Shown piece after piece: positions 1 through 49,386 of a stretch of DNA of 49,386 bases. A program made the position numbers and the translations under genes. Each line of letters begins with the position of its first letter. The first letter of the stretch is position 1. This DNA is from an uncultured Gammaproteobacteria bacterium (GTDB lineage Bacteria; Pseudomonadota; Gammaproteobacteria; UBA9214), in assembly GCA_963827755.1 (NCBI GenBank), contig CAWHCQ010000027.1, positions 1 through 49,386 of the forward strand, written 5' to 3'. The notes below the pieces were generated by a model. That model saw only the letters and a list, made by a program, of their open reading frames with translations, had not been told where the DNA came from and ran no database searches.

Positions 1-1
1 A

Positions 2-166
2 AATTACCTCGATCCGGGCTGGCTGAAGACCGACATGGGCGGACGGGACGCCATGTACCCGGTCGAGGACGTATTGCCGGGCGCACTTGTCCCGGCTCTG
101 CTGGACGACGACGGGCCAAGCGGCCGGTTATTTGCGGCACAGGATTATCGCATGCTGGTTTGCTAG
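2..166 (+). CDS. Short-chain dehydrogenase/reductase (SDR), C-terminal fragment; gene starts before the window
   Basis: Manual translation NYLDPGWLKTDMGGRDAMYPVEDVLPGALVPALLDDDGPSGRLFAAQDYRMLVC*. DPGWxKTDMGG is a typical SDR C-terminal motif. Confidence 0.7.
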   Translation, partial: NYLDPGWLKTDMGGRDAMYPVEDVLPGALVPALLDDDGPSGRLFAAQDYRMLVC

Positions 167-272
167 AAAACTGAAAGCAGTACCAGCCGGGAAAAACTCT
201 GCTAGAGTACGTTAGCATAATCACCAGGATGCACCGGGCTGCACAAGCCGGATTTACAGAGGTGACCAGGTC

Positions 273-2093
273 TTGCTGAAAAAAATTCTTCTTCCGACCA
301 TTTTGCTGGTGCTTGCCTATGGTTTCTGGGTAAGCCCGAACTTCAAGGCCATCGCCGCGGGCGTCGCCATCTTTCTGTTCGGCATGTTGTCGCTGGAGGA
401 GGGCTTCCGCGCCTTCACCGGCGGGGCCCTGGACCGGATGCTGCGGCGCACCACGTCCTCCACCGGGAAGAGCCTGCTGTTCGGTATCGTCAGCACCACG
501 CTGATGCAGTCCAGTTCGCTGGTCTCGGTGATTACCATCTCCTTTCTCAGCGCGGGACTCATCACCCTGACCGCCGGCATCGGCATCATCTTCGGTGCCA
601 ACCTGGGCACCACGACCGGGGCCTGGCTGATTGCCGGTTTCGGGCTCAAGGTCAATATCGCCGCCTATGCCATGCCGCTGCTGGCGTTCGGCGTGATCCT
701 GGTTTTCCAGTCTTCGAAGTCGCTCAAGGGTATCGGTTATATCCTCGCCGGACTGGGATTTCTGTTTCTCGGCATTCACTACATGAAAGAGGGTTTCGAG
801 ACCTTCAAGGAAACCATCAACCTGGCCGAGTACGCGGTCGCCGGGTATCCCGGGGTGCTCCTGTTCACGGCCATCGGCATTTTTGCCACCGTGGTGATGC
901 AGTCCAGTCACGCCACCCTGGTGTTGATCATCACCGCGCTGGCGGCTGGCCAGATTACCTATGAAAACGCACTCGCGCTGGCCATCGGCGCCAATGTCGG
1001 TACCACCATCACCGCAATCCTGGGGGCGATGAGCGCCAACGAAGCCGGTAAACGCCTGGCGGCTGCGCACTTTGTCTTTAACATGGTAACAGGCGCCATC
1101 GCCATCGCGTTTATCTATCAGCTGGTCGATATCGTGAACGGGACATCGGGTCTGCTGGGGATCGCCGACGAGAACTACACCCTCAAGCTGGCCGTGTTCC
1201 ACACGATATTCAACCTGATCGGCATCGTCGTGATGCTGCCACTGCTGAATCGGCTGGTCGTCTGGCTGGAAGAGTTTATCCCGGAGAAGAAACCCGAAGT
1301 GGACCAGCCAAAATACCTGTCCGAGTCCTCGGCGGAATTTCCCGGCACGGCGATGGAGGCGGTCCGACTGGAGACCATGCGCCTGTACGAGGCCGCACTG
1401 CGCATCATCATAGACGGCCTCGGCCTGAAGGTGGCTGACGTGCTCTCGAGTGTCGACCTGGAGCAGCAGGTCAAGGCACAGGCGCGGGTTCATCAGTTCG
1501 ACATCGACGCGATGTACGAAAAGCACATCAAGGGTATATACAGCGCCATTGTTGCCTTTATCAGCGAGACGGCATTTTCCCGCAGGGAGGAGCAGTCGAC
1601 CGACCTGCAGAGACTCAGGGAAGCCGGCACACACCTGGTGGAAGCCATCAAGGATACCCGTCAGCTGCAGGAGAACCTGGTCCACTACGTGGGTTCTGAA
1701 AATCAGAAAATGCGCGAAGTCTACAACCGGGTCAGGCTGGAGATGGGTTTGATCATTCGTGACCTGGAGGAGATGCGCGCTTCCGGCGGCGGCGTGCTGG
1801 ATATCCTCTCGCTGGACGGTCTGAAGCTGCTGGTGGAAGAGGAGCAGAAGCGCGTCAACCAGGTCACGACCGAACTGATCGGCAGGCGGGATATCACCCC
1901 GGCCATGGGATCCTCGCTGATCAACGACAGCGTTTTCGCGCATGACATTTCCATGAACCTGATTCGGGCCGCACAGACCCTGTTCGTGGCGGGCGAACAG
2001 TCTCCGTCACAGGCGACCTACGATGTCGTGCTGGACAAGAACGAACTCACACGGATCGGTGCCGATGGCGACACCGGGAACCCGAACGGCTAA
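273..2093 (+). CDS. Na/Pi cotransporter family protein with soluble PhoU-like C-terminal region
   Basis: 606 aa, hydrophobic N-terminal half with two QSSS/QSSH...GANxGTT repeats characteristic of NptA/YjbB; helical soluble C-terminus. Confidence 0.9.
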   Translation: MLKKILLPTILLVLAYGFWVSPNFKAIAAGVAIFLFGMLSLEEGFRAFTGGALDRMLRRTTSSTGKSLLFGIVSTTLMQSSSLVSVITISFLSAGLITLTAGIGIIFGANLGTTTGAWLIAGFGLKVNIAAYAMPLLAFGVILVFQSSKSLKGIGYILAGLGFLFLGIHYMKEGFETFKETINLAEYAVAGYPGVLLFTAIGIFATVVMQSSHATLVLIITALAAGQITYENALALAIGANVGTTITAILGAMSANEAGKRLAAAHFVFNMVTGAIAIAFIYQLVDIVNGTSGLLGIADENYTLKLAVFHTIFNLIGIVVMLPLLNRLVVWLEEFIPEKKPEVDQPKYLSESSAEFPGTAMEAVRLETMRLYEAALRIIIDGLGLKVADVLSSVDLEQQVKAQARVHQFDIDAMYEKHIKGIYSAIVAFISETAFSRREEQSTDLQRLREAGTHLVEAIKDTRQLQENLVHYVGSENQKMREVYNRVRLEMGLIIRDLEEMRASGGGVLDILSLDGLKLLVEEEQKRVNQVTTELIGRRDITPAMGSSLINDSVFAHDISMNLIRAAQTLFVAGEQSPSQATYDVVLDKNELTRIGADGDTGNPNG

Positions 2094-2115
2094 TCCAGGC
2101 AGGGGAGAGGATTCA

Positions 2116-2361
2116 ATGAAAAGAAAAAAACTGTTACAGAAGCTCGGTGAGTTCCTCGACAGGGACGGGCGCAAGCAGCGTAAACACCGCGATGAACTGA
2201 AGCTGCTGCTGAAAAAGCTGAGACAAAAGGAAGTCGAGTTGAAAGAAAAGATGCGGGTGGAGAAGGACGAGCGCAGACTCAAGCGCCTCGGCAAGGAGCG
2301 CGAGATCATCAAGGCCCAGCGCATCAAGGGGTTGAAGGCCCTGAAGGACCTTAAGGAATAG
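2116..2361 (+). CDS. Small Lys/Arg-rich coiled-coil hypothetical protein (81 aa)
   Basis: ATG at 2116 preceded by the purine-rich RBS GGGGAGAGGA; MKRKKLLQKLGEFLD...ALKDLKE; 22 bp after the Na/Pi gene. Confidence 0.7.
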   Translation: MKRKKLLQKLGEFLDRDGRKQRKHRDELKLLLKKLRQKEVELKEKMRVEKDERRLKRLGKEREIIKAQRIKGLKALKDLKE

Positions 2362-2431
2362 AGCACCTGCCTTTCCCGGGCGTCGATCCCTCCGGCTTTT
2401 TAGCCGGGCGGCAGCATGCCGTGCGGCCGCT

Positions 2432-3874
2432 TCAGTTTCCGTCGCCGGGTTTGGCCAGCCCCAGTTCATAATAGGACTGTGCAATCTTGTCGATCGCTAT
2501 TGCAAAGGCCGCGGTGCGATAGTCGTTGATGTTCGGATTTTTGCGCAGCACCTCGAGGATGTCGTGAAATGCCGTGCGTATCGTGTCATCCAGGCCCGAG
2601 CGGATCAGGTCGAGTTCGGTGGCGCCGCGCATGATTTCCAGACGCTGTTTTTCCGGTACCTGTTTGCCGGTAAGTGTCTCCAGCGCGGCAAGGTAATTGG
2701 TGCCGCGCATTTCATCGAGCTGGCGCTGCAGGCGTCCGAAGCGCATGTGGGACAGGTTGCGCGTCCACTCAAAATAGGAAACGGTCACGCCGCCGGCATT
2801 GACGTAGATATCCGGCAGGATGCTGACGCCCCGCTCTCGCAGGATTTCATCGGCCTGGTAGGTGACCGGCCCGTTGGCGGCCTCGACGATCAGCCGTGCC
2901 TGGATGCGCATGGCATTGTCTGCGTGTATCTGCGATTCAAGTGCGGCCGGGATGAGGATGTCGCAGTCCATTTCCAGTGCCGCCGCGCCCTGCGTGCTGT
3001 AACCGCCGCCGGGAAAATCCTTCAGGCCACCGGTTTGTGCGAGGTGCTGCCTGACATCGTGTATGTTGAGGCCCTCTTCACTGGCCACGACGCCGTCGTG
3101 TTCGATGACGGCGACGATCCTGGCCCCGTCTTCCTCGGACAGGAACTTGGCGGTGTGGTAGCCGACATTGCCGAGTCCCTGGATCACGATGCGCTGGGAT
3201 GACAGGCCGTCAACGAGGCCGGCTTCCGCAACCAGTTCGGGGTGGCGAAAAAATTCCCGCAGTGCAAATTGCACTCCCTTGCCCGTTGCCTCGGTGCGGC
3301 CCGGTACCCCGCCGCGCTGCGGCGGCTTGCCGGTCACACAGGCATCCCGGTTCAGGTCATCCGGGAACAATGTTTTGTAAGTATCTGCAATCCATGCCAT
3401 TTCACGCGAGGAGGTGCCGAGGTCGGGGGCCGGGACATTGGTGGCGGGATTGATGAAATCCCGGCGCATGAGTTCCATGCTGAACTGGCGCACGATCTCG
3501 CGCAACTGGTCTTCCGTGTAGTTGTGTGGATCGATCAGCAGTCCGCCCTTTGCGCCGCCAAAGGGTATATCGGCAATCGCGCACTTGTAGCTCATCAGGG
3601 CGGCAAGGCCTTCGGTCTCGGCCTGGTTCACCACCGGTGCAAAACGCAGCCCGCCCTTCGCGGGCAGGCGGTGAGCGCTGTGAATCGCCCACCAGCCGGT
3701 CAAGACTTCAACCTTGCTGCCAGTGCACACGGGAAATTTCACCTGGATGACGACATTGCAGGCCTGTATCACCTTGGCCGTCTCGGGGTTGAGGCCGATG
3801 GCCAGTGAAGCGCGGTCGACCATTCGGTCGATGCCTTCGCGGAATGACATGCTTTCGTGGTTGTTCTTGTCCAT
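2432..3874 (-). CDS. gdhA: Glu/Leu/Phe/Val dehydrogenase (glutamate dehydrogenase)
   Basis: Motifs PAKGGLRF, KCAIADIPFGGAKGG, VPAPD, TGKP..GG..GRTEATGKG, QGLGNVG, EAANGP, NAGGVTVSYFEW. Start chosen at MDKNNHE (3874). Confidence 0.92.
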   Translation of the reverse strand: MDKNNHESMSFREGIDRMVDRASLAIGLNPETAKVIQACNVVIQVKFPVCTGSKVEVLTGWWAIHSAHRLPAKGGLRFAPVVNQAETEGLAALMSYKCAIADIPFGGAKGGLLIDPHNYTEDQLREIVRQFSMELMRRDFINPATNVPAPDLGTSSREMAWIADTYKTLFPDDLNRDACVTGKPPQRGGVPGRTEATGKGVQFALREFFRHPELVAEAGLVDGLSSQRIVIQGLGNVGYHTAKFLSEEDGARIVAVIEHDGVVASEEGLNIHDVRQHLAQTGGLKDFPGGGYSTQGAAALEMDCDILIPAALESQIHADNAMRIQARLIVEAANGPVTYQADEILRERGVSILPDIYVNAGGVTVSYFEWTRNLSHMRFGRLQRQLDEMRGTNYLAALETLTGKQVPEKQRLEIMRGATELDLIRSGLDDTIRTAFHDILEVLRKNPNINDYRTAAFAIAIDKIAQSYYELGLAKPGDGN

Positions 3875-4070
3875 GTTTTCAATCGTCCGGTTGATAGAGG
3901 GCCTTGTCGCGCATTGCAATTTGTCCCGAATGCGTGAATAAAGCGTATGATGGCCAGCCTATTGTCGGGCTGGCAGGCCGCGCCTGCAAGGACGTGGCAT
4001 GTAAAACAAGGCGCGTTTGTCCATAAATTGCTGCGGGCTCAACTGACCAAACGGGCAGGAACGTTTTTCG

Positions 4071-4973
4071 ATGACAATCTGTGTCGCCATTCATCACCAG
4101 ACCGAGTACCGCTTCGACCGGCCGATCAGCCTGGGTCCGCATATCCTGCGCCTGCGACCCACGGCGCACTGCCGCACGCCGATCCGGTCCTATTCGTTGA
4201 AGATTCAGCCGAATAGCCACTTTATCAACTGGCAGCAGGACCCCTTCGGTAATTTCCAGGCGCGCGTGGTGTTCACACAGAAGACCCGCCTGCTGCGTAT
4301 CGACGTTGACCTGGTAGCCGAGATGGTGGCCATCAACCCTTTTGATTTTTTTGTCGAGGACAGCGCCGTACACTGGCCCTTCGAGTACGAGACAGGGCTG
4401 CGCCGGGACCTGGCCCCTTACCTGGAGTGCGAGGAGGCCGGTCCACGGATGCGCCAGTGGCTGGCACAGGTGCCGCGTGAACGCATCGATACCATCGATT
4501 TCCTGGTGGCGGTGAATGGCCGCCTGCAACAGGATATACGTCATCTCCTGCGCCTGGAGCCCGGCGTGCAGGACTGCGAGGAGACGCTGGAAAAGGCCGC
4601 GGGCTCCTGCCGTGATTCTAGCTGGTTACTGGTGCAGCTCCTGCGCCACCTCGGTCTTGCCGCGCGTTTCGTTTCCGGTTACCTGATCCAGCTGGTGCCG
4701 GACACCCGGCCAGTCGAGGGGCCGTCCGGCCCGGAAGAGGACTTCACCGACCTGCACGCGTGGGTGGAGGTCTACCTGCCCGGGGCAGGCTGGATCGGCC
4801 TCGACGCGACCTCGGGCATGTTCGCCGGCGAGGGCCATATCCCGCTGTTCTGTACCCCGGACGCGGTGAGCGCCGCGCCGGTGAGCGGCAGCCGCGAGCC
4901 CTGCGAGACCGAGCTTTATTTTCACAATCGCATTACCCGCATCGACCCGGGTCCATGTGCAGACAACACCTGA
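4071..4973 (+). CDS. Transglutaminase-family protein (bacterial transglutaminase N domain plus catalytic core)
   Basis: GSCRDS (catalytic Cys), ARFVSGYLIQL, DLHAWVEVYLPGAGWIGLDATSG (His, Asp). Confidence 0.9.
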   Translation: MTICVAIHHQTEYRFDRPISLGPHILRLRPTAHCRTPIRSYSLKIQPNSHFINWQQDPFGNFQARVVFTQKTRLLRIDVDLVAEMVAINPFDFFVEDSAVHWPFEYETGLRRDLAPYLECEEAGPRMRQWLAQVPRERIDTIDFLVAVNGRLQQDIRHLLRLEPGVQDCEETLEKAAGSCRDSSWLLVQLLRHLGLAARFVSGYLIQLVPDTRPVEGPSGPEEDFTDLHAWVEVYLPGAGWIGLDATSGMFAGEGHIPLFCTPDAVSAAPVSGSREPCETELYFHNRITRIDPGPCADNT

Positions 4974-5100
4974 AGCAGGGCCCGGCAGGCAGGCCCCGTC
5001 AAGGGTTGTGCGGCTGCCGCGAACACTTGTTGACGGCGGCCGGTAGCCCTTTCTACCATAGTATCCATTGGCGGCACTGGCCGCGCGAAGGTTGTTCAAG

Positions 5101-5856
5101 ATGACATATTGTGTTGCTGTTCGAGTCGATGAGGGCCTGGTGTTTGCCTCGGATTCACGCACCAATGCGGGTGCCGACCATATCAGTACCTACAGCAAGA
5201 TGTTTTCTTTCGGGCGCGAAGGTGAACGCGCCCTCGTGGTAATGACGGCCGGCAACCTTGCGACCACGCAGTCGGTTATTGCCACCATCAGGCGCGATAT
5301 CCGGCAAAACACCGGGCCCAACCTGATGAATGTCGAGACCATGACCGAGGCGGCCGACTATATCGGGCAGATGAGTGCGGCCCAGCAGCAGAAGCACGGT
5401 ACCGCGGTTGCCGGAAGCAGCTTCGATGCCAGCGCCAGCTTTATTCTCGGCGGCCAGATCAACGGCAGTCCGCCTCGCGTTTACATGATTTATCCGCAGG
5501 GCAATTTCATCATGGCCACCACGGAGAGTCCCTACCAGCAGATCGGTGAAATCAAGTATGGCAAGCCGATCCTCGACCGCATCATTACGCGCGAGACCCC
5601 GCTCGACGAAGCGGCCCTGGCGGCGCTTGTTTCAATGGATTCGACCATGCGCTCGAATGCCACGGTGGGACCGCCGATCGATGTGCTGGTTTACGAAAAA
5701 GACAGCTTCAGCCTGAAACGTCACTTTATCCTGCAGGCCGATGATCCCTACCTGCTCGAAATCAAGTCGGCCTGGGATGAAAAGATCAAGGAAGCCTTTT
5801 CCGAACTCAGGCAGCTTACCCGGAGCGAACCACGGCACGTCGCAATCGAGGAATGA
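5101..5856 (+). CDS. Anbu proteasome-type Ntn protease
   Basis: Starts MTYCVA (Thr nucleophile after Met removal); LVFASDSRTNAGAD, AGNLATTQ, QIGEIKYGKPILDR, SMDSTMRSNATVGPP. Confidence 0.9.
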   Translation: MTYCVAVRVDEGLVFASDSRTNAGADHISTYSKMFSFGREGERALVVMTAGNLATTQSVIATIRRDIRQNTGPNLMNVETMTEAADYIGQMSAAQQQKHGTAVAGSSFDASASFILGGQINGSPPRVYMIYPQGNFIMATTESPYQQIGEIKYGKPILDRIITRETPLDEAALAALVSMDSTMRSNATVGPPIDVLVYEKDSFSLKRHFILQADDPYLLEIKSAWDEKIKEAFSELRQLTRSEPRHVAIEE

Positions 5857-5923
5857 AACCCGGCAGGTGTACGAGCCTGCAACTGTTCGCGAAGGGGCGG
5901 GCAGCGCATGGACCGCGCTGTCG

Positions 5924-6868
5924 TTAAACTGCTTCATCCATGTCGAGCGAGAACCAGGTGCTGGCAATCAGCTGGTGCAGGTTGCCGAATTCCACCTGCA
6001 GCTGGTCGATAAATTCGTGCAGGCCCTCTGCCTGCAGTTTTTCCACGTTTGCCTCTGCAACCAGGCGCTGCAGGCGCAGTGTCGCACGCAGGGGTTCGTC
6101 ATTGTGTGGCAGTTTCTTCTCGAAACAGGACGATATCTCGCCAAGCGTATGTGCCACGGCGCGCGGAAAATCGGTGTCCTGCAGCAGAAATGAAAGCACC
6201 TGTTGTGCCTGCACCCGGCGGCGCACGTACTGGCGGTACATCTGGTGTCCGCTCAACGAGCGCAAAACATGGGTCCAGAGGCGATTTTCCAGGCGCTCAA
6301 GTTCGACGCCGGGTGCGATAAGCGTGGCCGAGCCGACATCGATCATGCGCGTGGTCATGTCCGCGCGTTCCAGGTTACGCCCGATCCGAATGAACTGGTA
6401 GGCCGCACCGTGGCTCATGGTGCCGGCCAGCAGCCCGGTGATCTGCTGGGTACGCATGACGATCTCCGAGAGAAACTCGTAGCGGTCCTTGATCGGCGTT
6501 TTCCCGGTGAGTTTTTTCCGTGCGAACAGGTACAGCTCGTTGACATGTTCCCAGCCTTCACTCGGCACCAGGTCGCGGGTTGTGCGGATGTTTTCGCGTG
6601 CCATGGCCAGGCTGGTGAGCAGGGATCCCTGGCTGTCGGTATCGCCGAGCATGAACTTGATGACATTACGCTCGCCCGAGGTGCGGTAGTTGCTGTCGTA
6701 ATATTCCTGGGCGCCGTTGATGTCCACCAGCTGGTGCCAGTCCAGACCGACGCCCCTGGGAAGGTCCAGCATCATGTTGGAATATACCTTGACCAGGCGC
6801 GCGGTGTTCTCGGCACGCTCCAGGTAACGTGCCGTCCAGTAGAGTCGTTCCGCTACCCTTGACAGCAT
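5924..6868 (-). CDS. Alpha-E domain protein (DUF403)
   Basis: MLSRVAERLYWTARYLERAENTAR and GRNLERADMTTR are the two ER motifs; coupled to the upstream ATP-grasp gene. Confidence 0.9.
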   Translation of the reverse strand: MLSRVAERLYWTARYLERAENTARLVKVYSNMMLDLPRGVGLDWHQLVDINGAQEYYDSNYRTSGERNVIKFMLGDTDSQGSLLTSLAMARENIRTTRDLVPSEGWEHVNELYLFARKKLTGKTPIKDRYEFLSEIVMRTQQITGLLAGTMSHGAAYQFIRIGRNLERADMTTRMIDVGSATLIAPGVELERLENRLWTHVLRSLSGHQMYRQYVRRRVQAQQVLSFLLQDTDFPRAVAHTLGEISSCFEKKLPHNDEPLRATLRLQRLVAEANVEKLQAEGLHEFIDQLQVEFGNLHQLIASTWFSLDMDEAV

Positions 6869-6869
6869 C

Positions 6870-8321
6870 TCATTTGCCTCCCGTGTCGACGATCCAGGTG
6901 TCCTTGCTGCCGCCACCCTGGGATGAATTGACAACCAGCGAACCCTTGCGCAACGCTACCCGTGTCAATCCGCCCGCCGTTACAAAGGTACGGTCGGACT
7001 GCAGGATGAAGGGCCGCAGGTCGAGGTGGCGCGGTTCCACGTTCTGCCCGCAGATGGTCGGTGCGGTCGACAGGCTGAGTGTCGGCTGGGCGATATAGTT
7101 GCGCGGGTTACGCTTGATCAGGTTGGCGAACTTGTTGCGCTCGGTAGCGCTCGCATGCGGACCGATCAGCATGCCGTAACCGCCGGATTCATTCGCCGGC
7201 TTGACCACCAGCTTGTCGAGATTCGCGAGCACGTATTCGCGCTGCTGCCCGTCTTCGCAACGGTAGGTGGGCACATTCGGAATGACCGGCTCCTGGTCCA
7301 GGTAGTACTTGATGATGTCGGGCACATAGGAATAGATCACCTTGTCATCCGCGACACCGGCACCGGGGGCATTGGCCAGTGCGACGTTGCCGGCGCGCCA
7401 GGCGCGCATCAGGCCGCGTACGCCCAGCACGGAGTCCTCGATGAAGACATCCGGGTCGAGGAATTCGTCGTTGACGCGCCGGTAGATGACATCCACGCGC
7501 TGCAGGCCGTCGATGGTCTTCATGTAAACGCAATCGTCATCACCGACCACCAGGTCGCCGCCCTCGACAAGTTCGGTACCCATCTGCTGCGCCAGGAACG
7601 AATGTTCGAAATAGGCCGAGTTGTAGATGCCGGGTGTCATTACCACGATCTCCGGATAATCCAGTGGCCGTGGCGACAGCGAGGCCAGCATATCGAACAG
7701 GTGTGAAGGGTAGTCATCCACCGGCTGGATGCGGTGTTTGCGGAACAGCTCGGGGAATACCCGCTTGGTGATGCTGCGGTTCTCGATCATGTAGGAAACA
7801 CCGGACGGTACGCGCAGGTTGTCTTCGAGCACATACAGGGTGCCGTCACTGTCGCGCACCAGGTCGGACCCGCAGATGTGGGCCCAGGTGTTAAAGCGCG
7901 GACTGGCGCCGATGCACTGTGGCAGAAAACTCTTCGAGCCGGTAACCAGTTTTTCCGGCACGATGCCGTCCTTGATGATCTTCTGCTCGTTATAGAGGTC
8001 ATGGATGAACATGTTGAGCGCCGTCATGCGCTGTTCCAGTCCTGCCTCGATGTGTGACCATTCCTTCTGTGCGATGATGCGCGGGATGATGTCGAATGGC
8101 CAGGTGCGGTCGATGTTTGTCCCCTCGCTGTAGACGGTAAAGGTCACGCCCATCTCGGCGATGGCCAGCTCGGCTGCATTCTGGCGGCGCCCCAGTTGCC
8201 TGGCACTGAGCTTTTCCAGGTAGCCTGCAATGGCGCGCGCGGCCTGGCGCGGATGACCGGGCGAGCTGATCATCTCGTCATACAACTCGTCCGGGTCATA
8301 GCTCTTCCAGTCAATTTCCAT
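6870..8321 (-). CDS. Circularly permuted ATP-grasp type 2 protein
   Basis: FDIIPRII, VLEDNLRVPSGVSYMIENR, TPGIYNSAYFEHSFLA, DVIYRRV, GVADDK, VVKP..ESGGYG, VVNSSQGGGSKDTW. Confidence 0.93.
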   Translation of the reverse strand: MEIDWKSYDPDELYDEMISSPGHPRQAARAIAGYLEKLSARQLGRRQNAAELAIAEMGVTFTVYSEGTNIDRTWPFDIIPRIIAQKEWSHIEAGLEQRMTALNMFIHDLYNEQKIIKDGIVPEKLVTGSKSFLPQCIGASPRFNTWAHICGSDLVRDSDGTLYVLEDNLRVPSGVSYMIENRSITKRVFPELFRKHRIQPVDDYPSHLFDMLASLSPRPLDYPEIVVMTPGIYNSAYFEHSFLAQQMGTELVEGGDLVVGDDDCVYMKTIDGLQRVDVIYRRVNDEFLDPDVFIEDSVLGVRGLMRAWRAGNVALANAPGAGVADDKVIYSYVPDIIKYYLDQEPVIPNVPTYRCEDGQQREYVLANLDKLVVKPANESGGYGMLIGPHASATERNKFANLIKRNPRNYIAQPTLSLSTAPTICGQNVEPRHLDLRPFILQSDRTFVTAGGLTRVALRKGSLVVNSSQGGGSKDTWIVDTGGK

Positions 8322-8356
8322 ACAAGCGGTTCCTGTTTGCGGGCTGTTCAGCCCTG

Positions 8357-10204
8357 TCAGATACTTTCCGGGTAGAGCGGTTTCAGGCTGTCTGCAGGGG
8401 TCTTCTTTTCTGCTGCTTGCTTGAGCCAGGCATCTTTCACGGCAAGGTACAGGTCAGCGCCGTTCCATTTTTGAGTGTCGGCCGCATACAGGGCGCGGTC
8501 CAGCGTCGTGATCTGTTCACCACCCTCCTCGAGACGGGCGGCAAGTGCTCCCAGGTTGTGCGGCGGGTCATTCGGCCAGCGTGCACGACCCAGTTCCAGC
8601 ATGGTCCTGGCGGCGGCTTTTGCATCATTGACCGTGCAGGCATGTTCCAGTTGCGCTACGAGATCCCTGATGACTCCCCGGCTGTATCGCCCGGCGGGAA
8701 TGTCTTCTCCCGGCGCGGGTGTCCCGGGCCCGGCCTGTCGTATCCGCTTTGCTGCGAACACGAGGATCATGGCAATCAACAGCACTGAACCCGCCAGCGG
8801 CCAGTGTTTGAATGTTTTGAGTTGTTCCAGCCAGGGTCGCGGCGGCAGCTGCGCGCCGGGCGCGGCGGTATCCGCTGCACTGGCCTGGATCATATCGCCG
8901 GGTTTGGCGACCGGCGGGGCAGGTGGTGCGCCCCTGCCGGGTTCGACATTCAGTTCCCACTGCGGCAGGCGGGCGCTCGCCGCCTGGTTGGTGCGCGTGT
9001 TCCACCAGTCCAGTTCCACTGAGGGAATCAACAGCTTGCCTGTTTTTTCTGGAATGTAGGTGAAGGTTTGTTTGCTGATGCCATAGACCTTGTCACCGTC
9101 GGTGCGGCTTTCATTGAGCGGCGCTTCCGGGTAGAGACGTACCGCCCCGGGTTGCTCCAGTTGCAGGCCCGGGAGCTGCACACCGGTGAGCCCCTTTACC
9201 TGCAGGGTGATGGTGCGCATGACAGGCTCACCCGCGCGCAACTGCGGGGGTGCGTCGGCCCAGCTGTCCTGCAGTGTCACCTCTTCGGCCGGCAGCCAGG
9301 TGTTCCCGGCCGATGCAGGCCGTGGCAGGACGTCGACACGGATGGCCTTGCTGCGGATGCGCAGCGGTTGCCCGGGAGTGGCGAAGGGAGTATTGCTGAA
9401 AAAAGGATCGTTGGCAAACGGGCTGTCACGAAAGAAGCGTTCGAACAGGCGGTTTTGACCCGGGCCCGGCGCATTTTTTTGCGACGCGATCTCGCCCTTG
9501 AAGGACACGGGCGGTATTCGCAGCGGGCCGCTCTTTTCCGCCGAGATGGCGTAGCGACGCTCGATAACATTATAGGGCAGGCCGTTGCGGGTGACGCTGT
9601 AGCGCTTGTCCTCGCCCAGTTGCTCGACCACCGCCTGTTCCGGTTGCGGTGCTTCCAGTTCGCCGCTGATGACCTGGTCGTCGTAGTACAGTCTTACCGT
9701 GTAGGGAATCTGCTGCTGGACATAGACGCCATGCCCGCCGGTGTCGGCCTCGACCTCGAGAAACACGTGCCCGGATTGACTGGCTGCGACCTGCTCGGGA
9801 ATGGCCGTGACCTCCAGTTCGAGCGCCCGGGTCTGCTCGCCACCCACACCGACCGGCGGTATTCGCAGCGTCCCGAGGCGTCGCGGTTCCAGCTGTACGT
9901 TCCAGCTTTTCGTGTCGGAGCGCCTGCCGTTGATGATACTGACCCGGGTGCTGGTGCTGCTGCCGAGCACCCTGAAATCCTTGTTCAGCACCGAGAGGTC
10001 GGGTTCGCCCGCCTGCCGGCCATCGCTTTCGATAATAAGGAGAACCGGGTCACCCTCATACACCTTGTTGCGGTCAAGCCTGGCATTCACACCGGCCAGT
10101 ACAGGCGCAGACAGGCACGCGAATAACAAGCCCGAAAGCAGGGTAGCGAGAAAGGTATTTCTGAACGTTTTTTTGTGCATCGTCATTTCCGTGTCCATCA
10201 TCAT
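8357..10204 (-). CDS. batD: BatD family protein
   Basis: Signal peptide, Ig-like BatD repeats (YVQQQIPYTVRLYY, WLPAEEVTL, WWNTRT), C-terminal TM segment and LxPLYP tail; last gene of the Bat operon. Confidence 0.82.
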   Translation of the reverse strand: MMMDTEMTMHKKTFRNTFLATLLSGLLFACLSAPVLAGVNARLDRNKVYEGDPVLLIIESDGRQAGEPDLSVLNKDFRVLGSSTSTRVSIINGRRSDTKSWNVQLEPRRLGTLRIPPVGVGGEQTRALELEVTAIPEQVAASQSGHVFLEVEADTGGHGVYVQQQIPYTVRLYYDDQVISGELEAPQPEQAVVEQLGEDKRYSVTRNGLPYNVIERRYAISAEKSGPLRIPPVSFKGEIASQKNAPGPGQNRLFERFFRDSPFANDPFFSNTPFATPGQPLRIRSKAIRVDVLPRPASAGNTWLPAEEVTLQDSWADAPPQLRAGEPVMRTITLQVKGLTGVQLPGLQLEQPGAVRLYPEAPLNESRTDGDKVYGISKQTFTYIPEKTGKLLIPSVELDWWNTRTNQAASARLPQWELNVEPGRGAPPAPPVAKPGDMIQASAADTAAPGAQLPPRPWLEQLKTFKHWPLAGSVLLIAMILVFAAKRIRQAGPGTPAPGEDIPAGRYSRGVIRDLVAQLEHACTVNDAKAAARTMLELGRARWPNDPPHNLGALAARLEEGGEQITTLDRALYAADTQKWNGADLYLAVKDAWLKQAAEKKTPADSLKPLYPESI

Positions 10205-10217
10205 GCAGTGTTATTCA

Positions 10218-12149
10218 TTACCAGTCTTGCCTGTTGCCGTTTTGTGTCTGGCCACCCCGCTGGCCGTACTGGTAGAGAAACTTGCGGCGCAGCAAACCAC
10301 CCGGGTCATCGGTGATGCGGCGCAGCCATTGTTGTGCGGCCAGTTGCTCCTCGCTGCTCAGTGCCTCGGCCGCTGTGTGGCCGCTGTCGGCATGTGGTTC
10401 GTCATCTCTGCCCATTGCCTGTTCGTGTTTGAGAGGCTCTTTATCCGTATCTGCCGGCGTTGCGGGGCTGGATGGTTTGTCATCATCCCGCTCTGCCTTG
10501 TCTGCATCGAGCTGCCTGTTGGCGTCGGCGAACGCGTTGTCCGTGCCGTCTTCGGTTTGTTCCCCGTCATTCCCGCCAGTGGCCGGGTTCGCGGAAGATG
10601 CCTGTTCATTTGCAGTTGGCTCACCGTTTCCGCCACCCGAAGATTCATCGCTGTCTTGCTGTCCGCCTTGCTGCTGTTTCTTCGAGTCGCCCTTGCCGGG
10701 TGACGAATCGTCAGCGTTTGACTGTTGATCCTGCTCGCTTTGCTGGTCCGACTGTTCCTGCTGATTCTGTTGCTGCTGTTGTTCCTGTTCTTTCAGCAGC
10801 GCCTCGACCGCAGCCTTGTTGGCGGCGGCATCCTCCATGCCGGGTTGCGCCTGCAGTGCCTCGTCGTAGGCGGCAATGGCCTGCTCATAGCTGCCCAGCC
10901 TCGCAAGGGCATTGCCGCGGTTGTAGGCGGCATCGGCACCCGGCGACTTGCTGAAGGCCTCGAGGGCTTCCTGGTAGTCGCCCTGTTTGTATTCGGCGCT
11001 GCCGCGCAGCAAGGGATCCTCGGCCAGTCTCGCGGCCTGCTCGTACTGTTGCTGTCGCAGTGCCCGGGCGGCCTGTTGATCGGTGCGCAGCCACAGGTCG
11101 TCCCAGCTGAAGGCCATCGCCGGCCCGGGTTGTGACAGCATGGCCATGCATAACAGCACGCTCAGCAGCCAGCCGCGTCTGAATGCCAGTGCCGCCAGTG
11201 GCAGCAACAGCACGGCCAGCAGCGGTCCCTGTTCCTTCCATTGTTGGGTCTGTATATCCCGGACCTCGCGGCTGTCGGCCGCGCCTTTTGCAGGCTCGAG
11301 CAGGTAAGCGATGTCCGCTTCATTGCCCGTCAACCGGCTGTAGCGGCCGCCACCGGCCTGCGCCACGGCCTGCAGTGCCTCGCTGTCCAGTTTGACCAGC
11401 AACGGTTTCCCCGAGCCGTCTTTTGTCACGCCACCCTTGCCATCAGGCAGCGGTGCCCCGGCGGCCGTGCCGACGCCGAGTACGGAAACGCGATAACCGG
11501 CCTGGCGTAACCGGGCGGCGGCGCGCGCAGCCATGTCACCTTCAACGCCATCGGCCACCAGGATCACTTGGCCGTTTTCCATTCCCGCCTGCTGCAACAG
11601 TTCCTCCGCCTTGAGCAGGCCGAGGTCGGCGCGGCTGCCCTGCGAGGGCATGATGTCCGGGTCGAGCGCCTTCAACTGGGCGCGGATGGTGTCGGCATCA
11701 CGGGTCAGCGGGGTGACGCTGAAGGCATCGCCTGCGAACACGACCAAACCGGTCTGGCCTGCGTCATCGTGTGCGAGGATGTCTTCGACCTTGAAGCGGG
11801 CGCGCACCAGGCGCGAGGGCTGCAGGTCGGCCGCCAGCATGGAACGCGACAGGTCGAGCACGACCACGCGCGCGCTGCCGGATTGCATGAGCGGTTGCGG
11901 CAGTTGCTCCCAGCTCGGGTTGGCCAGTGCCAGCACGGCCAGCAGCCAGCCAATGGCCAGCGGCCAGAGAAGCACGTGTTTCCCCCCGGGGTGTTCTTCG
12001 CCCATCAGCAAGGGCAACAGGCGGGGGTCGACGATTTTTCGCCACGGGCTGTTGCCGCCGGCGTGTGCATGGATGCGCCACAGCAGCACTGCAAGCGGTA
12101 CCAGGGCCAACAGCCAGGCAGGCTGGATAAAGTGAAACTGCTCAGGCAT
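10218..12149 (-). CDS. VWA + TPR domain protein (BatB/BatC-like) with acidic Gln-rich linker
   Basis: VLDLSRSM MIDAS motif, PLTRD, TPR motif YNRGNALARLG, Q/D-rich linker, QWLRRITDDPGGLLRRKF end motif. Start MPEQFHF at 12149. Confidence 0.85.
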   Translation of the reverse strand: MPEQFHFIQPAWLLALVPLAVLLWRIHAHAGGNSPWRKIVDPRLLPLLMGEEHPGGKHVLLWPLAIGWLLAVLALANPSWEQLPQPLMQSGSARVVVLDLSRSMLAADLQPSRLVRARFKVEDILAHDDAGQTGLVVFAGDAFSVTPLTRDADTIRAQLKALDPDIMPSQGSRADLGLLKAEELLQQAGMENGQVILVADGVEGDMAARAAARLRQAGYRVSVLGVGTAAGAPLPDGKGGVTKDGSGKPLLVKLDSEALQAVAQAGGGRYSRLTGNEADIAYLLEPAKGAADSREVRDIQTQQWKEQGPLLAVLLLPLAALAFRRGWLLSVLLCMAMLSQPGPAMAFSWDDLWLRTDQQAARALRQQQYEQAARLAEDPLLRGSAEYKQGDYQEALEAFSKSPGADAAYNRGNALARLGSYEQAIAAYDEALQAQPGMEDAAANKAAVEALLKEQEQQQQQNQQEQSDQQSEQDQQSNADDSSPGKGDSKKQQQGGQQDSDESSGGGNGEPTANEQASSANPATGGNDGEQTEDGTDNAFADANRQLDADKAERDDDKPSSPATPADTDKEPLKHEQAMGRDDEPHADSGHTAAEALSSEEQLAAQQWLRRITDDPGGLLRRKFLYQYGQRGGQTQNGNRQDW

Positions 12150-13155
12150 GTTGTGCCTCGCCTTTTGCAAAACGCCGGCGCCATCCGCAGGCGGGCAACG
12201 CCAGTAACAGGCTGACCAGCAAGGCACCTGCCAGTGGCCAGGCGTAGAGTTCCTCGACGCGCCGATAGCTCTGTTCGTCGGCGGAGACCGGTTCTATTGC
12301 ATCGAGCAGTGTGTAGATCTCTTGCAGACTTTCCGTGTCGCGCGCGCGGAAGTAGCGGCCGCCGGTCTTGTCGGCAATCGCTTGCAGCGTGGCTTCATCG
12401 AGATCACCCGTTGCAATGCGCTGTATACCAAAGGGCCCGCGTACCAGCATTCGGTCTGCGCCGATGCCGATGGTATAGATGCGCACTGCCTCAGCGGCGG
12501 CCAGGTCGGCCGCTTTCAAGGGTTCGATACTGCCCGCGGTATTGGTGCCGTCGGTGAGCAGGACCAGCACCCGGTTCTGTTCCGGCTGCTCACGCAGGCG
12601 CTTGATGGCCAGCCCGATGGCATCGCCGATCGCCGTGCTCTTGCCGGCCAGCCCGATGGCGGCCTCGTTCAGCAGTGTCTTTACCGTGCGCCGGTCAAAG
12701 GTCAGCGGAGCCTGCAGGTAGGCCTGTTCCCCGAACAGGATCAGCCCGAGCAGGTCACCTGTGCGCTGGTCGATAAATTCACCGGCGACTCGCTTGACGG
12801 CAGCCAGGCGCATTGCCTGCCGGCCATTGACCTGCATGTCTTCGGTTTGCATGGAACCGGAAATATCCACCGCCAGCATCAGGCTGCGGCCGCTGACCGG
12901 CAAATGCAGCGTCTCGCCAAGCCATTGCGGACGGCCTGCCGCACTGACCAGTAACAACCACGCCAGTGTGGCAAGCAGCAGGCGCAAGCGCGAGCGGCGC
13001 CGTCCGGGTGTTACCGGGCTTTGCCGGAACGCGCCGTAAAAAGGAAAGCGCAGTGCTGCGGGGGACGACACCTGTGCGCGGGGTAACAACAGCGCCGCCA
13101 GCAAGGGCAGGGGCAGGGCGGTCAATAACCAGGGCCAGGCAAATTGAAAACTCAT
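12142..13155 (-). CDS. batA: VWA domain protein (BatA-like)
   Basis: FAWPWLL N-terminus, LAVDISGSM MIDAS, QAPLTFD, TAIGDAIGLA, LLTDGTNTAG. Confidence 0.85.
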   Translation of the reverse strand: MSFQFAWPWLLTALPLPLLAALLLPRAQVSSPAALRFPFYGAFRQSPVTPGRRRSRLRLLLATLAWLLLVSAAGRPQWLGETLHLPVSGRSLMLAVDISGSMQTEDMQVNGRQAMRLAAVKRVAGEFIDQRTGDLLGLILFGEQAYLQAPLTFDRRTVKTLLNEAAIGLAGKSTAIGDAIGLAIKRLREQPEQNRVLVLLTDGTNTAGSIEPLKAADLAAAEAVRIYTIGIGADRMLVRGPFGIQRIATGDLDEATLQAIADKTGGRYFRARDTESLQEIYTLLDAIEPVSADEQSYRRVEELYAWPLAGALLVSLLLALPACGWRRRFAKGEAQHA

Positions 13156-13156
13156 A

Positions 13157-13642
13157 TCAGGCCTGCGTATTCTTTTTTATCCAGTCGCGAATCAGCGGAG
13201 TCAGCATGCGGGTGTCCAGGGTGGCAGGCAGGTCGCGGACATAGGGTCCTTGCGCCAGTACCTGTCCGGGGCCGGTACAGAAGCCGCCGTTGCCGCCTGT
13301 CTCGTCCAGAAATGTCAGCCAGTCCCTGCCGGTTAACGGGGCGATTACCCGTCCGGGGAAACGCGTCAGTGCAATGCGTCGCATCAGGCGCGACAGTTGA
13401 GCAAGAAAGTCAGGCGTGCAGGTATCGACGCTCGACTGTTCCAGTTGTTCCAGCAGGCCAAGGAGATGCCTGCGCTGCCGCCGCAGTTTCAAGCGGCGCC
13501 ACACGAGCACGGCAATCCAGCTCAACAGGCCAAGGGCAACAAGGGCCGCGATCCACCAGCCCGGCGCGGGCGGCCAGACATCCACGGGTCCCGGCAGGTG
13601 AATGTCGCGCAGCTGCAGCACATTCGGCATGGACGGGTTCAT
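13157..13642 (-). CDS. DUF4381 family membrane protein
   Basis: LRDIHLP..V..WPPAPGWW, LTG..WL.FLD motifs; canonical position between DUF58 and BatA. Confidence 0.85.
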   Translation of the reverse strand: MNPSMPNVLQLRDIHLPGPVDVWPPAPGWWIAALVALGLLSWIAVLVWRRLKLRRQRRHLLGLLEQLEQSSVDTCTPDFLAQLSRLMRRIALTRFPGRVIAPLTGRDWLTFLDETGGNGGFCTGPGQVLAQGPYVRDLPATLDTRMLTPLIRDWIKKNTQA

Positions 13643-14652
13643 GCAACGATCCTCTGCCCGGGCGCCGGCATGAGGTGGCTGCCAAGCTGTGACTGCAGCG
13701 CAGTGGCCACATCGTCCGTGGTCGATAGTTGCAGCAGCGGGATGGCGCTTTTTTGCAGGGCCTGCTGCAGCACCTGGCGGTGCTGTTGAAAAAAATTGCT
13801 GTAGCCCCGCCGGCCCGCGCCGGACCGGGTGTCGAGTATTCCGGAATGCCGGCCGTCGCTGATGCCATAGCGGCCGGGGGGCGGTGGCGTCAGCTCAATC
13901 GGATCGGTGATTCGAATCGCGACCAGGTCGTTGTGCCGGCGCAGGTGCAAGAGGTGATTACCCGTGTCGTCATCCAGCCCGTAAAAATCGCTGATCAGAA
14001 ACACCAGGCTGCCGGGCCGGGTGATGCGCCGCAGCCTGACCAGGGCGTCATTCAGTCCGTCGGGGTGTGCCGGACTTGCCAGGGCCCTGACAGGATCGGT
14101 ATGTTGCAGCAGCGCATGGATCAGCGGTAACACGCCGCGCTGGCCGCGGCGCGGTTTCAGCTCGTGATGACCGCCGTTAAACAGCAGGGCGCCGATGCGG
14201 TCACCCTGTGCCGCTGCCGCCCAGCCGAGCAAGGTCGCGGCGCGTGCGGCGACGACGGATTTCAGGGAGCCCCGAGTGGCGAAGAACAGGCCCGGGCCCA
14301 GGTCGAGAAACAGGATCACCGGCCGCTCGCGTTCCTCCTGGAAAAGCTTGGTATGCGGGCGGCCGGCCCGGGCCGTGACCCGCCAGTCCATGTTGCGGAT
14401 ATCGTCACCGGGCTGGTAGGTGCGCGATTCCTGGTAGTCCATGCCGCGGCCGCGAAAACGCGACGGGTGGTTGCCGGCGAGTTGCGCGCGCGCCGGCAGG
14501 CGCTGGCGCAGGTCAAGCTTCTGCGCAAGGCGTTGCAGCCCGAGCAGCTCTTTCAGCGTGACGCGGGTCGCGGGGTTAAGCCGTGCGTCAGCGGGTTCGT
14601 CTGCAGCGGATTGGCTGCGGCGTGAGTGCCAGCGATCCAGCAGCCCGCGCAT
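13639..14652 (-). CDS. DUF58 domain protein (MoxR-associated)
   Basis: GRGMDYQESRTYQPGDDIRNMDWRVTAR, EERER, ISDF motifs. Confidence 0.9.
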   Translation of the reverse strand: MRGLLDRWHSRRSQSAADEPADARLNPATRVTLKELLGLQRLAQKLDLRQRLPARAQLAGNHPSRFRGRGMDYQESRTYQPGDDIRNMDWRVTARAGRPHTKLFQEERERPVILFLDLGPGLFFATRGSLKSVVAARAATLLGWAAAAQGDRIGALLFNGGHHELKPRRGQRGVLPLIHALLQHTDPVRALASPAHPDGLNDALVRLRRITRPGSLVFLISDFYGLDDDTGNHLLHLRRHNDLVAIRITDPIELTPPPPGRYGISDGRHSGILDTRSGAGRRGYSNFFQQHRQVLQQALQKSAIPLLQLSTTDDVATALQSQLGSHLMPAPGQRIVA

Positions 14653-14654
14653 GT

Positions 14655-15671
14655 TCAGGCAACCGGGATCAACGCCAGCAGGTCACGAATGAAATCATCC
14701 GGGCTGATACCTTCCGCCTCGGCTTCAAAGGAAAGCAGGATGCGGTGTCTCAACACATCATAGGCGATGGCCTGCACATCTTCGGGTGAAACATAGTCAC
14801 GGCCCTGCAGCCAGGCGTGGGCGCGGGCACACCGGTCCAGCGCGATGGTCGCGCGCGGGCTGGCGCCGTAGTTGACCAGGCGTGCCAGGTCACTGTTGTA
14901 GGCGGCAGGGTCGCGGCTGGCCAGCACCAGCTGCACCAGGTATTCCTCGACGGGTTCGGCCATGTGCAAGGCCAGCACTTCTTTTTGCGCCGTGAATATC
15001 TGCTCCCGGCTGATGGGTGCTGCGACTTCCCCGGTTGTTTCGTAGGTGGCTTCTGCCTGTTTGCGTGCCAGCTTGAGGATGTCGCGTTCGGCGCCGGCGG
15101 AGGGGTAGCCGATGCGCACATGCATCAGGAAGCGGTCAAGCTGGGCCTCGGGCAGGGGATAGGTGCCCTCATGTTCGATCGGGTTTTGAGTCGCCATCAC
15201 CAGGAACGGGCGCGGCAGCGGGTAGGTGGTGCGCCCGACCGTGATCTGGTGTTCCCCCATGGCCTCGAGCAAGGCCGACTGTACCTTGGCCGGTGCCCGG
15301 TTGATCTCGTCGGCCAGCACCAGGTTGTGAAACAGCGGCCCGGCCTGGAACTGGAATTCACCGCTCTCGGGACGGTAGATATCGGTGCCGGTCAGGTCGC
15401 CGGGCAACAGGTCCGGCGTGAACTGCAGACGGTGAAAATCACCTTCAAGTAGTTTTGATAACTCCTTGATTGCAGTTGTCTTTGCAAGACCGGGTGCGCC
15501 CTCTACCAGGAGGTGGCCGTCGGCCAGCAGGGCGATCAACAGGCGCTCGACCAGGTTGTGCTGGCCGATGATCCTTTCGCCGAGATGCTGCTGTGCCCGG
15601 CAAAAGGCCGGTTGTGCCGTGCTGGATGTCTCCTTTCCCGCATGCGTTGCCGTTTGTGTGCTCAATGTCAT
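14655..15671 (-). CDS. moxR: MoxR family AAA+ ATPase
   Basis: GHLLVEGAPGLAKT Walker A, RLQFTPDLLPGD, LADEINRAPAKVQSALLEAM, ATQNPIE.EGTYPLPEAQLDRF, GASPRA. Confidence 0.93.
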   Translation of the reverse strand: MTLSTQTATHAGKETSSTAQPAFCRAQQHLGERIIGQHNLVERLLIALLADGHLLVEGAPGLAKTTAIKELSKLLEGDFHRLQFTPDLLPGDLTGTDIYRPESGEFQFQAGPLFHNLVLADEINRAPAKVQSALLEAMGEHQITVGRTTYPLPRPFLVMATQNPIEHEGTYPLPEAQLDRFLMHVRIGYPSAGAERDILKLARKQAEATYETTGEVAAPISREQIFTAQKEVLALHMAEPVEEYLVQLVLASRDPAAYNSDLARLVNYGASPRATIALDRCARAHAWLQGRDYVSPEDVQAIAYDVLRHRILLSFEAEAEGISPDDFIRDLLALIPVA

Positions 15672-15939
15672 GCTGCTCCTGACCTCGTTATAAACACTCG
15701 GTCATGTTATTTCCCTTTCCAGGCCGAGGGTGTTTGTGCCTGTGTGGGACCATGAATATATGTGGTTTGTTCCTGAATTTCCAAGTGGCACTGGCAGCGT
15801 GGCCCATACTGCGGTGTGCCGCCGGCGAGGATGATAGTGAGCCTGTTATTGGACATGATGTGATCGTTGCCGGGTGACTATGTAAGGTATACCAGGCTGC
15901 GATGCGGTGCATTGTACCGTCGGCAGGCCCCGTTGCCTG

Positions 15940-16905
15940 TCAGGCGGATGTCGTTGACCAGAAGTCAGGGCCCTTGGCGAAAAACTCATCGTAGCGCATG
16001 TAGTGCGATCCGTCGCAGGAAAAGGTCAGGCTGAGCATGCCGTTGAAGATATTTATCGAGGCCATGCGCAGGTAGATGGTGGTATCGACCATGCGCAGCG
16101 CCCCCATGGCCTCGAGGATCCGTTCCATGTCGGCCTGCGGTATCGCGGCATCATCGGGATACGGCCGTGACGGGTAGAGCAGGCAGATATCCGGATCGGT
16201 GAGTGCTTCATGATCGAGGATGCGATAGCGCAGCGGATCATCGATCATCCAGATAATGGCCTGGCTGCTCGAGAAGTGGATCTGGCACTGGAAGACGCCG
16301 CGCTCCGTGAGCAGTTCTTCCAGGATAGTCAGCCCCACATCCAGGTTGCGGTCCATCGGGCTTTCGACCCGCGTCTGCTGGAACAGGGTGCTGCGGATGG
16401 CGGGGTCGCCCTTCACCTGCCGCCAGTTTCCCGGCTCCGGGTAAAGCGCCGAGGTCACCGGCAAACCGCGCAGGTCGAAATCCGCCCCGAGATACCCCGG
16501 CGTGCCCGTGTCCGATACAACGACCTGCAGCGCGGTCAGCGAGGGCCGGCGGGCGGCCAGGCTGACATAGGCATCCGACAACAGGAACCCCCACGATGGA
16601 ATAGTTTCCTTCATGTAGGGTCTGTCGGCGCGATTGCGTTGATAGTGCCCGGGCACGAGGCCGTTACGGCCGATGTTGTCGCTGATCTGCACGGCGTCGG
16701 TGCCGATGGCATACAGGTAGGAGCAATACGGGATGCCCGAGAAGCCCTCGAGCAGTACCTTGTTGAGCCGGTCCCGGTCACCCCAGGCCGGCGCGCATTC
16801 CCCGGCAAGCCGGGCAAGCGGTTCACGCAGCATCAGCGCGAGTTCTTCACGTTGCCGGTAGATGCAGTCTTTCCAGGATGGCTCTATTGTCTGTTCGGGG
16901 TTCAT
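15940..16905 (-). CDS. Soluble protein with PDC/Cache-like N-terminal sensor domain and unknown C-terminal domain
   Basis: NRADRPYM...LLSDAYVSLAARRPSLTA...GYLGADFDL resembles the Cache motif (R.Y...S..Y.S......T...G.LG.D); no TM segments seen. Start MNPEQ at 16905 (ORF opens at 16932). Confidence 0.6.
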   Translation of the reverse strand: MNPEQTIEPSWKDCIYRQREELALMLREPLARLAGECAPAWGDRDRLNKVLLEGFSGIPYCSYLYAIGTDAVQISDNIGRNGLVPGHYQRNRADRPYMKETIPSWGFLLSDAYVSLAARRPSLTALQVVVSDTGTPGYLGADFDLRGLPVTSALYPEPGNWRQVKGDPAIRSTLFQQTRVESPMDRNLDVGLTILEELLTERGVFQCQIHFSSSQAIIWMIDDPLRYRILDHEALTDPDICLLYPSRPYPDDAAIPQADMERILEAMGALRMVDTTIYLRMASINIFNGMLSLTFSCDGSHYMRYDEFFAKGPDFWSTTSA

Positions 16906-17173
16906 GGGGGTACGCCGGGTATAAATGATCACCGATACTAACGCATCGGTTGTTCCCGCAGCAATGAACGTGCGGCTTGCTGCGGGGTCAGGCCGATAAA
17001 AATCGAGGCAACGGATCTGGACATGCTGTCAAGGACCGGCACCTCGCGCAGAACTCTTTTATGGTAAGGTGAGCCGGTCGATCTTTCCATCAGCCCGGTG
17101 TCATGGCCCCTGGTCACTGGCAGTCGGGCTCAACCAGGCAGCCGTCCATGGCCGCTGGACACCACAGGATAAA

Positions 17174-17992
17174 ATGAACGAGAAAACCGAAACCCGCAAC
17201 ATGGCGCTGTTCTGCGATTTCGAGAACGTCGCACTGGGCGTGCGCGATGCCAAGTACGCCGCCTTCAATATACAGAAGGTGCTGGAACGCCTGTTGCTCA
17301 AGGGCAGCATCGTCGTGAAGAAGGCCTACTGTGACTGGGACCGCTACAAGGAATTCAAGGGGGCGATGCACGAGGCGGCCTTTGAACTGATCGAGATCCC
17401 CCACGTACGCATGTCGGGGAAGAACTCCGCCGATATCCGCATGGTCGTCGACGCCCTCGACCTCTGCTATACAAAATCACATGTCGATACGTTCGTGGTC
17501 ATCAGCGGCGACTCGGACTTCTCGCCACTGGTCAGCAAGCTGCGCGAGAACGACAAGGTGGTTATCGGGGTCGGTGTGAAGAGTTCGACCTCCGACCTGC
17601 TGATCGCCAACTGCGACGAGTTCATCTTCTACGACGACCTGGTGCGCGAAACCGGCAAGCCGCGCCGGGCGCGACGCAAGCCCGCCGTGAAGAAGGCCGG
17701 CAGGAAGAGCAAGGCAAAGTCCGATGAGGAAGACAAGCAGCAGGAGGCGCTGGACCTGGTGCTTGAAACGGTCGAGGCCCTGCTGAAGGAACGCGGCGAA
17801 CAGGAAAAGGTCTGGGGGTCGATGGTCAAGCAGACGCTGAAGCGCCGCAAGCCGGGTTTCGACGAGACCTATCACGGCTTCCGCACCTTCGGACAGCTGC
17901 TGGAAGAGGCGCAGGCGCGCAAGCTGCTGGCATTGCAGCTGGACGAAAAATCAGGCGGCTACATCATCAAGGAGCTGGTTAGCGAGGACTAG
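17174..17992 (+). CDS. NYN domain (PIN-like) protein with C-terminal OST-HTH/LOTUS domain
   Basis: ALFCDFEN, GKNSADIRMVVDA, SGDSDFSPL, CDEFIFYD; C-terminal PGFDETYHGFRTFGQLLE LOTUS motif. Confidence 0.88.
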   Translation: MNEKTETRNMALFCDFENVALGVRDAKYAAFNIQKVLERLLLKGSIVVKKAYCDWDRYKEFKGAMHEAAFELIEIPHVRMSGKNSADIRMVVDALDLCYTKSHVDTFVVISGDSDFSPLVSKLRENDKVVIGVGVKSSTSDLLIANCDEFIFYDDLVRETGKPRRARRKPAVKKAGRKSKAKSDEEDKQQEALDLVLETVEALLKERGEQEKVWGSMVKQTLKRRKPGFDETYHGFRTFGQLLEEAQARKLLALQLDEKSGGYIIKELVSED

Positions 17993-18080
17993 GGCGAAGG
18001 CCGGTGCAGCATGCGGGAAGCTGTGCGGGAACGTTTTTATGTTTGGAATAGTCAAAGGTTTTTTAAAGTGAGGAAAGGAA

Positions 18081-18374
18081 ATGGATATACCAGAACGCGA
18101 CGGTGACGGTTACCTGGTCGACAGCGATACCTGGACTGAGGAAATCGCACGGGCCATGGCAGAGGCCGATGACGTTGAAATCGATGAGGTGAAGTGGGAG
18201 CAGATCCTGAAGGCGCGGGAATATTACGAGGAACATGCCGTAGTGCCGCCCATTCGAAAATTTTCCAAGTACATTGGCGCCGACCAGAAGGGCATGTTCA
18301 AACTCTGGATGACCGGCCCGATGAAGCCGATCACCAAGTACGGGGGATTGCCGAAACCCACCGGATGCGTCTGA
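18081..18374 (+). CDS. TusE/DsrC/DsvC family sulfur-relay protein with a single C-terminal Cys
   Basis: DGDGYLVD..TWTEEIA N-terminus and GLPKPTGCV C-terminus; strong RBS GAGGAAAGGA. Confidence 0.88.
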   Translation: MDIPERDGDGYLVDSDTWTEEIARAMAEADDVEIDEVKWEQILKAREYYEEHAVVPPIRKFSKYIGADQKGMFKLWMTGPMKPITKYGGLPKPTGCV

Positions 18375-18431
18375 TCGACGGGGTTGGGCAATAATACTTG
18401 TAGAACCTTCCCGATACGTACCCATCCGATC

Positions 18432-19499
18432 ATGACGAGCCAACCGTTACGTCACTCGCGGCGCCAGCTGCGCAAGTTTCTTTCAGGATTATTTGTTCTT
18501 GCACTGACAGCCTGCGAACAGGCGCCGCAGGCGCCTGCGGACAAGGGCCAGCGCCAGCACCTGGTAGAGACCGCCACGGTGAGCAGCGATAACCTGAGCG
18601 TGGTACGTACCCGCACCGGTGTCCTGCGTGCGCAGCGTGAAGTCGAGATATTCACCCAGGAAGAAGGCCGGATCACGGAGTTGCCGTTCTACGAAGGCGA
18701 TGCGGTGAACCAGGGCGATGTGCTGGTCAGGCTCGACGACACCCTGCTGCGCGCCCAGCTGGCCCGCGCGACTTCCACACGCAAGCAGGCCAGGCAGAAC
18801 CTCACCCGCCTCGAGGGGCTGCGCGGCAAAAAGCTGGTGTCGGAGGACGAGTACACCCGCGCCGTCACCCAGCAGGAGCTTGCCGAGGCCGACGTGCGAA
18901 TACTGAACATACGTCTTGGCTATGCCACGATTCACAGCCCGATACCCGGCGTGGTCAGCGCCAGGCTCTCCGAGCCCGGAAACATCGTCGCGCTTCACGA
19001 ACACGTACTGACCATCTTCGACCCTTCCTCGCTGATGACCGAACTGCCGGTCTCCGAACTGATCCTGCCGCTGCTGCAGGTCGGGGACATCGCCCAGGTG
19101 CGCATCGATGCGCTCGGCGACAGTGTCTTCCAGGGCCATATCACCCGGTTGCATCCCAGCCTTGACCCGGTGACGCGGCGCGGCACCATCGAGGTGGAAC
19201 TCGACCAGATGCCGCCAGGTGCTGCACCGGGCCAGCTTTGCCGGATTGATCTGCTTACCCACGCCGCCCAACGGCGCGTGATTCCTTTCTCGGCGCTGCG
19301 CCGGGACGATGGCGGCGAGTATGTGTTTGTGCTCGACAGCGAAGGCAAGGCGCTGCGGGTCAATGTGCACAGCGGTCTGCGCCTGGCGGAGCAGATCGAA
19401 ATCACGCAGGGCCTGCAGGATGACCAGCAGGTGATCACCCGCGGTTTTCTCGGCCTGGTCTCCGGCAAGCCGGTCAAGGTCGTCAGCCGCGCACCCTGA
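18432..19499 (+). CDS. RND efflux periplasmic adaptor (membrane fusion protein), probable lipoprotein
   Basis: LALTAC lipobox; G.I..L...EGD.V..GD.L..LD lipoyl half-motifs; TIHSPIPGVV; directly upstream of an RND permease. Confidence 0.88.
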   Translation: MTSQPLRHSRRQLRKFLSGLFVLALTACEQAPQAPADKGQRQHLVETATVSSDNLSVVRTRTGVLRAQREVEIFTQEEGRITELPFYEGDAVNQGDVLVRLDDTLLRAQLARATSTRKQARQNLTRLEGLRGKKLVSEDEYTRAVTQQELAEADVRILNIRLGYATIHSPIPGVVSARLSEPGNIVALHEHVLTIFDPSSLMTELPVSELILPLLQVGDIAQVRIDALGDSVFQGHITRLHPSLDPVTRRGTIEVELDQMPPGAAPGQLCRIDLLTHAAQRRVIPFSALRRDDGGEYVFVLDSEGKALRVNVHSGLRLAEQIEITQGLQDDQQVITRGFLGLVSGKPVKVVSRAP

Positions 19500-19501
19500 C
19501 G

Positions 19502-22612
<3,111 letters not shown>

Positions 22613-22711
22613 TGTCCGGTCAGTGCCTGCGCCGCGCACGGCAGGCAAACACAGCACTATCACGAAGTCTGGATAGCAACGTATCTAACGGCCCTGTTAC
22701 AATCCAAAATA

Positions 22712-23125
22712 GGCTCTTCCCCTGATTGAGTGGGTAACACATCAATTTAGACGAGACGCATTCCTTCTGACGGCAAGGTTGTTGGCCGTATGAATTTGGC
22801 CCTGCCGTAGGGTCGAATTCATTCGACCAGCGGTGTGTCCCATAGCGCCCTGTAGGGTCGAATTCATTCGACCAGCGGTGTTTGATCGTCATCACACATC
22901 CAAAGGTGATGACCGCGGGTAACCGTGGTGATGCAATAGACTTGATGGTGCAGGGAATGACACCTCCTGCGCAATGCGTCGTAGGCCGGTTGGCCGAATG
23001 AATTCGGCCCTACAAATGCGACACAGGACATGGTGACCTGCTTGTCTCAAATGGAAATAATGGCTGTTGGCCGAATGAATTCGGCCCTACAACGATAATC
23101 TACCCACTCGATTTGGGGAAGAGCC
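22712..23125. mobile_element. Non-autonomous MITE (414 bp) with ~25-bp terminal inverted repeats, 8-bp target-site duplication and internal REP palindromes
   Basis: Left end GGCTCTTCCCCTGATTGAGTGGGTA; right end (reverse complement) GGCTCTTCCCCAAATCGAGTGGGTA; flanked by CCAAAATA at 22704-22711 and 23126-23133; no transposase ORF. Confidence 0.85.
22784..23090. repeat. Five GTAG-type REP palindromes (GTAG-GGYCGAAT-TC-ATTCGRCC)
   Basis: Units at 22807-22828 and 22852-22873 (+), 22992-23013 and 23069-23090 (-), and a degenerate one at 22784-22805 (-). Confidence 0.85.
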
Positions 23126-23173
23126 CCAAAATATTTTCTTCCGGCAATGGTAGTTGTAGACAAGGAGCGCGTA

Positions 23174-24229
23174 ATGAGCAGAGGTATTCAATCGGTGACA
23201 TGGCTGGTCGCGCTGTTGTCTGCGTATCCGCTGACAGCCGGCGCCATCGATCTCGAGACGGCCGGCGTCGAGTACGTCAGCGTCCCCGATGAAATCCGGC
23301 TGGAGGGTCTTGTCGAGGCGGTCAACCAGGCGACAGTGTCGGCGCAGACTTCCGGGCGGGTTACCGAAATACGCTTTGACATCGATGACTTCGTGCCAAG
23401 GGGCGAGGTGATTGTGCGCCTCAGCGATACCGAGCAGCAGGCGCGCCTGACAAAAGCCAGGAGCGGTTTGCAGGAGGTTCAGGCCCGCTATGACAATGCC
23501 GTGATCGACCTGCGCCGCAAGCAGGCCCTGCTCGAGAAGGAGGCCGTAAGCAGGGCCGCTGTCGATACCGCCAATGCCGAGTTCAAGGCCGCAAAGGCAG
23601 CCCTGGCCGCCGCACGTGCGCAACAGGCCGAATCCGGCGAGCAGCTCGAGCAAACCGTCATCCGCTCACCTTACAGCGGCATTGTCGTCGAGCGCCACGT
23701 CGAGACCGGAGAACTGGTGCAACCCGGCAGCCCGCTGATGACCGGGCTGTCGCTGGATTCACTGCGAGTGACGACACAGGTCCCGGAAAGTCTGATCAGT
23801 ACCCTGCGCCGCAATCAATCTGCCAGCGTGATCCTGCCGGGGGCTGCGGGTGCTCATGTTGCTGCCGACAAGCTCACCCTGTCACCGCGCGCCGATGCCG
23901 CGACGCACACCTTCGAGATGCGCTTGCAATTGCCGGCACTCGATGAACCGCTGTACCCGGGCATGTCGGTCAAGGTGGCGGTTGCCACCGGCGAGAGGGA
24001 ACGGTTGCTGGTGCCGGTAAAGGCAATTGTGTATCGCAGCGAGGTGGCCGGTGTCTATGTCATCGATGATCGCGGTGTGCACTTTCGCCAGGTGCGTCCG
24101 GGGCGACGTTATGCCGGGGATCGCCAGGAAATACTGGCGGGTGTCTCGGCCGGGGAGCGGGTTGCCCTCGATCCGGTACGTGCGGCAATCCTGCTGAAGA
24201 GCGAACAGCCCGGTCAATCCCGTGAGTGA
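23174..24229 (+). CDS. RND efflux periplasmic adaptor (membrane fusion protein)
   Basis: Signal peptide; ATVSAQTSGRV, IRSPYSGIVVERHVETGELVQPG. Start at ATG 23174 after AAGGAG (ORF opens at 23147). Confidence 0.87.
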   Translation: MSRGIQSVTWLVALLSAYPLTAGAIDLETAGVEYVSVPDEIRLEGLVEAVNQATVSAQTSGRVTEIRFDIDDFVPRGEVIVRLSDTEQQARLTKARSGLQEVQARYDNAVIDLRRKQALLEKEAVSRAAVDTANAEFKAAKAALAAARAQQAESGEQLEQTVIRSPYSGIVVERHVETGELVQPGSPLMTGLSLDSLRVTTQVPESLISTLRRNQSASVILPGAAGAHVAADKLTLSPRADAATHTFEMRLQLPALDEPLYPGMSVKVAVATGERERLLVPVKAIVYRSEVAGVYVIDDRGVHFRQVRPGRRYAGDRQEILAGVSAGERVALDPVRAAILLKSEQPGQSRE

Positions 24230-27200
24230 TGGCCTGGGTTTTTCGGGCAGCCTCGCGCGTCGCTTCCTGCAGAGCGAGATTACACCGTTGCTGGCACTGG
24301 TCGGCATCCTGCTGGGTGCCTTTGCACTGGCGGTAACGCCGCGTGAGGAAGAGCCGCAAATCAACGTCACCTTCGCGAACGTGTTCATCCCGTATCCCGG
24401 TGCCAGCGCGCGTGAAGTCGAACAACTGGTGACGACATCCGCGGAGCAGGTGCTGTCGGAAATCGAGGGCGTCAAGCACATCTATTCCGAGTCGCGTCGC
24501 GGCATGGCGGCACTGACCGTGGAATTCCAGGTCGGCGAACCGCGCACTGACGCGATCGTGCGGCTCTATAATGCCGTTTACTCAAACCAGGACTGGTTGC
24601 CGCCCGATGCCGGTATCGGGCAACCGATCGTCAAGCCCAAGGGCATCGATGACGTGCCGATTGTCACCCTGACACTGTGGACCGATGATACGTCGCGCGG
24701 GGGTTACGAGCTCACGCGGGTTGCACATGCACTGGAGGCCGAGCTCAAGCGCGTTGCCGGTACCCGTGATGTCTATACCATCGGCGGCGTGCAGCGCGTG
24801 GTCCGCGTGCAGCTCGACCCGGCACGGCTGGCGGCACACGGTATTGCGCTGGATGACCTGCGCGCGGCACTTGGCAGTGCCAATACCTCGGCTGATGCCG
24901 GTGAACTGGTCAGGGACAACCGCGAGATACCGGTGCAGGCCGGTACCTTCCTCGTCGAGCCGGATGAGATCGGCGAACTCGTCGTGAGCATCCACGAGGG
25001 CCGCCCCGTTTACCTGCGTGACGTCGCCGACATCCGGTTTGGCGCGGACACGCCGGAAACATATGTCTGGCTGGGTACCGGTGCGGCGGCCACCGCGCAG
25101 GATTATGCGGCTATGGGCGAGTTTCCCGCGGTCACACTGGTCGTCGCGAAAAAACCCGGCACCAACGCCGTGGCCATTGCAGAGCAGGTAATCGAACGCT
25201 TCGAATCGCTGCGAGGCATCTTCGTGCCTGAAGGCGTGCATGCGACGGTGACGCGTAATTACGGGGCCACGGCCGACCAGAAAGCGAAGACCCTGATCAA
25301 GAAACTGGTGTTTGCGACCGCCTCGGTCGTCGCGCTGGTGCTGTTCGCGCTCGGCTGGCGCGAGGCAATCGTCGTCGGTACGGCGGTGGTGGTTACCCTG
25401 GCGTTTACGCTGTTTGCGTCCTGGGCGTGGGGTTTTACCCTTAACCGTGTTTCCCTGTTTGCGCTGATTTTTTCAATCGGCATCCTTGTTGATGATGCAA
25501 TCGTGGTGGTGGAAAACATCCACCGTCACATGCAGCTGGGCGGCAGGCACTTTGTTGAATCGATCCCGCTGGCCGTTGACGAAGTGGGCGGCCCGACCAT
25601 CCTCGCGACCCTGACCGTGATTGCCGCACTGCTGCCGATGGCCTTCGTCACCGGGCTGATGGGACCATACATGAGCCCCATCCCGATCAATGCCAGTCTC
25701 GGCATGCTGATTTCCCTGCTGGTTGCCCTGGTGATCACGCCGTGGCTGGCGGCGAAACTGCTGCGTCACGACGCCCACCTCGACGAGACGGCCGGCGGGC
25801 GCCTGCAGGTCGTGCTTGAAACCCTGATGCAGCCGTTCCTGCGTGCATCCGCCGGGCGGCCGGCGCGCTGGCTGCTGGCAACCGGCCTGGTCGTATTGAT
25901 TATCGCCTCGATGGGACTGGCCGCAGGGAAACTGGTGGTGCTGAAGATGCTGCCGTTCGACAACAAGTCGGAGCTGCAGGTGGTGCTCGACATGCCGGAA
26001 GGCAGCAGCCTTGAACAGACCACGCGCCTGCTGGGCGAGATGGGGCGCTATCTCGCAGCTGTGCCGGAGGTCATTGATTACCAGGTCTACGCCGGCACCG
26101 CCGGACCGATCAGCTTCAACGGCCTGGTGCGCCAGTATGACCTGCGCAGCGCGCCGAACCTGGGTGATATCCAGGTGAACCTCGTCGACAAGCACGACCG
26201 GGACCGCAACAGCCATGATATCGCGCGTGCCATCCGTGCGCCGCTGCAGGCGCTGGCGCGTCCCTGGGAAGCGAGTGTCAGGATTGTCGAGGTGCCGCCG
26301 GGGCCGCCGGTGCTGGCGCCGCTGGTCGCGGAAATCTACGGTCTCGATTATGCCGGGCAACTGGAGGTCGCGCGCCAGGTGCGCTCGGTGTTCGAGGCAA
26401 CAGAGGATATCGTCGACGTCGACGACAGTGTCGAGGCCAGCGCACCGCAATGGATCGTTCACGTCGACCGTGAAAGGGCCGCGTTGCACGGCATCAGCCA
26501 GCAGACGGTAAGTGCTGCGCTTGCCACCGCGATTGGCGGCAGTGACAGCAGTTACCTGCACCGTGAAGATGCCAGGTACGCGATTCCCGTGCGCCTGCAA
26601 TTACCGGCAAGCGAGCGTTCCGGACTCGAATTCGCCCTGGCACTCAGGCTGCGCGCGGCCGATGGCGCGCTGGTGCCGGTGTCCGAACTGGTCAGCGTCG
26701 AGCGCTCCACGCGCGAGCAGGCCATCCACCACAAGGACCTGTTGCCGGTTGTCTACGTGACCAGCGACATGGCCGGCCCGCTCGACAGTCCCCTCTACGG
26801 CATGCGGCGCATCGCCGAAAAACTCGCCGAGGCGGGGGTACCGGCTGCGACCGATCTCGGGCAGTTCCTTGTCAGTGCGCCGGACAATCCCTACCGCTAT
26901 TCCCTCAAGTGGGACGGCGAGTGGCAGACCACCTACGAGACCTTTCGCGACATGGGTATCGCCTACACGGTCGGCCTGCTGCTGATCTACCTGCTGGTCG
27001 TCGTCCAGTTCCGCTCCTACCTGGTGCCGTTGATTATCATGATCCCGATTCCGCTGACAGTGATTGGCGTCATGCCGGGGCATGCCCTGCTGGGGGCACA
27101 GTTCACCGCGACCTCGATGATCGGCATGATCGCGCTGGCCGGGATAATCGTACGCAATTCGATTCTGCTGGTGGATTTCATCAACGAGGAGCTGCGTTCC

Positions 27201-27452
27201 GGTACGCCGTTTGACCGGGCGGTGATCCGTGCCGGCGTGGCGCGCACCAAACCCATAGTACTGACCGCGCTGGCCGCCATCCTCGGTGGTTTCTTCATTC
27301 TCGATGATCCGATCTTCAACGGCCTGGCGATTGCGCTTATCTTCGGCCTGCTGGTGTCGACCTTGCTGACACTGGTGGTCATCCCTGTGATGTACTACGC
27401 TTTTATGTACCAGCGTATCGAGCAGCGACCCGCTGCAGCGAGGCAGGCATGA
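24222..27452 (+). CDS. RND efflux permease (AcrB family, TPREEEPQI subtype)
   Basis: 1076 aa; TPREEEPQI, GILVDDAIVVVENI, KMLPFDNKSE, GIIVRNSILLVDF; overlaps the MFP stop. Confidence 0.92.
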   Translation: MSDGLGFSGSLARRFLQSEITPLLALVGILLGAFALAVTPREEEPQINVTFANVFIPYPGASAREVEQLVTTSAEQVLSEIEGVKHIYSESRRGMAALTVEFQVGEPRTDAIVRLYNAVYSNQDWLPPDAGIGQPIVKPKGIDDVPIVTLTLWTDDTSRGGYELTRVAHALEAELKRVAGTRDVYTIGGVQRVVRVQLDPARLAAHGIALDDLRAALGSANTSADAGELVRDNREIPVQAGTFLVEPDEIGELVVSIHEGRPVYLRDVADIRFGADTPETYVWLGTGAAATAQDYAAMGEFPAVTLVVAKKPGTNAVAIAEQVIERFESLRGIFVPEGVHATVTRNYGATADQKAKTLIKKLVFATASVVALVLFALGWREAIVVGTAVVVTLAFTLFASWAWGFTLNRVSLFALIFSIGILVDDAIVVVENIHRHMQLGGRHFVESIPLAVDEVGGPTILATLTVIAALLPMAFVTGLMGPYMSPIPINASLGMLISLLVALVITPWLAAKLLRHDAHLDETAGGRLQVVLETLMQPFLRASAGRPARWLLATGLVVLIIASMGLAAGKLVVLKMLPFDNKSELQVVLDMPEGSSLEQTTRLLGEMGRYLAAVPEVIDYQVYAGTAGPISFNGLVRQYDLRSAPNLGDIQVNLVDKHDRDRNSHDIARAIRAPLQALARPWEASVRIVEVPPGPPVLAPLVAEIYGLDYAGQLEVARQVRSVFEATEDIVDVDDSVEASAPQWIVHVDRERAALHGISQQTVSAALATAIGGSDSSYLHREDARYAIPVRLQLPASERSGLEFALALRLRAADGALVPVSELVSVERSTREQAIHHKDLLPVVYVTSDMAGPLDSPLYGMRRIAEKLAEAGVPAATDLGQFLVSAPDNPYRYSLKWDGEWQTTYETFRDMGIAYTVGLLLIYLLVVVQFRSYLVPLIIMIPIPLTVIGVMPGHALLGAQFTATSMIGMIALAGIIVRNSILLVDFINEELRSGTPFDRAVIRAGVARTKPIVLTALAAILGGFFILDDPIFNGLAIALIFGLLVSTLLTLVVIPVMYYAFMYQRIEQRPAAARQA

Positions 27453-27548
27453 GGTTTCACATACGCATGGCCTGTATATTGATGTGTGTCAACGACAGGC
27501 TCCGTGCAATCAGTTACAAATAAAGCCGGTTTACAGGTAAGTATTCAC

Positions 27549-28643
27549 ATGACAGAGCGCGATCGATATACCGTTGATACAAAATACTGGCACAAGCTCG
27601 ATGACGGGCGGGTGCAGTGTGACCTGTGTCCGCGTTTCTGCAAGCTGCACGCCGGCCAGCGCGGCCTGTGTTTTGTGCGCGAGAACCTCGACGACCGGAT
27701 TGTTCTGACCACCTACGGGCGTTCCAGCGGATACTGCATCGACCCGATCGAAAAGAAGCCGCTGAACCACTTTTTGCCCGGCACACCGGTGCTGTCTTTC
27801 GGCACGGCGGGCTGCAACCTGGCCTGCAAATTCTGCCAGAACTGGGATATCAGCAAGTCGCGGGAAATCCATACCCTGACCGACGAGGCCTCCCCGGAAC
27901 TGATTGCCACTGCCGCGCAGAAACTCGACTGCAAGAGCGTCGCCTATACCTATAACGACCCGGTGATTTTTCACGAATATGCGATCGATGTGGCAAAAGC
28001 CTGCCATGAGAAAGGCATCAAGTCGGTCGCCGTCACGGCGGGTTATGTCTGCCCGGAGCCGCGCCGGGAGTTCTACCGGTACATGGATGCCGCCAATGTC
28101 GACCTCAAGGCATTTACGGAGGATTTCTATCACAAGATCACCGGTTCACACCTGGCGCCGGTGCTGGAAACCCTGGAATACATCAGGCACGAAACCGATA
28201 CCTGGCTCGAGCTGACCACGCTGCTGATACCCGGCAAGAACGATTCGGCCAGTGAAATCGAGGCCATGAGCCAGTGGGTGGTGGAAAAGCTGGGGCCGGA
28301 TGTGCCCATGCATTTTTCCGCCTTTCATCCCGACTGGAAGATGCTGGATGTGCCGTCGACGCCGAAGGATACCCTGGTACGCGCCCGCGAGATCGCCATG
28401 AAAAACGGAGTGCGTTACGCCTACACCGGCAACGTCCACAACGCGGCGGGCGACAGCACCTACTGTCACCAGTGCGGCGAGACGCTGATCGGCCGTGACT
28501 GGTACGTACTGACGGACTGGAAACTGACCGCCGATGGGAAATGCGCATCCTGCGGGACGGCCTGTGCCGGTGTATTCGAGGCGAGCCCCGGCAACTGGGG
28601 AGCAAAACGCCAGCCGGTCAGGTTGCGTGACTTTGCGGCCTGA
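27549..28643 (+). CDS. amrS: AmmeMemoRadiSam-system radical SAM enzyme (PflA-like)
   Basis: N-terminal CDLCPRFC...G.CFVR, DPIEKKPLNHF.PG, GCNLACKFCQNWDIS (CxxxCxxC), AYTYNDP, C-terminal C..C...C..C. Confidence 0.88.
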   Translation: MTERDRYTVDTKYWHKLDDGRVQCDLCPRFCKLHAGQRGLCFVRENLDDRIVLTTYGRSSGYCIDPIEKKPLNHFLPGTPVLSFGTAGCNLACKFCQNWDISKSREIHTLTDEASPELIATAAQKLDCKSVAYTYNDPVIFHEYAIDVAKACHEKGIKSVAVTAGYVCPEPRREFYRYMDAANVDLKAFTEDFYHKITGSHLAPVLETLEYIRHETDTWLELTTLLIPGKNDSASEIEAMSQWVVEKLGPDVPMHFSAFHPDWKMLDVPSTPKDTLVRAREIAMKNGVRYAYTGNVHNAAGDSTYCHQCGETLIGRDWYVLTDWKLTADGKCASCGTACAGVFEASPGNWGAKRQPVRLRDFAA

Positions 28644-28691
28644 ACGAACGCCTGCCGGCGGCGTGCGGTAAGAAGGCGCCCGGAACGGCGG

Positions 28692-29960
28692 ATGGAAAAC
28701 CCCGGCGACTTCGATATCAGGGATCCTGCGCTGGCGGAGGAGGGCCGCAAGCGCGTCGAGTGGGCGTGGCAGGAGATGCCCGTGTTACGCGAGCTCGAGG
28801 CACGCTTTCGCGAGACGCAACCCCTGCGCGGCATTCATCTCGGCGGCTGCCTGCACATCACCACGGAAACCGCCAACCTGGCCCGTACCCTCAAGGCGGC
28901 CGGTGCGAAGGTCGTGCTCTGCGCCAGCAACCCCCTCAGCACCCAGGATGACGTCGCTGCCGCACTGGTGGAGCACTATGGTGTTCCCGTGTTCGCGGTG
29001 CGCGGCGAATCGACCGAGCGTTACTACCGGCATATCGATGCAGTGCTGGATCACCAGCCTGTAATCACCATGGACGACGGTGCAGATCTTGTCAGCCGCA
29101 TACACCAGTCGCGCCCCGGCCTGATCGGCAACATGCTGGGCGGCACCGAGGAAACCACCACGGGCGTCATCCGGCTGCGCGCCATGGCCGCCGAGGGTGC
29201 ACTGCGCTTCCCGGTGATCGCGGTCAACGACGCCATGACCAAGCATCTTTTCGACAACCGCTACGGTACCGGCCAGAGCGCGCTGGACGGCGTGATCCGC
29301 GCCACCAATATCCTGATCGCCGGCAAGACCTTTACCGTGGTCGGCTATGGCTGGTGTGGCCGCGGCATTGCGATGCGCGCCAAGGGGCACGGCGCCAGTG
29401 TCGTCGTCACCGAGGTCGATCCCCTGCACGCGCTCGAGGCCGCCATGGACGGATTTCGTGTCATGCCGCTGCTGGAGGCGGCGGCACTGTCCGATTTCAT
29501 TGTCACGGCGACCGGCGACAAGCACGTCGTCGACAAGCCCCATCTCGAGGTCATGAAAGACGGCTGCGTGCTCGCGAATTCCGGTCACTTCAATGTCGAG
29601 ATCAATATTCCCGCGCTGGAGGCGATGGCGAGCGCCAAACAGCGGCCGCGCCCGTCCGTCGATGAATACCGGCTTGCCGACGGGCGGCGGATTTGCCTGC
29701 TGGCGGAAGGCCGGCTGGTCAATCTTGCCGCTGCCGAAGGGCACCCCTCCGCCGTCATGGACATGAGTTTCGCCAACCAGGTTCTGTGTGCAGTGCACCT
29801 GGCGACTCAGGCACAGCAGCTGGATAACAGCGTCCATGGTGTTCCGGCAGACATCGACCGGGAGGTGGCGCGTCTTAAACTGGCGGCGATGAATGTCTGC
29901 ATAGATAGCCTGACCGAAGAGCAGCTGCGCTATCTCTCCTCCTGGCAGGAAGGCACCTGA
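28692..29960 (+). CDS. ahcY: Adenosylhomocysteinase (short type)
   Basis: [67 protein letters not shown]. Confidence 0.93.
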
Positions 29961-29961
29961 G

Positions 29962-30633
29962 GTGAACAAGAACCTGCAGGACATGCTCGATGACATCGAC
30001 GCCGAGGTGCGCTATACGCGCAACATGATCGGCAAGGACGCACTCGATGCGCGGGTCATGCAGGCCATGCGCAACGTACCGCGTGAGGAATTTGTACCGC
30101 CGGACATGAAGTTTGACGCCTTTGAAAACGGCCCACTGCCCATCGGCCACGGCCAGACCATCTCCCAGCCCTACATTGTTGCCCTGATGACGGATATGGT
30201 GGCGCCCGAGCCGGAGCACAGCATCCTCGAGATCGGCACCGGTTCCGGCTACCAGACGGCCATACTCTCGCAGTTGTGCAGCAGGGTGTACTCGGTTGAA
30301 GTTGTTGCAGAACTGGGTGCCGCTGCCGCAGCCATCTTCAACAGACTGGGCTACGACAACATCGAAACCCGTATCGGCGACGGCTACCGTGGCTGGCCCG
30401 AACACGCGCCGTATGACGGCATCATCGTGACGGCCGCTGCCACGCATATCCCCGAGGCACTTATCGAGCAGCTCAAGCCGGGTGGCAGGATGGCCATTCC
30501 CGTGGGACAGCCCTACAGTTACCAGGAACTGATGCTGGTCAGAAAAGACGGGCAGGGCAAAACGCACACCCAAAGCGTGCTCGGTGTTGCCTTTGTTCCG
30601 CTGGTGGGCGGGGAGGGTGCCAGCACGATTTAG
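29962..30633 (+). CDS. pcm: Protein-L-isoaspartate(D-aspartate) O-methyltransferase
   Basis: VPREEFVP, LPIGHGQTISQPYIVALM, LEIGTGSGYQTA, GDGY.GWPEHAPYD.I.VTAA, FVPL. Confidence 0.93.
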   Translation: MNKNLQDMLDDIDAEVRYTRNMIGKDALDARVMQAMRNVPREEFVPPDMKFDAFENGPLPIGHGQTISQPYIVALMTDMVAPEPEHSILEIGTGSGYQTAILSQLCSRVYSVEVVAELGAAAAAIFNRLGYDNIETRIGDGYRGWPEHAPYDGIIVTAAATHIPEALIEQLKPGGRMAIPVGQPYSYQELMLVRKDGQGKTHTQSVLGVAFVPLVGGEGASTI

Positions 30634-30788
30634 GATAGAAAGGGTTTATTACATGGAACCGGCTGAACGCGGGAAGACCCGGCGCTTATCGGGTAGTATT
30701 TACGCATTCACCACCCGCAGCATGCCGGGTGAGCACTGATGCAGTATTCTACGGCAAGAGGATCAGGAGCCTTCCTGCAAAACATCTT

Positions 30789-31589
30789 ATGACAAGCCCC
30801 GTTGCAACCGCCAGGCCTTTATTGACCGTCCACCAGGGCAGTGAGCCGGTACTGGTTACGGCCATTCATGCCGGTCACGAAATGCGGCTTGAACTGCAGC
30901 AGATCCTGCAGCTGGATGAAGTCTCACGTTTACGCGAAGAAGACCCCTTTACCGACGCATGGATATGTATTACGGATAACTACATCGTGCCGCAAAGATC
31001 CCGCTTCGAGGTCGATCTAAACCGGCCGCGTGATGAAGCTGTTTATCAGTCAGCCGGAGATGCCTGGGGGCTGGATATCTGGAAGACGCCGCTGACCGAA
31101 GCCATGGTCAAGCACTCGCTTGCCGAATATGACATGTTCTATCAACAGTTGCGCAGCTTGCTGGATGATATGCAGGATCGATATGGCCGCCTTGTTATCT
31201 ATGACCTGCATACCTATAACTATCGTCGCGAGGGCGCCGATGCACCACCGGCCGATGCTGCGGAGAACCCGGACGTGAATGTAGGTACAGGTACCATGGA
31301 CCGGACATACTGGGCGCCGGTAGTGGAAAGCTTTATCGAGCAGCTGGAATCATTCAACTATCCTGGCGGGAATCTCGATGTCAGGGAAAACGTCAAGTTC
31401 AAGGGCCGCGCCTTTGCGCAATGGGTGCACGATAATTATCCGCAGTCAGCCTGTGTCCTGTCGATCGAAATCAAGAAGTTTTTTATGGACGAGTGGAGTG
31501 GCATGGGTGACCCGGTAAAGATACAGGCCCTCCGCCAGGCGCTTGCAAGTACCCTGCCCGGTGTCAAGCAGGCATTGAGCAGCTTGTGA
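30789..31589 (+). CDS. N-formylglutamate amidohydrolase family protein
   Basis: TAIHAGH, REEDPFTD, SRFEVDLNR, DLHTYN, ENVKFKG, SIEIKKFFMDEW (Zn-hydrolase fold). Confidence 0.85.
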   Translation: MTSPVATARPLLTVHQGSEPVLVTAIHAGHEMRLELQQILQLDEVSRLREEDPFTDAWICITDNYIVPQRSRFEVDLNRPRDEAVYQSAGDAWGLDIWKTPLTEAMVKHSLAEYDMFYQQLRSLLDDMQDRYGRLVIYDLHTYNYRREGADAPPADAAENPDVNVGTGTMDRTYWAPVVESFIEQLESFNYPGGNLDVRENVKFKGRAFAQWVHDNYPQSACVLSIEIKKFFMDEWSGMGDPVKIQALRQALASTLPGVKQALSSL

Positions 31590-33493
31590 GCAGAGATGAG
31601 ACAGGCAGCGGCATCCCCCGGGAGTTGCTGGCGAAGATAGAAAAGAAGCTGGCGGACAATCAGCTGGTGCGATACAGGCTCCCTCCGAATGGCCGCCTGC
31701 ATATCGACCGGCAGCTGCCGTTTCTGGTCGTACACCGTTGCACAGACGAAACAGCGGATGCGGGTACCCGGCAATTACTGCTCGGTGAGGCGGCTTTTCT
31801 GCAAACGACAGCCGAACCTGCATTGCAAGCGGAAATCAAACAGCTGATTCACCTGATTGCCCGGGAACAGGGACAGCGCTTCGGGGCCTTTCTCCTGATT
31901 GAACTCTGGTCCCGGGATATCGAGACCGCTGCTGACCTGGAAACACCGCCGACACCGGGATTCTGCATCATGGCGCCGGAACAGGCCGTTCCCGACAAAA
32001 CATTGCAGGCACTCGAACATGCCCTGGAATTGATACATTTGCGCGGCAGGTATGCCAACGTCACGATAGAGTACCAAAAGCAACCGGCCCCTGGCGGACT
32101 TCCACCCCTGTTTGATGACGCACATGCCATGCAGCATCCTGTTGTTGTGTTCGGCCTGCAGGTGGATGCCGTGTTTCGCGAGACACAAAGCGGTGCTATT
32201 TATCCTTTTGCACTGGAGACCATTCACCGGGGGTTGTCCGTTGCGCTGAAAAAAACCTTCTACGCCTTTACCCGCGAAAAAACCCGTTACCGTCCGGAGC
32301 ACTATCATGTGCTGGGTCGTCAGGCGATGACCCGGGTTGTATGGGATGTCGATAAACAACTGGCGGACATCAGTGATAAGTTTGATCTGTTGCTGCATGT
32401 GACACCGGTTAATGCCGGCGCCGCCTGGGAATCGTTTCAGCGCAGTCGCTTTAACACTGCACCGGAGTTTCATTACCGGCCGCGAAGTGCCGACCCGGCC
32501 TTGCTCAAGCGCAGTCTCTACAAGGCGCACCTTGAACGCATCGAGGACCCGGGCCTGGCCGGTTTCTTTTCCAGCAAGCGTGACGAACTGGACCGCCAGA
32601 TAAACCTGTTTGCTGACCGGGGGAAGCCGCGGTTTCTGTATGGAAGCCTGCAGCTGTTCGGAGAGATCGATGATGAGTTAATGCAGACGGCAGAGCATAT
32701 CCTGTCACAGCCTGTTGCAGCACGGCCCGACAACGAGCGCACCCTGCTGACAGCCGGGCCCATGGCAGAGCATGCCCGTGCCGAGCTGGACTATTATCGC
32801 GAGAGGGATCCCGGCCTTGCCGCCGGCGTCGAGGTGCGCGATGACATAAGCGGTGTCCTGGTGTCACAGGGTAATCTGCTTATCGGCACCGATGCCCGTA
32901 TAGAAAAGCGCTGGCTCAAGGGTATGCTCAGCCATGAAATCGGTACCCACGTGGTGACGCACCATAACGGACGACAGCAGCCCTTTCAGCAACTCGCAGC
33001 GGGCATGGCGGGATATGAAGCTCTCCAGGAAGGGCTTGCCGTGCTCTCGGAATACCTGGTCGGAAAGCTCGATATGACCCGCCTGAGATTGATTGCGGGC
33101 CGTGTCATCGGCGTGAGCAGTGTTGTAGCCGGCGCCGATTTTGTCGAGACCTTCAGGTTGCTGGAGAAGGACTACGGATTTACGCCACGCCTTGCGTTCA
33201 CCATGAGCATGCGTGTTCATCGCGGCGGCGGTTACACCAAGGACATGGTCTATCTGCGAGGTTTTAACCAGCTTATTGACTATCTGAAGACCGGTAAGGA
33301 CATCGAATTGCTGTATGCCGGGAAAATTGCGCTCGAGTTTATTCCCCTGCTCGAGGAATTGCGCTGGCGCGAAGTGATCAAGCCGCCTGCCTTGATACCC
33401 CGGTACCTGGAACAGGAGCAGAGCAGGGAGCGGCTGGTGCATTTAAGAAGTCATCCTTCCCTGGATACCATATTAAGGAACACGCCACCATGA
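31586..33493 (+). CDS. QEGLA-motif (DUF1704, MATCAP-like) metallo-carboxypeptidase domain protein
   Basis: HEIGTH (HExxxH) and QEGLAVLSEY, R..RGGG.TKD..YLRG; overlaps both neighbours by 4 bp. Confidence 0.88.
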   Translation: MSRDETGSGIPRELLAKIEKKLADNQLVRYRLPPNGRLHIDRQLPFLVVHRCTDETADAGTRQLLLGEAAFLQTTAEPALQAEIKQLIHLIAREQGQRFGAFLLIELWSRDIETAADLETPPTPGFCIMAPEQAVPDKTLQALEHALELIHLRGRYANVTIEYQKQPAPGGLPPLFDDAHAMQHPVVVFGLQVDAVFRETQSGAIYPFALETIHRGLSVALKKTFYAFTREKTRYRPEHYHVLGRQAMTRVVWDVDKQLADISDKFDLLLHVTPVNAGAAWESFQRSRFNTAPEFHYRPRSADPALLKRSLYKAHLERIEDPGLAGFFSSKRDELDRQINLFADRGKPRFLYGSLQLFGEIDDELMQTAEHILSQPVAARPDNERTLLTAGPMAEHARAELDYYRERDPGLAAGVEVRDDISGVLVSQGNLLIGTDARIEKRWLKGMLSHEIGTHVVTHHNGRQQPFQQLAAGMAGYEALQEGLAVLSEYLVGKLDMTRLRLIAGRVIGVSSVVAGADFVETFRLLEKDYGFTPRLAFTMSMRVHRGGGYTKDMVYLRGFNQLIDYLKTGKDIELLYAGKIALEFIPLLEELRWREVIKPPALIPRYLEQEQSRERLVHLRSHPSLDTILRNTPP

Positions 33494-34537
33494 AGATCGG
33501 GTTCTGTGTGAACAATATACAAACGGAAGTTGTGCGTTATACAACCACCGATCTTGCGCTGGCGGCAACCCGCCTGGGTCATGAGTCCTGGTATATCAGT
33601 GTGGGTGATCTTGCCTATGATCAGGACGAGGCGATCCACGCCCGTGCCTGCCGGGTGGCGAAGCCCAATCACCGGACCGGTGCGGCCTATCTGAAAGATC
33701 TCCAGGGTCAAGGAGGCGATACGCGACTATATCAATGTGAGCGAACTCGATGTCCTGCTGCTGCGCAATGATCCTGCAGAGGATATCCAAACCCGTCCGT
33801 GGGCCCGCATGGCCGGTATCAACTTCGGGCGCTTCGCCGCGAGAAGCGGCGTTCTGGTCCTGAATGATCCGGAGGGGCTTGGCAATGCCCTGAATAAACT
33901 GTATCTGCAGCAGTTTCCCCGGGTCGTACGACCGAGATGCCTGATCACCCGCGATGCGGAGCGGATCAAGGCTTTTGCCAAAGCGGAGGGAGGCAAGGTC
34001 GTCCTGAAACCGTTGTTTGGTTCAGGCGGCCGCAATGTCTTTCTGTTGCGGCCGGAGGATGCGCCGAACATGAACCAGATCATCGAGACCGTCGCACGAG
34101 ACGGTTATATTATCGCGCAGGAATATCTTCCCGAAGCAGTCAGGGGCGATACCCGTTTGTTTCTGTTGAACGGTGAACCCTTGCAGCATAAAGGCAGGAT
34201 AGCGGCGATACGCCGGGTGCGTGCCGACGGTGATATGCGCAGTAACATAACCGCCGGCGCAACATCGGAACCCGCGAGAATCAGCGACAGGATGCTCGCA
34301 ATCGTGGAATCTATCGGTCCCCGGTTGAAACATGACGGCATGTTTTTTGTGGGACTGGATATCGTCGGTGACAAACTGATGGAGATAAATGTGTTCAGTC
34401 CGGGTGGGCTGGATAGCGCAGAGGTGTTCGAGCAGGTGAATTTCTGTCAGATTCTCATTGAGGACATCGAGCGCAAGGTGGCGTTAAAGAAAAGTAGCAA
34501 TAACAGCTTCACCAACCGGGAACTGGCTGTCTTGTAA
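33490..34537 (+). CDS. Glutathione-synthetase-like ATP-grasp ligase; one +1 frameshift near 33709 (probable sequence error)
   Basis: ORF 33490-33771 (MKIGFCVN...) joins ORF 33737-34537 if one base is removed (...LQG|KEAIRDYINVSELDVLLLRNDP). Motifs VLKPLFGSGG, QEYLP, GDTR, RSN, VGLDIVGDKLMEINVFSPGG. Confidence 0.8.
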
Positions 34538-34588
34538 CCGGTATTGGCCGAGATTGGCGAATGCCCGGATTACGCGGCAATCTGCACG

Positions 34589-34720
34589 CTACATGTTGGA
34601 TCGAAACAACTCACTGAAATTATTCGACAGATAGCGTCGCGGCTCGCGCGATGCATCGGACAGCCCCGTGGAGGCTGCAAAATCACACATAATGGACCGG
34701 GTACTGATGGACTGTTGCAT
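34589..34720 (-). CDS. Putative small peptide (43 aa)
   Basis: MQQSISTRSIMCDFAASTGLSDASREPRRYLSNNFSELFRSNM*, preceded by the SD-like CAGGAGAG about 8 nt upstream; no recognised homology. Confidence 0.35.
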   Translation of the reverse strand: MQQSISTRSIMCDFAASTGLSDASREPRRYLSNNFSELFRSNM

Positions 34721-34979
34721 AATAGCTACTCTCCTGTGCATAAACGTGGCATCCAGCAGCCGCCTCCGGTCAAGTATCCGGATGTACCCCTGATGTCGGG
34801 CAAAGGTTGGAATCCCGGCACCTATGACTGATGCCGGCACCGCCAGGGAGCAGGGCTCTTTACGCAACCAACCTGACTTGACGAAGATCAAAGCCGCACC
34901 CCTGTGCCCACGCTAGACTGCCCCTGCATTACCGCATGGCTGGCATTCTGGCTGACTCCACTTTATTGCAGGGACTGTT

Positions 34980-35729
34980 ATGCAAAACAACGAAAAACAT
35001 ACCACCTTTACCATATCCGTGCGCGGCAAGAATGCCCGGCAGCCGATTCTGCGCTTTCTGGCGCTGAATTTCGCCAGCGTCCCGATCAGCCAGGTGGACA
35101 GTGTGTTCGGCTTTGTCGAGCGCTGTTCGTTGTACGGCGGTCGTGTATTTGTGGAACCCCAGCTAACGGATAACGATGTCAGCGTCATGCAGGAGGTCGG
35201 CATCGGGCTGCGCCTGCCGATGAGCAACCACTCTGTCGACCTGGATGAGTACCGTTCCTATAAACCGCTGTTCAGGAAATATCACCGCGCGGGCAATTCG
35301 GTGATTGTCACCAACGATGATCTCGCCCGATGGCTGCGCCAGGATTTTCCCGATTACCAGCTCGAAGCCAGCGTGATCAAGAATCTCAAAACCAAAGACA
35401 AGATCGTCGAAGCCATGGAGTTGTATGACACGGTGGTGCTGCCCATGGAGTGCAATGAGAATCCGGCGTTCCTGCGCGGCCTCGACGACAAGGCACGCAT
35501 CCGTCTGTTCGCGAATGCCGGCTGCGCGCTCACCTGCCCGTCCAAAATCTGTTACCCGTCAGTCTCCAGGGCCAACAAGTTCACCGGCGCAGAACCGCGC
35601 TGTTCTTATGAGATAAAGCCGCGCGAGATGCTGGGCATGCACGATTTCGACCTGGAACAGTTGCAGACTCTGGGCTTTCACCGCTTCAAGATGCTGCGGT
35701 CGCGCCGTCACGGCATGACAGGTTACTAG
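34980..35729 (+). CDS. Hypothetical protein, U32-peptidase-like (possible Fe-S TIM-barrel) family
   Basis: SVIVTNDDLARWLRQDFP..QLEASV, DTVVLP...N, IRLFANAGCALTCPSKICY, later Cys, FKM..R resemble the U32 pattern (D.VVL.RE, ..N.GC...CP, FKI.GR). Recognised by eye only. Confidence 0.55.
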   Translation: MQNNEKHTTFTISVRGKNARQPILRFLALNFASVPISQVDSVFGFVERCSLYGGRVFVEPQLTDNDVSVMQEVGIGLRLPMSNHSVDLDEYRSYKPLFRKYHRAGNSVIVTNDDLARWLRQDFPDYQLEASVIKNLKTKDKIVEAMELYDTVVLPMECNENPAFLRGLDDKARIRLFANAGCALTCPSKICYPSVSRANKFTGAEPRCSYEIKPREMLGMHDFDLEQLQTLGFHRFKMLRSRRHGMTGY

Positions 35730-35958
35730 CGGCCGTCAGTACCAGCCAGCGCACGGATCCGCCGGCCCAGGCCGGATCGAGAGCAGACACACCACTGTCA
35801 CGGCAATCCTTGAGAACCTGGTCCGACATGGTTTTCGTGGTTGCCCCAAATAATGTTAGTATTCCGGGTACAGCACTATTATCCACTGCATTTGGCCTGT
35901 GTACCCGGCTGAAAACAACGAACCCCTGTCAGGACACCCTGCCTCAAGAGACTGATCC

Positions 35959-37859
35959 ATGAGACTGAAACGCGAGTTCTACAAGCTGCCATTGCGCTTT
36001 GATGTGGCGCGCATGGCCGAAGAGGTCCACGGTCTTTGCCGAGGACGAATGGCGTGAGCACCCGCAGAAATACGCCGGCAATTCCGCCATGGTGTTGATT
36101 TCACCGCACGGCGAGATCACTGATGATATGTACGGACCGATGGCGGTCACCGAAAAGTTGCGCCGCTGCCCGTATCTCCAGCAGGTACTGGCTTCGTTCG
36201 ACACAGTGTTCGGCCGCTCACGCCTGATGCGCCTCGCACCCGGCGCCGAGGTCAACATGCACAACGACGTGCATTACAACTGGCGCAACCGGGTGCGCAT
36301 CCATGTCCCTATCATCACCGAGCCCGCGGTGCAGTTTTTCTGCGGCAAGGAGTCGGTACACATGGCGGCGGGCGAGGCATGGATTTTCGACAACTGGAAG
36401 CCGCACCGCGTCATCAACCCGGGCGCCACACACCGCATCCACCTGGTCGCCGACACGGTGGGTACGGCGGCATTCTGGGGCCTGGTGCGGCAACTGCACC
36501 TCATGGGTAACAAGGAAATGGAACCCCGTAATATTTCCTATCAACCGGGACTGACGCCCGAATTGCGCCTGGAGAACTACAACCAGCCCAGCGTGATGCC
36601 CCCGGCCGAACTCAACGGCGCGCTGCGGGAAATGATTGTCGACCTGCGACTCAATCGCCAGGTCGATCCCCACCAGTGCGGCGCGTTTGTGCAGGTACTG
36701 GAAGAGCTGCGTTACGACTGGCAGGCCAACTGGGTTCAGCATGGCCCCAACGAGTCCGGCTGGCCTGTCTATCGCGCCCTGCTGGCGCGCGCCCGCACGC
36801 GCATGGCGGAATTCCCCCGCACGCTGATCCTTGAGCAGCACGAACTACCCGGTGCAGGATGCCGTCGAGGCCATTCTGGTGGCCTGCCTTGGTCCTGCGG
36901 CGAGAGGCAGGGTGTCGTCTGCCCGCCCCGTGAAACGTTCCGCCGAACAGCTCTTCGATCGACCGGTGTTCATCGTCGCCGCACCGCGCTCCGGCAGCAC
37001 CTTGCTGTTCGACTCGCTGGCAGCCAACCGCGCACTGTGGACGCTGGGCGATGAAAGCCACCGCCAGATCGAAGGCATCCCTGAGCTGCATCCCGCCGCT
37101 CACGACTTCGCTTCGAACGCGCTGTCCGCGGCGGACGCCACAGCGGAGGTTGCACGAGCGCTGCGCGAGGCGTTTGCCAAAGACCTGCGCAATGCCGATG
37201 GCACCCGCCTGCTGGAGCTGGGGCAGGAACAACTGCGGCAACTGCGGTTCCTGGAAAAAACACCCAAGAACGCGTTGCGGATTCCGTTCCTGCGCGCCGT
37301 CTTTCCGGACGCGCTGTTTATCTATTTGCACCGCAACCCGCGCGACAACATCAGCAGCATCATGGACGCCTGGCGTTCCGGCCGCTTTGTCACCTACCCG
37401 CAGTTGCCGGATTGGGACGGCCCGCCCTGGTCACTGCTGCTGATACCGGGTTGGCAGGAACTGCGGGGGGCCCCGGTGGCGGAGATCGCAGCACGACAAT
37501 GGCGCGATACGAACCTTGAGATCCTCAGCCAGTTGAGCGCATTGCCGGCGTCACAATGGTGTAGCGTGCGCCATGAGAGCGTGCTGGCGGACCCGGCGCG
37601 CGAATTACGGCGGCTGTGCAGATTTGCGAATCTCCCGTTTGGCGATCGCATGATGACGCTGACGGCAGGTGAGCTCAAGCCCTCACGCTATACCCTCAGC
37701 CGCCCCGACCCGGAAAAATGGCGCAAAAACGCCGACGAGCTGGAGCCGGTATTGCCGTCCGTCGACGACGTCGCTGCACGCCTGACATCACTGTCGGAGG
37801 AGCCGGCAGCAGACCGCGTGACCGGCGGCGCACCCGCCGCGCTTCAATCGACGCTGTAG
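35959..37859 (+). CDS. Asp/Asn beta-hydroxylase (2OG-Fe(II)) domain fused to a sulfotransferase; two +1 frameshifts (~36027, ~36830)
   Basis: Reconstructed MRLKREFYKLPLRFDVARMAEEV|TVFAEDEWREHPQ...; HxD (HND)...RIHVP...FDNWKPH...RIHLVAD facial-triad pattern; then PVFIVAAPRSGSTLL, EKTPKN, RNPRDNISS PAPS-binding motifs. Confidence 0.78.
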
Positions 37860-39704
37860 CCGAGTCGCTCGATCACGGGCGCCAGGATCGGGATGATCGG
37901 CTGAAGTTGCTGTCGATAGTTGCGGTAGCGGTATACGGAACCGCTATAGAGTTTTTCCGTGACCTGCGCGTAACTGGCGGTGCGCGCGTGGCGCACGTTC
38001 TTGTGGAACTCGACGCAGCGCGGATCCCATGGCTCGCCGATAAACTCCAGCATGCGCTGCGCGCCCGCCTCAATGTCGGCAACCAGGTCCTCATACCGGA
38101 TCGCAAGATAGTTCAAATCCAGTTCCCGCGTGTAGTGTTCGACCAGGTCCATCACCGTAACGTAATAATGCGCGGCCTTGACCAGGTCGTAGGCGAAGTT
38201 GTCGCCATGCTGCAGCTCGTTGGAGTAGCACGACAGCATCACGTCCAGCGGATGGCGCAGCAGGTGAATGACCGGCGCCTTCGGAAACACCAGCTTGATC
38301 AGGCCCAGGTGCAGTTCGTTCAGCGGCATCTTGTCGGTAAAGCGCCGCGCACCCGGCTCCACGATGCCCATGGTGCGGATTTCGGCCATGTAAAAGTCAC
38401 GAAACTTCATCAGGTCCTGGCGCTTTTCCGGATTCGCAAGCTCCAGCAGGCAGTCCGGGTAGAGGGTCTGGGTGTTCAGCCAGCGCGGCGCATGCGCCGT
38501 CATGCGATCGATGAGAATCAGTTCATCGCCGGCCGATATCGCGGGATGTGCCGTGAGAATCTGTTCAACCATGCTGGTACCCGAGCGCGGAAAGCCGACG
38601 ATGAAAACCGGCCTTGCCTCCTCGGGCCGCCGCGGCACCGCGCGCGGCAACAGCTGCATGCGTTCGCGAGTGAAGAATTCCCGGTACTTGCCCAGCGCGG
38701 CGCGATTGCCTTCCAGGTCATGGTCACGGTCTCCGGGTTCGCGCGCGCTGCGATTGGCCGCATCGAAAGCGCTGAACGCCTCGCCATAGCGTCGCAGCGC
38801 ATCCAGGGTCTGCCCGAGGGTGAAGTAGTAGAGCACCTTGCCGTGATGATTGAGCAGCGCGGGGTCCATGCGCTGCAACGCCGCCAGCGCCTCGTCATTA
38901 TCCCTGGCGCGGCGATGCAGCTGGGCCGCGTGCAGCGTGTTGTACAGGGTTGCCCGGATAGAGGCGCTCCGCCTCGCGCAACAGCTGCCAGCCATACTCG
39001 AGGTTTTTGACCGCTTCCTCCAGTTTCACCCACCCCAGCAAGGCCTCGTGATTGCCGGGCTGCAGGGACAAGGTGACCCGGTAAAAGCGACGCGCCTCCT
39101 CCATGCGCCCCAGGCTGCGCAGTACCGATGCGAGTTTGACGTTGGCCAGCGGATTTGACGGCTGCAAATATTGCGCCTGGCGCAGATGATATTCCGCGCG
39201 CTGCAGGGTGCTGGTCTTGATGCACGCCAGGCCCATCAGCATATGGGCCTGCGCGTTGCGCGGGTTGCGATCAACAGCACGGGCGGAGTACTGCGCGCTG
39301 TCGTGAATGCGCTGCCGGTCGTACAGAAATCCGGCGTAGTCCGTCAGCAGAACGTCGTTATCCGGCTGCAGGCTCAGCAGCCGCTGGTGGGTGGCTTCCT
39401 CGGCGGCGGGGTCACCGATCGCCTTCTGCGCCCGGCCCAGCAGGCGCAAGGCGTCCACGTGTTCGGGGGCGAGTTTCAGCAGCTTCGACAGGTGCACTTT
39501 CGCGGTCGCAGCCTTTTCCGCGCGCATGGCATCGGTGGCCGCCTGGTAGAGCGCAGCGACTTGCGGATCGTCGGGTTCCACTGCCGGTCGCGATACCGGC
39601 GGGGTGGCCCCGCAACATTGCAGGAACGGCCGTCCGCTGCCGCACAGACACAGGCCCGGCTGCAAGCCGCCGCCCCGCTGTGGAGAAAGAATGGTACCGG
39701 CCAT
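37844..39704 (-). CDS. SEC-C motif + TPR repeats + sulfotransferase; one +1 frameshift near 38948
   Basis: CLCGSGRPFLQCCG (SEC-C Zn motif), several TPR-like helices, PVFIVGFPRSGTSMVEQIL, DKMPLN, RHPLDVMLS, TASYAQV. Frames join as YPGN|LYNTLHAAQLHRR. Confidence 0.8.
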
Positions 39705-39832
39705 CGATGTCGCTTCGCTTAAGGGAAATGAAGGATTGAGCGCCACTTTAGCACGGCGGTCTGCGGCTGCGCACCGTGCCCGTCCTCCGGCACCGCTCCC
39801 GGGAGCAGGGAGCACTCCTTTTCCGGCAACGG

Positions 39833-40641
39833 TTACAACGGTTGCCGTGTTGAGCTGGTGACGCCCGCGTGTGTTACGACCGTTTCCCTGCGCGGCGGCA
39901 TGGGCGGCGCGTTGTTGCATCCGCAGTTCGTAGAACGCCGGGTCGGACGCCTGCAAGGCCGCCTCGCGGGCCGCGCGTGCCTCCTTGCGCGCCTTGCGCT
40001 TCTCCTTGCGGGCGGCCTTCTTCTGTGCCTTTTGTTGCGCTTTCTGTTCTTTCTCTGCACGGCGTTCCGCAACGTGCTGCTCCAGCCTGGCACGCCGCTC
40101 GGGTGACAAACGCTCCAGCCGTGCCTGCCAGCGTTGCTGGCGCGCCGGATCGGGATTGGCCAGCTTGTTGGGATTGCGTGGACCCTTGCCGCGCAGTCCC
40201 GCGAAGTTGACGGCCTCGTTCTCAAGTTTGGCCACGCGGCAGCGCGCGGCTGTTGTCATATTGCCCTTCGGGCAGCACGTAATAGCCGATCAGCATCGGT
40301 GCAGACCCCGGCTTGTCCGGGCGTTCATCATAAATGGCGATGGTGCTCATGCCACGCGTGATGCGCTTGAGGCCCTCTTCCAGCGGCAGCGATTCGATGC
40401 GGGCGCTGACCGTGCGTTCCGCCGCCGGGTCCATGCGCATTTCCACGCCGGTGTTACGGCCGATGACGCCAAGCAGGCCCTTGAGCGAGACCTCCGTCAC
40501 GTCGATACTCAGACGGTCGCTGTCGCTGTCATATTTGAACGGCGCTGGTGTTTGCACCTCCGCCAGCGCGGGCAGTGCCACTATCAGCAGCAGCGCAAAT
40601 AATGCCCTGCCACTGCAGAATTCCCGTAGTCTTTTCGTCAT
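39833..40641 (-). CDS. Exported protein with STN/secretin-N-like domain and basic coiled-coil tail; frameshift near 40235, 3' end uncertain
   Basis: Signal peptide (ALFALLLIVALPALA); LSIDVTEVSLKGLLGVIGRNTGVEM...LPLEEGLKRI resembles secretin N0/STN; continues in another frame as VAKLENEAVN...RQQRWQARLERLSPERRARLE...KAQKKAARKEKRK. Confidence 0.5.
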
Positions 40642-40658
40642 TTTCCAGTCCCCAGAGA

Positions 40659-40689
40659 TGACTATGGCGGGGAAACCCCGCCATAGTCA
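40659..40689. terminator. Perfect 14-bp stem-loop downstream of the Gly-rich lipoprotein gene (terminator or mRNA stabiliser)
   Basis: TGACTATGGCGGGG-AAA-CCCCGCCATAGTCA; no clear poly-U tail. Confidence 0.55.
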
Positions 40690-40728
40690 GTTACTGCAGT
40701 TACGACACTTACGCCATAAGGCGGACTG

Positions 40729-42984
40729 TTAGCAGTCCCCCTGCGTACAGAACCCGCCGACCCGCGCAGATCCGTCGCTACCATCGTTTGCCGGGACATC
40801 GCCGGTACCACCGTTGACCGTGATGGTGCCCGTATTGCTGGTCGAATCCACGACCGGTTAGTTCCACGTCCGCACCATCGCCACCGGTACCCCCTGCTGC
40901 CGTGGCGTTGCCGCCGGTCCCGGTAATGTCGCCGCTGTTGGTGGTATTGATGGCGGACACCAGGATTTCGCATCGGCATCGCCTCCGTTGTCAACGCCGT
41001 CACCGCCACTTGCCGCGATTGCCATGGTGTTGCTGACATCGCCCAGTTCGGAGTACATCTGTATGTAGCCACCGTCGCCACCGACGCTGGCGGCGCCGGT
41101 ACCGGCGCCGCCGTTGCTGGTGAGTGTGGCGGTGTTGGTAATGCCGTTATTGCCAAACATTTCGATGTCGTCACCGCTGCCGCCGATACCCGCCTACACG
41201 TCGAACCACCGCTGGCATCTATGGGACCACTGTTGATCACCTGCGCCAGCAGCTCACCTGTGCTCGGATCGACCGCGAGATCCGCGTAGTAGAAGGTGGT
41301 ATACAGCGCAACACCGCCGCCACCACCACCGCTACCAGCTGGTCGTGGCATTGCCGCCGCGGGTGGTGATCGAGGCCTCATTGACGGTGTTGCCGCTGGG
41401 CACACCGAAACCGTGCTTCATGGTAACCATACTTGTTGTACAAGATCGACGTTACCGCCGCTGCCGCCGCCCGTGTGCGCCATGCGCCGCCGCTGGTATC
41501 CAGGCTGGCGTAGCCGAGCAGCATCGAACGCTGATTGGTCGGGTAGTCGGTCTCCATTGAAATATCGACAGCACCGCCGCTGCCGCCAGCGCCGGTGGCC
41601 GCCAGCGCCGCCGGAGGTGTCCAGATTGCCCGAGACCAGGGTGTCGCCGGCGATGGAATCGCCGGCGTTAAGACTGTCTACGTCGTTAACATACAAGCCA
41701 ATAGCACCGCCACTTCCGCCATCGGTGGAGCCCGCACCACCCGTGGTGGTGATGTCGCCGCTCGAGAACAGGTCAGCGCCATCCGAGTAAAGATAGACGT
41801 CGCCGCCATCGCCGCCGTCACCCGCCGAGGCCATGCCACCTGAAGTGGTGATATCGCCGCTGTTGAGCACACTGCCCGGATCGGCATCCATGTCGACTTC
41901 GCCGCCGTCGCCGCCGGCCGTCGTGCCATCACCGCCCGTGGTGGTCATGTCGCCGGAATTGTACAGGTTGCCCTCTTCGCCATCGCCGGAATACAAATCG
42001 ATAGAACCGCCGTCGCCACCGGCGCCCGCCGTGTTGTCGGCGCCGTCCGTGTTGATCGGGCCGGTGTTCTCGAGCCGGAAATCCGCGTACAAGTCGACAT
42101 CGCCACCGGCGCCGCCGGAGTCTGAGAAGCCCGTGGTCTTGATGCCGCCGTGGTTGATGATATTGCCGTTGGCGTCGATGTCGAGATCGCCGCCGCTATT
42201 AAAGGCGGCATTGCCGCTGAGATCAATCTCGCTGCTGGCGATGTAGGAATCGACATCGATATTCAGATCGATACGGGCACCGCCAAACCCGGCGGCCGTG
42301 GTGACCGTACCCAGGTTATCGAGGTCGTTGGCAAGCGTGACACAGGCGGGATCGCCGGCGGCGATATCCACTGATTCAAGCGTCAGTGTCATGCCGTTAT
42401 TGACCTTGATACCCGTTACCGCAGGTTCGTCCCCTGTAGCCGCATCGCCATCTGAAATATAGACAGTGCCACGAGGGCCAGTGCAGGTTGACGGCGTCGA
42501 TAATCTGGTAGGGTTCGCCGCACCGGAGCAGTATTTGCGCCCGCGGTTTCCCGGGAAATGGTGGTATCGGCTGCGCACTGTTAAGGGTTCGTCGCCGAGG
42601 TAGCCGGTCGCGCTGGTCATGGTGAAGCTGGCGTCGGCCGCATTGGCGTTGAAAATACCCAGCACGCCAAGGGCGCCCTCTTTGTTCTGTTCAAAGTCGC
42701 CGCCGGAACCGCCCGACCCTGCCGTGCTAGCACCACCCTTCATGTTGATGGTATAGGCGCCGGCCGGCCCCGCGATCACGCCCTCGGTGGATTGGGTGAA
42801 GGGGGATCCTGCCCGCGGTGGAGCTGTTAATGATAATAGTGTCGCCGTCATCATCATGGAAGCAGCCACCCAGCGTCAGGCTAGTACTGATCGCAACGAC
42901 CAGGGGCGCAAGTTTGAAATTATGTTGATTCGTATGTTGGATTGATGGAGTGGCGTGACGAGGTGTTTTTCTGCTTCTACTCAT
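40729..42984 (-). CDS. Large Gly/Asp-rich repeat lipoprotein (~750 aa, probable beta-solenoid surface protein); multiple frameshifts
   Basis: N-terminus MSRSRKTP...LAPLVVAISTSLTLGGC (lipobox) preceded by the RBS GGGAGAAG; ~30-aa repeats NSGDITTxGG....GGDGGxVxL spread over ORFs 41418-42869, 40858-41160 and 40778-40960; manual end ...TVNGGTGDVPANDGSDGSARVGGFCTQGDC* at 40729. Confidence 0.7.
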
Positions 42985-43481
42985 ATTGGTACTTCTCCCT
43001 TGCTATTCAGAACAATCCAACCATGCTGATCGTTTGGTTGCTCGATAAAATTACGTAGGTTTCGTGACGGGAGTGTATCAATTCACACTCTTAATTCAAG
43101 GCTAATTTCAGATGCGCAACATCCAGGTAATTTTTACCCCGTCAAGCAATCCGAGACGTCTGATCACATCCGAAAATTTCTGCGCGTTGCCTCAAACTGG
43201 TTAATGCGTGTGTGACTCGGCCGGACGGACATGATCCCCCGAAAAGGACCCGCCAGGGCAGGTATACGGCCGACATTCACGGTATTGTTTGTGTGGCGTC
43301 ATTTATTTGGCGAGGTCCGACCTCTCGATCCTGGCCCCTCCGGTTCGCGGTGAACCCCGGTTCTGTGAGATACTTTGCCGATTTAGTCCGGGTGTAGCGC
43401 CATTGTGGCGGTGTCGATCCGGTTTTTTGTGCCAGGTGCTACCACAGGCAGGTTCGAAACAATCATTTTCAGGACAATATC

Positions 43482-45098
43482 TTGATTTCTACAGCAAATA
43501 TAACCATGCAGTTCGGGGCGAAACCCCTGTTTGAAAATATCTCGGTCAAGTTCAGCGGCGGCAATCGCTACGGTCTGATCGGCGCCAACGGCTGCGGCAA
43601 GTCGACCCTGATGAAAATTCTCGGCGGTGACCTGGAGCCGACCTCGGGCACGGTCATGGTCGACAGCGGCGAGCGTGTCGGCAAGCTGCGCCAGGACCAG
43701 TTTGCCTTCGAGGAATACACGGTACTGGATACCGTGATCATGGGTCATGTGCGGCTGTCGGAAGTGAAGCATGAACGCGATCGCATTTACTCCCTTGCCG
43801 AGATGAGCGAGGCCGACGGCATGAAGGTGGCGGAACTGGAAGTCGAGTTCGCCGAACTGGATGGCTACACCGCCGAGGCGCGTGCCGGCGAGCTGCTGCT
43901 CGGTCTGGATATTCCCCTCGAGCAGCACAACGGCCCGATGAGCGCCGTCGCGCCGGGCTGGAAGCTGCGCGTATTGCTGGCCCAGGCACTGTTCGCCGAC
44001 CCGGACATCATGCTGCTCGACGAGCCGACCAACAACCTCGATATCAACACGATTCGCTGGCTGGAAGACGTGCTCAATGAACGCAACAGCACGATGGTTA
44101 TCATTTCCCATGACCGCCACTTTTTGAACAGTGTCTGCACGCACATGGCCGACCTGGATTATGGTGAACTGCGCGTCTACCCGGGCAACTACGATGAATA
44201 CATGACCGCCGCCACCGCGGTGCGCGAACGCATGTACGCCGACAATGCCAAAAAGAAAACCCAGATCGCCGAGTTGCAGAGTTTCGTCAGCCGATTTTCC
44301 GCCAATGCCTCCAAGGCAAAGCAGGCCACCTCGCGCGCCAGGCAAATCGAGAAGATCAAGCTCGAGGACATCAAGCCCTCGAGCCGGCAGAACCCGTTCC
44401 TGCGTTTCGAGCAGGACAAGAAGCTGTACCGGCTTGCGCTGGAAGTGGAGGGTTTGAGCAAGGGTTATGACGGAACGCCCTTGTTCGAGGATCTCGACAT
44501 GCAGCTTGAAGTCGGTCAACGCATCGCGATTATCGGCCCCAACGGCATCGGCAAGACAACCCTGCTGCGTTGCCTGGTCGAAGACCTGAAGCCTGACAGC
44601 GGCACGGTGAAATGGTCCGAAAACGCCAACGTCGGTTACTACGCCCAGGACCATGCCGCCGATTTTGCATCCAACACCACCCTGTACGACTGGATGGAGC
44701 ACTGGAAGAAGGAAACCGATGATGAGCAGATGGTGCGCGGTACGCTCGGTCGGCTGCTGTTCTCGCAGGACGAAATCAAGAAGCCGGTCAAGGTGATATC
44801 CGGCGGCGAGCAGGGGCGCATGCTGTTTGGCAAGCTGATGCTGCAACGGCCGAACATCATGGTCATGGATGAACCGACCAATCACCTCGATATGGAGTCC
44901 ATCGAATCACTGAACACGGCGCTTGAAAACTATCCCGGCACCCTGATCTTCGTCAGCCACGACCGTGAATTCGTCTCCTCCCTGGCGACCCGGATCATGG
45001 AACTGACACCCACGGGCGTGATCAACTTCAGCGGCAGTTACGAGGAGTATCTCGACAGCCAGGAGATGGACGGGAAGAGGGCGGTTGCCGGGGCCTGA
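43482..45098 (+). CDS. ybiT: ABC-F family ATPase YbiT
   Basis: [25 protein letters not shown]-terminus; two Walker A motifs ([18 protein letters not shown]), [29 protein letters not shown] linker; no TM segments. Confidence 0.92.
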
Positions 45099-45101
45099 GC
45101 A

Positions 45102-45656
45102 TTGGCCACGGACGAGGCTGTTGTTGAACAAACCCGTGCATGGGTGCGCACGGTAGTCGTCGGGGCCGGATTTTGTCCGTTTGCAGCCAATGAACTGGCA
45201 CGTGACAGTATCCGCTACAGTGTCAGCTGCGAAACCCGCCTTGAAGACTGCCTGGAAGTATTTGTCGACGGCTGTTTGCGGCTTGATAATGACAGTCAAA
45301 TAGAAACAAGCCTGCTTGTATACCCCGATGCCTTTGCTGAATTCGACGCCTACCTGGGATTTGTGGAACTGGCAGAGGACCTGCTGATCGAGCAGGGCTA
45401 TGAAGGCATTTACCAGCTGGCGAGCTTTCACCCGCACTACTGTTTCGCGGCTGCCGAAGCAGATGATCCCGCCAACTATACCAACCGGTCACCCTACCCG
45501 ATGTTGCACCTGCTCAGGGAAGCAAGCCTCGACCGGGCCCTGGAAGCCTTTACTCATCCCGAGGATATTCCGCAGCGTAATATCGAAACCGCCAGGACCA
45601 TGGGGCTGGAAAAAATGCAGCAGATGCTGGGTGATTGTTTGAAGCCCCTGGTGTGA
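45102..45656 (+). CDS. DUF1415 family protein
   Basis: W...VVVG..FCPFA, ETSLLV.P, EGIYQLASFHP.Y.F, NYTNRSPYPMLHLLREAS, IPQRNI. Confidence 0.88.
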   Translation: MATDEAVVEQTRAWVRTVVVGAGFCPFAANELARDSIRYSVSCETRLEDCLEVFVDGCLRLDNDSQIETSLLVYPDAFAEFDAYLGFVELAEDLLIEQGYEGIYQLASFHPHYCFAAAEADDPANYTNRSPYPMLHLLREASLDRALEAFTHPEDIPQRNIETARTMGLEKMQQMLGDCLKPLV

Positions 45657-45659
45657 TGC

Positions 45660-46139
45660 GTGGATAGAGTCGCGATATTTGCAGATGTCCAGAATATCTA
45701 TTACACGGTCAGGCAAAGTCATGGTTGTCATTTTGATTACAGGAAATTCCGCTTTCGTGCCGGCTCTGAACGGCAAGTCGTGAAGGCAATTGCCTATGCG
45801 ATCGATCGTGGCGATGAGCAACAACGAAAATTCCAGAAGACTCTGGAAAACATCGGTTTTGAAATAAAGCTCAAGCCATTTATTCAGCGAAGCGACGGTT
45901 CTGCCAAGGGTGACTGGGATGTGGGCATTGCACTCGATGTGATCGAGTATGCAGCACTCGTCGATGTGATCGTGCTGGCATCGGGAGATGGTGACTTCGA
46001 TCTGCTGGTTGATAAAGCGATCAACAACTACGGCGTCCAGGTTGAAGTCTATGGTGTGCCTGCGCTCACGGCACAGTCCCTGGTTAACGCGGCCAGCCGC
46101 TTTATACCCGTAGAGGGTGACCTGTTACTGGCGAAATGA
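45660..46139 (+). CDS. NYN/LabA/DUF88 domain protein (stand-alone PIN-like)
   Basis: IFADVQNIYY, KGDWDVGIALD, LASGDGDFDLL, VYGV..LTA.SL. Confidence 0.88.
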   Translation: MDRVAIFADVQNIYYTVRQSHGCHFDYRKFRFRAGSERQVVKAIAYAIDRGDEQQRKFQKTLENIGFEIKLKPFIQRSDGSAKGDWDVGIALDVIEYAALVDVIVLASGDGDFDLLVDKAINNYGVQVEVYGVPALTAQSLVNAASRFIPVEGDLLLAK

Positions 46140-46199
46140 TGTGCCTGCCAGTGTATGTCTTTGCAGTTTGCAGGCTGAACAATTCGCGCCTGGAAAAAG

Positions 46200-46378
46200 G
46201 GCTCTTCCCCTACCCCCATTGGGACTGCATCTGGATGACAGATGACGATGAAACACCGCTGGTCGAATGAATTCGACCCTACAGTAGGGCCGAATTCATT
46301 CGGCCAACAACCTTGCTATTAGAAGGAATGCGTTTCGTCTAAATTGATTAATGCACCCACTCAATCAGGGGAAGGGCC
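46200..46378. mobile_element. Second, shorter (179 bp) inverted copy of the REP-carrying MITE
   Basis: Ends GGCTCTTCCCC and (reverse complement) GGCCCTTCCCCTGATTGAGTGGGT. The reverse complement of 46231-46378 aligns to 22712-22900. REPs at 46261-46282 and 46284-46305. Flanks GGAAAAAG (46192-46199) and GAAAAAAG (46379-46386), one mismatch. Confidence 0.8.
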
Positions 46379-46446
46379 GAAAAAAGTATGCAGGCCGTTT
46401 CGCTTGTATTAATGGTGCGCATGCAACAGTATCGCTGAACGGGCCA

Positions 46447-47490
46447 TCAGGCCTGCTGCTTGCCGCTATCCAGCCTTGCCCACTCATGCTGCCTGATCAG
46501 GCGCTGGATGAGTTCGATATACTTTTGACCTTTGGCCGAATATTTTTCCAGGCCCGATGCCAGTTCATGGCCGTCGATCACCTGCCGGGATTCTCTTAAC
46601 TGGCCGCGTATCTCCCGCAGCGGTTTATAGGCCGGGTGACTGTTCAGCGTGTGCATGTAATAGCGTACCGAGTCACCGACATCAGCGAAGATGCGCACCA
46701 GGTGTGTTTTCCCCGGTTCCCGCTTTTTGGGTGTAAGGCCTTTGCTTTCATCATAGGTCCAGATGCCGAAGAGGTTGTTCGCCTCCGTCGCAAACCTTGA
46801 TTTGCCCCAGGCGCTCTCGTTGGCAGCCTGTGCCAGCGCCAGCGATGAAGGAATGATATCGATCTTGCGCAGCAATTCAGCGCGCGCGGACTGGCTGGTC
46901 GACGGATCACCATCGACGCGGTATTTCCCGGCAAGTTTTTGCAGGCGCAGTTTTTCAGCCGCGCTGCTTTTTCCATTGTCGACCCGGGTAAACAGCGCGA
47001 TCACATCGAGGCGTAATTTCGACAGGCGCCGGTTTTCCTTTTCAATGTGCGGCAGCAGTGTCGCGATAAAGTCCTGCTTGTTATCACTCAAGACAACCCC
47101 GTCGCCGCTGTTGTCGTTATCGACACGGCGCGGCTTCTGTTTGACGTTACCGGCAGTGTTTTTCACGCTTGCCTTTGCGCTGGTGTTTGCAGCGGGCGCG
47201 ACAGGCGGTCTTGCCGGTACATACCCCGGCTGGCGATATCCGCCCGGGCGCAGCGGCTGAACCGGGTAACCATTGGCGGGATAGTAGGGCTGCGGCGCCC
47301 GGGCATACGGGTTGTAGGCATTGCCTGCGGCGGGGTAGGGATACGGCGCACGGGCATACGGGTTGTAGCCATGCTGCGGCACGGCATAGGGATACGCACC
47401 AGGGTAGGCGTACTGACGGGCAATTGCCTGCCCGCTGAGGGACAGCAACAGCAGGCTTGCGATTGATAACAGCCGTAAAACAGACATATG
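46447..47490 (-). CDS. Bax-like glucosaminidase-domain protein with Tyr/Pro-rich N-terminal extension
   Basis: Signal peptide; K..FI..LLP.I..EN, IPSSLALAQAANESAWGKSRFA.EANNLFGIW, YMHTLNSHPAY..LR, L..YS.KG..Y. Start MSVLRLL at 47490 (or 47499). Confidence 0.85.
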   Translation of the reverse strand, partial: HMSVLRLLSIASLLLLSLSGQAIARQYAYPGAYPYAVPQHGYNPYARAPYPYPAAGNAYNPYARAPQPYYPANGYPVQPLRPGGYRQPGYVPARPPVAPAANTSAKASVKNTAGNVKQKPRRVDNDNSGDGVVLSDNKQDFIATLLPHIEKENRRLSKLRLDVIALFTRVDNGKSSAAEKLRLQKLAGKYRVDGDPSTSQSARAELLRKIDIIPSSLALAQAANESAWGKSRFATEANNLFGIWTYDESKGLTPKKREPGKTHLVRIFADVGDSVRYYMHTLNSHPAYKPLREIRGQLRESRQVIDGHELASGLEKYSAKGQKYIELIQRLIRQHEWARLDSGKQQA

Positions 47491-47584
47491 CGCCACCATG
47501 CCAACAGTTCAAAGGCATAGTAGCTTATAAGAATAAGCTTATATATACAATACTCTGAGCCAGGTTGCTGTATTTACAGTGTTT

Positions 47585-47833
47585 TCAGTACTCTCCGTAC
47601 CAGCTGCCATCGGCTTTGCGGACAAACCAGTTGTGGCTGTACCAGTGAAAACGGCCTGGTTGGCTGGAGGGCAGGGTGCAGTTGGTGCGGCTGCGCCCGG
47701 GGCGGAGATCGAAGTTCGGCTTCACCGAAAACTGCGCAGGGTGGTCATAACCGGCGTACTGGCGCGCGCTGGCTGCTCCGCTGACAACCAGCAACAGCAG
47801 GCTTGTTATTGATAACAAACGTAAAACAGGCAT
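47585..47833 (-). other. Chimeric 82-aa ORF: diverged Bax signal peptide fused to the deacetylase C-terminus
   Basis: MPVLRLLSITSLLLLVVSGAASARQYA matches the Bax N-terminus MSVLRLLSIASLLLLSLSGQAIARQYA; FSVKPNFDLRPGRSRTNC...WYGEY matches FTVKPKFDLRAGRSRTNC...WYGEY of 47932-48417. Confidence 0.75.
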
Positions 47834-47931
47834 GGGTTTGACTACCCTGAAAGTTCAAAGGAGCAGCAGTATATAAGAATAAGCTAATATTTACAATACG
47901 CCCTGTTCAGAACGCTTTTTTTACAATGATT

Positions 47932-49177
47932 TCAGTATTCCCCATACCAGCTGCCATCGGCCTGCCTGACAAACCAGTTGTGACTGTACCAGTGAAAACG
48001 GCCTTTTTGCCCTGAGGGCAGGGTGCAGTTGGTGCGGCTGCGCCCGGCTCGAAGATCGAATTTCGGCTTCACCGTGAACCGGTCAGGGTTATCCGTTGCC
48101 CAGGTCAGCTCAACGTTAGTGCTGCCGCCGACAAAACATTGCAGCGTGTCCCTGGAATAGCTGCCCGGTTCCAGCGTGATGGTCAGTTCAGGACGCCATT
48201 GCCCCAATGGTACGAGCGGGTCTTCGGGTTCTGCCGCTACAACCGCAAGGGGTAGTGAGTTGACCTTGGTCCTGAAACCCGGCATGCCGGCATAGTGCAC
48301 ATTCATGGGGAAGCGCGGCAATGCACCGAAATCTGCACCCGGCCAGAGCGGGCCCGATTGCTGGCCGAAGCCGATCAGTCCAAATGACTTGATGATCTGG
48401 ATGACCGCTCGCCGCAACCACCGGCAATGCTAAGGATTTTACCTTGGTCCTGAAGCCCGGCATGGCGGCATAGCAGGTGTTCATGGGAAAGCGCGGCAGT
48501 GCACCGAAGTCCGCGCCCGGCCAGAGCGGGCCGGATTGCTGGCCGAAGCCGGTCAGTCCGATGGCCTTGATGAGCTGCAGGGTTTGAGGATTGTATTCGC
48601 CAAAGGGATGCGCAAACAGCCGGGGCGCAGTGCCGATTTCCCGGGTGATTCTTTGCTGTGCGGTCTGTATGTCGTTGCTGATCCTGTCGCGCCATGCCGC
48701 AGTAGTTTCACCCGGCTGCCTGCGTATCAGGTGAGCATGTGTATGGCCATGGTTTTCAAACGCCACGCCATGTTGTGACATCTCGCGCATCTGTTGCCAG
48801 GTCATGTACGAGGCGATGCCCCTGTCGACGCCATCGCTGTTGACGAAGACCGTCATTGGCCAGTTGAGCGCCTTGAGGCGGGGCCAGGCATTTTGATAAA
48901 CAGAGGCGTAGGCATCATCCACGGTCAGGCTGACGCATTTCTCCGGCAGTTCGGTATTGTTTTGCAGTGCAGCCACGACTTCGCGCAACGGCATTACCTT
49001 GAAATTATTCGTCTTCAGGTAATCCAGGTGCTCATTAAACTGTTCCGGCGTAACGCTGGTGATTGCGGGAGTATCGTTACTGACATGATGGTACTGCAGC
49101 ACGACACAGCTGCGCGCGGCCTGCACGGGAGCAAAATAAACGAACAGAAAAAACAGCAGTAAAAGTCTCGCCATCAT
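47932..49177 (-). pseudogene. Polysaccharide deacetylase (NodB/PgaB-like), interrupted near 48408 by a diverged duplicate segment
   Basis: Signal peptide, VLQYHHV, LTVDDAY, FENHGHTHAHL, FAHPFGEY. The segment GFGQQSGPLWPGADFGALPRFPMN...RTKV occurs twice in different frames; the C-terminus is in ORF 47932-48417. Confidence 0.75.
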
Positions 49178-49244
49178 GTTGCCATTTCCCTGGTCAGGCT
49201 TGAACGGAAGGGATGAGTATCCTGCCGGATGCATTCGCGCCTGC

Positions 49245-49386
49245 TCACTGGAATAGTGTTTTTAGTTCTTTGGGTGGTTCATACAACTCGCCAAGTTCCT
49301 CGTGAATCACGGGCAATAGGGTCTGTCACCACATCCTTCAGGCGCAGTCCCGTGATGGTTGCCAGCGGCCGCTTGCGGCCATGCAA
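49245..49386 (-). CDS. 3' end of a gene entering from beyond the window (unassigned; probable frameshift near 49318)
   Basis: Manual translation LHGRKRPLATITGLRLKDVVTD|LLPVIHEELGELYEPPKELKTLFQ* looks protein-like if one C is removed; family not recognised. Confidence 0.3.

Follow-up and report, generated by a model that had tools for sequence, protein, structure and literature searches.

Candidate protein-tailoring enzymes, a hydroxylase-sulfotransferase fusion and a SEC-C/TPR sulfotransferase, beside a repeat lipoprotein gene in an uncultured gammaproteobacterium

In Xanthomonas oryzae, the PAPS-dependent sulfotransferase of the RaxST-RaxX-RaxA/B system modifies, in outline, an export-bound protein client in the cytoplasm. 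The autotransporter heptosyltransferases (AAH/TibC) and HMW1C likewise tailor beta-helical adhesins in the cytoplasm before export. Closest to the locus described here are operons predicted by Iyer, Abhiman, de Souza and Aravind in 2010 (PMC2938197), outlined there as beta-hydroxylase/phytanoyl-CoA-hydroxylase/sulfotransferase combinations accompanied by secreted proteins of Gly-rich (collagen-like) or tail-collar type. The co-encoded secreted Gly-rich proteins were predicted to be hydroxylated and then sulfated.

We analyzed a window of 49,386 nucleotides, the whole stretch of DNA considered, from an uncultured gammaproteobacterium. A preliminary description had presented five of its genes as a candidate undescribed system for hydroxylating and sulfating a surface protein, a concept that Iyer et al. 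had already predicted. We tentatively read the locus as three juxtaposed modules rather than one five-gene system, in which cytoplasmic enzymes may tailor secreted proteins; of these, the lipoprotein encoded next to them is the foremost candidate client.

Products of the five genes

All five products of the preliminary description are present at 34980-42984, readable only through many frameshifts. However, two of the earlier gene models, for the STN-like protein and the TPR sulfotransferase, had wrong limits.

The minus strand at 40729..42984 encodes a Gly/Asp/Asn/Thr-rich repeat lipoprotein of about 750 aa, predicted to be an all-beta solenoid. The repeat lipoprotein first noted in the sequence thus exists, after reading through at least seven frameshifts (about 42850, 41610, 41416, 41340, 41183, 40966 and 40853); three more probably lie at 42470-42560, for a total of about 10. 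Its family comprises 128 proteins (best identity 44%), and the Cys behind the signal peptide is nearly invariant. The family model (P0121; pLDDT 90.2) is all-beta; no PDB structure matches it at E<=0.001, and beta-helices lead the matches that fall short of significance. The lipoprotein segment contains 11% Asp and 6% Asn. Eight of its twelve tyrosines stand in an acidic context, which is no excess over the fraction of about 0.6 expected from composition.

An exported STN-like protein of about 250 aa is encoded at 39874..40641 (minus strand), with a signal peptide, a weak STN-like domain and a Lys/Arg/Glu-rich C-terminal half. The window protein matches STN weakly (E 0.038), and the homolog from locus L005 matches it at 1.8e-5. 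A frameshift near 40237-40271 splits the gene, whose own frame does not end in a stop; a different frame supplies the closest one, at about 39876. Such a protein had been proposed correctly, but the 139-aa version (40641-40222) was its N-terminal half only, and the C-terminal half (40271-39906) lay in the frame then assigned to the TPR gene.

The TPR gene, at 37844..39704 on the minus strand with a frameshift near 38950, encodes about 620 aa with a SEC-C motif, TPR repeats and a TPST-like Sulfotransfer_3 domain (Pfam and homolog profile). Gene, motif and domains were as expected; however, the start is 39704, not 40259, and the 3' half of the STN-like gene had been wrongly joined to it. A 619-position profile of P0391-P0393 covers the gene at profile positions 16-252 and 252-619. 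SEC-C is matched weakly, short of the Pfam cut-off (E 0.0053), but the motif is kept in the closest homologs. In the PDB, the catalytic domain is most similar to protein-tyrosine sulfotransferases (8w5z at 2e-9; TPST1/2), with whose structures its PRSGT loop and its G-D/E-E, K and R..S positions align. The full architecture recurs in P0391 and P0393 (617-633 aa) and six more proteins, and SEC-C plus TPR is found also joined to a domain resembling O-GlcNAc transferase, which likewise modifies proteins. From its TPR array and TPST-like domain, the client of the enzyme would be a protein, with tyrosine a more plausible acceptor than hydroxy-Asp/Asn.

Convergent with this gene, and overlapping it at the 3' ends, as first reported, by 16 bp (37844-37859), is a plus-strand gene at 35959..37859. 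Its product of about 633 aa joins a 2OG/Fe(II) hydroxylase domain to a sulfotransferase domain (Pfam Asp_Arg_Hydrox, 7e-16; Sulfotransfer_3, 2.7e-28). Against a profile built from 14 fused homologs (635 positions), the gene matches at 1-29, 25-299 and 321-631, each time in a different frame, which places two frameshifts near 36032-36045 and 36844-36909. The fusion proposed earlier is present; for its Asp/Asn specificity, the Pfam name is the only source. Among solved structures, the hydroxylase domain is closest to the L-proline cis-4-hydroxylase 4p7w (1.8e-5), and 1e5r matches weakly; both are free-proline enzymes. An H-x-D and a later H line up with the iron ligands of 4p7w, a site of the ordinary H-x-D...H type. 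The sulfotransferase part carries a PRSGS loop, and its top PDB match, CurM ST (4gbm, 2.5e-10), covers only part of the domain. It has 5730 matches at E<=1e-3 and 433 at <=1e-30; among the best 60, 43 begin past residue 200 of the matched protein. Both Pfam domains are carried by 16 of 24 homologs sampled from 150 listed, with long ones favoured, and fused homologs of 560-700 aa are common. So widespread an architecture argues that a single substrate is first hydroxylated and then sulfated. Both sulfotransferases appear competent for catalysis and, from their N-termini as judged by eye, located in the cytoplasm.

The remaining gene (34980..35729, plus strand) is an intact ORF for a 249-aa TIM-barrel protein of U32 fold. 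Pfam and NCBIfam gave no match to it, Peptidase_U32 included, with the limit relaxed to E<=10. Its AlphaFold model (pLDDT 90.5) has as top Foldseek match in the PDB the U32 peptidase Mk0906 (5d88; E 2.3e-8, TM 0.62), followed by generic TIM barrels at about 1e-3. C182, C186, C191 and C208 are invariant across 35 aligned sequences, so that the U32-like Cys-motif protein of the preliminary description is borne out, and the cluster is compatible with an Fe-S site. The U32 family also includes UbiU/UbiV, TrhP and RlhA. Relatives of the window protein number 1769, some of them JGI-named 'collagenase-like PrtC family protease', and 34 aligned homologs are 54-89% identical, conservation as expected for a housekeeping role. 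The gene was found in none of 32 comparison loci (26 by tblastn, the last six by annotation alone), and a plasmid search with the protein gave one weak match. It is thus probably not part of the sulfotransferase system to which it had been assigned, and nothing ties it to the cluster or to the suggested oxic/anoxic split with the 2OG hydroxylase.

Genomic contexts and the client of the enzymes

The neighbourhood is not conserved when viewed from the lipoprotein. Neither a sulfotransferase nor the hydroxylase occurs at any of eight related lipoprotein loci, four of which (L001, L002, L005 and L007) include 10 kb downstream. In seven of the eight, an STN-like homolog of 251-284 aa lies directly downstream of the lipoprotein gene, and the STN-like protein is a conserved partner of the lipoprotein.

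Viewed from the enzymes, relatives of both recur beside large secreted repeat proteins. We inspected plasmid contexts of TPR-sulfotransferases in 19 of 71 records, mostly one per genus; 18 were annotated. Eight of the 18 lie within about three genes of a secreted protein or exporter, a raw count given without a background rate, in which the Enterobacter and Kluyvera contexts are not independent. An autotransporter is the neighbour in Azospirillum, Thalassospira, Enterobacter 638, Kluyvera and Pacificitalea. The Comamonas gene is near a 4321-aa cadherin-domain protein, a T1SS and cysC, that of Sulfitobacter near a T1SS and a Ca-binding protein, and that of Paroceanicella near flagellin. Seven of the 18 have no secreted protein nearby. 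Two full-length fusions were found on plasmids. The one in Diaphorobacter directly adjoins the gene of an IPTL-CTERM protein (877 aa) whose repeats are of the parallel-beta-helix type; the one in Asticcacaulis is directly downstream of a TPR-sulfotransferase homolog, and the enzyme pair therefore recurs.

Among the TPR-sulfotransferase relatives found, P0394 is the closest (57% identity). It and the lipoprotein-family member P0128 are each recorded on one ENA contig, in both cases of exactly 12,450 bp, the only contig size common to the two match lists. From equal size and source alone, it is possible, on circumstantial grounds, that both are on one contig.

These contexts, the TPST-like domain and the fusion beside a beta-helix surface protein favour a protein target. 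In the reading that we tentatively prefer, the first module would be a conserved two-gene unit of a Sec-exported beta-solenoid lipoprotein and its periplasmic STN-like partner of about 250 aa. The second would be the two convergent, cytoplasmic, PAPS-dependent tailoring enzymes directly downstream, and the third the unrelated, highly conserved U32-fold Fe-S-type protein upstream. In the cytoplasm, the TPR array may hold a secretory protein that has yet to fold while the enzyme O-sulfates its tyrosines, and the fusion enzyme would hydroxylate a side chain and then sulfate the new hydroxyl on the same substrate. Both may be movable accessories that join different secreted proteins in different genomes, with the lipoprotein next door the leading candidate in this one. 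The earlier proposal that the lipoprotein is hydroxylated and O-sulfated before export thus draws support from the fusion, the TPST-like domain and the recurring secreted neighbours, but not from the lipoprotein loci, and its Asp/Asn acceptors are unsupported.

A considerable possibility, if somewhat doubtful, is that both enzymes act on something other than the lipoprotein (a free amino acid, small peptide, lipid, glycan or secreted protein encoded elsewhere) and that their adjacency is incidental. The eight loci without the enzymes would be so explained, and the solved relatives act on free proline or, for CurM ST, on an acyl-carrier-bound small molecule. TonB-dependent receptors adjoin three of the 18 TPR-sulfotransferases (Asticcacaulis, Pseudoalteromonas and Komagataeibacter), the last also neighbouring a glycosyltransferase, a NodS-like methyltransferase and a PIG-L deacetylase. 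Asp_Arg_Hydrox also takes in lipid hydroxylases such as LpxO, although the NCBIfam LpxO match to the domain here is negligible (E 0.089). Against such a substrate speak the TPR array with its TPST-like domain, the eight plasmid relatives beside secreted proteins, and the possible second co-location on the 12,450-bp contig. In addition, the TPR gene follows the lipoprotein pair tightly on one strand. Pfam domains of the window include no glycosyltransferase, NRPS or PKS, as originally stated, and the same scan found no receptor gene. It found no PAPS-synthesis gene either, which counts against the reading that we prefer.

Frameshifts and the integrity of the cluster

At least 12 frameshifts cluster between 33.7 and 42.9 kb of the window, and the cluster genes may therefore be dead. 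None was seen in the long ORFs scanned elsewhere in the window, such as two AcrB genes each longer than 3 kb, by a check of Pfam coverage rather than a frameshift search. We nevertheless consider it unlikely that the frameshifts are real mutations and have left a non-functional cluster in decay. No in-frame stop occurs in 2102 codons of profile-aligned segments (two segments placed by eye left out), third-codon-position GC in the cluster genes (0.69-0.80) is the same as in the remaining window, and catalytic motifs are intact. An unrelated glutathione-synthetase-like neighbour at about 33.7 kb is frameshifted too, and indels alone, in one stretch of the assembly, fit local read or polishing error. 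Two origins of the frameshifts are considered: indels introduced locally by sequencing or assembly, and decay that is very recent.

The full earlier model, in which lipoprotein Asp/Asn would be beta-hydroxylated by the 2OG enzyme (with O2) or the U32-like protein (without O2), O-sulfated by both sulfotransferases and then exported under SecB guidance, is highly improbable: the U32 fold with its four cysteines, the SEC-C motif and the Asp- and Asn-rich lipoprotein are real, but the U32-like gene is absent from the comparison loci and fits housekeeping, the iron site is ordinary, the TPR enzyme is TPST-like, and SEC-C, whose SecB binding is pure inference, is missing in 12 of 12 plasmid TPR-sulfotransferases.

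Comparison with described systems

The U32-like protein shares its TIM-barrel fold with Mk0906; however, it is a minimal form that escapes Peptidase_U32. The hydroxylase domain resembles L-proline cis-4-hydroxylase in its aligned H-x-D and distal H, whereas 4p7w stands alone, acts on a free amino acid and has no sulfotransferase. The 'activating' sulfotransferase of CurM, the best solved match of the fused domain, sulfates a beta-hydroxyl from the preceding step, but it is part of a PKS with an acyl-ACP substrate.

As in AAH/TibC and HMW1C, an enzyme gene adjoins the gene of a beta-helical surface protein whose repeat units would be modified before Sec export. Here, however, the modification would be sulfation and hydroxylation rather than glycosylation, the enzymes have no sequence relationship, and a lipoprotein, rather than a type V protein, is the candidate client. 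The TPR enzyme is of the Sulfotransfer_3 type with a PRSGT loop, like RaxST, as that enzyme is described, and TPST1/2 (PDB 5wrj, 3ap1 and 8w5z), with whose structures its G-E-E, K and R..S align. It differs in its N-terminal SEC-C motif and TPR array, and its tyrosine acceptor is predicted. No small RaxX-like precursor or T1SS is near it, although the T1SS and cysC flanking its Comamonas relative recall the Rax system as outlined.

From the operons as outlined by Iyer et al. (PMC2938197), the locus differs in carrying its hydroxylase and sulfotransferase on one polypeptide and in having a beta-solenoid lipoprotein, not a collagen-like or tail-collar protein, as candidate substrate. The window has no PhyH-methyltransferase, PAPS synthetase, acetyltransferase or AlkB-like gene and adds a second enzyme, the SEC-C/TPR/TPST-like protein. 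In both cases, a PF05118-type 2OG hydroxylase and a P-loop sulfotransferase adjoin a secreted glycine-rich protein, and the predicted order is hydroxylation, then sulfation.

Gene content and sequence quality of the cluster

The region from 34980 to 42984 contains genes for a U32-like protein (34980–35729, + strand), a fusion of a 2OG/Fe(II) hydroxylase and a sulfotransferase (ATG at 35959, end at 37859, + strand), a SEC-C/TPR/sulfotransferase protein that we call the TPR enzyme (ATG at 39704, end at 37844, - strand), an exported STN-like protein (40641 to about 39874, - strand), and a Gly/Asp/Asn-rich repeat lipoprotein (42984–40729, - strand). Pfam searches of the ORFs listed for this region matched Sulfotransfer_3 twice (2.7e-28 and 1.6e-38) and Asp_Arg_Hydrox once (7e-16), and also found TPR repeats and, weakly, SEC-C. 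The genes and domains of the five-gene cluster proposed in the preliminary description are real, but the cluster needed re-annotation. All genes except the first are interrupted by frameshifts.

Frameshifts were placed by matching homolog profiles to the three reading frames. A 635-position profile derived from 14 fused homologs matched the fusion gene at positions 1–29, 25–299, and 321–631, each in another frame, with shifts located near 36032–36045 and 36844–36909. The TPR enzyme gene carries one frameshift near 38950, and its 619-position profile is matched at 16–252 and 252–619. The lipoprotein gene changes frame at least seven times, and by eye three further times at 42470–42560. The overlap originally noted between the 3' ends of the two sulfotransferase genes was confirmed and measures 16 bp.

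No stop codon is present in the 2102 codons of the profile-defined segments, a count that leaves out two segments placed by eye. An unrelated glutathione-synthetase-like neighbour is likewise frameshifted near 33.7 kb, and a scan of long ORFs saw no break in long genes elsewhere in the window, such as two AcrB genes. This indel-only pattern within about 9 kb is somewhat better explained by local errors of assembly or polishing than by gene decay. The GC3 of the profile-defined cluster segments (0.69–0.80) equals that of the remaining window, which is about 60% GC and proteobacterial in look; the idea of a foreign island was rejected on GC and GC3 because the cluster genes resemble their surroundings. 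The cluster sequence is of doubtful quality, and this limits the value of the window. A scan of 34400–43400 gave four promoter-like sites where 2.7 are expected, and terminator-like sites without sensible placement. Rfam (at gathering thresholds) and tRNA scans of the window each yielded no matches.

Elsewhere the window encodes RND efflux pumps, a MoxR/VWA/BatD operon, and a radical-SAM/AdoHcy-hydrolase/PCMT group. The operon (8360–15701, - strand) consists of BatD, VWA-TPR, VWA, DUF4381, DUF58, and MoxR AAA genes. In the radical-SAM group (27483–30630, + strand), an AmmeMemoRadiSam-type enzyme (TIGR04337, 4e-200) lies directly 5' of genes for AdoHcy hydrolase and protein-L-isoaspartate O-methyltransferase; the window ORFs scanned include neither an AMMECR1 nor a Memo partner. 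It is followed (30639–34534, + strand) by genes for an FGase-like amidohydrolase, a 660-aa QEGLA/MATCAP-type protein, and the frameshifted PRK12458 glutathione-synthetase-like ATP-grasp protein, whose profile positions 1–74 fall in ORF 33298–33768 and 74–349 in 33695–34534. Transglutaminase-like, proteasome-type, Alpha-E, and circularly permuted ATP-grasp genes occur together at 4047–8453, a recurrent cluster of peptide-modification type. Two NYN-domain genes are present within these 49 kb (17000–17989 and 45657–46136, both + strand), the second of which follows ABC-F and DUF1415 genes and has a markedly lower GC3 (0.54).

The repeat lipoprotein, its partner, and the U32-like gene

A 397-aa in-frame segment of the lipoprotein has 128 longer relatives, mostly of 700–850 aa and unnamed, with a best identity of 44%. 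In an alignment of 31 family members, a signal peptide leads up to a nearly invariant Cys, and the Gly/Asp/Asn/Ser repeats are degenerate. The N-terminal region of the window protein ends in L-G-G-C, and this lipobox Cys is the nearly invariant column; signal peptide and lipobox, read by eye, predict a bacterial lipoprotein. The model of a family member (P0121) is confident (pLDDT 90.2) and all-beta, with short strand triplets. Foldseek found no PDB match to it at E<=0.001, and the top non-significant ones were beta-helices (RTX, antigen 43, tailspikes). At the DNA level the lipoprotein gene contains only short, weak tandem arrays. Searches of Pfam and NCBIfam with the lipoprotein ORFs, the 249-aa U32-like ORF, and a 139-aa ORF gave nothing usable, and the ESM Atlas offered no usable lipoprotein match. 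An acidic context around the lipoprotein tyrosines was considered as a signature of protein-tyrosine sulfotransferase (TPST) substrates and rejected, being at chance level.

A genome scan using the 31-sequence alignment recovered eight lipoprotein loci, mostly from Gammaproteobacteria and Chromatiales MAGs. In seven of these a gene for a protein of 251–284 aa directly follows the lipoprotein gene, and in the eighth the contig ends at the lipoprotein gene. The first half of this protein matches the 139-aa ORF of the window, whereas the second matches residues 41–118 or so of the ORF that had been assigned to the start of the TPR gene. From the two matches, the ORF named an 'STN-like exported protein' represents half of a gene of about 250 codons, split near 40250, and the TPR gene begins at the ATG at 39704 instead. 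The STN assignment (PF07660) of this ORF falls below the cut-off of 28.4 bits, both in the window (14.3 bits) and in the homolog at L005, one of the eight loci (24.9 bits); the ESM Atlas gave only sub-threshold STN leads (score 0.80).

In two of the loci, from Gammaproteobacteria/Chromatiales MAGs (L001:4137–13165 and L002:13083–21959), the lipoprotein and partner genes are followed by genes for a GT4 glycosyltransferase, an Fn3/ConA-like protein of about 2100 aa, and a GT2 enzyme. The tailoring genes linked to the lipoprotein there are glycosyltransferases, not sulfotransferases. The pair also occupies a contig binned as 'Candidatus Thorarchaeota' (L004, 4197 bp in its entirety); its lipoprotein and partner are of bacterial type, and the contig is probably bacterial and mis-binned.

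The U32-like gene is intact and has 1769 homologs, among them named ones from Gammaproteobacteria and Acidobacteria MAGs; the 34 that were aligned are 54–89% identical to it. The Pfam Peptidase_U32 profile does not match it, nor does any Pfam family at E<=10 or any in NCBIfam. Its confident structural model resembles U32 peptidase Mk0906 (5d88; E 2.3e-8, probability 1.00, TM 0.62) much more closely than other TIM barrels, with the next match at 8.5e-4, so that the claim of a U32 TIM-barrel fold holds for the predicted structure. Four Cys are invariant among the aligned homologs, which is compatible with an Fe-S cluster and with O2-independent hydroxylation. This protein had been cast as the oxygen-independent hydroxylase of the system, but nothing in the loci compared ties it to the sulfotransferases: a homolog is absent from 26 loci by tblastn and from six later loci by annotation, and plasmids supplied just one weak match. 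Its strong conservation suggests a housekeeping role.

Two sulfotransferases of different kinship

Both enzymes score above the Sulfotransfer_3 cut-off of 27 (100.1 and 133.6 bits), and translations together with the TPST alignment reveal in each a PRSG-S/T 5'-phosphosulfate loop and the R..S motif of the 3'-phosphate site. The fused domain is closest in the PDB to the CurM sulfotransferase (2.5e-10), which sulfates a freshly made beta-hydroxyl. The fused hydroxylase domain matches Asp_Arg_Hydrox (PF05118) at 58.9 bits (cut-off 22.6) and has an ordinary H-x-D...H iron site, whose H-N-D and distal H correspond to H-R-D and H, Fe(II) ligands of L-proline cis-4-hydroxylase (4p7w), the domain's best solved relative (1.8e-5). 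Human AspH was not among its PDB matches at E<=1. The proposed hydroxylation of Asp/Asn lacks support: only the Pfam name suggests it, and this substrate is not established since the nearest solved relatives are free-proline hydroxylases.

The fused sulfotransferase domain has 5730 relatives among cluster representatives, and the 433 at E<=1e-30 mark the fusion as a large enzyme family. In 43 of the best 60 matches, the alignment starts past residue 200 of a protein of 490–1090 aa. Asp_Arg_Hydrox and Sulfotransfer_3 occur together in 16 of 24 sampled homologs, a sample biased to long proteins, and eight of the 24 add DUF4915 (P0258, P0259, P0271, P0273, P0289, P0293, P0295, and P0301). By its domain composition the hydroxylase-sulfotransferase fusion is a common architecture. 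No study of this family was found in the literature searched. DUF4915/TIGR03032, the commonest extra partner of these enzymes, is absent from the window and forms a separate downstream gene in Diaphorobacter (L009:13890–14987); the open-access literature searched contained no paper on either family name. On an Eleftheria terrae plasmid (L023, 6340–9836), a separate 2OG-Fe(II) oxygenase gene immediately precedes that of a 708-aa sulfotransferase 39% identical to the fused domain, in the vicinity of an 881-aa PEP-CTERM protein and another Asp_Arg_Hydrox gene. This arrangement resembles the fusion in unfused form.

The TPR enzyme is about 620 aa long, and its closest homologs have 616–633 aa. In the PDB its sulfotransferase domain is nearest to protein-tyrosine sulfotransferases (8w5z, 2e-9; TPST1, 4e-7; also TPST2). 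The alignment with TPST places the PRSGT loop and R..S motif in register, with G-D-E corresponding to G-E-E and D-K-M-P to N-K-D-P; we take the aligned Glu and Lys positions to be catalytic. By these similarities the enzyme is protein-tyrosine sulfotransferase-like (TPST/RaxST type), with tyrosine O-sulfation as its putative activity. The SEC-C motif (PF02810) ascribed to it stays below the gathering score (17.0 versus 20.4 bits, E 0.0053), but its C-x-C-G-S-G ... C-C-G pattern (CLCGSGRPFLQCCG, residues 19–32) is kept at the N-terminus of the close homologs P0391–P0393. PF02810 is precomputed for eight sulfotransferase-bearing homologs; the pattern is absent in all 12 of the plasmid relatives considered. 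Two further proteins (P0447 and P0448) carry a SEC-C and TPR module fused to a Glyco_transf_41 (O-GlcNAc-transferase-like) domain. This second occurrence hints that enzymes which modify proteins draw on SEC-C and TPR as a targeting module that can be reused.

Genomic associations and relation to known systems

Seen from the lipoprotein side, the neighbourhood is not conserved. The genes around the lipoprotein pair vary among the eight loci, and tblastn and Pfam searches (77 ORFs) detected the sulfotransferase, hydroxylase, and TPR-sulfotransferase in none of them; four of the eight have the full 10 kb downstream, where the window's enzymes lie. One possible link exists in a 12,450-bp ENA contig size, the only size common to the homolog lists of the lipoprotein family and the TPR enzyme. 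The closest TPR-sulfotransferase relative found (P0394, 57% identity) and a lipoprotein-family member (P0128) each derive from one contig of this length, and it is possible that they share it. None of the ten top fusion homologs comes from a 12,450-bp contig, which is uninformative.

Contexts of the enzymes were surveyed on annotated plasmids. TPR-sulfotransferase homologs occur in 71 plasmid records, of which 19, mostly one per genus, were inspected and 18 are annotated. A secreted protein or its exporter lies within about three genes of the TPR-sulfotransferase in eight of the 18 (L011, L012, L013, L017, L021, L028, L030, and L032), a raw count in which Enterobacter and Kluyvera represent one common arrangement. 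Autotransporters adjoin the enzyme in Azospirillum, Thalassospira, Enterobacter 638, Kluyvera, and Pacificitalea. In Comamonas, a 4321-aa cadherin-domain protein, TolC/ABC/HlyD, and cysC are nearby, as are a type I system with a Ca-binding protein in Sulfitobacter and flagellin in Paroceanicella. TonB-dependent receptors stand beside three of the 18, and seven have neither a secreted-protein nor a receptor neighbour. Two full-length fusions were present on plasmids. That of Diaphorobacter adjoins an 877-aa IPTL-CTERM protein with parallel-beta-helix-type repeats and is itself followed by the TIGR03032/DUF4915 gene. The Asticcacaulis fusion is downstream of a TonB-dependent receptor, another sulfotransferase, a separate hydroxylase, and a TPR-sulfotransferase homolog.

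The repeated proximity of TPR-sulfotransferases to secreted proteins is the lead of greatest interest. Among the matches listed from the open-access literature, titles and abstract openings revealed no paper linking these enzymes with autotransporters, and those listed on RiPPs and O-sulfation likewise contained nothing on the association. The mechanistic idea of the preliminary description, hydroxylation and then sulfation of the lipoprotein before export, finds partial support as far as the two sulfotransferase genes are concerned. That both enzymes act as tailoring enzymes on secreted proteins, this lipoprotein among them, is a serious possibility to which we lean only tentatively. Should TPR-sulfotransferases indeed modify surface and secreted proteins, sulfate would rank with sugars among the common decorations of bacterial adhesins, with consequences for adhesion, charge, recognition by phages and the immune system, and the use of sulfur in marine settings. 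Here both enzymes stand next to a single candidate client in a compact setting open to testing, although poor sequence and non-conservation on the client side reduce what the window can offer.

A broader reading, which we consider unlikely, is that SEC-C/TPR sulfotransferases constitute a widespread, unrecognised pathway for cytoplasmic tyrosine sulfation of export-bound proteins. Its clients would range from type V autotransporters, type I substrates, and flagellin to the Sec lipoprotein of this window, and the SEC-C/TPR module would serve to catch them, still unfolded, at the export machinery. The partnered fusion enzyme would act on the same beta-solenoid repeats and add an O-sulfated hydroxy-amino acid, a residue not yet known in proteins.

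Among characterised systems, the bacterial tyrosine sulfotransferase is RaxST of Xanthomonas, whose substrates are RaxX and Omp1X; the portions of the papers found name no other bacterial protein sulfation. The cluster was put forward as an undescribed system, but the concept is not new. As presented in a portion of Iyer et al. 2010 (PMC2938197), neighbourhoods combining beta-hydroxylase-family enzymes, sulfotransferases, and secreted glycine-rich or tail-collar proteins led to the proposal that such secreted proteins are hydroxylated and then sulfated. A system of that kind would show conserved co-location of enzymes and substrate gene across genomes, and here the counts are mixed. Approached from the lipoprotein it is seen in 0 of 8 loci; approached from the enzymes, other secreted repeat proteins adjoin the TPR enzyme in 8 of 18 contexts and the fusion in 1 of 2.
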